DNA of 64,000 nt, taken from Thermoproteota archaeon (GTDB lineage Archaea > Korarchaeota > Korarchaeia > Korarchaeales > JAOZGB01). The position numbers and the translations under genes are program-made. The notes below the pieces were generated by a model. The model saw nothing but the letters and a program-made list of their open reading frames with translations. It was not told where the DNA came from and ran no database searches. How positions within the stretch are numbered: position 1 is the stretch's first letter; every line of letters begins with the position of its first letter. Below, piece by piece: positions 1 to 64,000 of the stretch. Location of the stretch: contig JAVCBU010000011.1 in the NCBI GenBank assembly GCA_037917685.1, positions 32,001 to 96,000 of the forward strand, written 5' to 3'.

Positions 1-15
1 CCATACCTTGGTAAA

Positions 16-981
16 TCATCCCCGATTATTGGATGCCTTTCCAAGTAGGAAATATAGAATACTCCATGTAGCTATGTGATAAATACTTGGATGAAAGCTT
101 GGGAATGTTTCTATGTTATACACCCTAGCCCCCTCCCCAGCCTTCATCAAGGTTTGGAGCAGCTGCCATGTTGAGATTCCAAGAGGCTCGTCCAAACCCT
201 CTGACATAGACAGATCAAGAACGTCAAAGTCCACATTAACCATGAAGGTGTCAGTTCCATCTTTCACCCGCTCCAACGCCTCCTCTAAAACATTCTTATA
301 GCCCTTATTAACTATGTCCCTGTACGTGTATATCTTGGATCCATGCTTCCTGTACCATTCTATCTGGCTTTTCATGTTCCTCGGGCCTCTAAGCCCTATC
401 AGTATGAAATTCCTCATGTCCAGGTTCTTCAGCTCTGAAGCTCTCCTCACCCAGCATGCCAAGCTATATTTTGTACCGGAGTGCTCATGGAGATTATCGC
501 CGTGAGCGTCGAGATGTAGAACTCCTATCTTCCCCTGGGAAGAGAGTGATTCTGCAGCTGCAAATGGGTGTCCCGTAACTACAATAGGGGCGCAGCCGGC
601 TGAAAGTACCTTTTCGACTTTTTCCCTATTCTTTCTGATTGCATATAGGTAGTCATCATCTGATGAGACTGGTGATAATAACTTTATGTCTCCTAAATCT
701 CCGAGCCTCACTTTTTCCAGGACGTCGATGTCGTATTCTGGCAGATAGCTTCCATATTTCAGGGAGTGAACCCTTAGGTTGTGAGTATGAAGAATTGAAG
801 GCTTCAATGATCTTCCGGCAGGGGGAGTCGTCCTCTGCAAGGGTACACCTATTATTACTGCGTCGTACCCGTCTAAGTCCTCTTCTGAGATGCTTGGAAC
901 CCCCAGGAATGTTGGAGTTCCAGGGTGGATTGTGGGAACCTTGAAGACTGTGAACTCTTCCATTGACTTTCTAGGTTTCAA
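16..981 (-). CDS. Ureohydrolase (arginase/agmatinase family), divergent
   Basis: N-terminal 'TFLGVP', metal motifs LDAHGD and VDFDVLD, 'IGLRG'. The GGDH and HGT motifs are altered. Alternative ATG start at 963. Confidence 0.85.
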   Translation of the reverse strand: MKPRKSMEEFTVFKVPTIHPGTPTFLGVPSISEEDLDGYDAVIIGVPLQRTTPPAGRSLKPSILHTHNLRVHSLKYGSYLPEYDIDVLEKVRLGDLGDIKLLSPVSSDDDYLYAIRKNREKVEKVLSAGCAPIVVTGHPFAAAESLSSQGKIGVLHLDAHGDNLHEHSGTKYSLACWVRRASELKNLDMRNFILIGLRGPRNMKSQIEWYRKHGSKIYTYRDIVNKGYKNVLEEALERVKDGTDTFMVNVDFDVLDLSMSEGLDEPLGISTWQLLQTLMKAGEGARVYNIETFPSFHPSIYHIATWSILYFLLGKASNNRG

Positions 982-993
982 CCTTGTGGCACC

Positions 994-1833
994 CTATAAA
1001 GGTAGCACACCTTTACCTGTCACTCTAAGATATATCCCAGCTATTAATAGAAGTATCGAGAACGCTAGGAACAAGTAGTCTCCAGCTGACATTTTGAATG
1101 TTTTATAGAAGGTTCTCTTAGGTACGGCTCCAAAGGCCTTTAGCTCCATCGCTATGGTCATGTCATAGGCGCTCTTTAGAGAGGTGTCTATGAGGGGGAC
1201 GAATAGTGTGATGTATTTTCTACCCTTCTCTATGATCCCTCCCTTATCCAGGGCAACCGCTCTTGACAGGTATGCCTCCTTTATTGTCCCGAAGGCTCCG
1301 ACGAATGATGGAAGGAATCTAAAGGACGAAACAACCATGTAGGGATACTTGTATGAGCCTCCAAGCCTCTGGAAGTCTTCCCCTATGCAGTTTGCAAGGT
1401 CGATCATGTCTGTGCATAGGACAAAGAACATGCTGGCCGTGACTGCTACGGCTATCCTTAGGGCCATAGCTGTCCCATAAATCAGTCCCTCAACGGTGTA
1501 GGCTCCTTTCCCACCTATGAGGGGCACCCATTTCGGTATCAAGGTGAATATAACCCTTCCCCCTTTATCGTAGAAGAAGGGCCAAGTTAGAATTATGAAG
1601 CCGAGCAAGGCTGGATATGTTACTAGAAGATACCTACCGAGGCTTTTATGCACCCTTGCCACAACTGCGAGGACCCAGCTTAATAGTACTAGTGGAATTG
1701 TATAGATGTAGTGGGTCACTAGGATTGGCAGGATTATCATTACAATCCACCAGATCAGCTTGACCTTTGGATTTAGCTTGTGTATGGGGCTTTTCATCTT
1801 ACCAGATTCAAGGATTTCGAGAAGCAGGGACAA
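994..1833 (-). CDS. ecfT: ECF transporter transmembrane T component
   Basis: 'SPIHKLNPKVKL' start, hydrophobic helices, 'RFLP..EAYLSRA' and 'AMELKAF' coupling motifs; directly downstream of two EcfA ATPases. Confidence 0.9.
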   Translation of the reverse strand: MSLLLEILESGKMKSPIHKLNPKVKLIWWIVMIILPILVTHYIYTIPLVLLSWVLAVVARVHKSLGRYLLVTYPALLGFIILTWPFFYDKGGRVIFTLIPKWVPLIGGKGAYTVEGLIYGTAMALRIAVAVTASMFFVLCTDMIDLANCIGEDFQRLGGSYKYPYMVVSSFRFLPSFVGAFGTIKEAYLSRAVALDKGGIIEKGRKYITLFVPLIDTSLKSAYDMTIAMELKAFGAVPKRTFYKTFKMSAGDYLFLAFSILLLIAGIYLRVTGKGVLPL

Positions 1834-1837
1834 AATA

Positions 1838-2662
1838 TCACCTCCTACATGCCTGATATATCTTTTCAGCTAGATCTTCAACTCTAAGTGAGGGTTTTCC
1901 GCCCAGCAGGTTTCTAAGCCTGAAATCTATAAGCACGACGTCTGGAGGCTTAATATATGCTTCCCTTAGTGTTTCAATGTCGTACATTACTTGCTCAGTT
2001 GGGCCGTCGAGCAGGATACGACCGTTCTTCATAACTATTACTCGCTTTGCGAACATTGAGACGAGCTTCATGTTATGGGTCACCATTATGATTGTGTGTC
2101 CCTCCTTGTTTAGCCTATCCATGAACTCTACAAGTTTGACACACTCCTTCCAGTCCTGTCCCGTCGTGGGTTCATCTACAACAAGCACTTCAGGCTTCAT
2201 GGCAAGGATTGATGCAACAGCCAGCCTCTGTCTTAAACCCTTACCAAGCATGAAGGGTGGAGTGTCGACGTATTCTGATAGTTCAAGTTCTTCAAGGACA
2301 TGTTTAACTATTTCTTTGATCTCGTCCTCGGGGAACCCTAGGTTTCGGGGCCCGAATGCTACTTCGTCGTATACGCTGTCTGAGTATATTTGGTGATCAG
2401 GGTTTTGAAAGACATATCCTACTTTTCTAGACAGCTCGTACGTGGACGCTTTGGAGGTGTCAACCCCGTAGACGTAGACCTTCCCCCTTGTCGGCTTGAG
2501 GAGCCCATTAAAGTGTTTAACCAGTGTTGTCTTGCCTGAGCCGTTCTGCCCTATGATAGCTATGAACTCTCCACGTTTGATGGTTAAGTCTACGCCGCGA
2601 AGGGCTTCTATGCCGCCTGGGTAGACGTGCCATAATCCCTCAACCTTTATTATCTCCTCCAC
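1838..2662 (-). CDS. ecfA2: ECF transporter ATPase
   Basis: Walker A GQNGSGKT, VFQNPDHQ, DEPTTGQD, VTH. Confidence 0.93.
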   Translation of the reverse strand: MEEIIKVEGLWHVYPGGIEALRGVDLTIKRGEFIAIIGQNGSGKTTLVKHFNGLLKPTRGKVYVYGVDTSKASTYELSRKVGYVFQNPDHQIYSDSVYDEVAFGPRNLGFPEDEIKEIVKHVLEELELSEYVDTPPFMLGKGLRQRLAVASILAMKPEVLVVDEPTTGQDWKECVKLVEFMDRLNKEGHTIIMVTHNMKLVSMFAKRVIVMKNGRILLDGPTEQVMYDIETLREAYIKPPDVVLIDFRLRNLLGGKPSLRVEDLAEKIYQACRR

Positions 2663-2664
2663 TT

Positions 2665-3516
2665 CTATTCACCCCTAACTATCTCGCTGAACACATCAAC
2701 TGCTTCATCCACTGTTAGCGGAAACTTATCTATGTTAATCCCACGTTTCTTAAGCAGATATGCTATCTGAGTTGCCTGAGGAGAATCTACACCTATCCTC
2801 TTGAGCAGCTCAACGTCTGAAAGTACTTCTCTGGTTGGGCCGCTCTCTATGATTCTCCCCCCATCCATAACAATAACCCTGTCCGAGAATACTGAGAGAA
2901 GCTCTGTTTTATGTTCAACCATAACTATCGTCTTACCCTCGGCTTTGAGTTTTCTAACAGTTTTGAAAACCTCCTCTGTTCCTATAGGATCCAGCTCTGA
3001 CGTTGGCTCGTCCAGTATCATTATCTCCGGCAGCATTGCAAGCGAAGCTGCTACGGCAACTTTTTGCTTTTGCCCCCCGGACATTAGGAAGGGGTGTCTG
3101 CTCCTGAACTCTTCAAGGCCTACAACTTTAAGTGCATAGTCTATTCTCCTCCTGATCTCATCCCTCGGCAAACCAAGGTTTTCCGGGCCGAATGCTATCT
3201 CCCTCTCCACATCGGGCATTAGCAGCTGTGACTCTGGATCCTGCATGGTCATCCCCACCTTCTGGGATATCTCTGAAACCTCGTGTTCCGTTGTTTTCAT
3301 GCCGGCAGTGATGACTTCCCCTGTAAAGTCTCCCCTAAGGATGTTTGGGACAATACCAACCATTGTTAAGCATAAAGTTGTCTTCCCGGCACCCGTGGGA
3401 CCTATAATACCGAGAAATTCCCCCCTGTAAACTGTTAGGTTTATGTTTAGCAGTGAGGGTTTCTCTGCTCTCCTATACTTGAACGTTACATTTCTAATTT
3501 CTATGGCTGGCTCCAT
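2665..3516 (-). CDS. ecfA1: ECF transporter ATPase
   Basis: Walker A GPTGAGKT, QDPESQ, MSGGQKQ, LDEPTSELD. Confidence 0.93.
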   Translation of the reverse strand: MEPAIEIRNVTFKYRRAEKPSLLNINLTVYRGEFLGIIGPTGAGKTTLCLTMVGIVPNILRGDFTGEVITAGMKTTEHEVSEISQKVGMTMQDPESQLLMPDVEREIAFGPENLGLPRDEIRRRIDYALKVVGLEEFRSRHPFLMSGGQKQKVAVAASLAMLPEIMILDEPTSELDPIGTEEVFKTVRKLKAEGKTIVMVEHKTELLSVFSDRVIVMDGGRIIESGPTREVLSDVELLKRIGVDSPQATQIAYLLKKRGINIDKFPLTVDEAVDVFSEIVRGE

Positions 3517-3715
3517 TCCCCATCCTTACCCTACAACCTAATGTTGGAATATTTAAAACCCAAGCATGGGTCTGATAGATTAAAGTATATTGTTGAAATA
3601 CCACATGCAGGTATACAGTAATAATTTTTCTGTTTAACCAAGTATACTTTTATTTTACGACATTTCGCTAAAATTTATTATTAAATCGTGTAAGCCACAT
3701 ATCGGCGATGAGACG

Positions 3716-4234
3716 ATGGCAAAATTCACAACTCTAGATGTGGCACTCACAATCATAGGCGCCGTAATCTACGGGCTAGGGTGCTTCGCTACAATGGGGA
3801 TAGCAATATCATTTATGACGGTTAGGCCAGCATCATGCATAGCATGTGTATGGGGCATATTATTCGGCCCATGGGTCGGAGGACTCGCGGCCGGCATAGG
3901 GAACACGTTCATATCTGATGTCCTCGCCGGATGGCTAGGCGTCGGAGGAGTTGGAGGATTCGTTGGAAACTTCGTAATGGGCTGGATGCCAGGCCAGTTC
4001 GTGAAAGACCCTGAAGACATGGTTCAGGTCATATTCTGGTCAGGCCTCTCAGCTGTCGTCTGCGCTGTAATAGTCGCGGCATGGATATCATTCCTCGGAT
4101 ACGCCCCGTTCATGACGCTATTCATCCTTATCACCGCGAGTGACCTGACAGCCAACGTAATCGGCACGCCAATACTGATCAAACTGTTATATGAGAGGGT
4201 AAGGAGGAGAGGACTGTACTGGAGGGAACGCTAA
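3716..4234 (+). CDS. ECF transporter substrate-specific S component
   Basis: 172 aa, about 6 TM helices, 'GILFGPWVGGLAAGIGN..SD' typical of S components; divergent from ecfAAT. Confidence 0.8.
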   Translation: MAKFTTLDVALTIIGAVIYGLGCFATMGIAISFMTVRPASCIACVWGILFGPWVGGLAAGIGNTFISDVLAGWLGVGGVGGFVGNFVMGWMPGQFVKDPEDMVQVIFWSGLSAVVCAVIVAAWISFLGYAPFMTLFILITASDLTANVIGTPILIKLLYERVRRRGLYWRER

Positions 4235-4271
4235 GCAGAACTTCAAGAACCCCCATTCTTTATTTTTAACG

Positions 4272-5660
4272 TTACCCTAAACATCTATCCTCATCCCACC
4301 TGGCTATCCTGTCCCTATAGTTGAAGGGTATAAGCCTGGCTTTGCCTCTGGGCTGGAGTTCACCCCTTTCATAAATAATGCTTCCGGAGACGATCGTGTA
4401 TACAATCCTTCCTTTAAGGGTTAAACCCTCATAGGGCGTCCAGTCAGCCTTCTGGTGGAGCATGTCCAAGTCTAGCTTGTACTCGTCTTTTAGGTTGATA
4501 ATTGTTAGGTCAGCGTCTGCCCCTGGGATAATTGCCCCTTTCAACGGGTATAGGCGATATATTCTGGCAGCTCCAGTGGAGACAGCATCTACAAATCTTT
4601 TGAGGGTTAGTCTCCCCTTGAGGTATCCTTCACTTAACATTAGAGGGAGTCTGGTCTCAACGCCTGGCACTCCCGCCTCAACATTCCATATGTCGTCCCA
4701 GCACTTCTCTTTCTCCTCCCTTAGGGGTGCATAGTGGTCTGAGGTTACTATGTCTACTGTTCCATCCGCAAGAGCTTTCCACAGCATGGCCCTGTCTTCT
4801 TTTGTCCCAAGCGGTGGGTTTATCGCCAGGAAAGGCCCCATATCCTTAACGTCCTCCCGTGTGAATATAAGGTAGTGAGGGCATGTTTCAACAGTGACAC
4901 CCTTCTGTTTGGCTGCTACTATATCTGGCAGAACCCTGGCGGTTGAAAGGTGAAATATGTGCAGCCTCACGTTCATGTAGGTGGCAAGGAGTATAGCTCT
5001 TTTTACAGCTTCAACCTGAGCTATGTCAGGTCTTGCCTGCCAGTGAGCGTCGGGGTCTCTCCTTCCAGCATCAACCAGTAGTTTCTGGGCTTCTCTTCTG
5101 ATCCACTCGTCCTCAGCGTGGACCGTGGCTATTAGGTTCTTTCCTGAAAGCGTTAGGAAGGATTTGTACATGAAGCCTGTATCTACGTATGGTGTTCCGT
5201 CACAGTTTGCCATCATGTGTTTATAGGATAGGGCGCCCATCCTCGCAAGCTTTTCAACCTCCCCTATATCCCTATCTCTCCATAACACTGTGTGTAGGCA
5301 AAAGTCGCACCGGGCGAGCCTCAGGCCTACTTCTACTTTCCGCCTGAAGGCTTCAACTAGGCTTTCCCTCTCCCCTGCCCTTGCAAAGTCTGCTACTAGT
5401 GTTGTTCCTCCAGCTATGGCTGCAAGGCTTCCTGTTTTAAAGTCTCCCCTGCGGGCAACCCTGGGATGTATGTGTACGTGGCTGTCGAACCCGCCGGGTA
5501 TCACCAGAAGCCCCGTCGCGTCAATATTCTCTGCAGCCTCCCCTATCGCTGCGTTTCCGCCTATGGATACAATCTTACCGTCTTTGATGCCTATTGATGC
5601 CTTAACCACGGCACCCCCAGGGAGGTAGACGTTGCCATTTCTAACTGCGAGGTCGAACAT
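4272..5660 (-). CDS. Cyclic amidohydrolase (dihydropyrimidinase/hydantoinase/allantoinase family)
   Basis: PGGFDSHVH, AGGTT, carboxylatable Lys (SYKH), VHAED, HIFHLS, ETCPHYL, TSDH, GADAD. Confidence 0.9.
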   Translation of the reverse strand: MFDLAVRNGNVYLPGGAVVKASIGIKDGKIVSIGGNAAIGEAAENIDATGLLVIPGGFDSHVHIHPRVARRGDFKTGSLAAIAGGTTLVADFARAGERESLVEAFRRKVEVGLRLARCDFCLHTVLWRDRDIGEVEKLARMGALSYKHMMANCDGTPYVDTGFMYKSFLTLSGKNLIATVHAEDEWIRREAQKLLVDAGRRDPDAHWQARPDIAQVEAVKRAILLATYMNVRLHIFHLSTARVLPDIVAAKQKGVTVETCPHYLIFTREDVKDMGPFLAINPPLGTKEDRAMLWKALADGTVDIVTSDHYAPLREEKEKCWDDIWNVEAGVPGVETRLPLMLSEGYLKGRLTLKRFVDAVSTGAARIYRLYPLKGAIIPGADADLTIINLKDEYKLDLDMLHQKADWTPYEGLTLKGRIVYTIVSGSIIYERGELQPRGKARLIPFNYRDRIARWDEDRCLG

Positions 5661-5666
5661 AAAGCA

Positions 5667-7583
5667 TCAACCTGGAAGTTTCCCTAGGCTTTCAAGCTCA
5701 TCTGCCACGGCTTTAAGACCTAGCTGCTCGAACTTTTCCCTGGTAACCATTCCCGTCTTGGGATCCCATCCTCTAAGCTTGTAATACTCGTCCAGCATTT
5801 GGTCGAGCTCGACAACCTGACCTTTGGCTGGCCCCTCTGGTGATGGTACCTTGGTGAATCTCTCAGGGAGTCTGTCATCCTTCCTGGCCAGTCCAAGCCT
5901 CTGATTATACGCTCTCTCAAGATTGTAGATTCTCTCACCTGCAAGCCTTATGTCTTCAGCTGACACCTGGATGCCCACGGCGAGGCTGAAGCCCATTGCT
6001 ATTTCAGGGTAGTAGACCGCCCCGCTTTCAAGTGGAAGTAGGGTTCCGGTACTCTTGCACAGCAGCAGGCTATCGCATAGGGCGGCCAGTTCTTCGCAGT
6101 CTTTTACAAGGAAGGGTTTATACTTTGGGTTTAGCCTCTCTCCAAGCTCTGGCAGATACTTCCTCCCATATCTGACGATGATCTTGCTTTCCCATATACT
6201 CTCGTCTAGAATTGGAAAGGCCTTTAGGTGGTCGGCGCCCCTGGTGGCGGTGACATGGGCCAGCCCCATGGATTTCTGGGCCCTGCCGTCCTGTGCTGGA
6301 ATTTCCATCCCCTTAACCGCCATTACATATTTATCTGAGCCTCTTCCGATCTTCTTTGACGCCCTGTGGCTTCCCTCCGCAAGTAGGTTGCCGAATCCCT
6401 TTCTGTAGGCTATCATCTCTATGAGTTTGATCATTGTGTCGTAGTCTCCCCAGTAAAGCTCTAGGCCACCAGTATCCTCCCTTGTTATTATTCCCTTCTC
6501 GTAGCATTCCATAGCCCATGCTATCGTCCCACCGGTCGAGATGGTGTCCATTCCATACTCGTTGCATAGGTAATTCATGTATATTATTGCCTCGAGATCT
6601 CCCACATAACATCTTGGCCCGAGGCTTGAGATTGTCTCATATTCAGGGTTCTTATATATTCCTTTAAACTGGCCCTTTCTTATGAGAACAGGCTTCTCGC
6701 ACAGGCACAGACAGGCGTAGCATCCTCTATCCTTAATCCGATACTCAGATCTAAGCCTTTCCCCACCAATTCTCTCAACATCTGGGAACATTCCACGCTG
6801 GAAGTTCTTGACAGGCCATCTTGCAATCTCATTCATGAGTTCTGCAAGTATTGGGGTCCCATACTTTCGACGCCTCATAATGTGCGGGTCTCTTAAGTAC
6901 TCCTCTGAAAGCTTATCCACCAGCTCCTGGAACTTGTCTGGGTAGGCGACTCTCACATCCTTTGAACCTCTGACAACTATTCCCTTAACCCTCTTAGATC
7001 CGAGGACAGCTCCTATCCCCGCTCTAGCTGCGACCCTAGTGTCATGGAATATTCCGGAATATCTTACAAGGTTCTCGCCAGCCGGGCCTATAACGGCGGC
7101 CTGGCAGGACCAGTCTCCAACCTCCTCCTTTAGGGCTTTTTCAGCCTCGGATGTCTTGAGACCCCATAACCCGTTAGCGTCTCTAATCTCAACATTATCT
7201 TCATCTATGTAGATGTAGACTGGTTTTGAGGATCTACCACTGATAATTATCATGTCATACCCTGCAAGTTTAAGCTCCGGCCCTAGGAACCCGCAGCAAG
7301 AGGAGTCTCCATATACACCAGTAAGAGGCGACCTAGCCCCAACTTGGAACCTCCCGGACTGGGGCCAAGATGTGCCTGTGAATGGCCCCACTGCCAGAAT
7401 GAAGCGGTTTTCAGGGCTGAAAGGCTTAGTATCCGGGCTTGTCTCATCCCATAGGGTTTTAGCTATGAAGCCTGCTCCCCCTATGAATTTAAGAGCAGTC
7501 TCACCTGGCAAAGGCTGGGTGAAAGTTTTCATTCTGTCAAGATCGACCCTTAGGATTCTACCTGCATACGCGTAAAATTTCAT
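5667..7583 (-). CDS. aor: Aldehyde:ferredoxin oxidoreductase family (tungstopterin) enzyme, copy 1
   Basis: RSPLTG, IGPAGENLV, AARAGIGAVLGSK, CYACLCLC, PEYET, GMDTIS, RGADHL, DDRLP, MLDEYYKLRGW. Confidence 0.93.
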   Translation of the reverse strand: MKFYAYAGRILRVDLDRMKTFTQPLPGETALKFIGGAGFIAKTLWDETSPDTKPFSPENRFILAVGPFTGTSWPQSGRFQVGARSPLTGVYGDSSCCGFLGPELKLAGYDMIIISGRSSKPVYIYIDEDNVEIRDANGLWGLKTSEAEKALKEEVGDWSCQAAVIGPAGENLVRYSGIFHDTRVAARAGIGAVLGSKRVKGIVVRGSKDVRVAYPDKFQELVDKLSEEYLRDPHIMRRRKYGTPILAELMNEIARWPVKNFQRGMFPDVERIGGERLRSEYRIKDRGCYACLCLCEKPVLIRKGQFKGIYKNPEYETISSLGPRCYVGDLEAIIYMNYLCNEYGMDTISTGGTIAWAMECYEKGIITREDTGGLELYWGDYDTMIKLIEMIAYRKGFGNLLAEGSHRASKKIGRGSDKYVMAVKGMEIPAQDGRAQKSMGLAHVTATRGADHLKAFPILDESIWESKIIVRYGRKYLPELGERLNPKYKPFLVKDCEELAALCDSLLLCKSTGTLLPLESGAVYYPEIAMGFSLAVGIQVSAEDIRLAGERIYNLERAYNQRLGLARKDDRLPERFTKVPSPEGPAKGQVVELDQMLDEYYKLRGWDPKTGMVTREKFEQLGLKAVADELESLGKLPG

Positions 7584-8029
7584 GGAGATTCACCTCTTAA
7601 CATTCTTGTAAGATACTCTATTTGCTTTCTTTGCGAAACCTGGCTTGGCGTCACTATTTTTAAAGCCTGGTTTGGACATTTCTCAACGCACACTCCGCAG
7701 AGATCACAGATGTACGCGTAGCCATCCGGGTGTATGTCTATGGCTCCTATTATGCAGGCCTCGACACAAAGTCCACAGCCTATACATCTCTCCGCGATCA
7801 CCTTCACTATCTCGTCTTCTTCGATGGCGTTTACAGGGCATACCCTGGCGCATTGAGGGCTGTAGCAGTGGACGCATGCTATAGGTAGGTCTATTAGCTC
7901 CCTTGTCCTGACAACTCTGATCCTTGACTTCCTCGGGTTATAAACTTTCTCCTTCTCAAAGGAGCATACTATTTCGCAGATCCTACAGCCCGAGCATTGA
8001 AGCGGATCAGCATAAATAAACTTCTTCAT
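7580..8029 (-). CDS. Poly-[4Fe-4S] ferredoxin (AOR electron-transfer partner)
   Basis: Four Cys clusters: CSGCRICEIVC, CVHC..PQCARVCP, CIGCGLCVEAC, CDLCGVCVEKCP. Confidence 0.92.
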   Translation of the reverse strand: MKKFIYADPLQCSGCRICEIVCSFEKEKVYNPRKSRIRVVRTRELIDLPIACVHCYSPQCARVCPVNAIEEDEIVKVIAERCIGCGLCVEACIIGAIDIHPDGYAYICDLCGVCVEKCPNQALKIVTPSQVSQRKQIEYLTRMLRGESP

Positions 8030-8033
8030 AATA

Positions 8034-9125
8034 CTACACCTCCACGATCATTCTGATGGCATGTACGGGGCAAACTGAGCTGCAAAGTCCGCACCCCTCG
8101 CATCTTTCAACAATATTGGAGGCCCTGCCGTCAACCATTTCCATGGCTTGGTATGGGCAAACCTTGACACATAGCCCGCAACCCGTACACTTCTCCTGGA
8201 TCACACTTGACTTCCAGGAGCGGTAGTCAGGTTTGCCAGTAATATTTCTAGCTGCTGATCCCACAGCCTCTGAAACACTTGAATATCCTAGAGACTCCAA
8301 TTCCTGCTCGAATTCGTTTACTATACGGTCTAGCTTCTCTACGCCGTGGATCAGCGCTGCTGTAAGCACACCGAAAGCATCGGCCCCTGCCATAACCATC
8401 TCAACGGCATCTCTTCCGTTCGAAATCCCTCCTCCACCTATGATTGGATTCTTAAAGCTCCTGTATAATTCGCTTACAACCCTGAGGGCGATCGGCTTCA
8501 ACGCGGGCCCGCTTACATATCCATAACCGTACTTTGCCCCGAGCACCGGCCTCCTATTCTCTATATCAAGAAGCAGGCCAGGGCCTATAGTATTGATTCC
8601 GGATAGAACCTTACAACCTGCCTCAACAGCCGCCTTCACATGGGACATAGGGGTTAGCGGGCCCACCTTGACAGCCAATGGCACGCTGACTTTCTCAAGT
8701 GCTGCTTTGACCGTATGAGTAATCCATTTTTCACCTATGGTTGAGGGGATCGGAATCTCTATAAGGTCTGCACCCGCATCCTGAAGTATCCCGGCCATCC
8801 AGGCTGTCTTTTCAGGATCCATGTCTAGCACACTGACAAATACTGGCTTGTTGGACTCAGCCTTTAGCTGAGGAAGCTCACGGGAAATCATGTCTATTGA
8901 CGGGGCTGACCAATCATAGTTTATCAGGCCCCCGCTGAAATGGTACATGTTAGGCTTTGGTGTATCCATGGCTCTTGCTTTGACTGTTTTTATTGTTATC
9001 GCTCCGATCTTAAAGTTTAACAGTCTTTTAGCCGCCGTACAGTCTCTTGTGAGAGGTCCTGGAAAAACTACAAGGGGATATTCAAGGGTTAACCCCCTTT
9101 CTATGGTTACGGTCAGATCTACCAT
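8034..9125 (-). CDS. Dihydropyrimidine/dihydroorotate dehydrogenase-like (PreA-type) FMN protein with C-terminal 2x[4Fe-4S]
   Basis: ITIKT, VKVGP, SGINT, GYVSGPALKPIAL, IIGGGGI, MAGA, plus CTGCGLCVKVCP and CEGCGLCSSVCP. The usual ELNxSCP catalytic loop reads EIPIPS. Confidence 0.85.
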   Translation of the reverse strand: MVDLTVTIERGLTLEYPLVVFPGPLTRDCTAAKRLLNFKIGAITIKTVKARAMDTPKPNMYHFSGGLINYDWSAPSIDMISRELPQLKAESNKPVFVSVLDMDPEKTAWMAGILQDAGADLIEIPIPSTIGEKWITHTVKAALEKVSVPLAVKVGPLTPMSHVKAAVEAGCKVLSGINTIGPGLLLDIENRRPVLGAKYGYGYVSGPALKPIALRVVSELYRSFKNPIIGGGGISNGRDAVEMVMAGADAFGVLTAALIHGVEKLDRIVNEFEQELESLGYSSVSEAVGSAARNITGKPDYRSWKSSVIQEKCTGCGLCVKVCPYQAMEMVDGRASNIVERCEGCGLCSSVCPVHAIRMIVEV

Positions 9126-9128
9126 CTA

Positions 9129-10988
9129 CTATTCACCCTTAACCTTTATCTTGAGTTCTACAAGCTTTTCCTCTGGGACTATTCCGTCACTGGTCCATCC
9201 TCTAAGCTTGTAGTACTCGTCAAGCATGGGGTCAAGCTCTACAGTCTGGCCTTTAAGGCCACCCTCTGGTAGAGGCTCTTCTAGAAGCCTCCTTGGAAGC
9301 TGGTCGTCCTTCCTTGTAATCCCGTGGAGATTATTGTAGTGCCTCTCCAAGTTTATTATCCTCTCACCTATCCTCATAATCTTTTCAACAGTAAACTCTA
9401 CACCTGTTAGATGGCTTAGCGCCTCTGCCAGTAGCTCCGCTGATAATGTGTAGAAGGTAAAGAAGGTATACTTGCAGGCGATTACAGAGTCTAGTACAGC
9501 CCCAAGATCCTCGTGATACTTAACCATAGGCGCTTTTCCTCTTATTGAGAGGGGGTCAACTGAGTCAGGGCTTCCATAGAGTTTCTCCCCAAGCTCCGGG
9601 GGGAAGCCTATAAGTTCAAAGTTTACTAGGGCCCTTAGATGGTCTGCTCCTCTACTTGCAACTGCAAGCCCCAGGCCAAATCCCTTTGCCCCCCTAACCT
9701 CTACCGCCGGAAGCTCCATACCTTTAACATGCATAGCACATCTTGAGGCTTCCTCTCCAAACTTTCTTGAGGCTCTTGCACAGCCCTCAGCCAGCACGTT
9801 CCCGAATCCTTCACGCCTAGCTATCATCTTTATGAGTCTTATCATGACTTCGCTGTCACCCCACAGGATGTCTATACCCCCTGTATCCTCCCTTGTTATT
9901 ATTCCCTTCTCGTAGCACTCCATAGCCCACGCTATCGTCCCACCGGTCGAGATGGTGTCGAGGCCAAGGCGATTGCATAGCTCATTCATTTCTATTATTG
10001 AAGCGAGGTCTGAGTTCCAGCAGTTTGAACCGAGGCATACTAGGGTTTCATATTCTGGCCCTTCTCCCCCTACACATTTGGAGCCGCTCACAAACATGGC
10101 ATAGTTACTGCAGTGGATAAGGCATGCAAAGCATGCCCTATCCTTAACCTTGTACCTGGAGTCAAGCTCCTCAGCAGATAATAGCTCTCCCTCGGGGAAT
10201 ATTGAGGTCTGCCTATTCCCAGTTGAGATTCTGCCTGCCAGTAGCGCCCTGTCAACTATTGATGGGGTTCCATACCTGGAGAAATACTCGTAGCCTGGTG
10301 CCTCCATTATGAGCTCTGAGGCTTTGTCGCATACCTCCTCAAACTTTCGAATGTTGGCAGCTTCAACCATGCCTTCACCTGAGACTGCTACCGCCTTAAG
10401 CCTTTTAGACCCCATTACAGCTCCTACACCTGTTCTAGCAGCCAGCCGGTACTTCTCATTTACTATACCAGCATACCTCACCAGGTTTTCCCCTGCCGGC
10501 CCTATACATGCAACCCTAACGCCTGGGAGGGTGGACTCCTTTATTCTATCTTCGGTTTCCCATGTGTCTAGGCCCCACAGGTTAGAGGCGTCTCTTATCT
10601 CAGCCTCACCGTCAAATATCATTATGTACACAGGCTTTTCAGCTCTCCCCACTATGACGATGGCGTCAAAACCTGCATACTTCAGCTCTGGTCCAAAGTA
10701 ACCGCCTGAGTTGGCGTCTCCAAGTATACCTGTAAGGGGTGACTTTGCTGTTACGGAGTAGCGGCCTGATCCCGGGAACCTTGTCCCGACAAGCGGGCCT
10801 ACCGAGAATATTAGGTAGTTATCTGGCGAATATGGATCGACATCCGGGTTTGTGGTTTCGTATAGGATTCTTGATCCTATTCCCCTGCCTCCAAGGTAGA
10901 GTCTAAGGTTTTCCCGACTGGATTCCTGCAGTACAACTTTCCCCTTGGAGAGGTCTATAAATAGGGTTTTCCCAGTCCAGCCGTACAT
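9129..10988 (-). CDS. aor: Aldehyde:ferredoxin oxidoreductase family (tungstopterin) enzyme, copy 2
   Basis: MYGWTGK start, KSPLTG, IGPAGENLV, GAVMGSKRLKA, CFACLIHC, GPEYET, LGLDTIS, RGADHL. Confidence 0.93.
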   Translation of the reverse strand: MYGWTGKTLFIDLSKGKVVLQESSRENLRLYLGGRGIGSRILYETTNPDVDPYSPDNYLIFSVGPLVGTRFPGSGRYSVTAKSPLTGILGDANSGGYFGPELKYAGFDAIVIVGRAEKPVYIMIFDGEAEIRDASNLWGLDTWETEDRIKESTLPGVRVACIGPAGENLVRYAGIVNEKYRLAARTGVGAVMGSKRLKAVAVSGEGMVEAANIRKFEEVCDKASELIMEAPGYEYFSRYGTPSIVDRALLAGRISTGNRQTSIFPEGELLSAEELDSRYKVKDRACFACLIHCSNYAMFVSGSKCVGGEGPEYETLVCLGSNCWNSDLASIIEMNELCNRLGLDTISTGGTIAWAMECYEKGIITREDTGGIDILWGDSEVMIRLIKMIARREGFGNVLAEGCARASRKFGEEASRCAMHVKGMELPAVEVRGAKGFGLGLAVASRGADHLRALVNFELIGFPPELGEKLYGSPDSVDPLSIRGKAPMVKYHEDLGAVLDSVIACKYTFFTFYTLSAELLAEALSHLTGVEFTVEKIMRIGERIINLERHYNNLHGITRKDDQLPRRLLEEPLPEGGLKGQTVELDPMLDEYYKLRGWTSDGIVPEEKLVELKIKVKGE

Positions 10989-11441
10989 TTAAACACCCAG
11001 CTGGATATCTCCCGCTATCTCAATCATGGTGTTCCACAGCTTTGTTTTTCTATGATCCCAGCTGTCGGTAACTTTTAGTTTTTTAACAGGGCATTTTTCA
11101 ATGCACACCCCGCAAAGGTCGCACTTAAAGGCTTTCCCATTATAATAGGCTACTGCTCCGAACGGGCACGCCACTATGCAGAGCCCACAGCCAATGCACT
11201 TTTCCTGGCTTAGCTGTACGATGTTGTTCTCTCTGTACAGTGCGTCTGTCGGACATACGTCTATGCAGGGGGCTTTATTGCAGTTCTTACATGTAGTGAT
11301 GTAATCCCCCTCTTTGAGTCTTACAACCGTTATAGCTGAGGATGTAGGCTTATATACGCCGAGGTTCTCGGCAGTACACGCCAGCATACATATTTTGCAG
11401 CCTACACATTCTAGCGGGCTTATTGAAATGTAGACCGGCAT
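10989..11441 (-). CDS. Poly-[4Fe-4S] ferredoxin (AOR electron-transfer partner)
   Basis: Four Cys clusters. ATG at 11441 lies just after the upstream gene's stop; the ORF track starts it at 11450. Confidence 0.92.
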   Translation of the reverse strand: MPVYISISPLECVGCKICMLACTAENLGVYKPTSSAITVVRLKEGDYITTCKNCNKAPCIDVCPTDALYRENNIVQLSQEKCIGCGLCIVACPFGAVAYYNGKAFKCDLCGVCIEKCPVKKLKVTDSWDHRKTKLWNTMIEIAGDIQLGV

Positions 11442-11442
11442 T

Positions 11443-12846
11443 TCAACCACTCATCCAGGGTGGCTCCCAGGGCGGTGAGACTGGTGTTTCCTCAGCCTTC
11501 TCTCTGAACTTGTATGCGTTCTCCTCAATCTTCCTGTACGCCTCTTCCTCATCAACCTTTAATATTCTTCCTTTCTCAGAGACGAGTTCCCCGTCTATGA
11601 AAACGTACTCCACGTCGAATCCCCGGACATAATTTGCAACGAGGCTAAGCTTGTCCTCTACAGGCTGAAATCTGGGCTTATCTATGTCGATAACTATTAT
11701 ATCCGCCTTCTTGCCAGGCTCGATGCTTCCTATCTCATGGTCTAACCCCAAAGCCTTAGCTCCGTTTATCGTGGCCATCTCTAAAGCCTGCATTGGTGTT
11801 ATTAGGCTCCTGTCTAGATGGTGTACTCTCAACAGGTATGTTGATATCATCATAAACTCGAACATGTCTGACCAGCCGCCGTCTAGCCCGTAGGCAACAT
11901 TAACTCCTCTACGTAATAGTTCTACGACGGGTGCAATGCCGTGTCCGCCGCGCATGTTACTTTTTACGTTGAAGGCCACGTTTATCCCTGTCCTCTGTAT
12001 TGTGTTTAGCTCGTCCTCATATACGTAGATGCAGTGCGCAACTATCACGTCAGGCTTTAAGAAGCCGAGGCTGTGGAGGAAGTCTATAGATCCCTTCTTC
12101 CCATACCATTTCTTTATTAGGTTAACCTCGTATGGGCTTTGGGCCACGTGCAGTTGGATGCCTGCTTTGTACTCATCAGACAGCTCTCTAACTTTCCTGA
12201 AATACTCTGGTGAGCTTGAAAATGGAGCGTGAACCCCGAACATTCCTCTAATCCTTGAATCTGGCTTAGAATTCCACTTCCTGATAAACTCTAGGTTCGC
12301 TTCAAGCCCCTTATAGCCATGCTCCACCCCCAGCCTTTGGCTTGCCTCGAACGAGATTACAGCCCTAATCCCAACCTCCATCACCGCCTTCGCCTCCCAG
12401 TCCAGGGCTTCCGGAATATCGTTTGGAACCTCCATCAGATCCGAGGTTGTTGTAACACCAGCCCGAACCATGTCCATTGACATGGCTAGAGCTCCATAGT
12501 AGGCTTCTTCGCGTGTGGCTGTCTCCTCAAACCTTGGCCAGTAAACCCTTGTAAGTAGATCTCCGAACTTATCGACAGTAGCCATACCAGGTGGAGGATA
12601 GGTCACCCTCAGGTTTCTTAAATGATAAACCGGCATGTGATTATGCACGTTAACCATGCCCGGCATTATTATCTTGTTAGAAGCATCTATGTCAAGGTCA
12701 GCCTCACCATAAAGCTCAGAAGCCTTATCCGACTCCCCAACGAAAGTTATCCTTCCATCTTCAACGATTACCGTCCCGTCCTCGATTAGCCTTCTATTGG
12801 CGTCCATAGTAATTATAAAACCATGTCTTAGAGCTATATCAGCCAT
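11443..12846 (-). CDS. SsnA-like metal-dependent amidohydrolase (deaminase/aminohydrolase)
   Basis: MPGMVNVHNH, YYGAL, VGIRA..FE, GVHAPF, WYGK, AHC, N..SNM, GLDG..SDMFE. This motif string resembles E. coli SsnA as recalled; not verified by search. Confidence 0.85.
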   Translation of the reverse strand: MADIALRHGFIITMDANRRLIEDGTVIVEDGRITFVGESDKASELYGEADLDIDASNKIIMPGMVNVHNHMPVYHLRNLRVTYPPPGMATVDKFGDLLTRVYWPRFEETATREEAYYGALAMSMDMVRAGVTTTSDLMEVPNDIPEALDWEAKAVMEVGIRAVISFEASQRLGVEHGYKGLEANLEFIRKWNSKPDSRIRGMFGVHAPFSSSPEYFRKVRELSDEYKAGIQLHVAQSPYEVNLIKKWYGKKGSIDFLHSLGFLKPDVIVAHCIYVYEDELNTIQRTGINVAFNVKSNMRGGHGIAPVVELLRRGVNVAYGLDGGWSDMFEFMMISTYLLRVHHLDRSLITPMQALEMATINGAKALGLDHEIGSIEPGKKADIIVIDIDKPRFQPVEDKLSLVANYVRGFDVEYVFIDGELVSEKGRILKVDEEEAYRKIEENAYKFREKAEETPVSPPWEPPWMSG

Positions 12847-12972
12847 ACCTCCTCAAATCTACACAGGATATGAAAGCCTTAAGAGTTTTTGAACCACAGG
12901 TTACTTATCGTAGTACAACAGAAGGTTAATGTTAATCTATATATATCATGTTGATACGTGAAAATGTGAAAA

Positions 12973-12986
12973 CATGTATATACATG
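12973..12986. promoter_or_regulatory. Perfect palindrome CATGTATATACATG, candidate operator of the AOR/amidohydrolase operon
   Basis: 14-bp perfect inverted repeat about 130 bp upstream of the first gene (start 12846) in an AT-rich intergenic region. Confidence 0.45.
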
Positions 12987-13414
12987 ATTCAAAATATAGA
13001 TAACTTGTCACTATACACCAGAACCTAAGCCCTAAACCTTGATGCTTTACTCTTAAAGGTTTCCAATAGAAGTTCCGCATCTACTCTACTTTTATAACGG
13101 TAAAATGTTAGACTAAAGAAATCTACCGCCCTACACCAGCCGAACCATTTATCATTTCACAATAGTCCCATTGTAATTGGATGAAGGCCTCATTTCACCT
13201 GATTCAAACAGGTCTATGTAGTCTTCGACATTCCACATTTTAAATATAAGTCTTCGGGCTTTAAGGAGATACAAGCTCGTCCTTCTCGCTGCTTGAAAGG
13301 TGAAGTTCCAATGGTTTATAATATTTTCTCGTGACCATATCAAGGTTTAGATCTCTCCACTCAGCGTATTTTCCTCCCAGCAGATAAAGTTAATAAATTA
13401 TTAGGGTTACTGAT

Positions 13415-14170
13415 TTGTTAAGAGATTGGATGTGGATTCCCAGGTGGCTTGGTGAATGTTATTCGAAGCTTTACTTAAAGTTCGGTCAAGAACCCTTCAC
13501 CTTCTCCGAAGCTAGGGATTTCCTATCATTTAGTGAGAACAAGCTTTCCGTCGCATTCAGTAAGCTCCATTCTAAAAGAATTCTACTAGTTTTTAAACGG
13601 GGAAAACCTAGGCTTTATAGACTTTTAGATCCTGAAAACTTCATCTTTATGGCCTCAGGGGCCGTGAAAAACGTTGAGAGGGTTGCTTCTGAAAAATATC
13701 TTAAGCTTATACTTGATTGTCTGAGGGCTCTTTTAAAAACCATAGAGTTGGAGTCCTTCGCCGTTTACGGATCTGTGGCTCGTGGATCAGCATCCAACTA
13801 CAGCGATGTTGACATACTCATAGTCTCGGATTCGCTGAAGGGAAGCTTAGCCTCCAGAATAGATAAGTTATATCATTTGGAGGATGAACTTGAGGAGCTT
13901 AAATGGCTTAGGAAGCATGGGATATATACGTCACTCAGCTTCTACCCCTTAAGGAGGGATGAGGCTCAGAGACTGCCGCTGCTTTTCCTTGATTTAACGG
14001 AAGAGGCGGCAATTATTTACGATAGGAATGGATTCCTTGAGGCGGTGTTGTTGGAGTTTAGAGGTAGGCTGTTAAGGCAGGGAGCGAAACGGGTGATCCT
14101 AGATAGGAAGCATTGGTACTGGGACCTAAAGCCAGACTACAAGTTTGGTGAAAAGGTTGAGATTGCTTAA
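13415..14170 (+). CDS. Minimal nucleotidyltransferase (MNT) antitoxin with N-terminal winged-HTH-like domain
   Basis: YGSVARG..SDVDILIV MNT motif; N-terminal 'FTFSEA..LSVAFSKL..GKPRLYRL' looks like a wHTH; overlaps the HEPN gene. Confidence 0.85.
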   Translation: MLRDWMWIPRWLGECYSKLYLKFGQEPFTFSEARDFLSFSENKLSVAFSKLHSKRILLVFKRGKPRLYRLLDPENFIFMASGAVKNVERVASEKYLKLILDCLRALLKTIELESFAVYGSVARGSASNYSDVDILIVSDSLKGSLASRIDKLYHLEDELEELKWLRKHGIYTSLSFYPLRRDEAQRLPLLFLDLTEEAAIIYDRNGFLEAVLLEFRGRLLRQGAKRVILDRKHWYWDLKPDYKFGEKVEIA

Positions 14171-14585
14171 AATCGCTAAGTCATACCTCCGACAGGCCGA
14201 AGCTAGGATTGAAGATGCCAAAGACGCCCTTCTGGAAAGCAATCACCCTTACGCGGTAAGGCTAAGTCAAGAATGTGTTGAACTGTCCCTAAAGGCTGTT
14301 CTAAAAGCTGTCGGAATAGAATATCCTAAAGTACACGACGTTTCAGATGTCCTAGATGCGGTTAAGGACAGGTTTCCCCAATGGTTTAGAGCTGAAATAG
14401 GGTTTTTACGTGAATCAAGTAAAGCTCTTGCTAAAAAGAGGGAAATAAGTTTTTACGGAGGGGAGGAGGCTTTCCTATCCCCAGACGAGGTTATAAGCAA
14501 GGAGGATGCGATAGACGCTGTACAAAGGGCTACAAAAACACTCAAGTTATGCAAGAAGCTTATCAAAGAAATCAAGAGGATATAG
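14145..14585 (+). CDS. HEPN domain protein (MNT-HEPN toxin-antitoxin partner)
   Basis: SQECVELSLKAVL, YPKVHDV, REISFYG; adjacent to MNT. Start uncertain. Confidence 0.88.
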   Translation: MVKRLRLLKIAKSYLRQAEARIEDAKDALLESNHPYAVRLSQECVELSLKAVLKAVGIEYPKVHDVSDVLDAVKDRFPQWFRAEIGFLRESSKALAKKREISFYGGEEAFLSPDEVISKEDAIDAVQRATKTLKLCKKLIKEIKRI

Positions 14586-14740
14586 ATATATTTACGAATG
14601 ATGAGTATAGATCGTTCGTTCTACTCCATGAGGAGAGAAAGTCTAAGAGTAGGATCCCTAAAGAATATTTTCTCCTCTGGCACTGATTTCTTTTCAAATG
14701 ATTTATGAAATGTTTTCGCCCTTGCATATATCACAGTAAT

Positions 14741-14780
14741 CTTTAAATTATAGTAGACATCTACATAGTAGGGGTCTACA
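14741..14780 (+). promoter_or_regulatory. TATA-like box followed by two tandem 15-bp imperfect palindromes (candidate PadR operator)
   Basis: CTTTAAAT at 14741, then TAGTAGACATCTACA (14751-14765) and TAGTAGGGGTCTACA (14766-14780), immediately before the PadR ORF. Confidence 0.6.
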
Positions 14781-15302
14781 ATGTGTGTTGGTGGTGTGCT
14801 TTGGAGGTGGAAAAGAGTAAGTCCTATAGAGCTCTTGATACTCCTACAACTCAGAAGAGAGCCACTCTACGGCTACGAGATCATCAAGAAGCTCAAAGAA
14901 GAGTTTAAGGGTGTATGGGAGCCTAAAACAGGCACGATTTACCCGGCTTTGAGAAGGCTGGAGGGTAGAGGCCTAATAAGGACTGAGGTTAGGGATGAGC
15001 GTGAATATTATCATATAACACCGCGGGGCGAGGAAGCCCTAAGGGAAAGCTTACTTGCCCTTGAAGAGAGCCTTAGCTTTGCAGGTAGATATTTCAGATG
15101 CCTGTTCAGGCATGTACCCCCACACCCTAGGATTTTAAGAGTGATATCGTCTGGAATGGACCTTCCTATGCTCGACATCGAGAGCCTTACAGGCTGGGAT
15201 AGGGAGGCTGTCCTATCCATCCTGAAAAGTATTAGGGAAGTGCTTAAGGCAAGACTGAAGTATGTTGAGAGTAAGATTAGAGAGCTTGAACAGTCACAGT
15301 AA
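14781..15302 (+). CDS. PadR-family transcriptional regulator
   Basis: LYGYEIIK, GTIYPALRRLE..GLI, YYHITPRG. True start may be a few codons downstream. Confidence 0.9.
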   Translation: MCVGGVLWRWKRVSPIELLILLQLRREPLYGYEIIKKLKEEFKGVWEPKTGTIYPALRRLEGRGLIRTEVRDEREYYHITPRGEEALRESLLALEESLSFAGRYFRCLFRHVPPHPRILRVISSGMDLPMLDIESLTGWDREAVLSILKSIREVLKARLKYVESKIRELEQSQ

Positions 15303-15319
15303 TAGCGGGGTGTACATGC

Positions 15320-16249
15320 TTGACCGAGGCAATAGAGGCTTATGGGCTTACAAAGTGGTATGGAAAGTTTCTAGCAGTTGATCATATTAGCTTTACGGTC
15401 CCGAAAGGTGAGATTTTCGGGTTTCTGGGGCCGAACGGTGCAGGTAAGACGACAACTGTAAGGATGCTGACGGGAATGTCAAAGCCTTCCGAAGGGACGG
15501 CAAGAATAATGGGCTATGACATACAGGCTGATGCTGTCAAGGCAAAGGAGCATATAGGAGTGGTCCCGGACATATCAAACGTTTATGTTGAACTGACGAC
15601 GTGGGAGAACCTTCTGTTTACCGGAAAGCTCTATGGAATACCGAGACATGAGAGGCGGAAGAGGGCGGAAAGCCTTCTCGAACTCTTTGATCTTGAGGAG
15701 AAAAAGCTTGAGCCTGCGGGTAGGCTGTCGAAGGGGATGAGGAGGCGTCTATGCATCGCGATGGCTCTGATGAACAATTCTTCCATCTTATTCCTAGATG
15801 AGCCTACCACAGGCCTAGATGTTCAAAGCGTTATAAAGATAAGAGACCTCATAAGAACTCTAAACCGGCGGGGTCTAACAATATTTCTAACAACACATAA
15901 CATGCAGGAAGCAAATATAATGTGCGAGCGAATAGCAATAATAAACAAAGGAAGAATAGTGGCTGTAGATACCCCGGAAAAGCTTAAGAACAGGGCGAGA
16001 AGGCTACAGTCGGTGGTAGTATCGTTCGACAAGACCGGAAGATGGGTTGAAGAGCATCTTAGAAAGCTCCAAGAACCGTTAAGGGTTGTAAAGGAGGGAG
16101 ATAAGTATAGAATTTACACATCTGATCCTTCAGAGGTGGTGAGGGCGGTATGCGACTTCGCCTGGAAGCAGGGCTTGAAAATAGTATCTATAAATACGGT
16201 GAAACCCAGCTTGGAAGACATATTCCTAGAACTGACAGAAATAGGGTGA
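15320..16249 (+). CDS. ABC exporter ATP-binding protein (DrrA-like)
   Basis: GPNGAGKT, LSKGMRRR, LDEPTTGLD, TTH, C-terminal PSLEDIF. Confidence 0.92.
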   Translation: MTEAIEAYGLTKWYGKFLAVDHISFTVPKGEIFGFLGPNGAGKTTTVRMLTGMSKPSEGTARIMGYDIQADAVKAKEHIGVVPDISNVYVELTTWENLLFTGKLYGIPRHERRKRAESLLELFDLEEKKLEPAGRLSKGMRRRLCIAMALMNNSSILFLDEPTTGLDVQSVIKIRDLIRTLNRRGLTIFLTTHNMQEANIMCERIAIINKGRIVAVDTPEKLKNRARRLQSVVVSFDKTGRWVEEHLRKLQEPLRVVKEGDKYRIYTSDPSEVVRAVCDFAWKQGLKIVSINTVKPSLEDIFLELTEIG

Positions 16250-16262
16250 GAGGTGGCAGGCT

Positions 16263-17006
16263 ATGAGTAGACTCTTAAGGGAGGCATCTGTCGGGCTTGC
16301 TGTTGCGGAGAAGGACATAAAGGTGTACTACGCCAAGCCAGGCACGGTGATGTTCGGATTCCTGTTTCCACTCTCAATGTTCCTATCCTACATCGCAGGT
16401 AGAGGAGTAACCGTGGATAAAGCAATACCAGTCCTCATAGCGATAACCCCACTCTTTGCATCCTCTTCCATAGGACCGGTGACAATACCTATGGAGAGAA
16501 GGACTAAGACATTTGACAGGTTCCTGACAGCCCCAGTCACACTGCAGGCAATCCTGATTGGGAAGACGATTGCAGGCCTAACATACGGTGCGCTGACATC
16601 CCTGATACCGGTAGTAATAGGCCTGCTCGTAGGGATGAGCATTGTAAGCCCGCTAAAACTTGCGTTAGCCATAACCCTCTCATCCGCGACATTCTCATGT
16701 ATGGGAGTTATGTTCGCAAGTATCCCAACACAGAACCCAGGCCAGGTGATGATGCCCCTAAACTTCGTGAGAATACCACTCCTATTCATAAGTGGAGTAT
16801 TCATCCCCATAGAACAGCTACCAGCATGGGGAAGGACGTTGGCGGCGCTGTCTCCACTGTCATATTCCATGGACCTTGTAAGAGCCGGAATAAAAGGTGT
16901 AGAGTACTACGGCCTAACAGCTTCGGTTGTTGGGCTTATCGTTTACTTTATCCTCTTCTTAATGGTGAGTGTAAAGTTTCACATGGTAATACAGAAAAGA
17001 GAATAG
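16263..17006 (+). CDS. ABC-2 type permease
   Basis: About 6 TM helices, MERRTKTF, PLLFISGVFIP..QLP.W, SPLSY. Confidence 0.9.
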   Translation: MSRLLREASVGLAVAEKDIKVYYAKPGTVMFGFLFPLSMFLSYIAGRGVTVDKAIPVLIAITPLFASSSIGPVTIPMERRTKTFDRFLTAPVTLQAILIGKTIAGLTYGALTSLIPVVIGLLVGMSIVSPLKLALAITLSSATFSCMGVMFASIPTQNPGQVMMPLNFVRIPLLFISGVFIPIEQLPAWGRTLAALSPLSYSMDLVRAGIKGVEYYGLTASVVGLIVYFILFLMVSVKFHMVIQKRE

Positions 17007-17067
17007 AAGGCGACGTGTAGACTCCGGTGTAAAGGCCAAGCTAAAGATTGTTTTGGGATTTAGCCTT

Positions 17068-17259
17068 TCAGGTGGTAATAGTAGTATTATTAGCTTTCAG
17101 CTGATAATAGCATTGATAAGGGTTAAATACATGCCAAAAGGAGAAGCCAAGGCCAGAAATGTAGGTTGCTGCCATAATAATTATAGCCGCTCCTATTACT
17201 AGCCTTGCTGCCCCGCCGGATAGTGAAAGTGCGAATTCAGACTTAGGTTTAGCGTTCAC
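17068..17259 (-). pseudogene. Truncated copy of the small membrane protein family also found at 19210-19983
   Basis: VNAKPKSEFALSLSGGAARLVIG aligns with VDAKPKFPYVLSLFDGAAELIVG; similarity is lost after the first helix. Confidence 0.55.
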
Positions 17260-17323
17260 TACCTCCCACAGGGGCAACCATCCCATGAAATGATAAATTT
17301 TAGATAACATTTTTACCCAAGAT

Positions 17324-18219
17324 TTACAAGTTGCTGTATTCGAATGCTATTCTATGTGCAAGTTTCTTTGAGAAAGCTATGATTGTTTGGACTGGAGGTA
17401 CGCCTGGCGCTTTTGGAGGATGCTACAATCTGACACGAAGAGCCGGCTTATCTCAGTCTCCTGCTCTCTGTTTACAACGCGTCCTATCCCAGCTGTTCCT
17501 CCAACATGTGCCCCTCTGACAGCTGTGGTGAATATGGATTTAGGATTCGACCCTGCATGGGCGATTATGTCAGTTGAAATCTGAATTCCCCTCCTCAGTT
17601 TCTCCCCGTCGCTCCTTGTAACAGTCTTTCTTATTGTGCCATCAGCGTCTACATTTCCTGAATCTTCGTCCGAAATCTTAGTCATAACGCCCAACAGCCT
17701 TTCTCTCCTTAGGGCGATAGATTTACGGAGTATTGGTAGGTACAGAAACATGTGGAGAGGCGTATCTAGGACTGGAGAGAGTATAAATCCGTGTTCACTA
17801 TGGAACTCGTCTATTAGTGTTGCCATGCCGGCCTCATTTCCCATTTTATCGTCTACCATCCCGTAAGTGTCGACGAAGAGGTCAACGAATAAGTTTCCCC
17901 CAGCGTTGGTTAAGCCTGATTTTTGGAGAATAATGGGTGTCCCTATCCCTCCTGCGGATAGTATGACGTTTCCAGCTTCAATCTCGTATACCTCCTGGGG
18001 ACCGTGGACCTTAACTCCCTTTACCTCTCCCCCTGAATGTAAAACCCTTTCAACAGAGGTATTCAGGATCATCTTTGCGCCAGCCTTGAATGCGTCTCCA
18101 ATGTACGTCTGACTGGACCATTTAGCTCCATACTTGCAACCGGTAACACATGCCGCAGCTTCTACACTTTGAGAAATCCACGGATTTAGGCATGGGCTTA
18201 ACATTGTACCCCAGCTCCT
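17324..18219 (-). pseudogene. GMC-family (FAD) oxidoreductase remnant, copy A
   Basis: CVTGCKYGAKWS, LSAGGIGTP, GAHVGGTAGIG, LFVSD. Frameshifts at about 18150 and 17417 relative to copy B; N-terminal FAD-binding part absent. Confidence 0.85.
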
Positions 18220-18265
18220 GGGAATGCTAGGATCCTCACGTCTGAGAATGCTAGGATCCTCACAT
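18218..18265. repeat. 24-bp tandem duplication at the GMC copy A breakpoint
   Basis: CTGGGAATGCTAGGATCCTCACGT followed by CTGAGAATGCTAGGATCCTCACAT (2 mismatches). Confidence 0.85.
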
Positions 18266-18378
18266 ATTTGAGGTGCCACACTATAAATATAGTAGTGCTT
18301 GGGAGCTATAGGCTGGCTCCATTTGCATGAGCGATATGATTTTATTTTTCTGGTTTTCTATAGTGGAGGGCTGCAGAT

Positions 18379-19197
18379 TTGGACTTGTTTTATGTCGGCT
18401 TGGTTTTCCTAGGCTTGGTGGTCGGCTGCATTGGTGCCTATGTTGGGATAGGGGGAGGATCTATTATCAGCCCAACACTGATCCTTATAGGGATAGACCC
18501 GCACATGGCAGCTGGAACTAGTCTCGCCGTGGTTTTCTTTACAGGTCTATCTTCGGCGATAGCCTACGCCCGTAAACGCCTGGTGGACTGGAAAATAGGT
18601 TTAATCCTCGAATTATCCTTATTCCCAGGGGGCTACGTGGGTTCTAGACTTACAGGAATAACAGCCAGCCAGACGATGAAGAAAGCCTACACCATACTAT
18701 TATTTGCCCTGTCAGCTTACATGTGGGTTTCTCAGAGTAGGAGAAAGGGGGAAGAGACCAGAGACCCTAAGTACAGGATCAACCTGTCGGTTGCGCTTCC
18801 ACTAAGCTTCATCGCAGGCTTATCATCGGGATTCTTCGGAATTGGTGGAGGCGTGATAAAAGTGCCGCTACTCACCTTCCTCGGAATGCCGGTACATAAT
18901 GCAGTGGCAACATCGACATTTATGATAATGATAACCTCGATAGGGGGGCTAATGGGACACATACACCTTGGAAATGTAAATCCAATATACGCCCTGGCAA
19001 TAGCGCCTGGAATATTCCTCGGGGCACAGTGCGGGTCAAAACTCGCCTACAAGTCTAAACCAGAAATGGTGGCCAAAATATTCTCTATAGTCCTCATAAC
19101 AATAGCATTTTCAATACTGTTAAGGGGTAGAACAGGCCGCCAGGCCCTTCTACCCTGTATGCCTACGGCTACGCCCCTATACGGTATAGTGCAGTAA
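18379..19197 (+). CDS. TauE/SafE (TSUP) family membrane transporter
   Basis: GIGGG repeated twice, AAGTSL and AVATS motifs, about 8 TM helices. Confidence 0.9.
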   Translation: MDLFYVGLVFLGLVVGCIGAYVGIGGGSIISPTLILIGIDPHMAAGTSLAVVFFTGLSSAIAYARKRLVDWKIGLILELSLFPGGYVGSRLTGITASQTMKKAYTILLFALSAYMWVSQSRRKGEETRDPKYRINLSVALPLSFIAGLSSGFFGIGGGVIKVPLLTFLGMPVHNAVATSTFMIMITSIGGLMGHIHLGNVNPIYALAIAPGIFLGAQCGSKLAYKSKPEMVAKIFSIVLITIAFSILLRGRTGRQALLPCMPTATPLYGIVQ

Positions 19198-19209
19198 CCT
19201 TTTACGATG

Positions 19210-19983
19210 CTACATTGAACACCCGGCGGAGGCAGCCGTGTACCCGGATGCTACGCTTTCACGACTCGCATTGTTCCATACAGGCTTTGAAGCTCCTTCA
19301 GGGGCCTTTGGCTTCCATATAAGTGCCAGGATCCCCCCAGTAAAGCATAACGGTTTCGGCCCAACGATAACCGGAGATATAAGGATCATTATCCCAAGGT
19401 CTTCCGCTCTCCCAGGATACTTGTAGAGGGCTATGGCTTCAGCTATAATTACCAGGTCCGCGAAGATGTTGCACAGTATTAACATGGAGATGAGCCTGTT
19501 AAAGTTGATTGAGGCAGGAAATTTAGTCCGAGCATCGGTCCCGCATGCATCAGAAGCTCAACTAATCCCCCAATCAGCGTAACCGCAAACGCCGCTCTAG
19601 GCTTAGACCTTGTAACCGCCAGCTTCGGGGTGCCATACATCTTTGACCTCCATTTAATCGCTAGAATCCCTCCTGCTAGGCTTAACACGTTCGGTAACAG
19701 TAAAATGAAAACTTTCCCATCGACGAAATATTCGCAGGATTCAACATCACGGTTGATAACACTACTATTATTACGCCCAAAATTTGGCCGCCGTAGGATT
19801 TCTGTAGAGAAGCACAGCCCCTAAGATGATTATAGCATTGACAATGGTGAAATGCAGACCAATAATGAAGCCGAGCGCGGAGTCACTGTCCCATGCAGTT
19901 ATCAACATAGCTAAACCTACTATTAGCTCCGCCGCACCATCGAACAGTGAAAGTACATATGGAAACTTGGGTTTAGCATCCAC
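19210..19983 (-). pseudogene. Frameshifted membrane protein with two internal repeat units
   Basis: Three ORF pieces join into two units of KP..LSL.GG..EL / LY..P..A..LG / GGILA..W; at least three frame breaks. Confidence 0.65.
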
Positions 19984-20117
19984 TATAATCACCAGGGTAG
20001 CCGCGCCTTAATAGATGATAAAGTTTAGATAACATTGTTACTGTAATCCTACCATTACCTGTCTAGCCTGCAGCCTCATGACCATAGGCTATTAAGCTAA
20101 TTTCTGGTAAGAGGCAT

Positions 20118-20987
20118 GTGATGTTTACCAAAGGCCGGGGCACTACACTCGCATCCATATTAGCCTATATACCATTATCTGCTGTCTGCTTATACATTAG
20201 ACTCTACACGCTTGTCATAGCATTCATAGGAGCCGCCGTATTCGCGTTGTCGCTACGGAAGCCCCGCAGATCAGTAGTAGTATTAGCCGTAAGCATACTC
20301 TTCCTAAGCCCAAACCCGTACAGGCTTCTACAGCAGTGCCCTAGGTACTGGGAGCCCTCAGCCCTTGTAGAGCCTGTCTACATTAATGTGAGCTTCTCCA
20401 GCTGGGAAGTGTTTGAAAAACAGATATATGAGATGCTCCCCTACCAGTTTGACTATCTAAACTGGAATACAGCTGACTACTGGCCCACACCAGCCGAAGC
20501 CCTAAGGGCTGGCTGTGAGGACTGCGACGGAAGAGCAATCCTAGCCTGCAGCATTCTCAGAGACATGGGATACCATGCTAGGGTCGTTGTAGGCTTAGAT
20601 CACGCATGGGTTGAGGTTAAAGAAGGGGATGAATGGGTTGGGATTCTATGGCCAAGGCCGCCGGGGCTCTTAAGCTTCAATGATACCCACACATGCCATG
20701 TCGGTTTTCTTAGGGAGTTGAAGATACGCCTACTACCGCCCCTGTTCTACATGGACTGGCTGATGATCGTCGGAGTATCCATGTGGCTTGCCACCTGCCT
20801 ACTCATCGCATCACCAGATGTAAAGAGAGGGTTGAGAGCTTTCATCCTAGGCATCGCCGTCTACACGCCTCTCGCCTACTTGTACTCAGAGGTGTCCCAC
20901 CATGTACCCATACTGTCTACAGTCTTAGGCCTAGCCCTTTCATATGCGGGTTTAAAGCTGGTAGCTAGGCTTACAGGAATCGCCTAG
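20118..20987 (+). CDS. Membrane-anchored transglutaminase-like cysteine protease domain protein
   Basis: YWPTP.E, EDCDGRAIL, HAWVEV; flanked by TM helices. Confidence 0.78.
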   Translation: MMFTKGRGTTLASILAYIPLSAVCLYIRLYTLVIAFIGAAVFALSLRKPRRSVVVLAVSILFLSPNPYRLLQQCPRYWEPSALVEPVYINVSFSSWEVFEKQIYEMLPYQFDYLNWNTADYWPTPAEALRAGCEDCDGRAILACSILRDMGYHARVVVGLDHAWVEVKEGDEWVGILWPRPPGLLSFNDTHTCHVGFLRELKIRLLPPLFYMDWLMIVGVSMWLATCLLIASPDVKRGLRAFILGIAVYTPLAYLYSEVSHHVPILSTVLGLALSYAGLKLVARLTGIA

Positions 20988-21029
20988 CTTTACTATACTT
21001 TCCCATCCACTAAACCCTGCATAGAGGTT

Positions 21030-21918
21030 TTAGTTGTGGTACTCGGATGCTATCCTGTGTGCGAGTTTCTTTGAGAGGGCTATGATTGTTAGGACTGGAG
21101 GTACACCTGGCGCTTTTGGAAGGATGCTACCATCTGACACGAAGAGCCGGCTTATCTCCGTCTCTTGCTCGCTGTTCACAACACGGTCTATTCCGGCCGT
21201 TCCGCCGACATGTGCGCCTCTAACTCCTGTTGTGAATATGGACTTAGGATTAGACCCTGCACTGGCAAGTATGTCCTTTGATATTTGGATTCCCCTCCTT
21301 AATCTCTCATCATCTTTACTTGTAACACTTTTACTTATGGTGCCGTCAGCGTGCACCACGCCTGAGTCCTCCTGTGGAATTCATCTATTAGTGTTGCCAT
21401 GCCAGCTTCCTCCTCCATTTTACTGCCCATCATCCCGTAGGTATTAACGAATAGATCGACGAATAGGTTTCCCCCGGCGTTGGTTAAGCCCGATTTCTGA
21501 AGAATAATAGGCGTACCTATTCCTCCAGCCGCCAGTACTACATTTTTAGCCTCAATCTCGTATGATCCTTTAGCACCATGCACCTTAACTCCTTTGACTT
21601 CTCCTCCGGAATGTAAAACCTCGTCTACGGAGGTATTTAAAAGCATTCTTGCGCCTGCCCTAAATACATCCCAAATGTACATCTGACTTGACCATTTAGC
21701 TCCGTACTTGCAACCAGTAACACACATGCCGCAACTTCTACACTTAGAGAAATCTATGAATTTAGGCATTGGTTTTACATTGTATCCCAGCTCCTCTGCC
21801 GCTGTTTTCAGCCTCCTCGTCCTCTCACCCATCATCTTCTCAGGAAATGGTGAAACGTGAAGCTCCCTTTCAGCCTCCCTAAACTCATCCTCTAACTCTA
21901 TCCCATAGTTTTTCAGGG
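21030..21918 (-). pseudogene. GMC-family oxidoreductase remnant, copy B
   Basis: CRSCGMCVTGC, LAAGGIGTP, GAHVGG, PGVPPVLTIIAL. An internal deletion of about 130 bp at about 21370 shifts the frame; N-terminus missing upstream of about 21918. Confidence 0.85.
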
Positions 21919-22023
21919 TGGCTTACATATCAGTTAACATATAAAACTAACTAGCAAAGAAATTTTATCTGTTATGTTTAAATAGTAAACTTGAATAATA
22001 TGTAAATTCTATGTATACATGGG

Positions 22024-22782
22024 CTACTGAAATCCTAAGTCTAAACCTATGGGGGGTGCGGCCCCTACATTATGTCCTTCGTAGATGTTTAGAGCTATTC
22101 TAAATGTTTCTTCAACCTCAGACTCCGATGACGCGCCGATTACTACACCGTGAACCTTGTTGACATGAGATATGAAGTTTAAAGCCTCTTTTGGCTTCAG
22201 CCTCCCAGCGGCAAGCACTTTCTTCGCCAGAACGATACCTTTAAACATGGATATTAGCTCGACGATCCTTCTGAAAGGCATATCAGCCATATATCCAATC
22301 TTGTTTAGTGGAAGCAAGAGTATTGGGCATTCAAGCTTGGATCGTATTAGCCATTCTAAAAGTCTTCCAGGCCTATGGGTAACAAGCCCGTAGCTCATCC
22401 CCTCTTCCCTTATTACATCGTAAACCTCAAGAATTCGAGTGGCCTTTAGGCTATCTGTTATCGACGCGTGCACCAGGCAGGCTTTAGCCTCAAGACCCTT
22501 AAGGACGTCAATTTCCGATTTGTAATCATTACAGCCTACAGTACCAACTATGTGCTCTGGACATTCATTCTCCAGCTTCAATTTTTTGGCGGCTACCACT
22601 AGAGGCTTGAAGGGTAGAAGCTGGAATCCCTTTACTCCCAGTTTGTACGCCGCTGAAACAACCTTTACGATGTTTCTAGGCTGCAGATAGAATTTCCTGT
22701 AATATTCCAACGCTCGGAGGCCGAACTGTCCAGCCCCTATGAATGGGCTTGACCCAATGAAAACACGGGGTAGATGGTTCAC
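22024..22782 (-). CDS. Conserved hypothetical protein, aldo/keto-reductase-like TIM barrel
   Basis: IGSSPFIGAGQFG, GLVTH, PLNKIG, AKKVLAAGRLKP.EAL resemble AKR-like archaeal proteins. Confidence 0.6.
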   Translation of the reverse strand: MNHLPRVFIGSSPFIGAGQFGLRALEYYRKFYLQPRNIVKVVSAAYKLGVKGFQLLPFKPLVVAAKKLKLENECPEHIVGTVGCNDYKSEIDVLKGLEAKACLVHASITDSLKATRILEVYDVIREEGMSYGLVTHRPGRLLEWLIRSKLECPILLLPLNKIGYMADMPFRRIVELISMFKGIVLAKKVLAAGRLKPKEALNFISHVNKVHGVVIGASSESEVEETFRIALNIYEGHNVGAAPPIGLDLGFQ

Positions 22783-22867
22783 GTAACGTCTACCCCTGCC
22801 TAAACTATAATTTTACCTTTAAGCTGGAAATGGTAACCTACCGTGTATGCTTAAGTGTAAGCGGTTT

Positions 22868-24013
22868 TTAGACATGTAACTGTGGTGCAAAGCATGAGAG
22901 AATCTTATAGGGGATAAATGCTTTAAGCCTTCCCTGAAGAGTGTTTCTCCCTAGCACCCTAAATTTTCCCTTCCCAAGGGATACTACTATGTCTCCAATT
23001 TCGTATCGTGGTAGTACGCTTGTTGAGACTATCAGGCTTCCATGCTGGCCTCTTTCCAGCATGTATAGTGGTTTAACCTTTCCCCCACATTTAACTTCGT
23101 AAAAGTAGATGTCATACATGGGCTTAAGCCCCAGCGTAGGCCCCTCTTGGACTCCGAAGGCTCCCTCGCAGGCACCGTAGAGTTCGACCACGTCGGCTTT
23201 CCTCCAGTAATGTTTGAGGAATGGCTTGTATACCATGTGGATGTCGGGAACTCCGGAGAGGAATATTACGCTAAAGTCGAACATGCTGGATACCTTCCTG
23301 TTTATCCTTCTTTCCACGTATCGGGCGAGCATGTAGAGTGGAATGGGGGATGAAACCGTGAATGAGACCTCTTTGCCGGCTGACTCCCCTAATGCCATGT
23401 TGTAGAGCTTTACCCACCACTTTCTTCCAATCTTCAGCCCAAGCCGGTCCACAAGTTCAGGTGTAGGTATCTGTTTAAGGCTGAAAGCAGGAGTTATTAG
23501 TCTTGCATGCATTCCTGAGATATGCCCGTAAGGAGCCTTAGACTCAGCCTTCCCGGCAAGCCCCTGGATGCTCGGTGGATGGAGGGAAAGAACGTAGCCC
23601 GCTAGGTATTCGAAGCTTGTTGAGAGGCCATATAGTGCTAGGGCTCTTGCTGAGACAACTATTCTATCTGATAGGTCCCTTGTGGTTACGGGTATAAGCT
23701 TCGGCGGACCCCGAGTCCTGGAGCTGGCGGCATAGTATAATGGGGCTGAGTCTAAACCGGCTTTCCACCGGCCCTGAAGAATATTTCTAAGAATACTTTT
23801 GTACTCCTTATACCTTAAGACTTTAAATTTCAGCTTGTAGGACTTAAGATCCTTAACCTCCCCTGCTTTCTCGGACCACGCCTCAGTCTTCTCGTAGGCT
23901 TTCAGCAGTGATTCTAACACTTCGGCCTGGCTTCTGGCAGGGTTATCTTGAGCCCTTCTATAGTCTTCAAGCCTGGCTTTTCCTATTATTGCGTCCTCGA
24001 GGCTCCCCAACAT
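22868..24013 (-). CDS. GH3-family (acyl acid amido synthetase-like) protein
   Basis: SSRTRGPPKLIP (variant of SSGTT..K.IP), ELYGACEG, LPRYEIGDIV, GR. No C-terminal domain. Confidence 0.75.
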   Translation of the reverse strand: MLGSLEDAIIGKARLEDYRRAQDNPARSQAEVLESLLKAYEKTEAWSEKAGEVKDLKSYKLKFKVLRYKEYKSILRNILQGRWKAGLDSAPLYYAASSRTRGPPKLIPVTTRDLSDRIVVSARALALYGLSTSFEYLAGYVLSLHPPSIQGLAGKAESKAPYGHISGMHARLITPAFSLKQIPTPELVDRLGLKIGRKWWVKLYNMALGESAGKEVSFTVSSPIPLYMLARYVERRINRKVSSMFDFSVIFLSGVPDIHMVYKPFLKHYWRKADVVELYGACEGAFGVQEGPTLGLKPMYDIYFYEVKCGGKVKPLYMLERGQHGSLIVSTSVLPRYEIGDIVVSLGKGKFRVLGRNTLQGRLKAFIPYKILSCFAPQLHV

Positions 24014-24090
24014 TTAGACTTTAGGTTTGGATTCTAATATAATCGTCTCGGATGCAACTCTAAATTTAAGCATACCCTCGAAATAATTCG

Positions 24091-25464
24091 ATGAATGTTA
24101 CCCTTGTCGACCCACCGAGAGGTCTATGGGACCTGCTTGGGGAAAGCGTGATGCCTCCACTTGGCCTGGCGTATGTTGCGGCATACCTCAGGGAGAGGGG
24201 GCATAATGTTAGCATTATAGACTGCAACGCTGAAAAGATAGGATGGGATGGGCTTGAAAAGAGGCTTAGAAGCACACATCCTGACGTTGTAGGCGTAGGT
24301 GGTGAAACCTGCCATGTGTACAAGGCTTACAGAGTATTCAAGATGGCTAAGGAGCTGGGTGTAGAGTATACAGTTGCTGGAGGCCCGCATTTCACCTTGA
24401 ACTATAGGGAGGCGCTGACTGAATGCCCCCATCTAGACTACGTGGTGGTGGGAGAAGGCGAGATAACCACGGCTGAACTCCTTACAGCTCTCGAGTCTGG
24501 TAGAGAGCCTTGGAAGGTTAGGGGGGTGGCCTACAGGAGGGATGGGCGGCCTGTATATAATGGTGACAGACCGCTTATAGAGGACTTGGACAGCCTCCCG
24601 ATGCCGGCCTTCGACCTTTTACCCATGGAGAAGTATAGGCTTGTAGCGTGGGGCGATAGGGTTACAATGCTAGTCTCAAGCAGAGGATGCCCTTACAGGT
24701 GCATATTTTGCAGCGAGAGAGTACTGTGGAGGGGTAAATGGAGGGCGCACAGTGCACGGAGAGTCGTGGACATGATGGAACACCTCAAAGATAGATATGG
24801 TAAAGATATAGTATGGTTTGGGGATGACACGTTCAACCTGGACAGGAATAGGATAGTTGAGATATGCAAGGAGATAAGGGAAAGGGGCCTGGATGTGTGG
24901 TGGGGGTTCGAGGGCCGTGCAGACCTAATACTCAGGGATAAAGATATTTTCGGTTTGATGAAGGATGCTGGGCTATTCTGGATCCTTATAGGGGTTGAAG
25001 CCGCGTCAGACCGTGAGCTTGAAGCCTACAATAAGGGTTTGAGTATAAGTCAGGTTAAGGAGGCCTTCAGACTTCTCAAACAGTATGATATCATAAGCCA
25101 GGCTATGTTCATCCTTGGCGGGTGGTGGGAGACCAGGGAAAGCATAAAGCAGAAGCTGAAGCTTGCAGTAGAGTTAGACCCCGACTTCGCAATATTCACG
25201 CCGCTTACTCCCTTCCCGGGAACCGAGCTCTACAGAATGGCAGGAGAGATGGGGCTTATCGTGGAGCATGACCTGTCCAAGTATGATTTCGCACACTTCG
25301 TCATGAGGTCCAACAGCCTATCCGTAGAAGAACTAAGGGCGCTTAGATCCTACTGTTACAAAAAGTTCTACAGGAGGCCTCTAAAAATTCTTAGAGGCGT
25401 GACGTCAGGGAATCGCTTTAGAAGAAGTTTATACCTATACTTTCTAAGAAGATTCATAATGTAA
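24091..25464 (+). CDS. Cobalamin-binding radical SAM protein
   Basis: PPLGLAYVAA, GGPH, VGEGE, SRGCPYRCIFC, DDTF, GVE, PFPGTEL. Confidence 0.92.
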   Translation: MNVTLVDPPRGLWDLLGESVMPPLGLAYVAAYLRERGHNVSIIDCNAEKIGWDGLEKRLRSTHPDVVGVGGETCHVYKAYRVFKMAKELGVEYTVAGGPHFTLNYREALTECPHLDYVVVGEGEITTAELLTALESGREPWKVRGVAYRRDGRPVYNGDRPLIEDLDSLPMPAFDLLPMEKYRLVAWGDRVTMLVSSRGCPYRCIFCSERVLWRGKWRAHSARRVVDMMEHLKDRYGKDIVWFGDDTFNLDRNRIVEICKEIRERGLDVWWGFEGRADLILRDKDIFGLMKDAGLFWILIGVEAASDRELEAYNKGLSISQVKEAFRLLKQYDIISQAMFILGGWWETRESIKQKLKLAVELDPDFAIFTPLTPFPGTELYRMAGEMGLIVEHDLSKYDFAHFVMRSNSLSVEELRALRSYCYKKFYRRPLKILRGVTSGNRFRRSLYLYFLRRFIM

Positions 25465-25505
25465 ATTTTAAATTGTAAACTTAACACTACCAGTAGGGTG
25501 TAGCC

Positions 25506-25706
25506 ATGGAAGAAGAAAAGAAGAGGAGGAAGTGGTCAGTACTCTACGGAAATATAATCGCCGGACTCACGCTGATAGCAATAGGGCTATCATTCCTGTA
25601 CGGTTTTAGATGGGAAATCTTCCTTATAGCCCTAGGAGCTGTTTTAATAGTAGGAGGAATCATCAAATGGTACTCGGGAGAAGAGGAGGAGTTTGAAAAA
25701 CCATAA
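25506..25706 (+). CDS. Small membrane protein
   Basis: 66 aa, two hydrophobic helices, GGGTG RBS upstream. Confidence 0.65.
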   Translation: MEEEKKRRKWSVLYGNIIAGLTLIAIGLSFLYGFRWEIFLIALGAVLIVGGIIKWYSGEEEEFEKP

Positions 25707-26076
25707 TAATCCTGACACTCAAGGTAAAAAAGAAATTCCTGTGCTAAGGCTTAAGAAGGCATACAGGGAGCTGGACTACATATTTATAGGAACAGTTCTA
25801 GCTGCTGGCGGAATGTCAAAAATTTACGGGGTGAACCCCTACAGTTCAGTGATTGTTGGGGTCATCTCAGCCCTGATAGTAGATATATCCTTGCGTACAC
25901 TTACTCTTCCACCCGTATTCTACTGGAGAATCGTTCTTGACTATTTCTTACTCCTAGCATCCGTCTCAGCTGTATTTTACATTCATGGTTTCCCATATGT
26001 GTCAGTTTTAGCATTTATTGCTTCGGCTGTAATGCTTTGGATACTCCTGTTTAGAAGACTTTTGACAACGGTTTAA
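25693..26076 (+). CDS. Hypothetical membrane protein
   Basis: 127 aa, about 4 TM helices, overlaps the previous gene. Confidence 0.6.
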   Translation: MKNHNNPDTQGKKEIPVLRLKKAYRELDYIFIGTVLAAGGMSKIYGVNPYSSVIVGVISALIVDISLRTLTLPPVFYWRIVLDYFLLLASVSAVFYIHGFPYVSVLAFIASAVMLWILLFRRLLTTV

Positions 26077-26106
26077 ACTTTAAATTTAATTTTAAAGGCT
26101 GGCCTG

Positions 26107-26624
26107 ATGCTAAGTATGTCTACGAAAAAGTTAACACTGGCCGCCGTGTTCATGGCTATGGCGTTTGCAGTAAGGAGTTTTAACGTGCTTGTCATAGAAA
26201 CCCCTGTACCGCCGCTGAAGATGGATATCAGAGACATACCGGTTTTCATAGGATCGATCCTAGTCTCTCCATGGCTGGCATGGCTAATCGGTGGGCTGCA
26301 AGCCAGTTCGACCCGGTCTTCGGGTGGGGGATAGACTTTATAGGCTGGATACCTGCAAGCATAGTGTGCAGCCTTATTTGGAGGAAGCTCAAAGGAATCA
26401 AGGTATCATACAGAGTTCCACTGTCTATAATAGGCGGGCAGGCCCTTGGATACTACCTGTTCACAGTTGCCTTTATAGGGTTTTACTGCGTACCCGACGC
26501 AGGCCTGTATGTTTTCCTAACCCTGCTACTGGGTAGAATGATAGGAAGCTTTATAGTGACAAGTATTGTCGGAATTCCTATTGTCAAGTTCATTGAGAGC
26601 CAGTATCCCAACCTGTTAAAATAG
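26107..26624 (+). pseudogene. ECF S-component-like gene split by a single frameshift
   Basis: 'MSTKKLTLAAVFMAMAFAV' (AxxxA) and 'DIPVFIGSIL.SPW' start; the hydrophobic C-terminal half is in another frame from about 26298. Confidence 0.7.
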
Positions 26625-26625
26625 G

Positions 26626-27045
26626 GTGCATCTCATGACCGAGTACAAGGTTTCAGCCAGGTATATCGGCGGCCTATCAATACTAGGTCTTACACCTAAC
26701 GGCAGCTACGTACTTATGAGCAGCAAGCGCGATGTAAAAGCCCCATCGCCAGTTCAGCTGCTCCTACTCTCACTTGCAGGATGTACATCTGTCGATATAG
26801 CTGCCTACCTCGAAAATAGAAGGGTATATGATTACTCTCTCGAAGTTACCGTTGAAGGAGAGAGAAGGAAAACACACCCAAGAACATTTAAGTGGGTTAA
26901 GGTAACGTACAGGGTTAGAATAGGGGAAGAGTATAGGAAGATGGTTATGGAGGCTGTTGATCTCTCATGGAACAAGCTCTGCTCAGTACTAGAGACGATA
27001 AGGCAGGTAGCAGACGTTGAGAAGGAGATCGTTTTCCTCGAATAG
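26626..27045 (+). CDS. OsmC/YhfA-family protein
   Basis: PSPVQLLLLSLAGCT, second Cys in KLCSV. Confidence 0.88.
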   Translation: MHLMTEYKVSARYIGGLSILGLTPNGSYVLMSSKRDVKAPSPVQLLLLSLAGCTSVDIAAYLENRRVYDYSLEVTVEGERRKTHPRTFKWVKVTYRVRIGEEYRKMVMEAVDLSWNKLCSVLETIRQVADVEKEIVFLE

Positions 27046-27089
27046 CAGGAGGTGAAGCCCAGGCTTTCTACTTAGGATTCATCACTCTA

Positions 27090-27824
27090 TTATTTTCTGG
27101 TTTTAAGTATTAGGTATTCCACAGCCTCTCCGTAGACTTTCCTCGATATCATGCCTGATGTCCTGCTTATCCCCTCTAACACCTTCCTGGGATCTCTTAT
27201 TTTTATCCCAGCAAGCATGTCTACACCATACTTGAACATTATAGGGGTCATAGGCGTTGAAGGCCCGGCTATAATTGTATAGGTGCCCTTTGCAAGTTCC
27301 AAGATCCTCTCAAGAGACTTGTTTATGAGAGTTGAACCGGTTATTAGGGTTACGTCGGATTCCGGTATTAGATATTCGCATGCGGTTGCCGGGTAGATCC
27401 CCTCCTCAGGTGATACTAGCTGAGGGTCAAGTTCTAGGATGTATAGTTGGCTAGCGGACTTCCTAACTCTTTCAATGTACTTTTTGGGGAACATTCCAAC
27501 TATCACAACCCTCTTTTGGCTGCAGATGCCTGGTAGAATATCGAATATATTTGTTTTATCCCCCTCCGGCTGTATTAGTGAGTTTATGGTTGCAACCCCT
27601 ATAGCTGCCTCTATAAGATTCCAGGAGTAGGCGTATTCGGCAAGCTCAAGGGCAGACTTCTCCGTAAGCCTGTCAAAGTCTTTGACATATGAATGTGACC
27701 CGGTGATGTAGGTTTTTGAAACTCCTAAGTTCCTGCTCCAGACCCCAGTCCAAGAGACGCCTACACGTACATCTCTAACTTCACAGTCCTCAAGAGATGA
27801 GATAAGATCCCCAATTATATCCAT
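27090..27824 (-). CDS. DUF364-like Rossmann-fold protein
   Basis: AAIGVATINSL, ITGSTLINKSL, GPSTP. Confidence 0.82.
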   Translation of the reverse strand: MDIIGDLISSLEDCEVRDVRVGVSWTGVWSRNLGVSKTYITGSHSYVKDFDRLTEKSALELAEYAYSWNLIEAAIGVATINSLIQPEGDKTNIFDILPGICSQKRVVIVGMFPKKYIERVRKSASQLYILELDPQLVSPEEGIYPATACEYLIPESDVTLITGSTLINKSLERILELAKGTYTIIAGPSTPMTPIMFKYGVDMLAGIKIRDPRKVLEGISRTSGMISRKVYGEAVEYLILKTRK

Positions 27825-27940
27825 AATAACCTATCAATAGTCCACCGCTGAACTATTATTAATTACGCTTCTCTACACTATACCGTCCAGGATCCTTTAG
27901 CCTATAAACAAATAATGGTTCATTATGTTCATTATGTTCA

Positions 27941-28913
27941 TTGGTTGAGCCCGGAATCTCAAAGCCATTAGTAGAGTATTCTAGATCAGTATCAGGCACT
28001 TCCAGACACATAAATGTAAATATACCTCTTTCTGTTGTCATATCGGTAAGTAGCAGAGTTGACATGATAAGCTGGGAAGCTTATCATGGCCTTTCCTCCT
28101 TTACAACTGGGACTCGCAGAAATGGATTGAATACAAGAACTTGTCAGCTGAATCAACACTGATAGTGCTAAGAGCTTTAAGAGACTATTTAAAGTGGAGA
28201 AGTGTAGATATCCCAAGCCCTACAAACATCTACCTTGAAACCTTCCAGCCAGTAGAAGTTAACCCCTGCCTTGTTCTACAAAAACTTCTACATGAAAGAA
28301 GTGTAGTCATTTCGGACTTCAAAAGCCTCGTAGAGCACAGAAGGAAACTTGAGGAAATAATCAGGAAGATTAACATTAAGCCAATAAGGATAGAAAGCCA
28401 TATGAGTTCATGGTACGCCAAAATGCTAGGCATAACACAAGGAAAAATAAAGCTCCTACTTTTAACATCAATGAACAATCCACTTAAAGAGATAGAAAGC
28501 TATCTACAGAACATTTCAAAAGAGCCTGATATCGAAGTTGAAGTCCTATTGTTTGAAGAAGACAAAGACAGAATAAAAATATCGCACTAGCGCTAGGATA
28601 CACGAACATCGAAGCCAATGGGCTTAGAATAGGATTACAACCAGCAGATACATTAAAGGTCACTTCTTCGAAAGGGAATATTACGCTAAGAATACCCAGC
28701 CTCATCATATCCGATCTAGAGGAATACATTGTTCTTCCTGTGGAGGAGCTGAACTTTCAGCAGTTAAGCCTAGCAATCTCGTATTTTAAGAGTAAGATTA
28801 ATGCTGTAGAAAACTGTATGGTTAAAATATTTGACGAAAATATGGAAATGGCATATACTTACTTCTATTGTCGCTCGCGATATAATTTAGAACACACCTA
28901 TCTCAATGTGTAG
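27941..28913 (+). pseudogene. AT-rich hypothetical gene broken by at least two frameshifts
   Basis: Consecutive open frames: 27941 to about 28065, about 28063-28580, and about 28578-28913 (switch at the ATAAAAAT tract). No recognisable motif. Confidence 0.5.
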
Positions 28914-29946
28914 AGATGATAACCGGCTTTATTATTCCGCCAGTCTTCTTATCGTAATCTTTGAATGCTTGGGGTGACTCTTCGATTGTGTACCTGTGGG
29001 TTATGAATTTCGACAGATCTATTTCAAGCCTTTTAATCGTTTCTGCAACATGTTTCAGGCTTTTAGGCCCTGCCGGGCATAGTGCCCCCTTTAACGTTAT
29101 CTCGTCCATTGTCAGCTTTATGAGGTTTAGCGGTATTTTTTCAGGGTGTAGGGCTGTAACCACGGCAACCCCGCCTCTCCTTACTATTTTCATAACCAGT
29201 GTGATGCTTGCGGGTGTGCTTGCCGTATCAAGCACAGCATTAAACCCGCCTTTAGAGATTTCTAGGAGCTTATCCACCGGGTTTGGAGACTTCATGCTTA
29301 TAACTGTCCGGATTCCCATACCCATCGCCTGCTCCACTTTTTTAGACCCCATCTTGACCCCTACAACCTTTGCCCCAAGCTTCTGTGAGATGAGCGCTGA
29401 GAGTATACCTATAGGCCCCATTCCAAGGACTGCTACGCTCCACCCCGGCTTCACGCCAGCCTTCTCCACAGTGTGAAGAGCTGTGGAGGCTAGATCACCA
29501 TAGAGAGCCGCTTCCTCAAACCCGGTTCCCTCAGGGATTTTCTGCAGGGTTAGGTCTGCCCTTGGGACAAGGAGGTACTCGGCTATGCAGCCGTCAACGT
29601 GGACTCCTATTCCAACTCGGCCTGTGCAGAGCTGGTATGCCCCGCTTTTGCAGTATTCGCATCCGCCGCACGGCGACACCGGGCTTCCATAGACCTTATC
29701 TCCAGGCTTAAAATTGTTAACCCCCTCGCCTACATGCTCCACCACTCCTGAATATTCGTGTCCAAGTGTTATAGGGATCTTAGCAGGGATGGAGTCACCC
29801 CTATAGTAATGGAGGTCTGTGCCGCATATCGAGGATGCCATAATCCTAATGAGAACCTGCCCGCGGCTAGGATACGGGGTGTCTACCTCAACGACCCGTA
29901 TATCTCTGACGGAGAAGAGTCTAGCTGCCTTCAACAAGATTACCAT
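28903..29946 (-). CDS. Zinc-dependent medium-chain alcohol dehydrogenase
   Basis: CGTDLH, GHE, CGGCEYC..C, GMGPIG. Confidence 0.92.
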   Translation of the reverse strand: MVILLKAARLFSVRDIRVVEVDTPYPSRGQVLIRIMASSICGTDLHYYRGDSIPAKIPITLGHEYSGVVEHVGEGVNNFKPGDKVYGSPVSPCGGCEYCKSGAYQLCTGRVGIGVHVDGCIAEYLLVPRADLTLQKIPEGTGFEEAALYGDLASTALHTVEKAGVKPGWSVAVLGMGPIGILSALISQKLGAKVVGVKMGSKKVEQAMGMGIRTVISMKSPNPVDKLLEISKGGFNAVLDTASTPASITLVMKIVRRGGVAVVTALHPEKIPLNLIKLTMDEITLKGALCPAGPKSLKHVAETIKRLEIDLSKFITHRYTIEESPQAFKDYDKKTGGIIKPVIISTH

Positions 29947-30221
29947 TCACATGGCACACTTTAAAAGCTAAGCAAAGCTTCCAGGTACATTTGGGCCTGA
30001 CATCATCTGTTAAATTGATTCAGACTTTTGATATTATATGATGGCTAGTAAGGCCGTTTCAGAGGCCTTGCTCAGAGTTCCGCCTTCTAAAAACGACAGG
30101 GATGCTGAAAGTCTGTAGACCTGTCAAAGGTTTACGATAGTTATATACTCTTAGCATGTTGCAACTTTCCTATACATGGGTTTTTAAGATGTTGATTGTG
30201 AGATGCAATTGGTGATGCTAC

Positions 30222-31490
30222 TTGGATAGAGGCGTTGTGTACAAGGTGTTGGAGAAGGTCAAGGACATGAGAGGCGAAATTATAGAGTTCCTCCAAAGTC
30301 TTATATCTTATAGGAGCGTGACTGGGGAGGAGCTTGAGATTCAGAGGTTTATTGAGGGCTATCTTAAGAGTTTGGATTTGGAGGTTGACGTTTGGGAGCC
30401 TGATTGGGATGAGCTTAGGAGGCATCCAGCCTATGTTCCTGTGGAGATGGGTTACGAGGGGAGGCCGAACGTTGTGGGGCTTTACAAAGGCATCGGTGGG
30501 GGGAGGTCTCTACTCTTTAATGGCCACGTGGATGTTATACCAGCTGATCCTGAGGCTTGGAGTGTTGACCCATGGGCTGGCGTGGTTAAGGATGGAAAGC
30601 TACATGGTAGGGGAGCTTCCGACATGAAGTCAGGCCTTGCGGCTTTCACGATGGCCCTTAAGACAGTTTTGGATCTGGGATTCAAGCTTAAGGGAGATGT
30701 CATACTTGAATATGTGGTTGATGAGGAGTTTAGCGGGCACGGAACCTTGTCGGCGATACTGAGGGGTTACAGGGCTGATGCTGGGATTAGCTGTGAGGCA
30801 AGCGACATGCAGATACAGCCAGCTACAACAGGGTCTATGTGGTTTGAGATAGAGGTTGAAGGTAAGACTGCCTCTATGAGCAGGCGGTGGGAGGCTGTGC
30901 CAGCCATTGATAAGGCCTATAAGGTTTATAGGGCAGTATCAGAGCTTGAAGAGATAAGAATACAGGAGATTAGACACCCCTTATACCCTGACAACAGGGG
31001 TAGCCTGGCATTGTTCATAGGAATGTTTAATGCCGGGAACTATCCTAGTAGCATTGCCGATAGGGCTGTCTTGAAGGGAAGGATGGGTGTACTACCATGC
31101 GAGGATCCCCGCCAGGCGCAGAATCAGCTTAAAGAGTATATTTCTAGGGTTTCGGAGCTTGACCCGTGGCTCAGGAATCATAAGCCTAGGGTTGAGTTTA
31201 AGGGCTACTACGCGGAGCCAGCTGAGATACCAGCAGATCACCCTATCGTTAAGACTCTCGAGGAATGTTATAGGACGGCTCTCGGGAAAAATCCTGTTGT
31301 CAGGGGGCATGATGGGGCTGCGGACACCAGGTTCCTGATAAAGTATGGTAACACTCCTACCCCGATTTTCGGCCCTGGAACAATAACGCAGATGCACGCC
31401 ACGGACGAGTGGGTTAGAGTTGAAGACCTAATCGACTCAGTGAAAGTTTTAGCATTGACTATTCTTGAATGGTGCGATTATGAGGTGTAA
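30222..31490 (+). CDS. M20 family deacylase (ArgE/DapE-like)
   Basis: NGHVDV, GRGASDMK, DEE, FGPG...MHATDE. Confidence 0.92.
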   Translation: MDRGVVYKVLEKVKDMRGEIIEFLQSLISYRSVTGEELEIQRFIEGYLKSLDLEVDVWEPDWDELRRHPAYVPVEMGYEGRPNVVGLYKGIGGGRSLLFNGHVDVIPADPEAWSVDPWAGVVKDGKLHGRGASDMKSGLAAFTMALKTVLDLGFKLKGDVILEYVVDEEFSGHGTLSAILRGYRADAGISCEASDMQIQPATTGSMWFEIEVEGKTASMSRRWEAVPAIDKAYKVYRAVSELEEIRIQEIRHPLYPDNRGSLALFIGMFNAGNYPSSIADRAVLKGRMGVLPCEDPRQAQNQLKEYISRVSELDPWLRNHKPRVEFKGYYAEPAEIPADHPIVKTLEECYRTALGKNPVVRGHDGAADTRFLIKYGNTPTPIFGPGTITQMHATDEWVRVEDLIDSVKVLALTILEWCDYEV

Positions 31491-31495
31491 TAGGA

Positions 31496-32794
31496 ATGTC
31501 TGCAGGTGATATCGTCGAGAAATATCAGAAGTATATCATTCCATCGAGCATTGAGGGCAGAAGGAGCCTGGTTATAGTTAGGGCGAGCGGCGCAGTGGTG
31601 TGGGACTCTGAAGGTAGGGAATACATAGACTGCCACTCCGGATATGCTGCGGTTAATCTTGGCCACTGCCATCCTAGGGTTGTAGAGGCTGTTAAGAGAC
31701 AGCTTGAAAGAGTATGGCATACATCGTGGGATTATAATACTATTCCTACTGCCCTTCTAGCCGAGAAGCTTGTGGATATAACACCTGAAAGCCTCTGCAA
31801 GGTTATGTTTTTAAGTACGGGGGCTGAGGCTGTCGAGAACGCTGTTAAACTCTCGAAGAAGAGGGCATCAAGCCGCGGGAGGCCTGGCTCTTATATTATC
31901 TCCCTTATGGGTGGCTTTCACGGTAGAACTTCCTATGCAATGGCTCTCACAGGCAACGTTAAGTATAAGGCTGGGCTGTCAACCTATGTTCACCAAGGGG
32001 TAATACATATACCGCCACCATACTGTTACAGGTGCTTCTTCAAGCAGGAATACCCTGAGTGTGGCCTGTACTGTGCAGAATACCTTGAGAGGATTCTCAG
32101 ATTTACAGGTGCAGGAGACATCGCAGGAATGATTGTTGAGCCTATAATGGGAGAGGGAGGAATAATCCCGCTACCAGACGGCTACCTCGAGAGGGTTTCA
32201 GAGACGGTTAGAAACGCGGGTGGAGTCATAATTATAGATGAAATTCAGACGGGCTTCGGCCGAACAGGGAGGCTATTCGGCTTCGAATGGTCAAACATAA
32301 TACCTGACATCTTAACACTTGCAAAGGGGATAGCAAGCGGGCTCCCAATATCCGCTGTAGTGACAACCATGGATATAGGAGAGCTGCTTAGCCCCGTAGA
32401 TCATACGTCGACGTACGGCGGAAACCCTGTAGCTTCTGCGGCAGCCCTTGAAAATATTAAGGTTATACTTGAGCTTAGACTATGGGAGAACGCTGCTAAG
32501 ATCGGGGAAATGTTTCTTAAGAGCCTTCAGGAACAGATGGATAAGTACAGGTTCATAGGCGATGTCAGGGGGAGAGGCTTAATGATAGGGGTGGAGATAG
32601 TTGACATGGGAAGGCCAAGTCCCTTAAAGGCTGAGAAAATAAGGGAAGAAGCTGAAAAGAGAGGCTTACTGGTGAACGTTGGAGGCATGTATGGAAATGT
32701 ACTTAGAATTCAACCTCCATTGTCAATAACATCTGATCAGGCGGCAAGGGCGCTTACCATACTTGACCAGGTATTCAAGACAGTTGAAGATTGA
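31496..32794 (+). CDS. Class III PLP aminotransferase (GABA/ornithine/beta-alanine type)
   Basis: GAEAVENA, FHGRT, EPIMGEGG, DEIQTGFGRTG, TLAKG, TYGGNP. Confidence 0.93.
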   Translation: MSAGDIVEKYQKYIIPSSIEGRRSLVIVRASGAVVWDSEGREYIDCHSGYAAVNLGHCHPRVVEAVKRQLERVWHTSWDYNTIPTALLAEKLVDITPESLCKVMFLSTGAEAVENAVKLSKKRASSRGRPGSYIISLMGGFHGRTSYAMALTGNVKYKAGLSTYVHQGVIHIPPPYCYRCFFKQEYPECGLYCAEYLERILRFTGAGDIAGMIVEPIMGEGGIIPLPDGYLERVSETVRNAGGVIIIDEIQTGFGRTGRLFGFEWSNIIPDILTLAKGIASGLPISAVVTTMDIGELLSPVDHTSTYGGNPVASAAALENIKVILELRLWENAAKIGEMFLKSLQEQMDKYRFIGDVRGRGLMIGVEIVDMGRPSPLKAEKIREEAEKRGLLVNVGGMYGNVLRIQPPLSITSDQAARALTILDQVFKTVED

Positions 32795-32957
32795 AGGATT
32801 CAAAATAAGTTAGACATGTACGCTTAAGAAGGGATTCTAGACTTGAGTCGGTCCCTTATATGTGAACTCTGCATTGTCTTCTACTAAATTGTTACTCCGA
32901 TTTGAGCTGGAGTCTATGTGAATTATGATAAATATGTTAGTGGTTGCTCCTGGTAAA

Positions 32958-33086
32958 TTGGCTGTGAGTACGAAGGATATTCTGGAGAAAAGGCTAAAAG
33001 AGCTTCAGAGAATGGTTCCAGAGATAGAGGGTGCAGCTGTTGTCAGCAGCGACGGCCTTACCAACCCTACCAATCATAAATGTTAG
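32958..33086 (+). pseudogene. Truncated Roadblock/LC7 (MglB-like) gene fragment
   Basis: Not in the ORF track. Translates MAVSTKDILEKRLKELQRMVPEIEGAAVVSSDGL then degenerates to TAG; 'PEIEGAAVVSSDGL' is typical of a roadblock N-terminus. Confidence 0.6.
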
Positions 33087-33116
33087 CGTTTTTAACTACT
33101 CCCGATTAAGGTTTAA

Positions 33117-35423
33117 GTGTTTGTAAGGTGGAGGTGTGTGCATCGGTCGGGCAAGTTTGAGGTTATAGGTAGATCAATGGTAAGACTCGACGCTTGGGAT
33201 AAGCTTAGTGGCAGAATAAAGTTCACCGGTGACTTAAAGGTTCATGGGATGCTTTATGGCAGGGTGGTTAGAAGTAAGATCCCGCATGGCATCCTCAGCG
33301 GAGTCTCAGACTCTGATGCTTTGAGTGTGCCAGGTGTTATGGCGGTTTACACAGCTGAAGATATTCCAGGTGAAAATCAGGTTGGTTACGCTGTTGAAGA
33401 TCAGCCTCTTCTGGCGTATGAGAGGGTTAGGTTCATAGGGGATCCCGTGGCGATAGTGGTGGCTGAGAGTAGGCGTTCGGCGTGGCAGGCATGCCAGCTT
33501 GTAGAAGTTAATGTGGACCCCCTACCAGCTGTCTTCACGGTTGAGGAAGCCCTTAAACCGGATGCTCCAAGGATTCACCCTCATGGGAACATAGCGGAGA
33601 CGTCTAGAATTAGGAAGGGGGATGTAGATGAAGCTTTTAAGCGTGCCTACGTCACTGTGGAAAACGTGTACAGGCTAGGGCATCAAGAGCACGTCTACCT
33701 TGAGACTGAAGCTGCGCTTGCTATACCAGAGTCTGGGAGGATAACTGTTATAGGTAGTATGCAGTCTCCCTTCCTGGTTAGAAGGATTATTTCGAGGGTT
33801 CTGGGCCTGGAGGAGTCCAGGATTAGAGTTATACAGGCGCCTACCGGCGGCGCTTTCGGTGGTAAGGATGATATGGGACCGCTGGTCTGTGGAAAAGCTG
33901 CCGTTGCAGCTTATAACATCGGACGGCCTGTCCTCCTATTGTATGACCGTGAGGAAAGCATTGTTTCAAGCAATAAGAGACATCCAGCCATTATAAGGTA
34001 CGCTTCAGCCGTTGATAAAAACGGAAAACTTCTCGGTGTAAAGGTTGATATAACAATGGACGTTGGGGCATATGCGAACCGTGGCCCATACGTGCTTTGG
34101 AGGGCGACCTTCCACTCTGCAGGGCCGTACTATGTCCCAAACGTCTGGGTTGACGGGAGAGCTGTCTACACCAACAAGGTCTTCTCAGGGTCATTTAGGG
34201 GATTTGGCGACCCACAGATACATTTTGCAGCTGAGTCCCAGATGGACATTCTAGCGCAGAAGCTTGGAATGGACCCCTTGGAGTTTAGGCTTAAAAATGC
34301 CCTGAGGCAAGGCCAGGATACTACATGCGGCCAGGTGCTAGACCACTCTGTAGGAATAGTTGAAGCCCTCACCAGGATAAAGGAGGCATCTGGCTGGGAC
34401 AAGCTTAGAAAACTCTATGGAGAAAACAGGGGGAGATACAGGCGTGGCGTAGGGGTTGCCTGTGCATATCATGGGATAAGTACGAGTAAGGGTGTCCCCG
34501 ACTACAGTGCTGCCTCGGTCGTCGTGAACAGGGATGGTACAGTGCTCTATAGGAGTGGTATTTGCATGCTTGGACAAGGCTCGCTGACAGGCCATGCTAA
34601 GATAGTTGCAGAGATCCTGGGAATACCTCTGGACTGGATTCGGATAAGTGAAAGGGATACTGACTCCGTTCCGGATTCAAGGCCGACACATGGGTCTAGA
34701 GGGCTTATGGCTGGCGGTACAGCCGCTGCTGATGCGGCTTGGAAGGTGAGAAGGAAGCTTGAGAAGGTTGCTAGGAGAATCTTAGAAGTCGAAGGGGCTG
34801 TCATATTTAGAAATGGAATCGTATATGCCAAGGATTCTCCTGAAAGCCGGGTCTCCTTCAGAGAGGCTGTAGAGGAGGCTTATAGGTTGGGGATAATTCC
34901 AGCTGCCTACGGGTTCTACCATCTGCCAGAAAGATACTTCGACCCGGAAACAGGCCTTGGAAAGGCGTATGCATGCTACACTTTCATTGTCAATGTTGTC
35001 GAGCTCCAGGTAGACACCCTGACAGGTGAGGTAAAAGTGTTAAGGGTTTGGTCTGCTGCTGATGTTGGCAGAGCGATAGATCCTCTGCTGATTAGGGGGC
35101 AGATCGAGGGAGCAATTGTTCAGGGGATAGGCTACGCACTTATTGAGAAGCTTGTGCTAAGGGAGGGTCAGATACTTAATCCCAACCTGACCGACTACAC
35201 GATCCCAGTTGCATCGGACACTCCAGAGATAATAGAGCCTATAATTGTGGAGGATGAGTATAGGAACTCGGTGTTCGGAGCTAAAGGCGTTGCTGAGGCA
35301 GCTCTCATACCCACCCCTCCAGCAATAGCAAATGCCATATACCACGCAATCGGTATAAGGCTGAAAGAGGTTCCCATGACCCGGGAAAAGATATTAGAGT
35401 ATTTGGAGGGCGGGGAGGGTTGA
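33117..35423 (+). CDS. Xanthine dehydrogenase family molybdopterin-binding large subunit
   Basis: QSPF, GGAFGGK, SFRGFG, THGSRG, GQIEGAIVQGIG, KGVAE. Start may be GTG at about 33138. Confidence 0.93.
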   Translation: MFVRWRCVHRSGKFEVIGRSMVRLDAWDKLSGRIKFTGDLKVHGMLYGRVVRSKIPHGILSGVSDSDALSVPGVMAVYTAEDIPGENQVGYAVEDQPLLAYERVRFIGDPVAIVVAESRRSAWQACQLVEVNVDPLPAVFTVEEALKPDAPRIHPHGNIAETSRIRKGDVDEAFKRAYVTVENVYRLGHQEHVYLETEAALAIPESGRITVIGSMQSPFLVRRIISRVLGLEESRIRVIQAPTGGAFGGKDDMGPLVCGKAAVAAYNIGRPVLLLYDREESIVSSNKRHPAIIRYASAVDKNGKLLGVKVDITMDVGAYANRGPYVLWRATFHSAGPYYVPNVWVDGRAVYTNKVFSGSFRGFGDPQIHFAAESQMDILAQKLGMDPLEFRLKNALRQGQDTTCGQVLDHSVGIVEALTRIKEASGWDKLRKLYGENRGRYRRGVGVACAYHGISTSKGVPDYSAASVVVNRDGTVLYRSGICMLGQGSLTGHAKIVAEILGIPLDWIRISERDTDSVPDSRPTHGSRGLMAGGTAAADAAWKVRRKLEKVARRILEVEGAVIFRNGIVYAKDSPESRVSFREAVEEAYRLGIIPAAYGFYHLPERYFDPETGLGKAYACYTFIVNVVELQVDTLTGEVKVLRVWSAADVGRAIDPLLIRGQIEGAIVQGIGYALIEKLVLREGQILNPNLTDYTIPVASDTPEIIEPIIVEDEYRNSVFGAKGVAEAALIPTPPAIANAIYHAIGIRLKEVPMTREKILEYLEGGEG

Positions 35424-36286
35424 AGGTAATACCTTCATTCGAGTATTACAGGGTGGAAAGCCTTGAGGAAGCGCTTAAGCTACTCTCCAAAGTTGAAGAA
35501 CCAACAATCATCGCTGGAGGAACAGACCTCATCCCTGCCATGCGCGACGGGCTAGAGCCAATGAGCATTGTTGACATAAGTAGGATAGAAGAGTTAGAGT
35601 ATATTAGGAGAGAGAATGGATACGTTAAAATAGGCTGTTTAACCACTATCAGCACGCTCGAAAGCTCAGACATAATCCAGTCATACGCTTATTCTCTCGC
35701 TGAGGCTTCACGGCTTATGGCATCAATCCATGTTAGGAATAAGGCAACCATTGGAGGCAACCTTTGCAATGCATCACCAGCCGCTGACACAGCTCCACCC
35801 CTCCTAACATACGATGCTGAAGTAGTCTTGGCATCAGCCTCAGGATCCCGTGTAGTCAAGCTTAACCAGTTCTTTAAGGGGCCGAAGAAGACCTGTCTCA
35901 GAAAGAACGAGCTTCTAGTTGAGGTAAGATTTAAACCAGCAGGCAGGTCTGCTTCCTGCTTCATGAAGCTTGGTAGGAGGACGAGCTTCACAATGTCAAT
36001 AGTGTCTGCAGCGGTCAAGGTGGAGGTTGACGGTGGCAGGCTTAGAAATGTCAGAATAGCCCTTGGATCCGTGGCTCCCATGCCTGTTAGAGCTTTAAGG
36101 TCGGAGAAATTCCTCGAGGGGAAGAAGCCAACCCAAGAAAACATCTCAATGGCAGCGAAGCTTGTACTCAAGGATATAAGCCCAATAACAGACGTACGGT
36201 CGACTGCAGAGTATAGAAAAAAAGTCTCACAAGTCCTGGTTATGGATGCCCTTAAGAAAGCGCTTGAAAGGGTGAAGGAAGCATGA
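35420..36286 (+). CDS. XDH family FAD-binding medium subunit
   Basis: IAGGTDL, RNKATIGGNLCNASPAAD, DVRSTAEYR. Confidence 0.93.
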   Translation: MKVIPSFEYYRVESLEEALKLLSKVEEPTIIAGGTDLIPAMRDGLEPMSIVDISRIEELEYIRRENGYVKIGCLTTISTLESSDIIQSYAYSLAEASRLMASIHVRNKATIGGNLCNASPAADTAPPLLTYDAEVVLASASGSRVVKLNQFFKGPKKTCLRKNELLVEVRFKPAGRSASCFMKLGRRTSFTMSIVSAAVKVEVDGGRLRNVRIALGSVAPMPVRALRSEKFLEGKKPTQENISMAAKLVLKDISPITDVRSTAEYRKKVSQVLVMDALKKALERVKEA

Positions 36287-36750
36287 AGATCAGGTTAAAG
36301 GTTAACGGCAAATGGGTAAAGCTTCAAGCTCACGAGTATGAAACTCTCCTAGAGATCCTGAGAGACAGGCTTGAAATCACAAGTGTGAAGGAGGGCTGCC
36401 TGAAAGGAGAATGCGGCGTCTGCACAGTACTTCTGGATGGGAGGCCTGTAAACTCCTGCCTAGTGCTGGCACCACAGGCGGATGATAGAGAGGTGACAAC
36501 GCTTGAAGGCCTACTACAAGATGAAACCATGAAAAACATCCAGGAAGCATTCGCAAGGAACGGGGCAGTCCAATGCGGCTACTGCACCCCTGCCATGCTC
36601 CTAGTCGCCTGGTACCTTGTAAAGTCAGGGATAAACTCGACGGAGGAGGTTAAACGGTGCATTTCAGGGGTGTTGTGCAGGTGCACAGGGTATGTAAGCA
36701 TCGTAAAGAGTATAGCCCAGGTCGCTGCAAAGATGAAAAGCAGCCTCTAA
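36283..36750 (+). CDS. XDH family (2Fe-2S) small subunit
   Basis: GCLKGECGVCTV, NSC, QCGYCTP, CRCTGY. Confidence 0.94.
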   Translation: MKIRLKVNGKWVKLQAHEYETLLEILRDRLEITSVKEGCLKGECGVCTVLLDGRPVNSCLVLAPQADDREVTTLEGLLQDETMKNIQEAFARNGAVQCGYCTPAMLLVAWYLVKSGINSTEEVKRCISGVLCRCTGYVSIVKSIAQVAAKMKSSL

Positions 36751-36833
36751 TGGATTTTAGCAGCTGTCAAAGTATCGAACACATGATTGAATTCCGGTGA
36801 CAAGGTAAAAGCCAACGTTATAATGTGCATGTT

Positions 36834-37748
36834 TTATGGCCTGGGATGTTCTTTGAAGAATTCCCATATTATTTCTGTTGCAGAGATCTCCATGGTTGGC
36901 GGGTCACCGAAGGAGCCCTGGTAGGTTGAGCCTGGCCACGCATGGCCGCCTCCTATGATGGTGTAAAGAACTACTTCTGTGCCGTTTACCCCGCCTATGT
37001 AGCGTTCCACTCTTATACTCTTATACTGCTCCACTATTGGTGTTTCTTCACATTTGTTATGGTGAACCCAGAATTCTACGGCATATGAAACCGGCTTGTC
37101 AACCCTTTTCTCGAGGGCTTTCCTGCCGATTCCCCCGTTATAGGGCACATTTTCATCGGCTGTACCATGGAATATTATCACTGACACCGCATATCTAGGA
37201 TTACAGTCTTCCAGGTTCATCGCCCCTGAGACAACAGCTATCCCTGCAATCTTATGGGAAAGCCTGCATGCAAGGAGATAGGCAAGCATCCCACCGTTAG
37301 AAAAGCCTGCGACATAGACCCTCTTCGGGTCAATCCTATATTCTGATATAAGATGATCTATTAACTTCTCTATGAAGCCTACATCGTCTATGTTCATCCT
37401 CGCCGCATAGCCGCAGCAGCCGCCAGCGTTCCAGGTCAGCACACCCTTAAACCTACCAGTTCCCTCCGGGTAAGCCACGATAAAGCCTTCCCTATCTGCC
37501 AGAGTGTTCATCTCTGTCCTCCGCATAATGGAATACGCATTTCCACCGCCCCCATGCAGCACGATAACCAGGGGGACAGGGGAGTTCCCATCATAATTCT
37601 CTGGCACGTGCAAGATATACCTTCTCTTTAAACCATCGTGAATATACCCCTCATAGTTTAGAGAAGTGTCTAGCCTGTGTCTCTGTGAAAGATACAGGAC
37701 AGGAGGAATGGATAGCAATAGGAACCCTAATAAGATAAATGCCTTCAT
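36834..37748 (-). CDS. Secreted/anchored PHB-depolymerase/LpqC-like esterase
   Basis: N-terminal hydrophobic signal, LHGGGG, WNAGGCCG, lipase box GFSNG, HGTAD, GHAWPG. Confidence 0.88.
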   Translation of the reverse strand: MKAFILLGFLLLSIPPVLYLSQRHRLDTSLNYEGYIHDGLKRRYILHVPENYDGNSPVPLVIVLHGGGGNAYSIMRRTEMNTLADREGFIVAYPEGTGRFKGVLTWNAGGCCGYAARMNIDDVGFIEKLIDHLISEYRIDPKRVYVAGFSNGGMLAYLLACRLSHKIAGIAVVSGAMNLEDCNPRYAVSVIIFHGTADENVPYNGGIGRKALEKRVDKPVSYAVEFWVHHNKCEETPIVEQYKSIRVERYIGGVNGTEVVLYTIIGGGHAWPGSTYQGSFGDPPTMEISATEIIWEFFKEHPRP

Positions 37749-37760
37749 GCCCTACCTCCC

Positions 37761-37806
37761 CATAAACCCATTTTGGAATATAACATAAACCCATTTTAAA
37801 ATATAA
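37761..37806. repeat. 23-bp tandem duplication in the esterase upstream region
   Basis: CATAAACCCATTTTGGAATATAA followed by CATAAACCCATTTTAAAATATAA. Confidence 0.85.
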
Positions 37807-37838
37807 CATTTCTGCAGGCATCCTTCCTAAACTGAATG

Positions 37839-38453
37839 TTAAGGGCTAATACTGGAATAGGGCTTTCTTACAGATATGCTTAGCCCTCCCGGATCTATGG
37901 GTACTATTACGGTTTCCCATTCTTCTCCTGTTATGGCATCTATGAATTCTTTCAGTATTCCCCCATGGGATATCACATTATGAGCAGCTAGAATTGAGCC
38001 TTCCGGCATTTTTGGCTTGAGAAGTTTTAGGTAGTCTATGTACTCCTCTTTCTTACCATCCAAGAAGGCAAAGTCTACGTGGAACTTTAGCTGTGGAATT
38101 ATATTCAGAGCGTCTCCATGTATTATTTTCACAATTCTTCTAACCAATGATGCCATGCTTTCATCTGTCACCTTCATTAAAGTTTTCTCCGCCTCGGCAT
38201 ACCTTAAAGTGTTCTTCTCTATTGTGTATACTTCGCCGCGCCCGCCCAGCTCTAATATTCCAGTAACTATCCACATCGTTGAACACCCTATCCCGGTTCC
38301 TACTTCAACTGCTTTGATCTCGCCCCTCGCCTCTAACAGTAGTTTAACTATGAGTTTTATGAGCCTTCCACAGCTCTCCGAGATGGGATAGGCTCCAAGG
38401 TCGAGGGATCTGCGGCAGAGCTCTCTTATAGTACTGTAGACCTCTGGTTTCAT
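37839..38453 (-). CDS. SAM-dependent O-methyltransferase (YrrM-like)
   Basis: EVGTGIGCST, GDAL, FAFLDG.K..Y, AHN. Confidence 0.88.
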   Translation of the reverse strand: MKPEVYSTIRELCRRSLDLGAYPISESCGRLIKLIVKLLLEARGEIKAVEVGTGIGCSTMWIVTGILELGGRGEVYTIEKNTLRYAEAEKTLMKVTDESMASLVRRIVKIIHGDALNIIPQLKFHVDFAFLDGKKEEYIDYLKLLKPKMPEGSILAAHNVISHGGILKEFIDAITGEEWETVIVPIDPGGLSISVRKPYSSISP

Positions 38454-38889
38454 CGGTAAGACGGTGCTGGGAAGAGTTATAAAGCTTAGCAGTCAGGGGT
38501 CATGCATTGGCTGTTCATCATGCATACTTTAGGACACCGAGGTATAGAACTATTTCTCGATCCATGCTGGAGTAATGTCGCTGGGCCCCCGGTAGGATTA
38601 AGTTTCTTAGCTCTAAGGTGAAATTTATAACTATAGCAAAGCTGCTAGGCCTCATAACCAAGACAGACATTGTAAAAGTATACTCTGAAAGGGTTAAGGA
38701 GATAAGATGGTTCCCAGAGTAGGCCTCTCAACGTAGATAAACCGGTGGAAAGGAGAAAATGAGTAGAATACCCCCGGCAACCCAGCCTAAGGCTTAGGGG
38801 ATTGGGGCACACCGCACACAGCTCCTCTCTATAGGTTTATCTAACACTTGCAGGTGCCTTCATGATTCAGCGCTTCAATATATTAGGAG

Positions 38890-39810
38890 CTACGGCTTTC
38901 GATCTAAGAGGACTGGTTTCACATGTTTATACATTTTATCTTCAAGCCTCCACTCATATTGGCTTTCCGATGTTCTATGGAGCTTGAATGTTCTCCTAAG
39001 TCTTCTAGCATGGCCTATTTGCATGATTAGATCCTCCATGCCTAGGCTTGAGTGTTCAACCGTTAAGGCATAGTAGATGTACCCCACATTCCAGGGATTT
39101 ATGCCCATAAGCCATGAGGTAGCTGCGTCAACTATGACGGGGTCCAAGCCTGCTATGGATAAATCCCAAACCAGTGGCGTGCCGTTGACGGGTCCATCCC
39201 CCTCCATAGCCTCATAGCCATCTATAACTGCAAGGTTAGCCCTTACAAACCTTGAAAGCCTGTAAAGACTAAGATTTATGGCTTTATAGCCCTGGTGAAG
39301 CTTGGACCTCCACATCTTCTTAACCAGGCCCATCGCAATGTTCTTCATGCTAAGGGTGACGAGAACTGTATCATGTGTTTTAGGCGGGGAAACTGAGACA
39401 ATATACCAGCCTTTAGGGTTGACAACTGGAACCCTGAAGGTTGAAAGGTTCCCGTCGAAGACTCTAACATTAATTTCAGGCCATCCTTCGAGGGGCTCTA
39501 GCTTAACATCATATTTCTCCCTGAGAGCTTCATAGCCGTAATTCCCGCATCCCTCCTTAAAGCTTCCCACGGCAGGTATCTCCCCGACAACGATTGCAAC
39601 GTTAGGCTTCAGCCTTCTAAGAAATCCAATGACAGCATCCAAACCTTCAACATGTGTTGCGGAAAGCCGCCTAAAAGCTGAAACCATGTTGGGCTTCACA
39701 AGAATCCTATTGTATCCTGATAGGCTACGCCTAATCTCACCCTCCAGCTCTCTCAGGCATTTAGTGATGTTTCCCCGGCGCCCTAGCCCGTGGGACACGG
39801 CGACCCTCAC
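38890..39810 (-). CDS. DUF362 domain protein
   Basis: ILVKPN, ATH, PKTH..VTLSMKN, IDGYEAMEGDGP, DPVIVD. Confidence 0.85.
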   Translation of the reverse strand: MRVAVSHGLGRRGNITKCLRELEGEIRRSLSGYNRILVKPNMVSAFRRLSATHVEGLDAVIGFLRRLKPNVAIVVGEIPAVGSFKEGCGNYGYEALREKYDVKLEPLEGWPEINVRVFDGNLSTFRVPVVNPKGWYIVSVSPPKTHDTVLVTLSMKNIAMGLVKKMWRSKLHQGYKAINLSLYRLSRFVRANLAVIDGYEAMEGDGPVNGTPLVWDLSIAGLDPVIVDAATSWLMGINPWNVGYIYYALTVEHSSLGMEDLIMQIGHARRLRRTFKLHRTSESQYEWRLEDKMYKHVKPVLLDRKP

Positions 39811-39922
39811 TTAGCATCCACCGCTACACCATTACAGCTCTACATAGCTATACTCCCCCGGGCGAAGGCTTGAAGCCGTAGCGCCCATTGTTCAGGTTCA
39901 CGTTCAGGGTTCAGCGTGCCTA

Positions 39923-40546
39923 TCAGCCTCCTAGTGCTTTTAAGATCTCGTTTGCAAATTTTCTCGCCGCCTGAGGCCCTGATGCTGTAATTATGTTTCC
40001 ATCCACGACAACATCCTCGTCAACGAAAACCGCCCCCGCCTGTACAAGCTTCGACCTAGCAGTATGGAACGCTGTGACCCTCACACCATCAACAATATCA
40101 GCCTCGGCCAGGACTCCAGGGGCGAGGCAGATTGCTCCTATGATCTTACCCTTCTGGTAGGCCTCTCTGGCTATCCTTATGGCCTCAGTGTTCCCCCAGA
40201 GGTGTTTAGGAGTTCCAGGCCCTCCCACGAAAACTATGACGTCGTAAAGGTCAACGTTGACCATGTCAAGGGAAATGTTAACCATAACCTCATATCCCAG
40301 CGCCCCCATAGCCTTACCGGTCTGATCACTTGCAACATCCACCTTTAAGCCGGCTCCTGTGAAAACCTCCAGCGGAATCCTAAACTCCTCATCTCTAAAG
40401 TCCCTAAAGGAGATTATAAGTAAAACCCTCTTCCCCTCGACGCCTGTAACCTCCACCTCAGCTGGAGGCCTCCTTACACCGTACAATATCGCCACCGCCG
40501 CAACAACGGCAACGATGAAAACTAAAACAATAAATGTAGACCTCAT
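39923..40546 (-). CDS. DJ-1/PfpI family protein with N-terminal membrane anchor
   Basis: FRDEE, VFVGGPG, GAICLAP, IITASGP; hydrophobic N-terminus. Confidence 0.9.
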   Translation of the reverse strand: MRSTFIVLVFIVAVVAAVAILYGVRRPPAEVEVTGVEGKRVLLIISFRDFRDEEFRIPLEVFTGAGLKVDVASDQTGKAMGALGYEVMVNISLDMVNVDLYDVIVFVGGPGTPKHLWGNTEAIRIAREAYQKGKIIGAICLAPGVLAEADIVDGVRVTAFHTARSKLVQAGAVFVDEDVVVDGNIITASGPQAARKFANEILKALGG

Positions 40547-40836
40547 ATACCCCCCATTCTAACGCCAAGCCAGTCCTAAAAATATTAACCCTCAATATTG
40601 TACAACACGACTTCAACTTCCATGACCACCACACATCCCCATTAATACTCACTGATAGCCTGTTCCCAGCAACGAGATAGGGATCCTTCAGGCTTCCAGC
40701 TGGCTTAACCATGTTAACCATCCTACTAAGCAGGAGCCCTACTGAGCAGTAAACAGTCTAATAAATTTTTAATAGGGCTGACATAAATACTGGCGTGGAT
40801 GCCAAGTCCTCTTTTAAAGAGTAGGGAGGGATTGAA

Positions 40837-41232
40837 ATGGAGGTTCAAGGAGCAGATTTAAGAGCATTAGGATATTGCGTAACATTTACCATAATAAATT
40901 ATACCCTGTCGCCAATATTTATCGTAACACCAAAATCAAGCCTAGGTGCAAGGCTGGCTATCGTAATACTTGCCTTCGCCGCGATGTATATGGTTGCAAG
41001 GATTTTCTATGGAAATCCATTCAAAAATAAGTATCAGTCACCCTATTTCGATAGCTTTATACATGTACTGGCTCTGATAGGTATTATCAGCATTTTCTCC
41101 CTCCCATTAATTATTCTTTTTGAGGGGGTAAATGTAGATATAAATGAAATCTATGTTAAAGCAAAACCTGCATTTGTGGATTCATGGGGGATGCCAAGGA
41201 GCCGCATGCTCAGACCGTCTACTATAGGATAA
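40837..41232 (+). CDS. Hypothetical membrane protein
   Basis: 131 aa, three hydrophobic segments, GGGAGG RBS, AT-rich. Confidence 0.55.
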   Translation: MEVQGADLRALGYCVTFTIINYTLSPIFIVTPKSSLGARLAIVILAFAAMYMVARIFYGNPFKNKYQSPYFDSFIHVLALIGIISIFSLPLIILFEGVNVDINEIYVKAKPAFVDSWGMPRSRMLRPSTIG

Positions 41233-41296
41233 CGGATCTCGGAAGGGAAATCCTTAAGATTGTAAGGGAGTTGGAGAAAACAATTGCCTAGATGGC

Positions 41297-42484
41297 CTAA
41301 CCAGAAAGATATAGTTTCCTCTTTCTTAGAAGGAGATAGAATAGTAACACGTAGACCGCGTATATAGCTGAGGTTGATAGGACCGGGAGATCCAGGTTTT
41401 TATCCATTAATATTCCTCCAAGCTGGCTTGAGATCGAGTTTGGCAGCCCCCAGCATATACTGTTAAACGCTGTTACAGTTGCTCTATCTTCAGGGTGGGA
41501 CAGGTTCATGTACAGAGTTTGCATCAGCGGTGTTACCATGTTCATCAATGCTGACCGGCATATGTAGAGTATAGAAGCTACAATAAAGCTCCCAGAGTAT
41601 GGTATTAATGCTAACAAAGGTACTGAGGCGGCCTGTGGGATAACCACGCCATTTATCATGCCGAATCTCCTTGATAATGGGATGGCTCCAAGATATAGAA
41701 AGGACCCTACGATGTTCACGATCATATACATGGTTCCTATGGGTCCTGATTCAACGTTAAACTTGACACTGAAGTAGTAACTAAACAGTGGAATACTCAG
41801 ACCAGCGCCAAATCCTACAAGAATGTTCAGAGTGAAAAGCCTCATTAGAACAGTGTTCCCACGTATCCTTTCAAATGCAATTCTGTGCTTGGGTTTACTT
41901 TCAATTTTCTCTTCGGTGATAGGGGCGATTAAGAGGATTGTTGAAAGCTGAATTAGGCCTGCAATTAGTATCATGAGGCGGTAGGCTTCGAAGTAGCTCC
42001 AACCGTTTTGGACAAGTTTTTCAGGTATCCAGCCTATTAGGCTTCCGGCGGCCATGCAGAAGCTCATGATGAACGAGGACATACTGTAGACCTTTTCCAT
42101 TTTTTCACCGGCCTTGTCTGCCACGAGTGCGTTGAAAGCTGGTTGTACAGACGCCCAGCTAAACCCTGAAAGTAATGCTGAAAGTATAAGGTACGGGATG
42201 CCTATGAAGACCACGACTAGAAAGGTTGAGCAGGCTGAAAATACTGCTCCTATGAGCAGAAACTCTTTTCTCCCTGTTCTGTCGGCCATGACGCCTGCCG
42301 GTATTACTAGGATTGTCATGACGAGGCCGTTTGCAAGGTTGTAAAGGCCTATTATCCCGCCTGTATACCCTGCGCTCTTAAGGTAGAGCTGCCATATCGA
42401 CATAAAAATTCCGAAGCTCAGGCCAAACACACCGCTGAACATGATAAGAGCCCATAGATCTCTACCGAAAGAGCCAAGGTTCAA
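41297..42484 (-). CDS. MFS transporter
   Basis: GVMADRTGRK motif A, about 12 TM helices. Confidence 0.92.
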   Translation of the reverse strand: MNLGSFGRDLWALIMFSGVFGLSFGIFMSIWQLYLKSAGYTGGIIGLYNLANGLVMTILVIPAGVMADRTGRKEFLLIGAVFSACSTFLVVVFIGIPYLILSALLSGFSWASVQPAFNALVADKAGEKMEKVYSMSSFIMSFCMAAGSLIGWIPEKLVQNGWSYFEAYRLMILIAGLIQLSTILLIAPITEEKIESKPKHRIAFERIRGNTVLMRLFTLNILVGFGAGLSIPLFSYYFSVKFNVESGPIGTMYMIVNIVGSFLYLGAIPLSRRFGMINGVVIPQAASVPLLALIPYSGSFIVASILYICRSALMNMVTPLMQTLYMNLSHPEDRATVTAFNSICWGLPNSISSQLGGILMDKNLDLPVLSTSAIYAVYVLLFYLLLRKRKLYLSG

Positions 42485-42541
42485 GGTTGAACACCATTTC
42501 TCCGTTAAATATCATACTGTGTGAAATAAAAGGTTATGCTG

Positions 42542-44002
42542 TCAGATCTTACGGCTATGCTCTGCTATTAATTCTGGAATTGTCCCAAGGATTGTATCCT
42601 GTCCTCTCAGGGTTCTAAGATAATGGGCTGCCTTTGCGGAGTTTGTTGCTGTAATCCTGTATCCAAGCCTTTCTACTGGTGAGACTACCATGCAAGTGTC
42701 GGCTATAAGCCTTGCTCCAGCCTCCTCTAAAATCTTTGTCCAACCGGCCTTGCGAGCATATGCTTTGTTCCTTCTAGATGTGAAAAGCCATAGGCTACAC
42801 TTCAGAATTCTTCCCCTTAGCTTCTCGACGATCGCCTTGATCTCCTCTATGGATAGGTGAGGACATCCAATTGCTATAAGGTCCGGCTTTTGACCTGTTG
42901 TTGTAAGTTTATTCCTCACATCGTTTAAATCTTCAAATGTAAATCTGACTGTTAGGTTTATTCCGCTTTCATCTATGCCCTTTAGTGCTTCGGGGGTTAC
43001 TCTGTCGACATGGTATAGTGGCATTTTGCCCGATGCTCCACCCCCAGCCCCTAGGGCTTTAAGCTGATCCCTACTAACATCCTTTACCCCTGTTATCAGT
43101 GGAATTTCACCATAATTCATGCCTATCCAGTATCCAAGCCAGCTGTACTGGTGTCCCACCAGAGGGGCCTCAACTTGTACCTTTATCCTTGGAGTCCTGT
43201 TCTCCTTGAGGTGGAGGCCGTAGAGCGGTGTCCCGCCCAGCATGGCTGAGGCGAGGGCTTTTAGGCCGCTCTCCCTGTTCGTCCTGGCACCTATCACAGA
43301 GTTTACATAGGCAACAGCTGAAGATTCAGCCCAGGAAACGTGCTGGCCGTAGAGGGGGCAGTTCTCAGCGTAGTAGGGGGTACAGGTGCAAGTTGTATTG
43401 ACACCCATCCTCCTGTAGGCGGAGACTATTCTCGCCTGCTTCTCCGCATAGTCATGGCTGAAACCTAGCTGATGCCAGTCTTCTAGGTCCAGGGAAACCG
43501 GGTTTAGGGTTGTTGGGACTCTCACCCTCCCGCCTTCATCCGCCAGTTCCTCCAGAAATTTCATGCCTGCATCTCCTATCAACTCGTATGAAGCTCCCGA
43601 GACATGGGCAGAGGCGATGGGGATCACCTCATCTGCACCTGAAACTCTGGCGTCTGCCTCGATGAAGTCTATTATACGATCAGGAACACCATTTAACATG
43701 ACGTTGTATCTTATTCTCTTGGGCTTTACCCCCTTTACCTTTACTGGTACGCCTGCGAGGATCGCTGCTTGTGTAATGGGGTCGGGTTTCCCAAGGATTA
43801 TCTCTGCTGGCAGGGTGCCATGCATTTTCATTTTGAAGAATGTGTACGATCCTACTGTTGATCCTATAGAGTACGGCATTTCAAGTATTTTGCCTTTGAT
43901 GCTTTCCCCATGGAGGTCATGTCCTTCCTGGGTTATGATACCTGTCTCTGGGTCTATACCGTCTAGCCATGATATTGGCTTCTCAGCCTTGATCCTATCC
44001 AC
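42542..44002 (-). CDS. Fused aconitase X (swiveling DUF126 + catalytic DUF521); phosphomevalonate dehydratase-like
   Basis: N-terminal 'GIDPETG..HDLHGESIKGKIL..GSTVGS'; then AHVSGASY, TCTCTPY, WAESSA, GARTNRE, GCPH, DTCMVVSP, TNSAKAAHY. Confidence 0.88.
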   Translation of the reverse strand: MDRIKAEKPISWLDGIDPETGIITQEGHDLHGESIKGKILEMPYSIGSTVGSYTFFKMKMHGTLPAEIILGKPDPITQAAILAGVPVKVKGVKPKRIRYNVMLNGVPDRIIDFIEADARVSGADEVIPIASAHVSGASYELIGDAGMKFLEELADEGGRVRVPTTLNPVSLDLEDWHQLGFSHDYAEKQARIVSAYRRMGVNTTCTCTPYYAENCPLYGQHVSWAESSAVAYVNSVIGARTNRESGLKALASAMLGGTPLYGLHLKENRTPRIKVQVEAPLVGHQYSWLGYWIGMNYGEIPLITGVKDVSRDQLKALGAGGGASGKMPLYHVDRVTPEALKGIDESGINLTVRFTFEDLNDVRNKLTTTGQKPDLIAIGCPHLSIEEIKAIVEKLRGRILKCSLWLFTSRRNKAYARKAGWTKILEEAGARLIADTCMVVSPVERLGYRITATNSAKAAHYLRTLRGQDTILGTIPELIAEHSRKI

Positions 44003-44041
44003 AGCTATTCTTCACCGTTGAAAACTATTAAACTCATAAGT

Positions 44042-45475
44042 CTATAGAACCGTCTTTATCGTGCTTTGAGGGTAGCCGCGGCTTGTATCCGTATATATCG
44101 CGCAGACAGGTGTGTAGGGTATAACACCGTAAAACAGGACTACACCGTGCATCTTAAAGAATTTAAGATGCTTGTCCGCAAGGTGAAGGACGATCCTAGG
44201 TATTTTCTGACCAGTCTTGTATGATAGAAACACAATCATGCCTGTGGATCTGGCGAACACTGCAAGATTGTTTAGAAGTTCAAGAGTTTTTTCAGGACCA
44301 ACATACAATTCTAAGGTGTCAGCTCCTATAAATACAATTACTAATCCGTCCGTGGACTTTTCTATAAGTTTTCCAGCTGATGATAGGATCTGCTCCGTCA
44401 CCTTATCCGGGTCTGAGGTATCCATGTGAACTACGAAGTTTTCATCTGTAACCCTTAGGGTCTTATGGCTGTGTAGGAAGAGGACCCTACCCCCCATTTC
44501 CCTTTCTACATGGCCTACAAGGAAGTTTTCAGCAAGCTTGTAGCCGCTGTCCCCTCCTGATGGTATACCCATGAAGCATCTTCCATAGTTTAGGTTTCCC
44601 TGAAGCATGGGCACTAGAAGAGAAAAGTATCCTCTCCCCACACCCTTACCGACCTCGATTATATTTATGCTTCCTTTAGTCCATCCGCCGATCGCCTTGT
44701 CCAGCTCTACTATTCCCGTTGATATGTGATCCTCTGAAACATCCTTCTTGAACGGTGTTTTAGCCCTTTTCTCTTTTTCTAATACGCCGAATTCCCACTC
44801 CTTTAGATAGAAGAATCTCCCCCCGTCAAGGGTATATAGATACCTATGCTTTCTAATCGGTACACCTCTTAGCTTCTGAATCTCCATTACACGGATTCTA
44901 CGACCCTCGACATTCTTCCCGTATAGAGATACAACTCCGTCGGCCACGTAGTCTAGTTTTTCCTCTTTAGTGCTTTCACTCACGTAGATTACTATGCTTC
45001 CAGACTTTTCAGCCCAGCTTGAAATTTCGAGAAGCAGTTCCTGTCTGAGTTCAGGGGGATGTTGATCTATAAATGCCTGCCAGCTGTCAAAAACAACTAT
45101 CGGCCTCTCAACCATCCTTAAAAGTTTTATTAGATAGTTTAGACTTCTTTTTGCCTTAGAAAGCTCCACTATGGGTAGAAGGAAAGGCTTCTCCTCCTCA
45201 AGCTCCTCTGAGAGTCTTGGGATGTCCTCTATAGATATTGCCTTCACCGTTGAAGCGAGGTGTGGATGAAACCTAAGGAGGCTTTCAACCTGCAATCTCG
45301 TAGTTATATATATCCCTTTACACTCGCTTCGGAGAAAGTTAAGGATCTCGAGCGATAGACAAGTCTTACCAACGCCTGGACCACCCTTTATGAGCAGCCG
45401 TCCCCTACCCTCCTCAAGGAACCTTCTAAGTTCGGGGGGAATCAAAATCATCCGTCTATCAATAATGGTTTCCAA
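44042..45475 (-). CDS. GvpD/KaiC-like RecA-fold ATPase with degenerate second domain
   Basis: LLIKGGPGVGKT, FDSW, VSE..LDYVADGVV, KLRG, YTLDGGRF; second domain starts STGIVELD. Confidence 0.82.
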   Translation of the reverse strand: METIIDRRMILIPPELRRFLEEGRGRLLIKGGPGVGKTCLSLEILNFLRSECKGIYITTRLQVESLLRFHPHLASTVKAISIEDIPRLSEELEEEKPFLLPIVELSKAKRSLNYLIKLLRMVERPIVVFDSWQAFIDQHPPELRQELLLEISSWAEKSGSIVIYVSESTKEEKLDYVADGVVSLYGKNVEGRRIRVMEIQKLRGVPIRKHRYLYTLDGGRFFYLKEWEFGVLEKEKRAKTPFKKDVSEDHISTGIVELDKAIGGWTKGSINIIEVGKGVGRGYFSLLVPMLQGNLNYGRCFMGIPSGGDSGYKLAENFLVGHVEREMGGRVLFLHSHKTLRVTDENFVVHMDTSDPDKVTEQILSSAGKLIEKSTDGLVIVFIGADTLELYVGPEKTLELLNNLAVFARSTGMIVFLSYKTGQKIPRIVLHLADKHLKFFKMHGVVLFYGVIPYTPVCAIYTDTSRGYPQSTIKTVL

Positions 45476-45507
45476 TTTTAAACCTTAATGCTACAGTAGA
45501 GATTTGA

Positions 45508-47091
45508 TTAGTCTATACACATAAATCTCAGAAGGAAAGCTGAAAAGATGGCTGAAAAAGCCGATGCTCCTATAAACAGTAGTATTGGGGTCAAACTGGC
45601 TATATCTAGGGCTCTAAGCAAGATGTAGGGTAGAATTGTTAGGCTTCCAACGGTTAGCCCAGCCATGCTAGCAGCAAGGGTAGCAATAACGTCTTTGAAT
45701 GGATTATAGGATATGATCAGCTTGCCCCTGGTAAGCCTTAATATTACACACATCTCAACGGTTGAGACCGCAAAACACGTGAGAATCCCAATGAGTGGCA
45801 CAAAGTTGTCAGCCCATAAACCATGGGTGTAGGATAGGTAGAGGGGGATGAACACCGCTATTGGGACTGCAGAGGCTGTTGAAAAGAGGGCTTTAGAGAG
45901 GACTATTTTTCTCCAGCTTATTGGAAGCATTAATAATGGTCGAGGGTTCACTAGGTCTAGACTTAGCAGATAGAGGCCATTTGCAGCTGCTGAGAAGATC
46001 AGCAGCCCTGTGACAGCAGCGATTTTCAAAGGGGATGGTTTCCCTGAGAGGGTAGGGAGCATTATGATAAACATGTATATTGGGACTGCAAATATGTATG
46101 CATGACTTGGACTTCGGGAGGCCACTCGGAAATCCTTCTTTATAACCCCGAGAGTTGCACCCGTCACGTTAATAGACAGCTGAAGCGGCTCCACACGGCC
46201 CCCTATAAGCCCTCGCATACCAGGTTTTGAAATTATATTTACAGCTTTAACCCCGGCAAGCAACCCTAGCAGGAGATGCAATACGGATAGTAGAAGTATA
46301 GAAATGCTAACCTCGAATTCCCCGGCGTAATGTAAAGCGATTAGCATAAACTGGTAGGGGAAAATTAGACCTATAAGCTCATGTGCTGCTGTAGCATGCG
46401 ATGATACATAGCTCATTATCCAGGCAACCAGGTTTCCTATCCAGCCTAGAGACATTACAGCAAGCCCCCATAAGACAACTGTGAGAAACCTTAATAATGA
46501 CCTGGAGAGAGACCTTTCAACGCCGAAAATAAACCTGTAAAAGAGTGATGAAAGATAGATGGAAGCAGCCATTGAAAATATGAGTGTGAGAAGAGAAGCT
46601 GTAAGAACAGGGAGGGCGGCTTTTACACCCCACTTAAGCCCTGAGGCAAGAGTAGGAATCCCCACCAGTACAATAGAAGGAGCGTCGATGAACCTGATGA
46701 AGATCAAGGCTGAAACGATTTTAAGCTCCTTTGCCGACAACGGCAGGACAGTTAGGGTCTTAAAAGCCTTACCTGAAAGAAAACTGGCTACAGTGGGCAG
46801 GTTGTAGAGAATAATAATGAACATTGAGAGAAGAAGAGAGGTTCCAAGGGTAACAGATTCTTCAAAGGGGTTATCATTCGCTACTCCGAAGGTTAAACCG
46901 GTAATGAATATTATCACCACTGAGAGTATAAGCTTGTTTAAAGCGTTCTGCCACCTTATCGACCTCCTCAGTTTTCTGATCCTCTCCTCTGTGTATGCAC
47001 CGGCATGCCTGTATAACAAGAGGGCCTGAAAGTTAACCTCTTGGTAGGCTGTTCTAGATATGCTGAAAAGTCTTCTAATATTCATATTCAT
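45508..47091 (-). CDS. ABC transporter permease (large archaeal type)
   Basis: About 12 TM helices, 'LPLS' and 'KKDFRVASR' motifs, coupled to an ABC ATPase. Confidence 0.8.
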   Translation of the reverse strand: MNMNIRRLFSISRTAYQEVNFQALLLYRHAGAYTEERIRKLRRSIRWQNALNKLILSVVIIFITGLTFGVANDNPFEESVTLGTSLLLSMFIIILYNLPTVASFLSGKAFKTLTVLPLSAKELKIVSALIFIRFIDAPSIVLVGIPTLASGLKWGVKAALPVLTASLLTLIFSMAASIYLSSLFYRFIFGVERSLSRSLLRFLTVVLWGLAVMSLGWIGNLVAWIMSYVSSHATAAHELIGLIFPYQFMLIALHYAGEFEVSISILLLSVLHLLLGLLAGVKAVNIISKPGMRGLIGGRVEPLQLSINVTGATLGVIKKDFRVASRSPSHAYIFAVPIYMFIIMLPTLSGKPSPLKIAAVTGLLIFSAAANGLYLLSLDLVNPRPLLMLPISWRKIVLSKALFSTASAVPIAVFIPLYLSYTHGLWADNFVPLIGILTCFAVSTVEMCVILRLTRGKLIISYNPFKDVIATLAASMAGLTVGSLTILPYILLRALDIASLTPILLFIGASAFSAIFSAFLLRFMCID

Positions 47092-47858
47092 AGGGACTCC
47101 TCCAGCCCAGCTATTATCCTTGAAACCTCTTCCTCCTCACCGGTTACTTTCAGAAATATCTCCTCAAGGTCGGAAGCCTTAACCATGCTTGTAAGCTCTT
47201 CCACACTCCCTTCAGCGACAAGCCTGCCTCTATGTATTATTCCAACCTTTGTGCATATCTTCTCCGCAACCTCCATGATATGCGTTGAAAATAGAACTGA
47301 CCCACCATTCCTTACATGTTCTCTAATTATCCCCTTCAATATGGCTACTGTCCTCGCATCAAGACCAATAAATGGCTCGTCTAGCACTAACAGGCGAGGG
47401 CTGTGGATCAACGGTGAAATTATACTAACTTTCTGCCTGGTTCCCATCGACAATGATATGATGGGACTATCAAAGTATTTTTGAAGATCAAAAGCTTCAA
47501 CCAGAAGTTTAACCCTCTGCCGGGTGAGATTCCTGTCTAAACCTCTAACGGAGGCTATAAACTCGAAGAACTCCCTAGGGGTGAGTGACTCATATAAGGC
47601 CTGCTCCTCTGGTACATAGCCAATGATGCTCTTAACTTTTTGGCCGTCACTGGCAGGGTCAAGGCCGTAAACCTGGACGAGGCCGTCGTCTCTATCCAAA
47701 ATCCCGGAGACGATGTTGAGAGTTGTCGTCTTTCCAGCCCCATTCGGCCCCAGTAACCCGTAAACTGTAGCTTCTTCAACCATAAATGTTAAGCCATCTA
47801 AAGCTCTGACATTACCGTAGCTTTTGTAGAGCTTTTCAACAATCAACGGCTTAAGCAC
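47088..47858 (-). CDS. ABC transporter ATP-binding protein
   Basis: GPNGAGKT, LSMGTRQK, LDEP, STH, LEEIFL. Confidence 0.92.
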   Translation of the reverse strand: MLKPLIVEKLYKSYGNVRALDGLTFMVEEATVYGLLGPNGAGKTTTLNIVSGILDRDDGLVQVYGLDPASDGQKVKSIIGYVPEEQALYESLTPREFFEFIASVRGLDRNLTRQRVKLLVEAFDLQKYFDSPIISLSMGTRQKVSIISPLIHSPRLLVLDEPFIGLDARTVAILKGIIREHVRNGGSVLFSTHIMEVAEKICTKVGIIHRGRLVAEGSVEELTSMVKASDLEEIFLKVTGEEEEVSRIIAGLEESL

Positions 47859-47911
47859 AATTATATGCTCACATTAATAATTAATAATAGGGTATGATTT
47901 TAGCATAATGC

Positions 47912-48712
47912 ATGATGCCAAGAGCTAAGCTTTTACATCTACTTAACGACGCATACGAAACTTTTCTAGGCGAGAATCAGTTGTTGAAGGTAGAGTCTGA
48001 CAGGGTTGCTTTTGTTGGCGATACCCATGGAGACTTCGAATCAACCAGATCTGTGGTTTCAAAGGAGCTTGGAAAGTCAGTTATGGTTTTCCTGGGAGAC
48101 TACGTAGACCGGGGGCCCCAACAGTTGGAGAACATAGTTTATCTCCTCGAGCTTAAGCTTGAAAACCCGGACAAGATCATTCTCCTCAGGGGGAACCATG
48201 AGACCCCTCTTGCCAACAGGTTCTATGGCTTTGAATCGATTGTTGTGAGAATGTATGACTTAAAGATTTACAAGAGGTTTACCGAGGTATTTTCCGTGAT
48301 GCCTTATGCTGCGCTTGCAGGTAGTGTTCTAGCATTGCATGGGGGAATTGCTAGAAGGCTTGGAAGCCTTGACGATATCAGGAATTTAAGGAAGGGGATA
48401 GTGGAGCCATACAGGGAGAGCAGTTTAGCGCTTGAAATTCTCTGGAACGACCCCTCCGAGGATGTTGAGTGGTTTGGGCCGAGTATAAGGGGTGAGGGGA
48501 TCTATGTTTTCGGGCCTAAAGCATATGAATCTTTTTCAAGGTCCAACAATATAGATTTTATGATAAGAGCGCACCAGGTTTTTGCTAAGGGATACAACTG
48601 GTACTTTAACAGGAGAGTACTCAGCATTTTCTCAGCAAGGCATTACGGATTTAAGATAGATGCTAAATACGCCATCCTTGAGGGGGGCATGTTGAGAGTG
48701 GAGAGGGTCTAG
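47912..48712 (+). CDS. PPP-family Ser/Thr protein phosphatase
   Basis: GDTHG, GDYVDRG, RGNHE, HGGI, LWNDP, RAHQ, SIFSA..Y. Confidence 0.92.
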   Translation: MMPRAKLLHLLNDAYETFLGENQLLKVESDRVAFVGDTHGDFESTRSVVSKELGKSVMVFLGDYVDRGPQQLENIVYLLELKLENPDKIILLRGNHETPLANRFYGFESIVVRMYDLKIYKRFTEVFSVMPYAALAGSVLALHGGIARRLGSLDDIRNLRKGIVEPYRESSLALEILWNDPSEDVEWFGPSIRGEGIYVFGPKAYESFSRSNNIDFMIRAHQVFAKGYNWYFNRRVLSIFSARHYGFKIDAKYAILEGGMLRVERV

Positions 48713-48795
48713 GACCGTTTAGTTTAGCGGTGCCAAGAGTCGCCAAAGTCATTTGAAACTCAACAATTTTAAGTGTTCTTTGGGAAGAGCATGCA

Positions 48796-49704
48796 ATGGC
48801 TAAGGTTGAGCATGTAGACGTGTGGCCAGGGATCTCTGTTAAAGAGTTGGTGGAACAGTTTTCCAGGGGAGGCTTTCAGGCGTACAGGCTTTGGAAGGCT
48901 TGCCAGATTTTCAGGGAAATGGTGGAGGACAAGGAATGTACAAGGTTTCTCGGTCTTGCAGGGGCGCTGATCCCTGGTGGGATGCGTAGGGTTATTGTCA
49001 AAATGATTAGGAAACACATGGTTGATGTTATTGTGTCGACGGGTGGGATACTAACCCACGACCTGATAGAAGCAGCAGGAGTACAGCACGTACACGCGCC
49101 GGAGAGATACAACGATGTAGAGCTAAGGAGTAAAATGCTTAACAGAATCTACAATGTTCTACTCCCTAACGAGGGATACGTTAAGCTTGAAAAGATGCTT
49201 GCAACAATCCTGGAAAAGCTTCCTCAGAAAACCATGAGCAGCAGGGAGTTCCTTGAACACCTTGGCCATCGCTTGGAGGATAGGGAGTCTATCTTAAGGG
49301 CTGCCTATGAGGAGAATGTAAAGATATTCTGTCCTGCTATAGCGGATTCCGTTCTCGGCTTCCATGTATGGATGAACACCCAGTTTTTAAAGCTCAGGGT
49401 GAACCCAATATTGGATCAGAGGGAAATGACAGGGATCGCCTATGAATCAAAGAAGTGCGGGGCGCTATTCGTCGGTGGTGGGACCCCTAAGCATTACATA
49501 GCACTTGCAATGCAGTTTTCACCCAGAAGCCTCGAATACGCGATTCAAATAACGATGGATAGGCCTGAACATGGCGGAGTATCTGGAGCTACCCTCTCGG
49601 AGGCTAAGTCATGGGGGAAAGTTGCGGAGAAAGCCAAAACAGCAGAGGTGATATGTGACGCCACCATAGCATTACCGATCATGGTAGCCTCAACCCTATC
49701 GTAA
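48796..49704 (+). CDS. dys: Deoxyhypusine synthase
   Basis: GGFQA, THDLIEA, CPAIADS, GGGTPKH, GGVSGA..EAKSWGK, DATIALP. Confidence 0.94.
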   Translation: MAKVEHVDVWPGISVKELVEQFSRGGFQAYRLWKACQIFREMVEDKECTRFLGLAGALIPGGMRRVIVKMIRKHMVDVIVSTGGILTHDLIEAAGVQHVHAPERYNDVELRSKMLNRIYNVLLPNEGYVKLEKMLATILEKLPQKTMSSREFLEHLGHRLEDRESILRAAYEENVKIFCPAIADSVLGFHVWMNTQFLKLRVNPILDQREMTGIAYESKKCGALFVGGGTPKHYIALAMQFSPRSLEYAIQITMDRPEHGGVSGATLSEAKSWGKVAEKAKTAEVICDATIALPIMVASTLS

Positions 49705-49823
49705 ATCGGTATATGAGCATGGATACGTCGCCTCAGCTGTAACTATTCTTTTCGTATTTCTATCTACCGGTCACTATGAACTTTCAACATCAAAAATTTA
49801 ACTTTGGATGGTGTAAAAGTGGT

Positions 49824-50489
49824 ATGGTTGAGAAAATAAATGTAAACATCACTGTCGAAGAAGTGAATAAAAAGCTTCTAGAACAAAACGATAGGGTTGC
49901 CGGGGCTATAAGGAGGATGCTGGAAGAGAAGGGCATCAGAGCCATCGAGTTCCTCGGGGGACCGGGATCCGGAAAGACAAGCCTCATAGAGAGACTCTCA
50001 TTGTTAATAGGCCCGGATAAAGTCGCCTATATAGGGGGAGATGTCGCAACGAGTTTTGATACTGAGAGGGTTAGTAAAATAGGCGTACGTGCGGTCCAGA
50101 TAAATACCGGTGGAATATGCCATCTTGAAGCTTTACATGTCGAAAAAGCCCTTAAAATTTTGAACCTTGAAGGAGTAAGGTATCTATTCATAGAGAATGT
50201 AGGCAACTTGATATGCCCCTTTGAGTTTAACATCGGCTCACATGTTAGGGTTCTGGTGGTCTCAGCTGGTGAAGGTGAGGATAAATTCTTAAAACACCCA
50301 ATGTCTGTAGCCCTTTCAAACGTGATAGTTGTAAACAAGGCTGACCTGGCACCCCACGTTGGCGTTGACGTTGAGAAAATGGTCAGAGACGCACTGAAAA
50401 TAAACGGGCGGGCCAAGGTTGTAGTTACAAGCGCGAAAACCGGGGAGGGAATTAAAGAACTTGCAGAAGCTTTAATGTTAGAAGCATAA
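49824..50489 (+). CDS. hypB: Hydrogenase nickel incorporation GTPase HypB
   Basis: GSGKT, QINTGGICHL, IENVGNLICP, EGEDK..KHP, NKAD, SAKTGEG. ATG 49824 preferred over 49776. Confidence 0.92.
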   Translation: MVEKINVNITVEEVNKKLLEQNDRVAGAIRRMLEEKGIRAIEFLGGPGSGKTSLIERLSLLIGPDKVAYIGGDVATSFDTERVSKIGVRAVQINTGGICHLEALHVEKALKILNLEGVRYLFIENVGNLICPFEFNIGSHVRVLVVSAGEGEDKFLKHPMSVALSNVIVVNKADLAPHVGVDVEKMVRDALKINGRAKVVVTSAKTGEGIKELAEALMLEA

Positions 50490-50694
50490 AGGGTATAGAA
50501 CTATCATTACCATGTAGGAAGGACAAGTATGGTAGGATGGGCAAGTGAGTTTAAAACTTTGAACCCGCACTAAACCAATAGATAATGACGTGTAAGCCTG
50601 AAATTGGTTAATTCAGGGGCCGCAGTCTTCTCTGAAGCCTTTATCTTGTAGGACAATATTTTAAGAAAGGCCAGAGTTAGAGTCTCAGGTTAAA

Positions 50695-51534
50695 ATGGCC
50701 GACGTTAAGACACGAACTAGTAAGCCTTTAGATCCTGAGGTGGAAGCTATAAAGGAGAAGCTTAAAGGTGTTAAGAGAAAGATAATCGTTTTAAGCGGGA
50801 AAGGAGGGGTTGGAAAATCTACTGTAACAGCTAACCTTGCAGCTGCCTTTGCTAAAAGGAAGCCTAACAGTGTGGGTGTTTTTGACTACGACTTCCATGG
50901 ACCAGCGATCCCCAGGATGCTGGGGGTAAGAGACATGCAGCTTAAAGTCTTCCCTCTAGGCATATTCCCCGTTACTGGCGTATTAGGGATCAAGGTGATC
51001 AGTATGGCTCTACTTCTGCCAGATGATAAGACCCCCGTTATATGGCGTGGCCCTTTGAAGCACAAGGCCTTGAGAGAGTTTATGGCTAATGTTATGTGGG
51101 GAAACCTTGACTGGCTGTTCTTCGATCTCCCACCAGGAACCGGAGACGAAGCGTTGAACATCGCCCAGAACGTTCCTGGAATAGACGGAGCCATAGTTGT
51201 CACAATACCTTCTGAGGTTTCAAGAGTCGCTGTTGAAAAGTCGGCGGAGTTCTGCAAGAAGCTTGACATCAAGCTGCTAGGTGTTATTGAGAACATGAGC
51301 TACCTTGTCTGCCCCAAGTGCGGGTTTAGGATTGAAGTGTTCGGACGGGGTGCGGGTGAGAAGATAGTCGCTGAGGAGAACATACCACTCCTGGGCAGGA
51401 TACCCCTGGATCCACAGCTGGCGAGAGCCATGGACATAGGGGAACCCATAGTTATGAGCCGGCCGGGGTCTGAAGTTTCAAGGGCTTTTAATGAAATCGC
51501 GGACAGAATAGAAAAAGAAATAGCAGTAAAATAA
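50695..51534 (+). CDS. mrp: Mrp/NBP35/ApbC Fe-S carrier ATPase
   Basis: SGKGGVGKST, VIWRGP, DLPPGTGD, ENMSYLVCPKC. Confidence 0.93.
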   Translation: MADVKTRTSKPLDPEVEAIKEKLKGVKRKIIVLSGKGGVGKSTVTANLAAAFAKRKPNSVGVFDYDFHGPAIPRMLGVRDMQLKVFPLGIFPVTGVLGIKVISMALLLPDDKTPVIWRGPLKHKALREFMANVMWGNLDWLFFDLPPGTGDEALNIAQNVPGIDGAIVVTIPSEVSRVAVEKSAEFCKKLDIKLLGVIENMSYLVCPKCGFRIEVFGRGAGEKIVAEENIPLLGRIPLDPQLARAMDIGEPIVMSRPGSEVSRAFNEIADRIEKEIAVK

Positions 51535-51592
51535 AATGTTATTTCAGCTTTATTCATTAACTATTTAAATATTAAAGCAATAGTTTTGAATA

Positions 51593-52264
51593 ATGGATGA
51601 ATTTAGGTATCTATTTTTCCAAAAACTTGTTAATAGCTATCCTGGAGGGATTGACTTTCTCCGGGGGACAAGCGATGGCAGGATTATTTTAAGACCGAAA
51701 AGGGGGAGAATAAGCTTTATATATGTCAGAGCCGCCGGTTTTTTAAAGGATGGAAGGGGTACAGACGGCTTTTCCCTATCCTGCCTGGTTCAGATTGGCA
51801 AGAGGAAAAGATGGGAACTGTTTGAGCTTATGCTCTCAGCCTGTAAGCTCACACATTCTGAGCAAAAATGGAAATTTGAAGAACACGAGGCTATAGGCAA
51901 GCTACTCGCTGAAGCTCTTATTAGAGGTCTGAAACCTAGAGCCTTGCATGCAGTCTTAAACATGGACTTAAACCTCATAGGGGAGATATCAAGTTATTTT
52001 ACAGCCTATAAACACTCCCTGGAGCTTCTTCCAGTCCCAGATGAGATAGCTTTCAAGCTTCCCATTGATGTAACCCCAATAGGGCTGAGCTTCGACGCTG
52101 AGAAGATATGCCGAAGCTTCGGTGAGGGGATGGTCTACTGGTCCATTCTTTTTACAAGAGTATTCCCAATGGGAAGGCCTGGAGTTAAGGAGTTTAACCG
52201 TTTCATAGATCTTGAGCTTCCCTCAACCCTTAAGGTTATTAACAGAATCGCCAGGCACCTATAA
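51593..52264 (+). CDS. Hypothetical protein
   Basis: 223-aa ORF with an AT-rich promoter-like region upstream; no motif recognised. Confidence 0.65.
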   Translation: MDEFRYLFFQKLVNSYPGGIDFLRGTSDGRIILRPKRGRISFIYVRAAGFLKDGRGTDGFSLSCLVQIGKRKRWELFELMLSACKLTHSEQKWKFEEHEAIGKLLAEALIRGLKPRALHAVLNMDLNLIGEISSYFTAYKHSLELLPVPDEIAFKLPIDVTPIGLSFDAEKICRSFGEGMVYWSILFTRVFPMGRPGVKEFNRFIDLELPSTLKVINRIARHL

Positions 52265-52303
52265 ATTTAAATTTTATCTACACATGAGTGAAATAGGATT
52301 CTC

Positions 52304-52531
52304 ATGGTTGAAGCTTATGTTCTAATATCTACCGAACCCGCTAGAACAGCCCAGATCAAATCTGAAATATTAAGGATTGAAGGGGTTAAGAGGGCGGACA
52401 TTGTAACCGGGCCTGCAGATATCGTAGTCCTACTCGAAGCCAACAACATGAGCGAACTAAGAGATATGGTTAGTGAAAGAATTAGAGGAATAGAGGGAAT
52501 ACTTAAAACTGAAACGATGGTTGTACTTTAA
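52304..52531 (+). CDS. Stand-alone Lrp/AsnC ligand-binding (RAM) domain protein
   Basis: AYVLI, VTGPADIV, IRGIEGILKTET. Confidence 0.88.
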   Translation: MVEAYVLISTEPARTAQIKSEILRIEGVKRADIVTGPADIVVLLEANNMSELRDMVSERIRGIEGILKTETMVVL

Positions 52532-52534
52532 GGT

Positions 52535-53179
52535 TTGAGGCGTACAACAGCTAGAACGTACATAGACAGGCTTGTAGCGTCTGAAAACGTAGACGCAGTA
52601 AATACAAGTAAAAAGTTGAAAGTAGAATACGAAAGATTCAAGTCAACTCTTAAAGTCGAGGACTTCGACAGGTTCTTAGACCTTATACTCCAAAACTCAA
52701 ATGTTATAATGAAGGCTCTCGGAGGCCTCCCCCAGCTGATAGGACAATTTAGAGCTTTCAGTCTTGAGGAGTATGTTTTAGAACTGCTTGTAAGGAGAGT
52801 TGGTGTAGAAAGGAAGTTCATCTTCTGGAATGATGACGTTGCCATATGGAAGGAAGGGGGCGAGACTTGTAAGATGAAGTTTGACATTGTAATTGGGCGT
52901 AAAATCAAGAACGAAATCCACCCAGTCTTAACAGTTGAGGCTAAAGTTGATGTTGATGCACCAAGGCTTAAAGCATCTATTTTCGAGGCTTTAATGGTTA
53001 AAAGACTGCATAAGGATTGCAAATGCCTCCTAGTATATGTTAGTTGGAACGCAGATAAGATATGGCATAGGATTGCAATGACAGGATTTGACGGGATATA
53101 CCAGTTCTACAGCTCTCAGGATGATGTTGAAAGATTCGTTAGGGACATCAAGTCTTATTCGACTGGAATTATGCTGTAA
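52535..53179 (+). CDS. PD-(D/E)xK nuclease-like protein
   Basis: LEEYV ... KFDIVI ... VEAK pattern of the restriction-endonuclease fold. Confidence 0.55.
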   Translation: MRRTTARTYIDRLVASENVDAVNTSKKLKVEYERFKSTLKVEDFDRFLDLILQNSNVIMKALGGLPQLIGQFRAFSLEEYVLELLVRRVGVERKFIFWNDDVAIWKEGGETCKMKFDIVIGRKIKNEIHPVLTVEAKVDVDAPRLKASIFEALMVKRLHKDCKCLLVYVSWNADKIWHRIAMTGFDGIYQFYSSQDDVERFVRDIKSYSTGIML

Positions 53180-54534
53180 TTCCCGTTTTCCAAGGGTTTG
53201 ACATAATATAGTTTGGTGTAGGGCATTTCACCATAGATGACAGTAGAAGCGTTTATCTTCGTGATCTTCCAGTAACTGCTCAGCTCCGCTGTCACACCCC
53301 TTAACGGTTTAATTGAGATGTATTGTGACACTGGAAATGCAAGCTGCCTCTCAGATATTACAAGTTCAGCGAGTCTAACAATGAACTCCCTCATCTCATT
53401 TACTCCAAGCCTCCTCGAAATCAAACCAATGCATGGAAATATAACTACAAAGTTATCCTTGGAGTTTTGCTTTACACCCTCATAGGCTTGTAGGAAGTCA
53501 TGCCACGCCTCATCCAGCGAGGAGGTGGTTAGCCTCCTATAGTAGGGCTTGTCTCCTCCAACCGGAGTTATCAGGGCAACTCTCTCATTTAGGCCTTCCA
53601 CATCCTGTAACATTTTATCTATGATCTCTGTGATAGGTCCTCTTTCGTACAGTAACACGAGGCCGTATCCTGATGATACGATCTCTTTGAACATCCTTGA
53701 AAACAGGGATATGAACTCAAGCCTTATAGTCTCATCTAGAGCTATGAGATTTATGCTGCCCCTATCCCAACCCCCACCTAGCACCTCATCGAACCCTTCT
53801 ATTCTGGAGGGGACTTTGACGCTGACTTTTAGGTCGTCGGCTGAGGAGGTTGAAACCTCCTTAATACTTAAGGGTTTTAGAACCTGGAAAATCCCTCCTG
53901 TCAGGGTAAACAGGTATTTATGATAAGCAATGTTTACCCCCCTGAGCTTTGAAATCTCCATTATTCTCACTAGCCTTCCGTACAGTTCGCTCCTTTGAAG
54001 TTTTATTACTCCGTCTACAGTGTAGTCAAGGGTTGTGGTCTCTTCTGTCTCGCTTACAAATATCAGGGGTATATTTTTCTCTCCAGCCAGCCTTACCACT
54101 CTATCCTCGACGTTCATCCTTTCGTCAGGTGACAGCTGGGTTGCAACAGCTTCCCAGCTGTCAACTATTATGAGTGGGTTTTTTATCCGTGAGGCCACGT
54201 CAAAGGCATGCTCCAGCCCCCTGGCGGCTGAGGGAAGGTCAAAAAATGATATTGTTAAGGCGATATTTTCAGGTGACTCGACCCCATAGCGTCTTACATC
54301 TCTTAATGTAACGGTTTCTATTCTCTCTGCCAGATAGGGATATTGTTTGAAGAGCTTGTCAACCCCCACCCTTGTTGAAATATAGATAGGATTAAATTCG
54401 TCCTTAAAGTATTCTACTATTCCCATGGAGAAGATAGTCTTTCCAGCCCCGGGCTGGCCCTTGACAAGAAGGGTGTTCCAGCCTTTCCTAAGAAACTGAT
54501 CTAGCTCAGGTGGAATAGATGGCTTAATCATCAT
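53155..54534 (-). CDS. GvpD/KaiC-like RecA-fold ATPase, second paralog
   Basis: IPPEL..FL, LLVKGQPGAGKT, VDSW, VSE..LDYTVDGVI, KLRG, FTLTGG.F. Confidence 0.82.
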   Translation of the reverse strand: MMIKPSIPPELDQFLRKGWNTLLVKGQPGAGKTIFSMGIVEYFKDEFNPIYISTRVGVDKLFKQYPYLAERIETVTLRDVRRYGVESPENIALTISFFDLPSAARGLEHAFDVASRIKNPLIIVDSWEAVATQLSPDERMNVEDRVVRLAGEKNIPLIFVSETEETTTLDYTVDGVIKLQRSELYGRLVRIMEISKLRGVNIAYHKYLFTLTGGIFQVLKPLSIKEVSTSSADDLKVSVKVPSRIEGFDEVLGGGWDRGSINLIALDETIRLEFISLFSRMFKEIVSSGYGLVLLYERGPITEIIDKMLQDVEGLNERVALITPVGGDKPYYRRLTTSSLDEAWHDFLQAYEGVKQNSKDNFVVIFPCIGLISRRLGVNEMREFIVRLAELVISERQLAFPVSQYISIKPLRGVTAELSSYWKITKINASTVIYGEMPYTKLYYVKPLENGNYSIIPVE

Positions 54535-54563
54535 GTAGTAGTGTATAAACCACGTTAAAAAAT

Positions 54564-55376
54564 TTACCCATTATCGAGGCCTATGAAAATTCCTGTGAGG
54601 ATGTCTACACCTGAGGTTCCACCAGCAGCGATAAGCTTCTCAACCCATGGAGTTGGATCTTCGCTCGACATTAGCCTTACAACTTCTTGACAGTAGTATC
54701 CACATGTAGCGCAATTGATCAGGCTTCGGCTAAGCAGCGTTGTATTATATGCATATTTTAACATGTTTTCCAAGATTATTTTCCCAAGCATTGAGCCTTT
54801 ACTGTGTAAGGCAGCGGCAACCCCCATCATCATGTCATCGCAGCTTGGTGTCGACCCTTCTCCGAGACCTACCAGCGTGCTGATAGCCTGGCCCGGGTCT
54901 CCTGTTTTAAGTGAGACTACTAGATTGTCTATTCTCCTGAGGATAAAGCGTCTGTAAGGGTTTATGTTTACCTTGGCGCCTACTTTGTATTTTACATACC
55001 ATGAGAGTCCACGGTCCGTACTTTGAAGCCTTTCAAGGATAAGTCTTTTAAGCCTTTTAAGCCTTACACCGTTAGTCTTAGGCATTTTAGATCTGTCTGG
55101 AGATACTTGGACTTCCACCTCCAGGGGTGGAGCTTTAAGCAGAGAGTTTCCAACAAGGAGATAACTGGACTTAACCTTCCTCATATCATAACTCGCTGGA
55201 ATATCGCATATTATTGTTATAGGGAGGTGTAGGGTTCCCATGGCTCCTACTCCAACCAGGCGGTCTCCGCTTAGCACGTTTATGGTTCTCCTGAATTTTG
55301 AGTGAATCTTGTATACTCCTGGCTTTAGGCCTGTGCACTGTCCTCTCCATACTGCCTTATAACGGTATATTTCCAT
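54564..55376 (-). CDS. DUF2877 family protein (YlbF/AllH-like)
   Basis: IHSKF..TIN, LVGLGEGSTPSCDD..G, TTLLS, GGTSG.D..G. Confidence 0.8.
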   Translation of the reverse strand: MEIYRYKAVWRGQCTGLKPGVYKIHSKFRRTINVLSGDRLVGVGAMGTLHLPITIICDIPASYDMRKVKSSYLLVGNSLLKAPPLEVEVQVSPDRSKMPKTNGVRLKRLKRLILERLQSTDRGLSWYVKYKVGAKVNINPYRRFILRRIDNLVVSLKTGDPGQAISTLVGLGEGSTPSCDDMMMGVAAALHSKGSMLGKIILENMLKYAYNTTLLSRSLINCATCGYYCQEVVRLMSSEDPTPWVEKLIAAGGTSGVDILTGIFIGLDNG

Positions 55377-56894
55377 GCTTCCTGTATGGTTTTTTCTCAG
55401 GCTTCTTATTTAAAAGACTCTTGAATGCTGCTACGACTAGTCTCCTCGTCTCCCCTGGTGTTATGATATCGTCCATGTATCCTCTTGAAGCAGCAACATA
55501 AGGGCTTGCAGCTTCGGCTCGGTACTTCTCTACAAATCCTTCAAAGCCTTATCCTTGTCTTCAACCTTCTCCAGAATTTTCCTGTAAATAATTCTTGCAG
55601 CTCCCTCTGGACCCATGACTGCGATCTCAGCTGTGGGCCATGCATATACTATGTCAGCTCCTAGGTGTTTGCTCCCCATCGCGATATACGCGCCGCCGTA
55701 GGCTTTTCTTAAGATCACAGTTACAAGGGGGACTGAAGCTTCAGAGTAGGCATGTATTATTTTAGCACCATGCCTAATTATTCCGCCATATTCCTGCTCG
55801 AGGCCTGGGAGAAACCAAGGGGTGTCGACGAGAGTTAATATGGGAATGTTGAAGTTGTCGCACAGCCTTACAAATCTTGAAATCTTATCTGAAGAGTTTA
55901 TGTCGAGGCAGCCAGCCTTATGTAATGGCTGGTTAGCAACAACGCCTATGGTCGCTCCTTCTATCCTTGCAAAGCCTATGACAGAGTTTAAGGCATACCC
56001 GTGCTGAAGCTCAAGGAATGATCCAGCGTCAACGATGCCCTCGACCACCTTTTTAACATCGTAGGGCTTCCTGGGATCATCTGGAACTACATCTTCGACT
56101 GTGGCGGCTGGTCCTCTAGGCTGTGTGCTTGGAGGCCTTTCCATATTGTTCTGAGGTAGATAGGACAGAAGCCTCCTTATGAGTTTAAGGCAGGCATGGT
56201 CGCTTTTAGCCGTCAAATGCACGTTTCCACCTAGACTCATCTGGACTGATGCACCGCCAAGCTCTACATGCGAGACTTTCTCGCCTGTTACGGCTTCTAT
56301 CACAGCAGGCCCCGTGATATACATGTAGGATGTGTTTTCCACCATCAGGATTAGATCTGCGAGCGCAGGACTCTACACTGCACCCCCAGCACACGGCCCA
56401 ATGATGGCTATTATTTGGGGTATGACCCCTGAGGCCTTCACGTTAAGCTTGAATATTTCTCCGTAGCCCTTGAGACTGTCAACTCCTTCCTGGATTCTAG
56501 CTCCTCCAGAGTCGTTTAGACCTATCAATGGAGCGCCTGCCTTCAGGGCTAAACTTATAATCCTACATATCTTAGCGGCATGCGCCTCTCCTAGACTGCC
56601 TCCCATGACTGTGAAGTCCTGGGTATAGACGTATACAAGTCTACCGTCTATTGTCCCATATCCTGTTACGACACCATCCGCAGGGGTATGCACACCAGAC
56701 AAGGCTTTATGCCTGCTTTCAATAAATAATCCGATCTCAACGAAGCTTCCCGGATCTAAGAGAGCCTGTATCCTCTCCCTCGCTGTGAGCTTTCCCTTAG
56801 CGTGTTGCTTCCTTATTCTCTCAGCCCCTCCACCCTCCATAGCCTCCATTCTCCTACGTTTAAGTCTTTCTATAGGGCCTACCATATTATACAC
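55357..56894 (-). pseudogene. mmdA: Acyl-CoA carboxyltransferase (methylmalonyl-CoA decarboxylase alpha/PccB-like), disrupted
   Basis: [18 protein letters not shown]; CAGGAV*SPAL has TAG at the conserved Tyr (56373-56375); KAYGG; frameshift at about 55540 before SPYVAA..KHGNIPL*. Confidence 0.88.
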
Positions 56895-57657
56895 CTTCTA
56901 GGTCTGAAATGCTAACATCCGCCGAGTTTAAAGCCACTGTTCTATCACCTACATCCAATAATAGTTCCCCATTATCCGATATACCGACGGCAAGACCTGA
57001 AACCTCCCTGCCGCCTGGCAGGTAGGCCTTAACCCTTCTCCCTAGGGTTACAGACTTATTTTTCCAGTCATCAAGGAGTCTGTCAGATTCTCCCTTTCTA
57101 ACCATGTGGTAGGCCCTATCTATCCTACTAACAAGCTCACATATAAGGAATGGAACATCCACCTTCCCTGAAAGTAGGAGTAGGGATGTTCCACCCCTGG
57201 GTGGCTTGTTCAAAACATTTATTCCCACCCCGGCAACAACATGTTCTATCTCCTTCCCACCGTGTGCTTCACATAGTATTCCGCCAAGCTTTTTACCTTC
57301 CACGAGAAGATCGTTGGGCCATTTAAGCCCAATGTTGACCTCAACTGCGTCCTCGATGCCTCTTGCAACTGCGATCCCTAGGGTTAGTGGTAGAATGCCT
57401 AGAACCTTTTTCGGAGGTCTAAGTATTATTGAAAAGTATAGTCCTCCGGGATCCGACACCCACTTTCTACCTTTCCTTCCTCTACCATGGGTCTGCCTGC
57501 CCGCAGCCACTATTACCCCCTCTTCCCAGCCTTGTGACGCCAGCCTGTGAGCTTCGTCCATAGTAGACTTAACCACTTCTAAGTATATTGTCTTTCTGCC
57601 TATCACAGTTTTCCTTGCAAGTCTCAAGCCTTTGTACCAGTCATCGAACGTTATCAT
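56887..57657 (-). CDS. birA: Biotin--protein ligase
   Basis: [37 protein letters not shown] 57657 overlaps the upstream stop; the ORF track N-extension is spurious. Confidence 0.92.
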
Positions 57658-58734
57658 GCGCTCACCAGCGCTGATATAAGGCTTAATAGGAGGCCTGTAG
57701 CGACAACAGAGCCCACCTGGCCACCTGTGTTTGTGGCCACAGCTACAGGAAGAAGCCAGTTGTCGTGGTTTTCCTCCCTCCCCAGCCCATGAGCCGTCCT
57801 GGCAGCCATCGGGAAAGCCGAAACTCCGCATGCGCCGACAAGCGGGTTGAAACGTCCACCGCTAAGGTAGTAGACAACCTTGCCAATAATTATGCCTGAG
57901 CCTATGGCTGACATGAAGGCTATAAGACCGTATGCGAATACTAGCAAGGTGTCAAGCTTCAAGAAGCTTTCAGCTTTGAGTGTATAGCCTATCCCGAGAC
58001 CTAGAAGCATAGTTATTATGTTTACAAGCTCGTTCTGTGCTGACTGTGACAATCTATCGGTTACACCTGTTTCCCTTAGGAGATTGCCAAACATTAGAGA
58101 GCCCATTAATGGAAGGCCTTCAGGAGCTACAAGACCCGTTAGCAGGGTTACAACTATGGGGAAGGAGACCTTAAGCCTCCATGGTACTTCAAACTCTTTA
58201 AAAGTCATCCTTACAAGCCTTTCTCTCCTACTTGTTAGAAGCTTTGAAAGGGGCCTCTGTATTATTGGCACCATTGACATGTAAGAGTATGCGCAGACTG
58301 TGACGGGGCCCAGTAGTTCCGGGGCAAGCCTGCTTGTCAGATATATTGCTGACGGCCCGTCCATAGCCCCAATAATACCTATGCTTGCGGCCTGCCCCAG
58401 GCTGAAGCCTGAGGCCAGGGCGAGGAGTATAGATATGAAAATACCCATCTGCCTCGCTGCTGCAAATACGAGTAGGCTTGGATTAGCGATTAATGGCTTA
58501 AAATCTATCATAGCTCAACTCCGATAAAGATTAAACAAGGGAAGAGGTCGTTTTCAATGCCAGCCCTATAGAATCTATTCCTCCGTGCGCTCCGGCCGCA
58601 GAGCCTGGAATATTGGCTAAGATAGCCCCAAACCCAATAGGTACAAGTAGGAGGGGCTCGTATTTCTTCCAGATACCTAGGATTACTAATGCGAGGCCAA
58701 ACAATATCATTGCGAGGCTACTCAACCACTGCAA
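57654..58734 (-). pseudogene. mmdB: Na+-translocating decarboxylase beta subunit, frameshifted
   Basis: YEPLLLVPIGFG..LANIP; then GIENDLFPCLIFIG in a second frame; then MIDF.PL, AASIGIIGAMDGP, AYSYMSMVP, GVSAFPMAAR in a third. Two frame breaks at about 58575 and 58515. Confidence 0.88.
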
Positions 58735-59098
58735 GAGTCTCCCCCTCTCTAACTTTAGCGCCTTCCCCTACAATCATTTTTAGAACGCCATCCCTTGGAC
58801 TGTATATCTCATTTTCCATCTTCATAGCTTCAAGTATAAGTAAAACATCCCCCTTAGCAACCTTCTCGCCCATTCTTTTCAGAACCTTTACTACGGTCCC
58901 GGACATTGGAGTCTTTATCTCACCCGGCTCTTCGACGGTGACAGGGGATATATGCCTCCTAGAAGCCGGTTTTACAGATACAGGCTTCGAAACCTCTGCT
59001 GGTTCGGCTATCGGCCTTTCTCTCTCCTCTACGGTTATTTCTTCCACCTCGACAATGAAGGTTTTACCATTTACCTTAACCTTAAATCTCCTCAGCAT
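58718..59098 (-). CDS. mmdC: Biotin carboxyl carrier protein
   Basis: FKVKVNGK..VEVEE, Pro/Ala linker, LEAMKMENEI. Confidence 0.93.
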   Translation of the reverse strand: MLRRFKVKVNGKTFIVEVEEITVEERERPIAEPAEVSKPVSVKPASRRHISPVTVEEPGEIKTPMSGTVVKVLKRMGEKVAKGDVLLILEAMKMENEIYSPRDGVLKMIVGEGAKVREGETLAVVE

Positions 59099-59388
59099 TA
59101 TCTATCACCCATCTCAATCGTCACCCACGCTGGAAGTCCTGTTCCAGCTTTAATTTTTATCTTTTCAGGCTTTATCTCTTCATACATAGTCGAAATCGCC
59201 GCTATCACCGCCGCGACTTCCTCCAGGCTTTGCCTGTCTTCCTCTACCGGAATTCCGGGTTTTTCCCGGGTAATCGTTTTACCTAGAAGTTTTAGCAGTA
59301 AGGATAATGTAGCCATGACTGCAAATGTCCCTGTTACTCCATACAACAGTATTTTAAGACCGAGGTATATCTGGATCACGCTATCCAC
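59098..59388 (-). CDS. Decarboxylase membrane anchor subunit (OadG/MmdD-like)
   Basis: One TM helix, 'VAAVIAAI', C-terminal W; first gene of the decarboxylase operon. Confidence 0.75.
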   Translation of the reverse strand: MDSVIQIYLGLKILLYGVTGTFAVMATLSLLLKLLGKTITREKPGIPVEEDRQSLEEVAAVIAAISTMYEEIKPEKIKIKAGTGLPAWVTIEMGDR

Positions 59389-59417
59389 CAGGTTAGCTGT
59401 TAGTTTTAAACTATTCT

Positions 59418-60368
59418 CTAGCTGGGCTGAGGTTCAAGCCCTACATCTACAATCCTTTTAACACCGTTCCTATATATCTCAAGCCTTAGAGTCTCACCAG
59501 CCTTCCTAAGTTTAACCATTGACTGCAGATCTTCAGCAGAGTTCAGAGGCTCTCCATCAACCCGTGTTATTATATCACCCTCCCTTAACCCTGCCTTTGA
59601 AGCTGGGCTCCCGGGGAAAACTCTCGAAACCAGCACACCCCTACTCACATGTAGGCCGTAGTAGCGGCTCATCTCCGGTTTAACCGTGATCCCGGCAAGC
59701 CCTAGCCATGAAGTTATATGCTTCCCATATTTTACAATATCACCTGCGCACCTGACAGCGTCTTCAGATGGGATTGCAAAGCCAATGCCATGCGCAAACG
59801 GTATCAAGGCTGTATTAACGCCGACAACCTTTCCGTCAAGATTTATCAGGGGGCCTCCGCTGTTCCCGGGGTTTATGGCTGCATCCGTCTGTATTAGCCC
59901 CCTCATTATGCCATACTCCGTCTTGATTGACCTTCCGAGAGCGCTGACTACGCCTAGGGTTACGGTTGGCCCCCCTGTTAGCCCGTAAGGGTTGCCGACC
60001 GCCAGTACTATCATCCCAACCTTTAATCTACTGGTGTCGTCGAAGTCAGCAGGATGAAGCCTTTCCCTTTCAACCTTGATAACCGCAATATCATGTATTT
60101 TACAGCTTCCTACGAGCCTACCCTTAGATACAGATCCATCTGTGAATGTGACAGTTATATCTCTAGCCCCATATACTACATGAGTGTTTGTAAGAATGTA
60201 ACCATCATCACTAAGCACTATACCCGACCCGACGCCTTTCACAGGTATAGGAGCAAATAGAAGGCCATAGTAGAGCCTAACAGTACTAACACTTACCACT
60301 GAGGGTTTTATTTTTGCAACAGCAGATACGATAGCATCCTGGTCCAACACGGGATGATATAGCCACAC
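59418..60368 (-). CDS. HtrA/DegP-like serine protease with PDZ domain
   Basis: GSG, LTNTHVV, DIAV, QTDAAINPGNSGGPL, C-terminal PDZ (GSPASKAGL..GD). Confidence 0.93.
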   Translation of the reverse strand: MWLYHPVLDQDAIVSAVAKIKPSVVSVSTVRLYYGLLFAPIPVKGVGSGIVLSDDGYILTNTHVVYGARDITVTFTDGSVSKGRLVGSCKIHDIAVIKVERERLHPADFDDTSRLKVGMIVLAVGNPYGLTGGPTVTLGVVSALGRSIKTEYGIMRGLIQTDAAINPGNSGGPLINLDGKVVGVNTALIPFAHGIGFAIPSEDAVRCAGDIVKYGKHITSWLGLAGITVKPEMSRYYGLHVSRGVLVSRVFPGSPASKAGLREGDIITRVDGEPLNSAEDLQSMVKLRKAGETLRLEIYRNGVKRIVDVGLEPQPS

Positions 60369-60381
60369 TTACCATATAAAG

Positions 60382-60969
60382 CTAGGAGTGTGTAAGCCTG
60401 TCTATATCTTTCAGATCTTCAGGACTGTCGATGTCAAGTAGACATGCAGGCTCTGTCTCGACAATCAGCACTTCACTCCTATGCCGTGAGACAACAGACT
60501 TCAACCCGAACGTCTCTTCTCTTATCTCTAATATTTCAGGTATGAGTATGCTACCAAATAGTATTGGATGGCCAGGCCTGCCTTTATATCCGGCAACCAC
60601 TATTGGCTTCCCAGTTGCATTATATGATTTTACAACCTTATCTATTGTATCTACTGTGATGAACGGAACGTCAGCCGGGTGGATAATCACAGCATCTGAT
60701 TCCAGGGCTCTTTCAACCCCTATCCGTACTGAGATGCTCATCCCCTCTTCGTATCTCTCGTTAAGTACGGCTTCAACATTCATTCCCTTGATCACGGCTA
60801 GAATTTCTTGAGCCTGCCATCCAACAACGACTATAACCCTGTCAACCTTTGAATCGTTAAATATTGATAAGACCCTTTCTATAATTGTCTTTCCACCTAT
60901 CTTTACCAACAGTTTGTTGCCTGGAAACCTCGTCGACTTTCCGGCGGCAAGTATCACAGCAGATATCAT
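60382..60969 (-). CDS. mocA: Molybdenum cofactor cytidylyltransferase (MocA-like nucleotidyltransferase)
   Basis: ILAAGKSTRF..NKLL, GMSIS, ADVP, GHPILF, DIDSPED; divergent from an XDH large subunit. Confidence 0.85.
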   Translation of the reverse strand: MISAVILAAGKSTRFPGNKLLVKIGGKTIIERVLSIFNDSKVDRVIVVVGWQAQEILAVIKGMNVEAVLNERYEEGMSISVRIGVERALESDAVIIHPADVPFITVDTIDKVVKSYNATGKPIVVAGYKGRPGHPILFGSILIPEILEIREETFGLKSVVSRHRSEVLIVETEPACLLDIDSPEDLKDIDRLTHS

Positions 60970-61031
60970 GGACGCAGCCCCTAATACTGGAACCCGATAT
61001 ATTTATATTAGCCTTTTGGATTCTACTCACA

Positions 61032-63407
61032 ATGAGCTTTAAGTATATCGGTAAACCAATGTCAAGGATAGACGGCTGGGAAAAGGCTGGAGGGACAGCC
61101 ATATACGCATTTGACATTGAGCTCCCGGGGATGCTGTATGCAAAGCTTGTTAGAAGCCCCTACCCACATGCGAGGATAGTGGAGGTCGACGGCGGGGATG
61201 CTGAAAGGCAGCCGGGGGTTGTAAGAGTAGTCTTTGGAAGGGATGTTCCCTACAAGCTTGGAATATATGTGGGTGACAGGGATGTACTTGCAAGAGAGAA
61301 AGCCTTGTGGTCAGGCCATCCTGTGGCCGCTGTAGTCGCAGAGTCGCTTGAAGCTGCTGAAAAAGCTGCTGAGCTTGTAAAGGTTAAATATGAACCCTTG
61401 GACCCCGTGCTTGACCCCCTGGAAGCCTTGAAGCCTGGCGCTCCAATAGTTCATGAAAGGCTGGGGGAGTATAGGAGACTTCCAGTCTTCAAACCCATAC
61501 CTGGGACCAATATTGCTAATATCTTCAGGCTTGTCAGAGGAAACATTGAAAGGGGGCTCGAACAAGCTGACCTGGTTGTTGAAAACGAGTTTTCAATGCC
61601 AATGGTAAGCCACGTATACATGGAACCCATGACGGTGGTTGCACACTATAGGCGTGATGGCCAGGTCGAGGTGTGGACAAGCGCACAATCACCCTTCACA
61701 GTAAGATACCTTACAAGCGTTTCCCTAGGGATACCTCTCCAGAATATTAGGGTTCACGTCCCCTACGTAGGCGGGGGCTTCGGCGGCAAGGCGGGGCTTA
61801 ACTTCGAGCCTCTCGTCATACTTTTGTCCAAGCTTTCAGGTTACAGACCCGTAAAGCTCTCCCTCTCAAGGGAGGAGAACTTCACATCTGCAGCTGTCAG
61901 GGTTGGCCTACATGCAAGGATAAAAACAGGAGTCTCGGGTGACGGCGTGATAACAGCTGAGGAAATAAGGTATGTCTTCGACGCAGGCGCATATGCTGAC
62001 TACGCGGTAAACGTGGGTAGAGCAGCGGGCTACGCCGGGGTAGGCCCCTATGAGATCCCGAACGTCAAGGTTGAATCCTACACCGTCTACACCAATAAGA
62101 CCTATGCTACTGCGTTTAGGGGGTTCGGCCACATGGAACTCCACTGGTGTGTGGAGAGACAGATGGACATTGTCGCCAGGAAGCTTGGGATGGATCCTGT
62201 GGAGTTTAGGCTTAAGAACCTTCACAAGCCTGGCAAGTCGATAACGGCGACAGGGGTTAGAGTTAGAGAGGATGCTGGGAGGCCTGACAAATGCCTCAAA
62301 GCCGTCGCTGAAGCCTTAGGCTGGGGGAGGACCCTTGGGAGGCAGGTTAGCCCATGGAAGTATAGGGGTGTAGGGCTTGCGATGTTTATGAAGGGGCCCG
62401 CCCAGCCTCCCAGCAGCGCTGCCTCGGCCATTATAAGATTTAACGAGGACGGTTCAGCCACCTTGCATGTTGGGACAACAGAGATAGGCCAGGGTACTCT
62501 CACGGCTTTGGCCCAGCTTGCCGCTGAGGAGCTTGGAATACCGTTTGAGATGGTTAAGGTTTCAACCGTGAAGGATACCTTGTTTACATCCTATACCTGG
62601 CAGACGGTTGGAAGCAGAAGCTTGTTCATGGATGGAAATGCTGTGATAATGGCCGCCAGGGATGCTAGGAGACAGATCTTGGAGAGAGCGGCAAAGGTTT
62701 TTAGGGCTGAACCCTCAGATCTTGAAATTGTTGAGGGTGTGGTTAGAGTTAGGGGGAAGCCTTGGATGAGCGTGGCTGTTAAGGACCTAGCCATGGGCTA
62801 CACCTATCCTGACGGGACATCTATAGGCGGCCCCGTAATTGGAAGGGGCTGGTATATTGCAAGGCATATGACAAATCTTGACCCTGAGACCGGGCAGGGA
62901 AGCCCGACCATTTTTGAAACGTATGGATGCCAGGGCGTTGAGGTTGAGGTTGACATCCTTACAGGGGAGGTTAGGGTTCTCCGGGTTGTCTCAGCCTTCG
63001 ATATCGGAAAGGCTGTGAATCCTCTGCTTGTAGAGGGCCAGATAGTTGGGGGTAGTGTCATGGCTATGAGTATAGCCTTAATGGAGGAGTTAAAATATGG
63101 CGAGGGGAGGATGCTAAACCCAAACCTCACAGACTACAAGGTTGCTAGGGCGGGGGACATACCCTGGGAGTTCAAATCAATAATTGTCGAGACTCCCCAG
63201 CTTGACGGTCCCTGCGGGGCCAGGGGTATAGGGGAGCTTACGATGATAGGTGTTCCAGCCGCAATAGGCAATGCAATTTACAATGCTATAGGAGTTGAGA
63301 TCAGAAGTATGCCCCTGTCCGGCGAGCATCTATGGAGGGAGATTCAAAGGCAGAAACCTAGTCTTCTACGTGAGGCTTTAGATAAGCTGGGGGTGAGCGG
63401 TGAATGA
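61032..63407 (+). CDS. Xanthine dehydrogenase family molybdopterin-binding large subunit, second paralog
   Basis: Start MSFKYIGK at ATG 61032 (the track's 60885 start overlaps mocA); QSPF, GGGFGGK, AFRGFG, TVGSRS, RGIGE. Confidence 0.93.
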   Translation: MSFKYIGKPMSRIDGWEKAGGTAIYAFDIELPGMLYAKLVRSPYPHARIVEVDGGDAERQPGVVRVVFGRDVPYKLGIYVGDRDVLAREKALWSGHPVAAVVAESLEAAEKAAELVKVKYEPLDPVLDPLEALKPGAPIVHERLGEYRRLPVFKPIPGTNIANIFRLVRGNIERGLEQADLVVENEFSMPMVSHVYMEPMTVVAHYRRDGQVEVWTSAQSPFTVRYLTSVSLGIPLQNIRVHVPYVGGGFGGKAGLNFEPLVILLSKLSGYRPVKLSLSREENFTSAAVRVGLHARIKTGVSGDGVITAEEIRYVFDAGAYADYAVNVGRAAGYAGVGPYEIPNVKVESYTVYTNKTYATAFRGFGHMELHWCVERQMDIVARKLGMDPVEFRLKNLHKPGKSITATGVRVREDAGRPDKCLKAVAEALGWGRTLGRQVSPWKYRGVGLAMFMKGPAQPPSSAASAIIRFNEDGSATLHVGTTEIGQGTLTALAQLAAEELGIPFEMVKVSTVKDTLFTSYTWQTVGSRSLFMDGNAVIMAARDARRQILERAAKVFRAEPSDLEIVEGVVRVRGKPWMSVAVKDLAMGYTYPDGTSIGGPVIGRGWYIARHMTNLDPETGQGSPTIFETYGCQGVEVEVDILTGEVRVLRVVSAFDIGKAVNPLLVEGQIVGGSVMAMSIALMEELKYGEGRMLNPNLTDYKVARAGDIPWEFKSIIVETPQLDGPCGARGIGELTMIGVPAAIGNAIYNAIGVEIRSMPLSGEHLWREIQRQKPSLLREALDKLGVSGE

Positions 63408-64000
63408 TTAGCCTTCCATCCCTGTCATATCATAGGCCTAGAACCATCGAGGAGGCTGTAAGCCTCCTCAAGATGTACCGTGGGGAGGCGAGGGTTCTGG
63501 CTGGTGGAACAGACCTAATAGTTGACCTCCGTGCTAGGGCTAAGACGCCGAAACATGTGGTGGATATAAAGGGGATTCCAGAGCTGAATAGGATAACTCA
63601 CTTTGACGATGCTGTTGAGGTGGGGTCTGCCGTAACCCTGGCTGAGATACTTAGAGACGAGCGGATGATTATGTACCAGCCATTGTACACTGCTGTCGGG
63701 ATGATTGCAGACAGGATAATAAGGTTTAGAGCCACCCTCGCCGGTAACATATGTAACGCATCGCCCGCGGCGGATTCGGCTCCAGCTCTCCTGGTAATGG
63801 GGGCTGAGGTTAAAGTTGTAGGCCCAGCTGGGAGGAGAATTATTCCAATCTCAGAGTTCTTCACAGGTGTTAAGAGGACAGACCTTGAACCGGATGAGCT
63901 TGTGGAATCGATAAGGATACCGAAACCTCCCAGCAATGCCAGGTCTGGCTTCGTGAAGTTTGGAAGAAACATTGAGGACCTTGCAATAGTCAATGCTGCA
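63404..64000 (+). CDS. XDH family FAD-binding medium subunit (partial, runs off the window)
   Basis: Not in the ORF track. ATG 63404 gives MISLPSLSYHRPRTIEEA..VLAGGTDL..RATLAGNICNASPAAD. Confidence 0.9.
   Translation, partial: MISLPSLSYHRPRTIEEAVSLLKMYRGEARVLAGGTDLIVDLRARAKTPKHVVDIKGIPELNRITHFDDAVEVGSAVTLAEILRDERMIMYQPLYTAVGMIADRIIRFRATLAGNICNASPAADSAPALLVMGAEVKVVGPAGRRIIPISEFFTGVKRTDLEPDELVESIRIPKPPSNARSGFVKFGRNIEDLAIVNAA

Follow-up and report, generated by a model that had tools for sequence, protein, structure and literature searches.

An archaeal operon combines relatives of the bacterial reductive urate module with two polyferredoxin-AOR pairs

Gene content of the locus

The window analysed here is a 64,000-nt stretch of an archaeal genome (G000, the source genome), and coordinates are window positions unless a contig is named. 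At 4272-12846 the ORF listing contains seven tightly packed minus-strand ORFs. ORF calls and Pfam matches confirm the same-strand operon proposed in a first-pass annotation of the sequence, in the order AH1, Fd1, AOR1, PRE, Fd2, AOR2 and AH2. The successive junctions are an 8-nt overlap, 0 nt, gaps of 3 nt and 4 nt, a 4-nt overlap and a gap of 6 nt, and this near-abutting or overlapping arrangement is compatible with a single transcript. The conserved unit extends past the seven genes to an arginase-family gene shared with two related loci, L117 and L118, and to an ECF transporter shared with L117:

11443-12846, minus strand: AH1, amidohydrolase of an SsnA sister subfamily, proposed ring-opening hydrolase (467 aa)
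10989-11450, minus strand: Fd1, 4x[4Fe-4S] polyferredoxin of the AorA/WOR5-small-subunit type (153 aa)
9129-10988, minus strand: AOR1, AOR-family pterin enzyme (619 aa)
8034-9125, minus strand: PRE, FMN protein of the DHOD/DPD fold, ending in a 2x[4Fe-4S] domain and lacking an FAD/NAD domain (363 aa)
7580-8029, minus strand: Fd2, 4x[4Fe-4S] polyferredoxin (149 aa)
5667-7583, minus strand: AOR2, AOR-family pterin enzyme (638 aa)
4272-5660, minus strand: AH2, hydantoinase/dihydropyrimidinase-type cyclic amidohydrolase (462 aa)
3716-4234, plus strand: ECF transporter S component, with weak matches to PF07155 and PF12822
2665-3516, 1838-2662 and 994-1833, minus strand: ECF transporter A, A' and T components (ABC_tran twice, and CbiQ)
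16-981, minus strand: arginase-family (ureohydrolase) protein (PF00491, 1.4e-34)

The two amidohydrolases

AH1 is an Amidohydro_1 protein (Pfam, 2.6e-58) that had been annotated as SsnA-like. Its kinship with SsnA holds: in the tree it falls within a clade (SH-aLRT 99) that contains true SsnA, while E. coli GuaD and three other paralogues from the source genome lie outside. (All trees come from quick searches and carry SH-aLRT support only.) Identity with SsnA does not hold by NCBIfam: AH1 scores 268.3 and 252.6 bits on NF005540 and TIGR03314 and fails their cut-offs of 444 and 455.5; a true SsnA encoded elsewhere in the source genome reaches 544.5 bits against 444. The alignment shows H68, H70, H233 and D322 intact. 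However, the glutamate of the HxxE motif is replaced by Gln236, and likewise in the 48%-identical L118 orthologue.

AH2, also an Amidohydro_1 protein (4.3e-18), has hydantoinases as its best PDB matches and D-hydantoinase, allantoinase and dihydroorotase as its best NCBIfam models; on TIGR02033 (dihydropyrimidinase/D-hydantoinase) it scores 305 bits, under the cut-off of 393. The binuclear-metal ligands H61, H63, K148, H181, H237 and D308 are all present in the alignment. In the tree AH2 clusters with type-B HYDs and the HyuA clade, with SH-aLRT values of only 82 and 91.

A flavoprotein of probable UacX kinship

PRE carries a DHO_dh domain (PF01180, 3.7e-28) followed by a C-terminal Fer4 domain with eight cysteines, corresponding to 2x[4Fe-4S]. 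Pfam searches detected no Pyr_redox domain in PRE and no Pyr_redox protein in the operon. PRE misses every NCBIfam cut-off, the PreA and PyrD models giving 140-145 bits against cut-offs of 269-335. It falls in a 90-row clade of UacX-type reductases to which neither E. coli PreA nor PyrD belongs. The SH-aLRT of this clade is only 80, and the long PRE branch (length 2.64) is basal within it.

The cysteine of the N-x-S-C-P loop is catalytic in PreA/PydA and PyrD. In our alignment PRE lacks this DPD-type loop, which E. coli PreA, the PyrD of a relative and archaeal PreA-like proteins all have. The earlier description of PRE as a PreA-like reductase does not hold at the catalytic loop. A second loop signature, 'S-x-H-Y-x-G' (HY), which we derived in this analysis and which has no literature source, is common to bacterial XDH-context and archaeal type-A reductases. 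It is missing from PRE, which has 'EIPIPS' at the site; all other sampled UacX-type sequences in the alignment have HY. The same 'EIPIPS' occurs in P0002, 86% identical to PRE, and P0003-P0005 (38-40% identity to PRE) share the loop type, likewise lacking HY.

AORs and their polyferredoxins

Both AORs, members of the tungstopterin aldehyde:ferredoxin oxidoreductase family, lie far above the Pfam cut-offs for AFOR_N and AFOR_C (3e-81 and 6.1e-133 for AOR1; 9.4e-135 on AFOR_C for AOR2). BamB, an AOR-family benzoyl-CoA reductase with a ferredoxin-like partner, acts on an aromatic ring and is, to our knowledge, the sole precedent for ring chemistry in this family. The first-pass annotation had named it as a ring-reducing member of the family. 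AOR1 scores 511.7 bits against its best PDB match, 1aor, and 209 against BamB (4z3w); the corresponding values for AOR2 are 455.8 and 238. Both proteins thus resemble most closely the AOR of P. furiosus, an ordinary aldehyde oxidiser, and are distant from BamB. Glu313, His448 and the cluster cysteines are functional residues of the P. furiosus enzyme, and AOR1 and AOR2 keep the equivalents of all of these, including the [4Fe-4S] ligands (numbering is read off the alignment). In this they differ again from BamB, since they retain the AOR-type Glu/His pair. The Glu313 and His448 equivalents and three of the four cluster cysteines are kept in 67/67 AORs examined. The sequences of the window AORs give no sign of new chemistry and show no feature that would distinguish W from Mo use or name a substrate, and we know of no AOR-family enzyme that acts on purines.

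The AORs found in such clusters form three clades kept across phyla, each with an SH-aLRT of 92-100, within one larger clade (97). AOR1 groups with a Bathyarchaeia AOR and with the source-genome AOR at C1:163k, whose own locus is AorABC-like (97). AOR2 lies within a 56-row clade of cluster-linked AORs (97). Orthologues of the clade gamma AOR (at least 63% identity) are confined to genera that carry PRE.

Fd1 and Fd2 match Fer4 families and each contain 16 cysteines in four cluster motifs. In the PDB, Fd2 is matched best by 9mqx_E, 6x6u_B and 8c0z_C, which serve AOR-family enzymes as Fe-S partner subunits. An AOR subunit beside a four-cluster polyferredoxin is also the arrangement of AorABC from Aromatoleum aromaticum and of P. 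furiosus WOR5 (8c0z, 6x6u/6x1o, 9mqx). As described, AorABC includes an FAD/NAD-binding subunit, AorC; in the operon a DHOD-fold FMN protein stands in its place, and, unlike in AorABC or WOR5, the Fd-AOR pairs lie among ring-opening amidohydrolases. A parallel exists within the source genome, where C1:160-166k has the order Fd-Fd-AOR-Pyr_redox_2: PRE, in the Fd-AOR-PRE series of the operon, occupies the place of the AorC-like Pyr_redox_2 protein of that locus. The second source-genome cluster and the Thorarchaeota and Bathyarchaeia clusters also include a MoaD/ThiS-like gene.

Conservation of the gene set

Conserved synteny in archaeal genomes, proposed earlier as a check, was found. L117, a metagenome contig, has the same gene order at 83-98% amino acid identity. 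The dN/dS between it and the window is 0.02-0.10 in all 11 genes compared (0.04 for Fd1, which is 91% identical, and 0.085 for PRE), demonstrating that the gene set is under purifying selection. L118 has the same gene content at 41-63% identity, the upper value being that of its AOR with AOR2. Neither locus contains an XDH-family gene. Given this recurrence, together with related modules in sister genera and other archaeal phyla, the gene arrangement exceeds chance.

The arginase-family gene belongs to the conserved set. It is 86% identical in L117, and in L118 it lies between the AH2-type and Fd-AOR genes at 44% identity by alignment (41% by tblastn). Its product scores under the agmatinase and HutG cut-offs and has intact DAHGD and DFDVLD motifs. 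The ECF S component, whose Atlas clusters are those of a generic ECF S-component, occupies the same position in L117 at 97% identity, and the A, A' and T genes are conserved there as well. Two related PRE loci, L018 and L025, adjoin ECF A/T genes.

Other neighbours recur in relatives. PnrA/Bmp ABC transporters adjoin L019 and L118, the latter's being of the PnrA type; an adenine deaminase gene lies inside the Bathyarchaeia locus; L034 carries a PALP (YgeX-family) gene; and carbamoyltransferase and carbamate kinase genes lie beside orthologous sets.

Complementary distribution of AOR and XDH-family genes

We examined 92 loci with a PRE homologue for AOR and XDH-family genes within 10 kb. AOR alone was found at 34, XDH-family genes alone at 31, neither at 27 and both at none. 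In bacteria, the loci that the PRE alignment retrieved contain PRE, SSN, HYD, XDH, YgeX and M20 genes; in Thorarchaeota, Bathyarchaeia, Nitrososphaeria-labelled MAGs and the host order, there are loci with PRE, SSN and HYD, two or three Fd-AOR pairs and no XDH. This mutual exclusion agrees with one of the two AOR roles suggested in the first-pass annotation, action on the ring in place of XDH; the canonical aldehyde-oxidiser residues of both AORs speak against it. The split follows taxonomy and needs only about three state changes on the PRE tree.

The complementarity extends in part to whole genomes. A full XDH-family gene is missing in 8/14 genomes with AOR-type loci. Outside the host order, four of the five such genomes lack PF02738 and the fifth has only a 34-bit fragment; inside it, PF02738 was not found in three of nine, a total that counts the source genome. 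Where the PRE locus of a Desulfurococcales/Hadarchaeales genome is without an AOR, the XDH family is present in the genome (5/5). The source genome and all five genomes of genus g4 combine AOR-type loci with XDH-family genes. The window itself contains two XDH-type operons, the XDH-family gene nearest to PRE being 24 kb away.

Comparison with characterized systems

Among known systems, the reductive urate (2,8-dioxopurine) pathway of bacteria comes nearest. A link to it had been proposed from the sequence alone, and the tree positions of PRE, AH1 and AH2 support it. In the available parts of the published account, XdhD converts urate to 2,8-dioxopurine, YgfK or UacX dearomatises the product, SsnA and HyuA open the rings, and no step forms an aldehyde; UacX is a PF01180 protein without an FAD/NAD domain, with reduced Fd as its proposed donor (bioRxiv 10.1101/2025.05.19.654654). 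The E. coli cluster described there comprises XdhD-YgfM, YgfK, SsnA, HyuA, YgeW/YqeA, YgeY and YgeX, and the C. difficile variant has UacX and UacY (bioRxiv 10.1101/2025.05.19.654654; 10.1101/2025.04.24.650524). We found no mention of archaea or tungsten in the portions of these two preprints that were accessible.

The operon resembles these clusters in its DHOD-fold FMN/Fe-S reductase, which lacks an FAD/NAD domain as UacX does, in joining an SsnA-clade amidohydrolase to a HyuA-like cyclic amidohydrolase, and in the purine-type transporter, adenine deaminase, carbamoyltransferase and carbamate kinase genes that adjoin orthologous sets in relatives. It differs in its archaeal host, in having two polyferredoxin-AOR pairs and no XDH-family enzyme, and in the failure of AH1, AH2 and PRE to reach family cut-offs or show signature motifs. 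Also unlike the bacterial clusters, it has an arginase-family gene and none of YgeX, YgeY, YgeW/YqeA or UacY; carbamate kinase and OTC-family genes are present elsewhere in the source genome.

PRE can also be compared with PydAc of Clostridium chromiireducens, described in the text available as a ferredoxin-dependent dihydropyrimidine dehydrogenase that has FMN and Fdx domains, lacks FAD/NADPH domains and takes electrons from low-potential donors; in one variant an extra Fdx domain is a separate adjacent ORF (PMC7332683). PRE has the same combination of FMN and Fe-S domains without FAD/NADPH domains. It differs in its neighbours, which are SsnA-like and not Pyd genes, and, in the alignment with E. 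coli PreA, a PyrD and archaeal PreA-like proteins, it is without the Cys loop that marks uracil/dihydroorotate-type enzymes.

Our literature searches found no published description of this operon architecture, which the first-pass annotation had also failed to recognise from any described pathway. The bacterial XDH-type urate pathway is known; the part for which no description was found is the union, in archaea, of divergent relatives of its three core enzymes with two AORs and their Fe-S partners.

A possible function and its alternatives

Purine-type heterocycle catabolism coupled to the AORs is, in our judgement, the likely business of this locus. A more specific explanation, the best we can offer but a tentative one, is that the operon and the downstream arginase-family gene, probably with the ECF transporter as well, form a divergent archaeal paralogue of the bacterial reductive purine-ring degradation module. 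The module would share a single electron path with two polyferredoxin-AOR pairs of the AorA/AorB type. A purine-like heterocycle would be taken up, and AOR1 and AOR2 would perform the ring hydroxylation or dehydroxylation that XDH-family Mo enzymes (XdhD/DOPDH, XDH) carry out in bacteria. The AORs may exchange electrons through Fd1 and Fd2 with PRE, whose 2x[4Fe-4S]/FMN chain would dearomatise the ring. AH1 and then AH2 would open the two rings, and the arginase-family enzyme would remove a guanidino- or amidino-type end group. Substrate class, physical wiring and ring action of the putative tungsten site are all things we infer, and for the last of these, direct AOR chemistry on the ring, we would put the case at a little short of even.

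We prefer this explanation because of the known urate pathway and its lack of an aldehyde step, the AOR/XDH distribution with its XDH-less genomes, and the conserved AOR clades. The purine context (PnrA/Bmp transporters, adenine deaminase, PALP and a true SsnA in the source genome), the conservation of the window set, the AOR-partner matches of Fd2 and the AorC-like position of PRE point the same way. Against it stand the canonical AOR residues, the nearness to P. furiosus AOR, the taxonomic character of the AOR/XDH split, the co-occurrence of XDH-family genes in the source genome and genus g4, and the two XDH-type operons in the window. The sub-cut-off scores of AH1 and AH2, the glutamine in AH1 and the position of PRE, without HY on a long branch, mean that the substrate may not be a purine. 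A further difficulty is a possible aldehyde source in related type-B loci, which carry genes for a DeoC-family aldolase and a PfkB kinase; genes of these two kinds lie beside L018 and L022.

Those genes would suit a different scheme, aldehyde-driven ring reduction, which we consider possible though somewhat doubtful. Here the AORs would oxidise ordinary aldehydes (acetaldehyde, glycolaldehyde, glyceraldehyde from nucleoside sugar, or aldehydes derived from 2-oxoacids), and each AOR-polyferredoxin pair would feed low-potential electrons to PRE, replacing PreT, the YgfK FAD domain or AorC, before the amidohydrolases open the reduced ring. The canonical active sites with P. furiosus AOR as nearest relative, the AorA/WOR5 subunit type of both polyferredoxins, and the mirroring of C1:160-166k by Fd-AOR-PRE all fit. 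So do UacX and PydAc, which lack FAD/NAD domains and, in the available accounts, work with reduced viologen or ferredoxin (10.1101/2025.05.19.654654; PMC7332683), and the separate-ORF Fdx domain of one PydAc variant. However, the scheme leaves the absence of XDH-family genes from the loci and from most of the AOR-type genomes unexplained if 2,8-dioxopurine is still needed, as well as the retention of two or three AOR clades per cluster across phyla. It offers no reason why bacteria and Desulfurococcales manage without a dedicated donor, and no DeoC homologue was found in the source genome.

An aldehyde might instead arise after ring opening, for example if a diamino or beta-amino acid product were transaminated to a semialdehyde; the AORs would oxidise it and return the electrons to PRE, making the pathway redox-neutral. 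We think this unlikely. No YgeX homologue was found in the source genome at E<=1e-5, and its final steps must therefore depart from the E. coli ones. Window 30222-32794 encodes an M20 peptidase and a class-III aminotransferase, and M20 genes adjoin L018, L019 and L020. Yet 17 kb and unrelated genes separate the aminotransferase from the operon, it was not seen in L117 or L118, L034 carries its PALP gene, and the published pathway, in the parts available, is aldehyde-free (10.1101/2025.05.19.654654).

Pyrimidine catabolism is not favoured, and a reductive Pyd-type route, with PRE reducing uracil or thymine, AH2 a dihydropyrimidinase and AH1 a cytosine-type deaminase, seems to us quite improbable. 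The dihydropyrimidinase/D-hydantoinase model is the best NCBIfam model of AH2, Fd-dependent uracil reductases exist, judging from the accessible account of PydAc (PMC7332683), and the M20 and aminotransferase genes of the window could complete the route. Nevertheless, PRE lies apart from E. coli PreA and lacks the catalytic Cys loop, AH1 sits with SsnA rather than with deaminase paralogues and has lost the HxxE glutamate, the orthologous set of L118 stands beside a PnrA-type transporter, and an arginase-family member would have no role.

That PRE is a dihydroorotate dehydrogenase, AH2 a dihydroorotase and the AORs general aldehyde detoxifiers, all mere neighbours, is highly improbable: the source genome has no separate PyrD of about 300 aa, its two PRE genes being its only DHOD-fold matches, and a dihydroorotase model gives AH2 294 bits, but PyrD models fall far under cut-off on PRE, which has no catalytic Cys loop, the set is kept as a unit at 41-63% identity and also in several phyla, its junctions suit one transcript, and another cyclic amidohydrolase gene lies next to a carbamoyltransferase gene at C6:316k of the source genome.

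Gene content of the operon

Seven ORFs occupy positions 4272-12846, all on the minus strand, with junctions that span an 8-nt overlap to a 6-nt gap. The ORF listing and the domain matches agree with the gene identities and order given in the first-pass annotation.

Genes of the operon (first seven lines) and genes downstream of it, with window positions
11443-12846, minus: AH1, amidohydrolase, 467 aa, Amidohydro_1
10989-11450, minus: Fd1, polyferredoxin, 153 aa, 16 Cys, four [4Fe-4S] motifs
9129-10988, minus: AOR1, 619 aa, AFOR_N and AFOR_C
8034-9125, minus: PRE, DHOD/DPD-like Fe-S flavoprotein, 363 aa, DHO_dh and C-terminal eight-Cys ferredoxin domain
7580-8029, minus: Fd2, polyferredoxin, 149 aa, 16 Cys, four [4Fe-4S] motifs
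5667-7583, minus: AOR2, 638 aa, AFOR_N and AFOR_C
4272-5660, minus: AH2, cyclic amidohydrolase, 462 aa
3716-4234, plus: ECF S component, convergent with the operon
2665-3516: ECF A
1838-2662: ECF A'
994-1833: ECF T
16-981: arginase-family gene

A further AOR gene lies immediately beyond the window edge on the downstream side. For the specificity of the ECF S component, Atlas and NCBIfam gave generic S-component clusters only. Upstream of the operon are a nucleotidyltransferase/HEPN pair, a PadR regulator and an ABC-2 exporter. The pair (251 and 146 aa, overlapping, plus strand, 13415-14585) adjoins the operon's upstream region and looks like a toxin-antitoxin-type system.

None of the seven operon proteins passes a curated NCBIfam cut-off. 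For AH1, a chlorohydrolase model gives 309.8 bits (cut-off 609) and the SsnA models give 268.3 and 252.6 bits (444 and 455.5). AH2 reaches 305.1 of the 393.25 bits required for D-hydantoinase, 299.7 of 631 for allantoinase and 294 of 452 for dihydroorotase; for PRE, PyrD gives 145 of 269 and PreA 140.1 of 335.

The gene set is conserved and under selection

The protein collection contains a single close homologue of PRE (86% identity) and a few distant ones (38-40%) with the same unusual active-site loop. A metagenome scan with these homologues as queries gave three informative contigs, L117, L118 and L119. L117 has the order of the window (Fd1-AOR1-PRE-Fd2-AOR2-AH2, ECF S, ECF A/A'/T, arginase-family gene, AOR) at 83-98% identity, with AH1 expected past the point where the contig stops. 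Comparing the window with L117 gives dN/dS of 0.02-0.10 in all 11 genes, a substitution pattern indicating that these are working genes. The most diverged are PRE, AH2 and the arginase-family gene (83-86% amino acid identity, dN 0.07-0.10); dN is 0.014-0.049 for the AORs, ferredoxins and ECF genes, and the block is otherwise 91-98% identical.

L118 is far more distant, with the set at 41-63% identity. It encodes an SsnA-type paralogue, PRE, AH1-type (48%) and AH2-type (46%) genes, a polyferredoxin (53%), an AOR2-type AOR (63%) and an arginase-family gene (41% by tblastn, 44% by alignment), with a PnrA/Bmp-type ABC transporter before the set and a CDA-fold deaminase after it. L119 carries PRE-Fd-AOR. 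Synteny is therefore conserved: the order recurs in L117, the gene content in L118 and related modules in other archaeal genomes. Because the arginase-family gene is kept in both L117 and L118, we count it as part of the conserved unit. The seven genes of the 4272-12846 unit originally proposed stand, whereas its boundary does not, since the conserved unit reaches position 16.

Related loci carry the core of the reductive purine pathway

In the accessible parts of two 2025 preprints on bacteria (Li et al., bioRxiv 10.1101/2025.05.19.654654; Liu et al., bioRxiv 10.1101/2025.04.24.650524), XdhD/DOPDH takes the 6-oxo group off urate to give 2,8-dioxopurine, which is dearomatised by YgfK or, in C. 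difficile, by UacX, a PF01180 protein without the FAD domain whose proposed donor is reduced ferredoxin. SsnA then opens one ring and HyuA the other, and the route runs through YgeW/YqeA or UacY, then YgeY and YgeX, to pyruvate. The words archaea and tungsten are absent from these accessible parts.

A single-sequence scan of genome contigs with PRE returned a ferredoxin-domain match only, and an alignment-based scan was needed. With one genome per species, this gave 80 loci (taxon labels are record titles), which we screened by tblastn with the window proteins and the E. coli reference proteins of the ygeV-ygfT region. Bacterial loci (Bacillota, Fusobacteria, Acetomicrobium, Chloroflexota) combine PRE with SsnA, HyuA, XDH-type genes, YgeX and an M20 peptidase, and often add YgeW, carbamate kinase and a nucleobase permease; these loci are the 2,8-dioxopurine cluster. 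Loci of Desulfurococcales and Hadarchaeales have PRE with an SsnA-type gene, sometimes with hydantoinase-type, carbamoyltransferase, carbamate kinase and XDH-type genes. Those of Thorarchaeota, Bathyarchaeia and two Nitrososphaeria-labelled MAGs have PRE with SsnA-type, hydantoinase-type and ThiS-like genes and two or three Fd+AOR pairs. Thus the bacterial cluster and the AOR-type archaeal loci have the PRE, SsnA-type and hydantoinase-type core in common, but the bacteria accompany it with XDH-type genes and the archaea with Fd+AOR pairs.

Within the Thermoproteota order of the window genome (Korarchaeales), nine sister genomes yielded 12 PRE-homologue loci, 10 of them with AORs within 10 kb. 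Type A loci typically read Fd-AOR-PRE-Fd-AOR-HYD-AOR (HYD, hydantoinase-type), with a PnrA/Bmp ABC transporter and SsnA alongside. Type B loci (L018, L022) have PRE-AOR-Fd with SsnA-type and hydantoinase-type genes and a second AOR; both include a DeoC-family aldolase, L018 also ECF genes and an M20 peptidase, and L022 a PfkB kinase. ECF transporter genes also adjoin a related PRE in L025. The window genome, G000 (1.81 Mb, 95% complete; 13 AFOR_C matches, five on contig C7), encodes another PRE at C1:185k, where the genes run PRE-Fd-ThiS/MoaD-like-AOR-AOR. Other type-A parts are scattered in this genome: a true SsnA, a second hydantoinase-type gene adjoining an OTC-family gene, and carbamate kinase.

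Several neighbors fit a purine context. A PnrA/Bmp transporter adjoins L019, L118 and an AOR locus at C1:160k in G000; the Bathyarchaeia locus has an adenine deaminase between AOR and PRE; L034 has a PALP enzyme (YgeX family) between two SsnA-type genes; and carbamoyltransferase and carbamate kinase genes occur in Desulfurococcales loci and in L034/L036. Full-text searches, covering literature outside subscription journals and supplementary files, found neither a link between the AOR family and purine or pyrimidine catabolism nor an archaeal version of the pathway, in keeping with the initial remark that the architecture was not recognized from any described pathway. In PMC9246946, on a tungsten-dependent Caldarchaeales archaeon, the text contains no purine, pyrimidine, hydantoinase, dihydroorotate or amidohydrolase.

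Phylogenetic placement

Every tree comes from a quick IQ-TREE search, and branch support is SH-aLRT only; fragments were left out, as were L042 and L047, which duplicate L017 and L020. In the PRE tree (95 rows), the PreA-like archaeal proteins cluster with E. coli PreA, and a UacX-like clade (support 80) takes in the other 90 rows; it contains one subclade of bacterial proteins from XDH contexts (98) and one of archaeal proteins (96). The window PRE branches basally in this clade, close to the type-B proteins, and its branch is 2.64 substitutions per site long. With bacterial homologue loci carrying PRE, SsnA, HyuA, XDH and YgeX, this position favors the suggested link to the anaerobic urate/purine cluster.

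In the SsnA-type tree (59 rows), AH1 falls inside a 41-row clade (99) composed of true SsnA (100), including E. coli SsnA and the G000 C1:114k protein (544.5 bits, above the SsnA cut-off), together with its archaeal sister clade; outside it lie E. coli GuaD and another three paralogues from G000. AH2 groups with two type-B proteins (82) inside a clade (91) with HyuA (100) in the hydantoinase-type tree (42 rows). The first-pass labels thus need qualification. AH1 is SsnA-like by its clade but lies below the SsnA cut-offs, and AH2 likewise shares a clade with HyuA but falls short of the D-hydantoinase cut-off. "PreA-like" does not hold for PRE at the catalytic loop, which is without the PreA motif N-x-S-C-P; PRE also lies outside the E. 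coli PreA group and scores far below the PreA cut-off.

The AOR tree (67 rows, LG+G4) resolves the cluster AORs into three clades. Alpha, the gene before PRE, is found in Thorarchaeota, Nitrososphaeria-labelled MAGs and the order; beta, the gene after PRE-Fd, in Bathyarchaeia, Nitrososphaeria-labelled MAGs and the order, with no Thorarchaeota members; and gamma, the gene after HYD, in Thorarchaeota, Nitrososphaeria-labelled MAGs and the order. Within the order, gamma orthologues (at least 63% identity) occur only in genera g3, g4 and g6, those with a type-A PRE; the best match among 21 g2 genomes is 45%. A 56-row clade (97) unites these three with AOR2 and the type-B AORs. AOR1 branches just beyond it, with a Bathyarchaeia AOR and, as its sister, the AOR of the C1:160k locus, an AorABC-like locus encoding Bmp, Pyr_redox_2, AOR and two Fd. 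Placement against FOR, GAPOR, WOR4/5 and YdhV is by PDB bit scores only.

Active sites

PreA, PyrD and PreA-like proteins contain the loop N-x-S-C-P, whose Cys is the catalytic acid of the DHOD fold. In UacX-like proteins of bacteria and of type A the loop is shorter, S-x-H-Y-x-G, and in type B it reads T-C..L-Y. The window PRE has E-I-P-I-P-S, a loop without HY that is common to its homologues P0002-P0005, and keeps the FMN-site residues and all eight Cys. We reject pyrimidine biosynthesis by PyrD and PyrC on the loop motif, the cut-offs and the conserved context.

AH1 keeps H68, H70, H233 and D322, and Gln236 replaces the HxxE Glu of SsnA and deaminases; the L118 orthologue likewise has Gln there. 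AH2 keeps H61, H63, K148, H181, H237 and D308, and the arginase-family protein keeps its DAHGD and DFDVLD motifs. The arginase-family partner, the Gln of AH1 and the odd PRE loop together suggest that the window copy may have a substrate other than 2,8-dioxopurine. Speculatively, that substrate may be a ring whose opening yields a guanidino or amidino group.

Numbered by alignment to 1aor, the residues aligned with Glu313, His448, Cys291, Cys295 and Cys494 of P. furiosus AOR are present in 67/67 AORs. At the first [4Fe-4S] Cys (Cys288 in P. furiosus AOR), all 14 clade-gamma AORs (L014:12880-14799, which is G000 C1:188.9-190.8k, and 13 orthologues in L017-L100) have Asp, and the other 53 have Cys; the gamma proteins may have an Asp-ligated cluster with different redox behavior. 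Near the catalytic residues, cluster AORs have the motifs QDGR..S and RGADHL; a P. furiosus-like paralogue has YDPRG..G and RGGCH. AOR1 and AOR2 match P. furiosus AOR best (511.7 and 455.8 bits; BamB, 209 and 238), and we reject a BamB-like ring reductase on similarity scores and active-site residues. The best matches of Fd2 are Fe-S partner subunits of AOR-family enzymes. A PRE-polyferredoxin complex predicted from alignments scored 0.00, evidence neither for nor against.

AORs and XDH-type genes do not occur together within 10 kb of PRE

Among 92 PRE loci (two duplicates removed), 34 have an AOR within 10 kb, 31 an XDH-type gene, 27 neither and none both. The window counts as an AOR locus, its nearest XDH gene being 24 kb off. 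This split tracks taxonomy, and since three state changes on the PRE tree suffice to explain it, the counts are not strong statistics.

We also searched three sets of genomes for the XDH family (PF02738). For AOR-type loci outside the order (three Thorarchaeota, one Bathyarchaeia, one Thaumarchaeota-labelled), four of five genomes gave no match and the fifth a 34-bit fragment. Desulfurococcales and Hadarchaeales genomes whose PRE locus is without an AOR matched in 5/5. Within the order, none was found in G008, G023 and G036 (91, 93 and 75% complete), and G000 and five g4 genomes had two matches each. Overall, 8 of 14 genomes with AOR-type loci are without a full XDH-family gene.

In the window, positions 30222-36750 encode an M20 (ArgE/DapE-type) peptidase, a class-III aminotransferase and a three-subunit XDH-type set (large, FAD, 2Fe-2S). 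A second XDH-type large subunit (840 aa) begins at 60885, followed by an FAD subunit truncated by the window end (60885-64000). Both sets score under the XDH equivalog cut-offs.

Possible roles of the AORs

Three points are well supported: the operon is a genuine module, conserved and under selection; it is related to the UacX-SsnA-HyuA core known from reductive purine degradation; and it is a diverged paralogue of a broader archaeal variant, where this core comes with AorA/AorB-type pairs. The anaerobic uric acid/purine route has been known only since 2025 and in bacteria alone, where it depends on selenium/molybdenum XDH-family enzymes. Our genome comparisons show that archaea of at least three phyla have what is predicted to be the same ring-reducing and ring-opening core, coupled to tungsten-type AORs and polyferredoxins that appear to replace XDH, often in genomes without an XDH-family gene.

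Tentatively, we slightly prefer a ring role, in which the AORs would carry out hydroxylation or dehydroxylation in place of the missing XDH-family enzymes and exchange electrons with the flavoprotein via the polyferredoxins. We lean this way because the loci and many of the genomes are without XDH, because several specialized AOR clades are kept per cluster and because the published pathway, in its accessible parts, has no aldehyde. The main rival, itself a doubtful but serious contender, is that the AORs oxidize ordinary aldehydes, serving the flavoprotein as its electron-input module. In its favor, the AORs have canonical catalytic residues, UacX and PydAc rely on low-potential donors (PMC7332683), and aldolase and kinase genes lie near type-B loci; as for DeoC as the aldehyde source, G000 has no homologue.

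If the AORs act on the ring, the family gains a new substrate class, purine rings. If they are donors, aldehyde oxidation would be hard-wired to heterocycle reduction in a new AOR complex with a DHOD-fold third subunit. Either outcome bears on the roles of many unassigned archaeal AOR paralogues, on nucleobase recycling in anoxic sediments and hot springs and on these lineages' need for tungsten. Being few and soluble, the proteins lend themselves to direct tests.

A more elaborate form of the ring role is, taken as a whole, improbable. AOR-family tungsten enzymes would be a second, XDH-independent family of purine-ring hydroxylases/dehydroxylases in Thorarchaeota, Bathyarchaeia and the Thermoproteota order. 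Three clades, one with an Asp-ligated cluster, would perform the C-2/C-8 hydroxylations and the C-6 dehydroxylation to 2,8-dioxopurine, wired by polyferredoxins to a UacX-type flavoprotein in a closed redox machine whose oxidations pay for its reductions. The window copy, with two AORs, an HY-less flavoprotein, an arginase-family enzyme and an SsnA-like hydrolase in which Gln replaces Glu, would be retuned for a guanine- or pterin-like 2-amino ring, opened to give a guanidino group that is taken off as urea.

Other observations

G000 has no separate ~300-aa PyrD, its only DHOD-fold matches being the two PRE genes; sister genomes have PyrD. Either an assembly gap (95% completeness) or a different pyrimidine synthesis would account for this. 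The AorABC-like locus (L113:1149-6457, G000 C1:161-166.5k) consists of two polyferredoxins, an AOR, a Pyr_redox_2 FAD/NAD protein and a PnrA/Bmp binding protein. On C7, an Fd-AOR-Amidohydro_3 operon (L116:5806-9469, C7:5.8-9.5k) encodes a sister of AOR2; its amidohydrolase family, PF07969, is the one that Li et al. use for UacY in the accessible part of their text. In L118 (2-1982), an MtmB-family methyltransferase homologue and a corrinoid-binding protein adjoin the PnrA-type transporter. Elsewhere in the window, a GH3-family N-terminal domain protein lies beside a B12-binding radical SAM enzyme (22868-25464), and positions 42542-47091 encode an aconitase-X protein, a KaiC/GvpD-type ATPase and a 527-aa ORF without a Pfam match.

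Follow-up and report, generated by a model that had tools for sequence, protein, structure and literature searches.

A predicted UacX-like FMN and iron-sulfur reductase encoded between tungsten-type AOR and polyferredoxin genes in an archaeal genome

What would a flavoprotein reduce that has the fold of PreA and of the dihydroorotate dehydrogenases (DHOD, PyrD) but lacks the loop on which their catalysis depends, and from which partners would it take its electrons? This question is raised by the product of one gene, P0001, in the window, that is, the whole 64,000-nucleotide stretch of archaeal DNA that we analyzed. The first-pass annotation had described it as a PreA/DHOD-like protein that departs from normal DHOD and dihydropyrimidine dehydrogenase (DPD) in substrate or mechanism.

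The flavoprotein and its active-site loop

The features of P0001 considered here are:

8034..9125, minus strand: P0001, predicted UacX-like FMN and 2x[4Fe-4S] reductase, 363 aa, ATG start
8037..8210, minus strand: ferredoxin domain of P0001 (residues 306-363), two CxxCxxCxxxCP motifs
8733..8768, minus strand: active-site loop DLIEIPIPSTIG (residues 120-131), without Asn and without Cys
8901..8930, minus strand: GLINYDWSAP (residues 66-75), corresponding to the UacX signature FLN[TA]ELWSE

The open reading frame is real and lies on the minus strand, a point missing from the first-pass annotation, and both sequence strings quoted there are present at the residues given above. Domain E-values and an AF2 model (mean pLDDT 97.5) exclude a chance ORF. 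Specifically, DHO_dh (PF01180) spans residues 11-276 (Pfam, E 3.7e-28), and Fer4-type matches cover residues 306-360 (Pfam). The top Foldseek match of the model was pig DPD, with both the barrel and the Fe-S domain covered (TMq 0.85, versus 0.72-0.74 for class 1A DHODs). As in UacX, one 2x[4Fe-4S] domain follows the barrel at the C terminus, and an FAD/NAD domain is absent.

The FMN-barrel motifs and two 4Fe-4S motifs reported earlier were found intact by Pfam (DHO_dh/Fer4). The latter comprise eight Cys (C313/316/319/323 and C342/345/348/352), all of which were invariant in a 42-row alignment; in a 100-row alignment they were likewise invariant except for C316 and C323, conserved in at least 90%. 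Also retained are K46, N69, K153, a GGGGI stretch, and G247-A248, which we take to be the FMN and substrate contacts of class 1 DHODs, and N69 and W72 do not vary across the protein's own clade. A complex prediction for P0001 and polyferredoxin B (see below) scored 0.00 but was run without controls and carries no weight either way.

In PyrD and PreA, an Asn-x-Ser-Cys-Pro-Asn loop supplies the catalytic Cys and the Asn that binds the pyrimidine. P0001 has EIPIPST in this place, and its loop is seven residues shorter than that of PyrD and nine shorter than that of PreA (12-row alignment). When aligned to DHOD-B of L. lactis (1ep1), 'lieipi..pst..igekw' was paired to 'IELNIscPNVkhGGQAFG', placing a Pro at the position of the loop Asn and deleting the Ser-Cys pair. 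A private degenerate allele is ruled out, both by P0002 (86% identity), whose loop departs from that of P0001 by two changes only (STIG to SAVD), and by the family-wide absence of the canonical loop: a short loop without Asn-x-Ser-Cys-Pro is common to all lineages of a large DHO_dh/Fe-S fusion family. The first-pass annotation had made its case depend on whether close homologs all keep NxSCP, and the homologs lack it. Its suggestion of a Ser base is not supported, as Ser128 and Thr129 vary even within the 11-member clade of P0001, in which the loop reads EIPIPST, ELPTPRS, EIGGSGS, E-SFES, EFPAGEG, and others.

We consider it very improbable that the role of the cell's dihydroorotate dehydrogenase, or of a dihydropyrimidine dehydrogenase, is filled by P0001 or the paralog, with an unusual base and with a partner whose gene lies elsewhere. 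DHOD-B and DPD are indeed the best sequence and fold matches, the adjoining hydantoinase-like gene scores with dihydroorotase and dihydropyrimidinase models, and a canonical PyrD was not found in the 95%-complete genome (~5% unassembled), in which pyrF is present. Nevertheless, P0001 has neither the catalytic Cys/Ser nor either loop Asn, and it falls well below every NCBIfam equivalog cut-off (145 versus 269 for PRK07259, 140 versus 335 for PreA PRK08318, and 136 versus 330 for the archaeal PyrD model). Moreover, several related genomes carry a UacX-like gene alongside a separate match of ~300 residues that lacks the Fe-S domain and is probably PyrD. As for a partner, neither a PreT/GltD (Fer4_20) nor a PyrK (DHODB_Fe-S_bind) domain was detected by Pfam in the 53 window ORFs scanned, as previously claimed; the genome's only PyrK-like gene encodes a hydrogenase gamma subunit within a hydrogenase operon, and the sole GltD-like gene is found as an orphan on a different contig. 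The short loop across the whole family, together with the lack of an adjoining NAD(P)H subunit, bears out the statement that this is not a normal DHOD or DPD.

Position relative to the UacX family

The family to which P0001 is related has already been named and has an assayed member, UacX, neither of which appears in the first-pass annotation. When coupled to SsnA, UacX of C. difficile (CdUacX) is reported to use reduced methyl viologen in turning 2,8-dioxopurine into ureidomethylhydantoin (Li et al. 2025, Life Metab, PMC12507026). P0001 aligned with CdUacX over its full length (blastp, 32.5% identity, E 8e-53). Of the two UacX motifs, FLN[TA]ELWSE and ADA[LV]ELSTH, both derived from 10 sequences, the first is partly kept in P0001 (LINYD-WSA), while the second reads ADLIEIPIP and is not kept.

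In a phylogenetic reconstruction, UacX sequences formed a clade of 50 rows with a support of 100, and P0001 was placed outside it, on a long branch that leads to a distinct clade of 11 rows (P0001 and 10 more sequences; support 99); this was a quick FastTree analysis, in which the deep branching is unsure. Given its position outside the UacX clade, and the variability of the loop within its own clade, the substrate of CdUacX is not transferable to P0001. No members of the P0001 clade were present among 33 metagenome homologs with >60% query coverage. Some relatives in the family are fused to electron-input modules, either FrhB-type (P0174, P0237) or GltD-type (P0230, P0251), from which it follows that the barrel is the catalytic and substrate site rather than a site for NAD(P).

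Bacterial neighborhoods were counted in the best 80 of 431 genome loci that have both UacX motifs, C. difficile included. These 80 loci contained SsnA-type (76/80), XDH (73/80), M20 (67/80), and hydantoinase-like (49/80) genes. The C. difficile locus has the order YgeX-YgeY-UacY-SsnA-permease-UacX-HyuA-XdhD, which agrees with the published UacX cluster.

The operon and its AOR/polyferredoxin modules

P0001 is encoded in a seven-gene operon with the order SsnA-like amidohydrolase, polyferredoxin, AOR (aldehyde oxidoreductase), P0001, polyferredoxin, AOR, and hydantoinase-like amidohydrolase. All seven genes are on the minus strand and either overlap or are separated by gaps of at most 6 bp. The ferredoxins and AORs that had been reported to flank P0001 are thus confirmed, at the positions below, in which three further genes or gene sets of the window are included:

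11443..12846, minus strand: amidohydrolase of the TRZ/ATZ/SsnA/deaminase group, 467 aa, first gene of the operon (Amidohydro_1, E 2.6e-58)
10989..11450, minus strand: polyferredoxin A, 153 aa, 4x[4Fe-4S], AorA/YgfS-like (Pfam Fer4 families)
9129..10988, minus strand: AOR A, tungsten-type AOR family, 619 aa (AFOR_N, E 3e-81; AFOR_C, E 6e-133)
7580..8029, minus strand: polyferredoxin B, 149 aa, 4x[4Fe-4S], starting 4 bp past the end of P0001
5667..7583, minus strand: AOR B, AOR family, 638 aa, with a 4-bp overlap with polyferredoxin B
4272..5660, minus strand: cyclic amidohydrolase of the dihydropyrimidinase/hydantoinase/allantoinase group, HyuA-like, 462 aa, last gene of the operon
30222-31490, plus strand: M20 peptidase (Pfam)
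31496-32794, plus strand: class III aminotransferase (Pfam)
33117-36750, plus strand: three-subunit XDH-family molybdenum hydroxylase (Pfam)

The first gene shares 8 bp with that of polyferredoxin A. Its product is about as similar to E. coli SsnA (26% identity) as to the guanine deaminase GuaD (25%), remains below all NCBIfam cut-offs (PRK06038, 309.8 bits; SsnA PRK07203, 268 bits), and is a candidate for the ring-opening partner of P0001. The product of the last gene, with 31% identity to E. coli HyuA, had D-hydantoinase as its top NCBIfam match (305 bits, below the cut-off of 393). Both operon amidohydrolases are paralogs of the genome's best SsnA and HyuA homologs, which are encoded elsewhere; the closer SsnA homolog is at C1:114098 (35% identity). 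Polyferredoxin A has 31% identity to E. coli YgfS, and all 16 of its Cys were invariant in a 17-row alignment; the AOR A gene begins immediately after it. Further away in the window, the genes in the region 30222..36750 possibly represent the downstream or upstream half of the pathway of the operon. M20 and XDH genes are among the neighbors at 67 and 73, respectively, of the 80 bacterial UacX loci, and a class III aminotransferase gene is present at metagenome loci L150, L172, L177, and L216.

The most unusual feature of P0001 is its repeated pairing with tungsten AOR/polyferredoxin modules, rather than the lost loop. A second paralog in the genome, on contig C1 (185001-186209), is followed by a polyferredoxin, a ThiS/MoaD-like gene, and two AORs, with another polyferredoxin alongside. 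In related archaea (three other genera), the homolog adjoins polyferredoxin and AOR genes at 10 of 13 loci, and a hydantoinase-like gene is present at 11 of the 13, although many of these loci are drawn from a small number of genera and so do not count as independent. The arrangement polyferredoxin-AOR-homolog-polyferredoxin-AOR is seen again at metagenome loci L151 and L154. Since the 1.8 Mb genome has 13 AOR paralogs, adjacency to an AOR at a single locus is weak evidence, and the argument rests on recurrence. In contrast to the archaeal loci, bacterial UacX loci have the molybdenum enzyme XdhD in lieu of AOR/polyferredoxin: AOR was found at 10/13 archaeal loci versus 1/80 bacterial loci, and XDH at 0/13 versus 73/80 (bacterial counts again from the best 80 of 431).

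We also weighed whether P0001 is only the electron-exit subunit of a tungsten AOR complex, substituting for AorC. In that case its FMN would hand the electrons of aldehyde oxidation to some small acceptor of general use (NAD(P)+, fumarate, a quinone, or a different cofactor), and the amidohydrolases would be unrelated passengers. The ratio of two polyferredoxins to two AORs to one flavoprotein at both genome loci resembles Aor(AB)2-3C; furthermore, no amidohydrolase is present within the 20 kb examined at the C1 locus, and the substrate-binding loop is degenerate and variable in the P0001 clade. Still, several observations make such a role quite improbable. The assayed relative CdUacX reduces a heterocycle at its FMN site, as described in the portions of the source used here (PMC12507026), the NAD(P)H- and F420-type input fusions of relatives make the barrel the substrate site, and a hydantoinase-like gene recurs in 11/13 archaeal clusters. 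Additionally, an AorC-like Pyr_redox_2 subunit that could do this job is encoded elsewhere in the genome (C1:162247-163515) and belongs to a canonical polyferredoxin-polyferredoxin-AOR-Pyr_redox_2 set.

Both operon AORs keep Thr243, Glu313, and His448 of P. furiosus AOR. AOR A (E 2.7e-152 to 1aor) retains T243, E311, Y312, E313, and H448, with Y427 changed to V, and AOR B, matched to the P. furiosus enzyme with E 2.2e-135, carries a Gln in place of Tyr427. This second-shell position is Gln in all 16 AORs of the relatives' clusters, and, beside the genome's two paralogs, in three of four AORs, the fourth having Val, while four other AORs of the source genome retain Tyr. Known AORs conserve Tyr427, and its replacement has been tied to altered function in WOR4/WOR5, according to sections of a review (PMC12096430).

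These substitutions are compatible with an explanation in which the Gln/Val AORs replace XdhD and have the purine ring as their own substrate, by lactam-to-imine dehydroxylation or the reverse hydroxylation, with P0001 performing the consecutive step over one polyferredoxin wire. The AOR and polyferredoxin genes hold the cluster position of bacterial XdhD (XDH 0/13 versus 73/80, AOR 10/13 versus 1/80, with the scope given above), and the carbons of acid/aldehyde and lactam/imine pairs would share oxidation levels. Even so, we regard this as unlikely: both AORs are very near the classical P. furiosus enzyme, including the three retained residues, the window itself encodes two XDH-family enzymes (Pfam), and activity on heterocycles is not known for any AOR-family enzyme, as judged from a non-exhaustive search that included the same review (PMC12096430).

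Proposed function and comparison with known systems

We consider it moderately probable that P0001 is a stand-alone ring reductase of the UacX kind, acting in purine-type breakdown and wired to tungsten modules. What we observe directly is the domain architecture, a loop that is short throughout the family, the operon, and a synteny that recurs. The earlier suggestion of a ferredoxin-linked ring reductase fits with CdUacX (PMC12507026) and with the operon context. Overall, the first-pass reading of an atypical enzyme stands and its ferredoxin linkage fits, but the Ser base is not supported.

In the mechanism that we propose, electrons would enter P0001 through its two C-terminal clusters and reach the FMN, which would pass a hydride to an oxo-N-heterocycle; a purine-type ring akin to 2,8-dioxopurine is the most likely substrate. 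Reduction would leave an unstable ring, to be opened by the operon amidohydrolases, first the SsnA-like and then the hydantoinase-like enzyme. If the bond reduced is a C=N, as we infer for 2,8-dioxopurine, the proton would go to the nitrogen, and a Cys that protonates carbon would therefore be dispensable, which would explain the loss of the loop. Having no NAD(P)H module, P0001 would be linked through two polyferredoxins to two tungsten-type AORs, taking the place of the FAD subunit AorC in a manner mirroring Aromatoleum Aor(AB)2-3C. The flanking AOR/polyferredoxin pairs probably exchange electrons with P0001, and the AORs might either donate electrons from aldehyde oxidation or draw on a common electron supply. 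The cluster in the window is a second, paralogous copy of such a system in the genome, and its heterocycle may differ from that of the first.

A bolder version is that, in this small archaeal phylum, the AORs with Tyr427 replaced by Gln or Val do not work on aldehydes but are tungsten-dependent lactam/imine oxidoreductases for purines, which stand in for the molybdenum/selenium XdhD and form an (AB)2C 'nanowire' with two polyferredoxins and P0001. Both two-electron steps of purine dearomatization (or a hydroxylation plus a ring reduction) would then proceed without free ferredoxin or NAD(P)H, and the P0001 clade would act on a second heterocycle. We regard this combination as unlikely.

Reductive purine dearomatization of the ferredoxin type became known only in 2025 and has so far been described in bacteria alone. 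If our preferred reading of P0001 as a UacX-kind ring reductase is true, this enzyme type reaches archaea of marine sediments, and the family has several uncharacterized clades whose active-site loops, and with them probably the substrates, differ. The family-wide loss of the Cys loop would then point to hydride-to-C=N chemistry that is mechanistically distinct from that of DPD and DHOD. The recurrent joining of this chemistry to tungsten AOR/polyferredoxin modules would also represent a new AOR quaternary design, in which an FMN/Fe-S catalytic cap replaces the FAD/NAD cap, and might add a type of reaction that is new to AOR enzymes. Both would bear, moreover, on the electron balance of energy-limited subsurface archaea that use nucleobases for carbon and nitrogen.

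Among known systems, PreA, DPD, and class 1B PyrD have the fold and the FMN-binding Lys residues in common with P0001, and its C-terminal Fe-S domain is PreA-like; unlike PreA and PyrD, P0001 is without the catalytic Cys, the loop Asn, and an adjacent PreT/PyrK. E. coli YgfK is described, in the parts of the source used, as an NAD(P)H-dependent 2,8-dioxopurine reductase coupled to SsnA, with the same pathway role as UacX (PMC12507026). At 1032 aa, with a GltD-like FAD/NAD module, it differs from P0001, and the comparison to its N-terminal domain that had been proposed yielded no blastp match at E 1e-3. PydAc of Clostridium chromiireducens, a ferredoxin-dependent dihydropyrimidine dehydrogenase reported to reduce uracil, has two Fdx domains with a theoretical four [4Fe-4S] clusters, going by parts of its description (PMC7332683). 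Like P0001, it has an FMN domain but lacks the NAD(P)H/FAD domains, and its electrons come from reduced ferredoxin or viologen; P0001 has one Fdx-type domain with eight Cys versus two in PydAc, which was compared by its description only.

For the AOR side, searches of the open-access full-text literature turned up no account of an AOR complex that includes a DHOD/PreA-like subunit. AorABC of Aromatoleum aromaticum is an Aor(AB)2-3C complex in which AorC is the FAD subunit (PMC10413684). AorC, like P0001, is a flavoprotein encoded with AorA-like polyferredoxins and AorB-like AORs, and the P0001 locus has two AorA-like and two AorB-like genes to one flavoprotein gene, a ratio taken from genes alone, versus Aor(AB)2-3C. 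The two flavoproteins are unrelated in sequence: AorC has an FAD Rossmann fold and reduces NAD+, whereas P0001 is an FMN TIM barrel with two clusters of its own and is without the Pyr_redox_2 domain (Pfam) that defines AorC.

The closest parallel is CdUacX, which, like P0001, joins a DHO_dh barrel to one 2x[4Fe-4S] domain and has a short loop without Ser-Cys-Pro. Both hold an N-x-[DE]-x-W-S segment, and both are neighbored by amidohydrolases of the SsnA and HyuA types, although those beside P0001 are paralogs of the genome's best SsnA and HyuA homologs. They differ in the loop motif, ELSTHY in CdUacX versus EIPIPST in P0001, in the archaeal host of the latter, and in their surroundings, with P0001 flanked by AOR/polyferredoxin pairs and CdUacX having XdhD in its gene cluster.

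A seven-gene operon and its flavoprotein

The 363-aa protein under study, P0001, was encoded fourth in a string of seven minus-strand genes (12846 to 4272) that overlapped or lay no more than 6 bp apart. The operon and further genes of the window were as follows:

Operon gene 1, minus strand: TRZ/ATZ/SsnA-type amidohydrolase
Operon gene 2, minus strand: polyferredoxin
Operon gene 3, 9129-10988, minus strand: AOR A
Operon gene 4, 8034..9125, minus strand: P0001, a single ORF of 363 aa with an ATG start
Operon gene 5, minus strand: polyferredoxin
Operon gene 6, 5667-7583, minus strand: AOR B
Operon gene 7, minus strand: dihydropyrimidinase/hydantoinase-type amidohydrolase
30222-36750, twenty kb from the operon: M20 peptidase, class III aminotransferase, and three-subunit XDH-family enzyme
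60885-63407: second XDH-family gene

Both polyferredoxins had 16 invariant Cys, sufficient for four clusters, and were 31-35% identical to E. coli YgfS. Both AORs closely resembled the P. furiosus AOR (E 2.7e-152 and 2.2e-135) as well as Aromatoleum AorB.

In P0001, Pfam recognized a dihydroorotate-dehydrogenase (DHOD)-type barrel (residues 11-276, E 3.7e-28) and 4Fe-4S dicluster families (residues 306-360), and the curated NCBIfam models of PyrD and PreA matched far below their cut-offs (145 vs 269, 140 vs 335, and 136 vs 330 bits). The best sequence matches among solved structures were the class 1B DHODs 5ksw and 1ep1 (E about 1e-20). In the structure-database alignment, 'lieipi..pst..igekw' stood opposite 'IELNIscPNVkhGGQAFG', so that the loop Asn was replaced by Pro and the Ser-Cys pair was absent. 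The strings quoted in the first-pass annotation, GLINYDWSAP (residues 66-75) and DLIEIPIPSTIG (residues 120-131), as well as the two Fe-S motifs (CxxCxxCxxxCP) and the loss of the Asn/Cys loop that it described, were all found again in the ORF, Pfam, and structure alignment. A 100-row alignment gave a very confident AlphaFold2 model (mean pLDDT 97.5, pTM 0.93), whose top Foldseek match was pig dihydropyrimidine dehydrogenase (E 2.8e-26, TM 0.85 on the query), covering the barrel and the Fe-S domain; class 1A DHODs came next (TM 0.72-0.74).

An exhaustive search with P0001 returned 11,833 proteins at E ≤1e-3 and 118 at E ≤1e-30. A word-indexed search gave 2005 relatives among 8000 scored candidates, the closest of which, P0002, was 86% identical and every other at most 40%. 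Loops were compared in alignments of 53, 42, 11, and 12 sequences. The loop was E-M-N-V-S-C-P in genuine PreA rows and E-L-N-x-S-C-P in PyrD rows, whereas in barrel-plus-ferredoxin fusions of ~360 aa the loop was 7-9 residues shorter than in PreA/PyrD, with ELSTHY in the majority. Retention of NxSCP in close homologs, raised earlier as the contrary case, was thus not what we saw; the fusions shared the short loop instead, and a private defect of P0001 was rejected. The loops of the nearest relatives varied (EIPIPS, ELPTPR, EIGGSG, EFPAGE, and EFPIDP), and the Ser base proposed in the first pass was not borne out. Lysines K46 and K153, N69, W72, and the glycine-rich stretches that bind phosphate were kept across the alignments.

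It is unlikely that P0001 is a true DHOD or DPD served by a distant partner, since the genome's PyrK-like gene is a hydrogenase subunit and its GltD-like gene stands alone, although this reading gains a little from the absence of canonical PyrD from an assembly in which pyrF is present. Canonical PyrD was not found in the 95%-complete genome by PF01180 and NF041011 searches, which may reflect an assembly gap; the other weak PF01180 matches were a glutamate-synthase-type protein and PcrB. OMP decarboxylase was encoded at C6:259832-260419.

Several further features surrounded the operon. Directly downstream were ECF transporter genes (994-4234), with a CbiQ-type T component and two ABC ATPases on the minus strand and, in addition, a divergent S component that matched a RibU-type family weakly (PF07155, E 2e-7); this transporter could import flavin or the pathway substrate, and an arginase-family ureohydrolase (16-981) ended this string. 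Just upstream lay a nucleotidyltransferase/HEPN pair (13415-14585), a typical toxin-antitoxin-like module. Aconitase X (42542-44002) and AllH-like (oxamate carbamoyltransferase subunit; 54564-55376) genes offered further hints of ureide/oxamate metabolism. Additionally, a carboxyltransferase domain was spread over two ORFs (56373-56894, profile positions 1-147; 55530-56345, positions 158-427), and an OAD-beta ORF (57654-58511) began at profile position 72 and overlapped a biotin ligase ORF; the split and the shortening (55530-58511) may be frameshifts or assembly errors.

The UacX family and two paralogous systems

Two patterns drawn from 10 ELSTH-type sequences, FLN[TA]ELWSE and ADA[LV]ELSTH, had 437 matches across the species-representative genome collection, and 431 of these were confirmed. 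The best 80 of these 431 loci, chiefly from Clostridia (among them four C. difficile records and C. perfringens), Negativicutes, and Acidobacteriota, were kept, and neighbours were counted by blastp of the window proteins against all of their ORFs. Among these best 80, the neighbours included an SsnA-type amidohydrolase in 76/80, an XDH-family molybdenum subunit in 73/80, an M20 peptidase in 67/80, and a hydantoinase-like amidohydrolase in 49/80, with AOR and polyferredoxin in one (Maledivibacter).

The first half of the C. difficile locus encoded a sigma-54 activator, PALP enzyme, M20 peptidase, Amidohydro_3, and Amidohydro_1, and the second half a xanthine/uracil permease, DHO_dh+Fer4 protein, Amidohydro_1, and 2Fe-2S/MoCo protein. 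It is the uricolytic cluster described by Li et al. 2025 (PMC12507026), and the loop-less family thereby has a name, UacX, and one assayed member. According to that paper, UacX (PF01180) stands in for the NAD(P)H-dependent flavoenzyme YgfK in C. difficile, having an FMN site without the FAD domain. The paper and its preprint describe conversion of 2,8-dioxopurine to ureidomethylhydantoin by C. difficile UacX (CdUacX) or E. coli YgfK coupled to the amidohydrolase SsnA, the reduction being productive only when so coupled. As CdUacX was assayed with reduced methyl viologen, the first-pass proposal of a ferredoxin-linked ring reductase appears, by analogy, essentially right.

P0001 was 32.5% identical to CdUacX over its full length (E 8e-53), and blastp gave no match between E. 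coli YgfK and P0001. The genome's second homolog, the C1 paralog (C1:185001-186209, 402 aa, loop EFSLHYLG), was 43% identical to CdUacX. In a FastTree reconstruction of 132 rows, the deep forks of which were not settled, CdUacX, the C1 paralog, and its archaeal orthologs formed one 50-row clade (support 100), and P0001 and P0002 were placed on a long branch within a separate 11-row clade (support 99). Judged from its sequence, P0001 is UacX-like by architecture, yet outside the UacX clade proper.

Hydantoinase-like genes of the relatives' UacX-clade clusters were orthologous to C6:316196 (45-47% identity), which adjoins a YgeW-like carbamoyltransferase, and the nearby SsnA genes were orthologous to C1:114098 (65-67%) and 33-35% identical to E. 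coli SsnA. With these two genes and an encoded YqeA-like carbamate kinase, the genome therefore seems to hold a dispersed 2,8-dioxopurine-type set around the C1 paralog; YgeX was not found in it at E 1e-10 and 50% coverage. The window operon is a second, compact paralog set around P0001, seen otherwise only in the source of P0002.

Recurrent pairing with AORs and polyferredoxins

Because the genome (1.81 Mb, 22 contigs, 95% complete) encoded 13 AOR paralogs, a single AOR adjacency would mean little. Deoxyhypusine synthase, Nre, and family B polymerase genes mark this genome as archaeal. The C1 paralog was likewise followed by a polyferredoxin, a ThiS/MoaD-like gene (93 aa, locus L016 14689-14970), and two AORs, next to which lay another polyferredoxin. 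The collection contained only 43 species genomes of the phylum; 10 of them, from four genera, supplied 13 loci that encoded a full-length homolog, those from one genus not being independent. The homolog was directly flanked by polyferredoxin and AOR in 10 of the 13 (three genera), usually in the order polyferredoxin, AOR, homolog, polyferredoxin, AOR, hydantoinase-like gene, AOR; the exceptions were L055, L056, and the short contig L058. A hydantoinase-like gene was present in 11/13, an SsnA-type gene in 5/13, and XDH in 0/13. Based on the neighbour counts of archaeal versus bacterial loci, the AOR/polyferredoxin pair in archaea holds the place of bacterial XdhD, an XDH-family molybdenum enzyme. 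Among 34 metagenome loci with long matches, many on short contigs, AORs were found in five and an SsnA-type neighbour in 12, and two (L151 and L154) had the order polyferredoxin, AOR, homolog, polyferredoxin, AOR.

The genome's 13 AORs were aligned with 16 AORs encoded in the clusters of the relatives (29 sequences). Gln occupied the position of P. furiosus AOR Tyr427 in 16/16 AORs of the relatives' UacX-like clusters, in AOR B, and in both AORs of the C1 locus, and AOR A had Val; the genome's own 13 comprised five Gln, one Val, three His, and four Tyr. Thr243, Glu311, Tyr312, Glu313, and His448 were kept, apart from Phe for Tyr312 in 1/29 rows. In the passages searched, a review (PMC12096430) describes four conserved second-shell residues that include this Tyr, replaced by His in AOR-Cf and WOR5 and by Trp in inactive WOR4, and names no FMN, dihydroorotate-type, or PreA-type AOR partner. 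The Gln-variant AORs of UacX-like clusters look like an undescribed AOR subclade.

Two other AOR loci were observed in the genome. A conventional set resembling the Aromatoleum complex AorABC (C1:162247-166456), with two polyferredoxins, an AOR, and a Pyr_redox_2 flavoprotein, adjoined a PnrA/Bmp-type nucleoside-binding ABC transporter. At C7:5806-9469, a polyferredoxin, an AOR, and an Amidohydro_3 amidohydrolase (the Pfam family of UacY) stood in a row, another AOR/amidohydrolase pairing.

Proposed reaction and known systems

The architecture, cofactor motifs, family-wide short loop, operon, and recurrent synteny were observed directly. As to the reaction, we infer that electrons would reach FMN via the two C-terminal clusters of P0001, and that FMN would pass a hydride to an oxo-heterocycle at a C=N bond (or an activated C=C bond) with a proton going to nitrogen, which would make the Cys loop dispensable. 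Ring opening by the adjacent amidohydrolases would pull the unfavourable reduction. The two polyferredoxins would link P0001 to the two AORs in a 2:2:1 assembly, with P0001 in the place of AorC. In relatives P0174, P0237, P0230, and P0251, the barrel was joined to modules of the FrhB/FdhB (F420) or GltD (NAD(P)H) type, which argues for a substrate site in the barrel and an exchangeable electron source. These fusions, together with the assayed relative and the amidohydrolase synteny, all speak against P0001 as a pure electron-exit subunit, a possible but disfavoured role. For the AORs, one possible role is electron supply by aldehyde oxidation, the class III aminotransferase perhaps producing those aldehydes from the amine that ends the pathway; another is action on the heterocycle itself, in XdhD's place.

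Among known systems, the ferredoxin-dependent uracil reductase PydAc is said in PMC7332683 to retain two Fdx domains and a theoretical four clusters, whereas P0001 has one such domain. In AorABC, the AorAB units form a polyferredoxin wire with a single flavoprotein as its cap (PMC10413684). The loop-less family itself is already known as UacX (2025); new are the divergent archaeal clade, the occurrence of a second paralogous cluster within one genome, and systematic coupling to polyferredoxins and to tungsten AORs of the Gln/Val variant.
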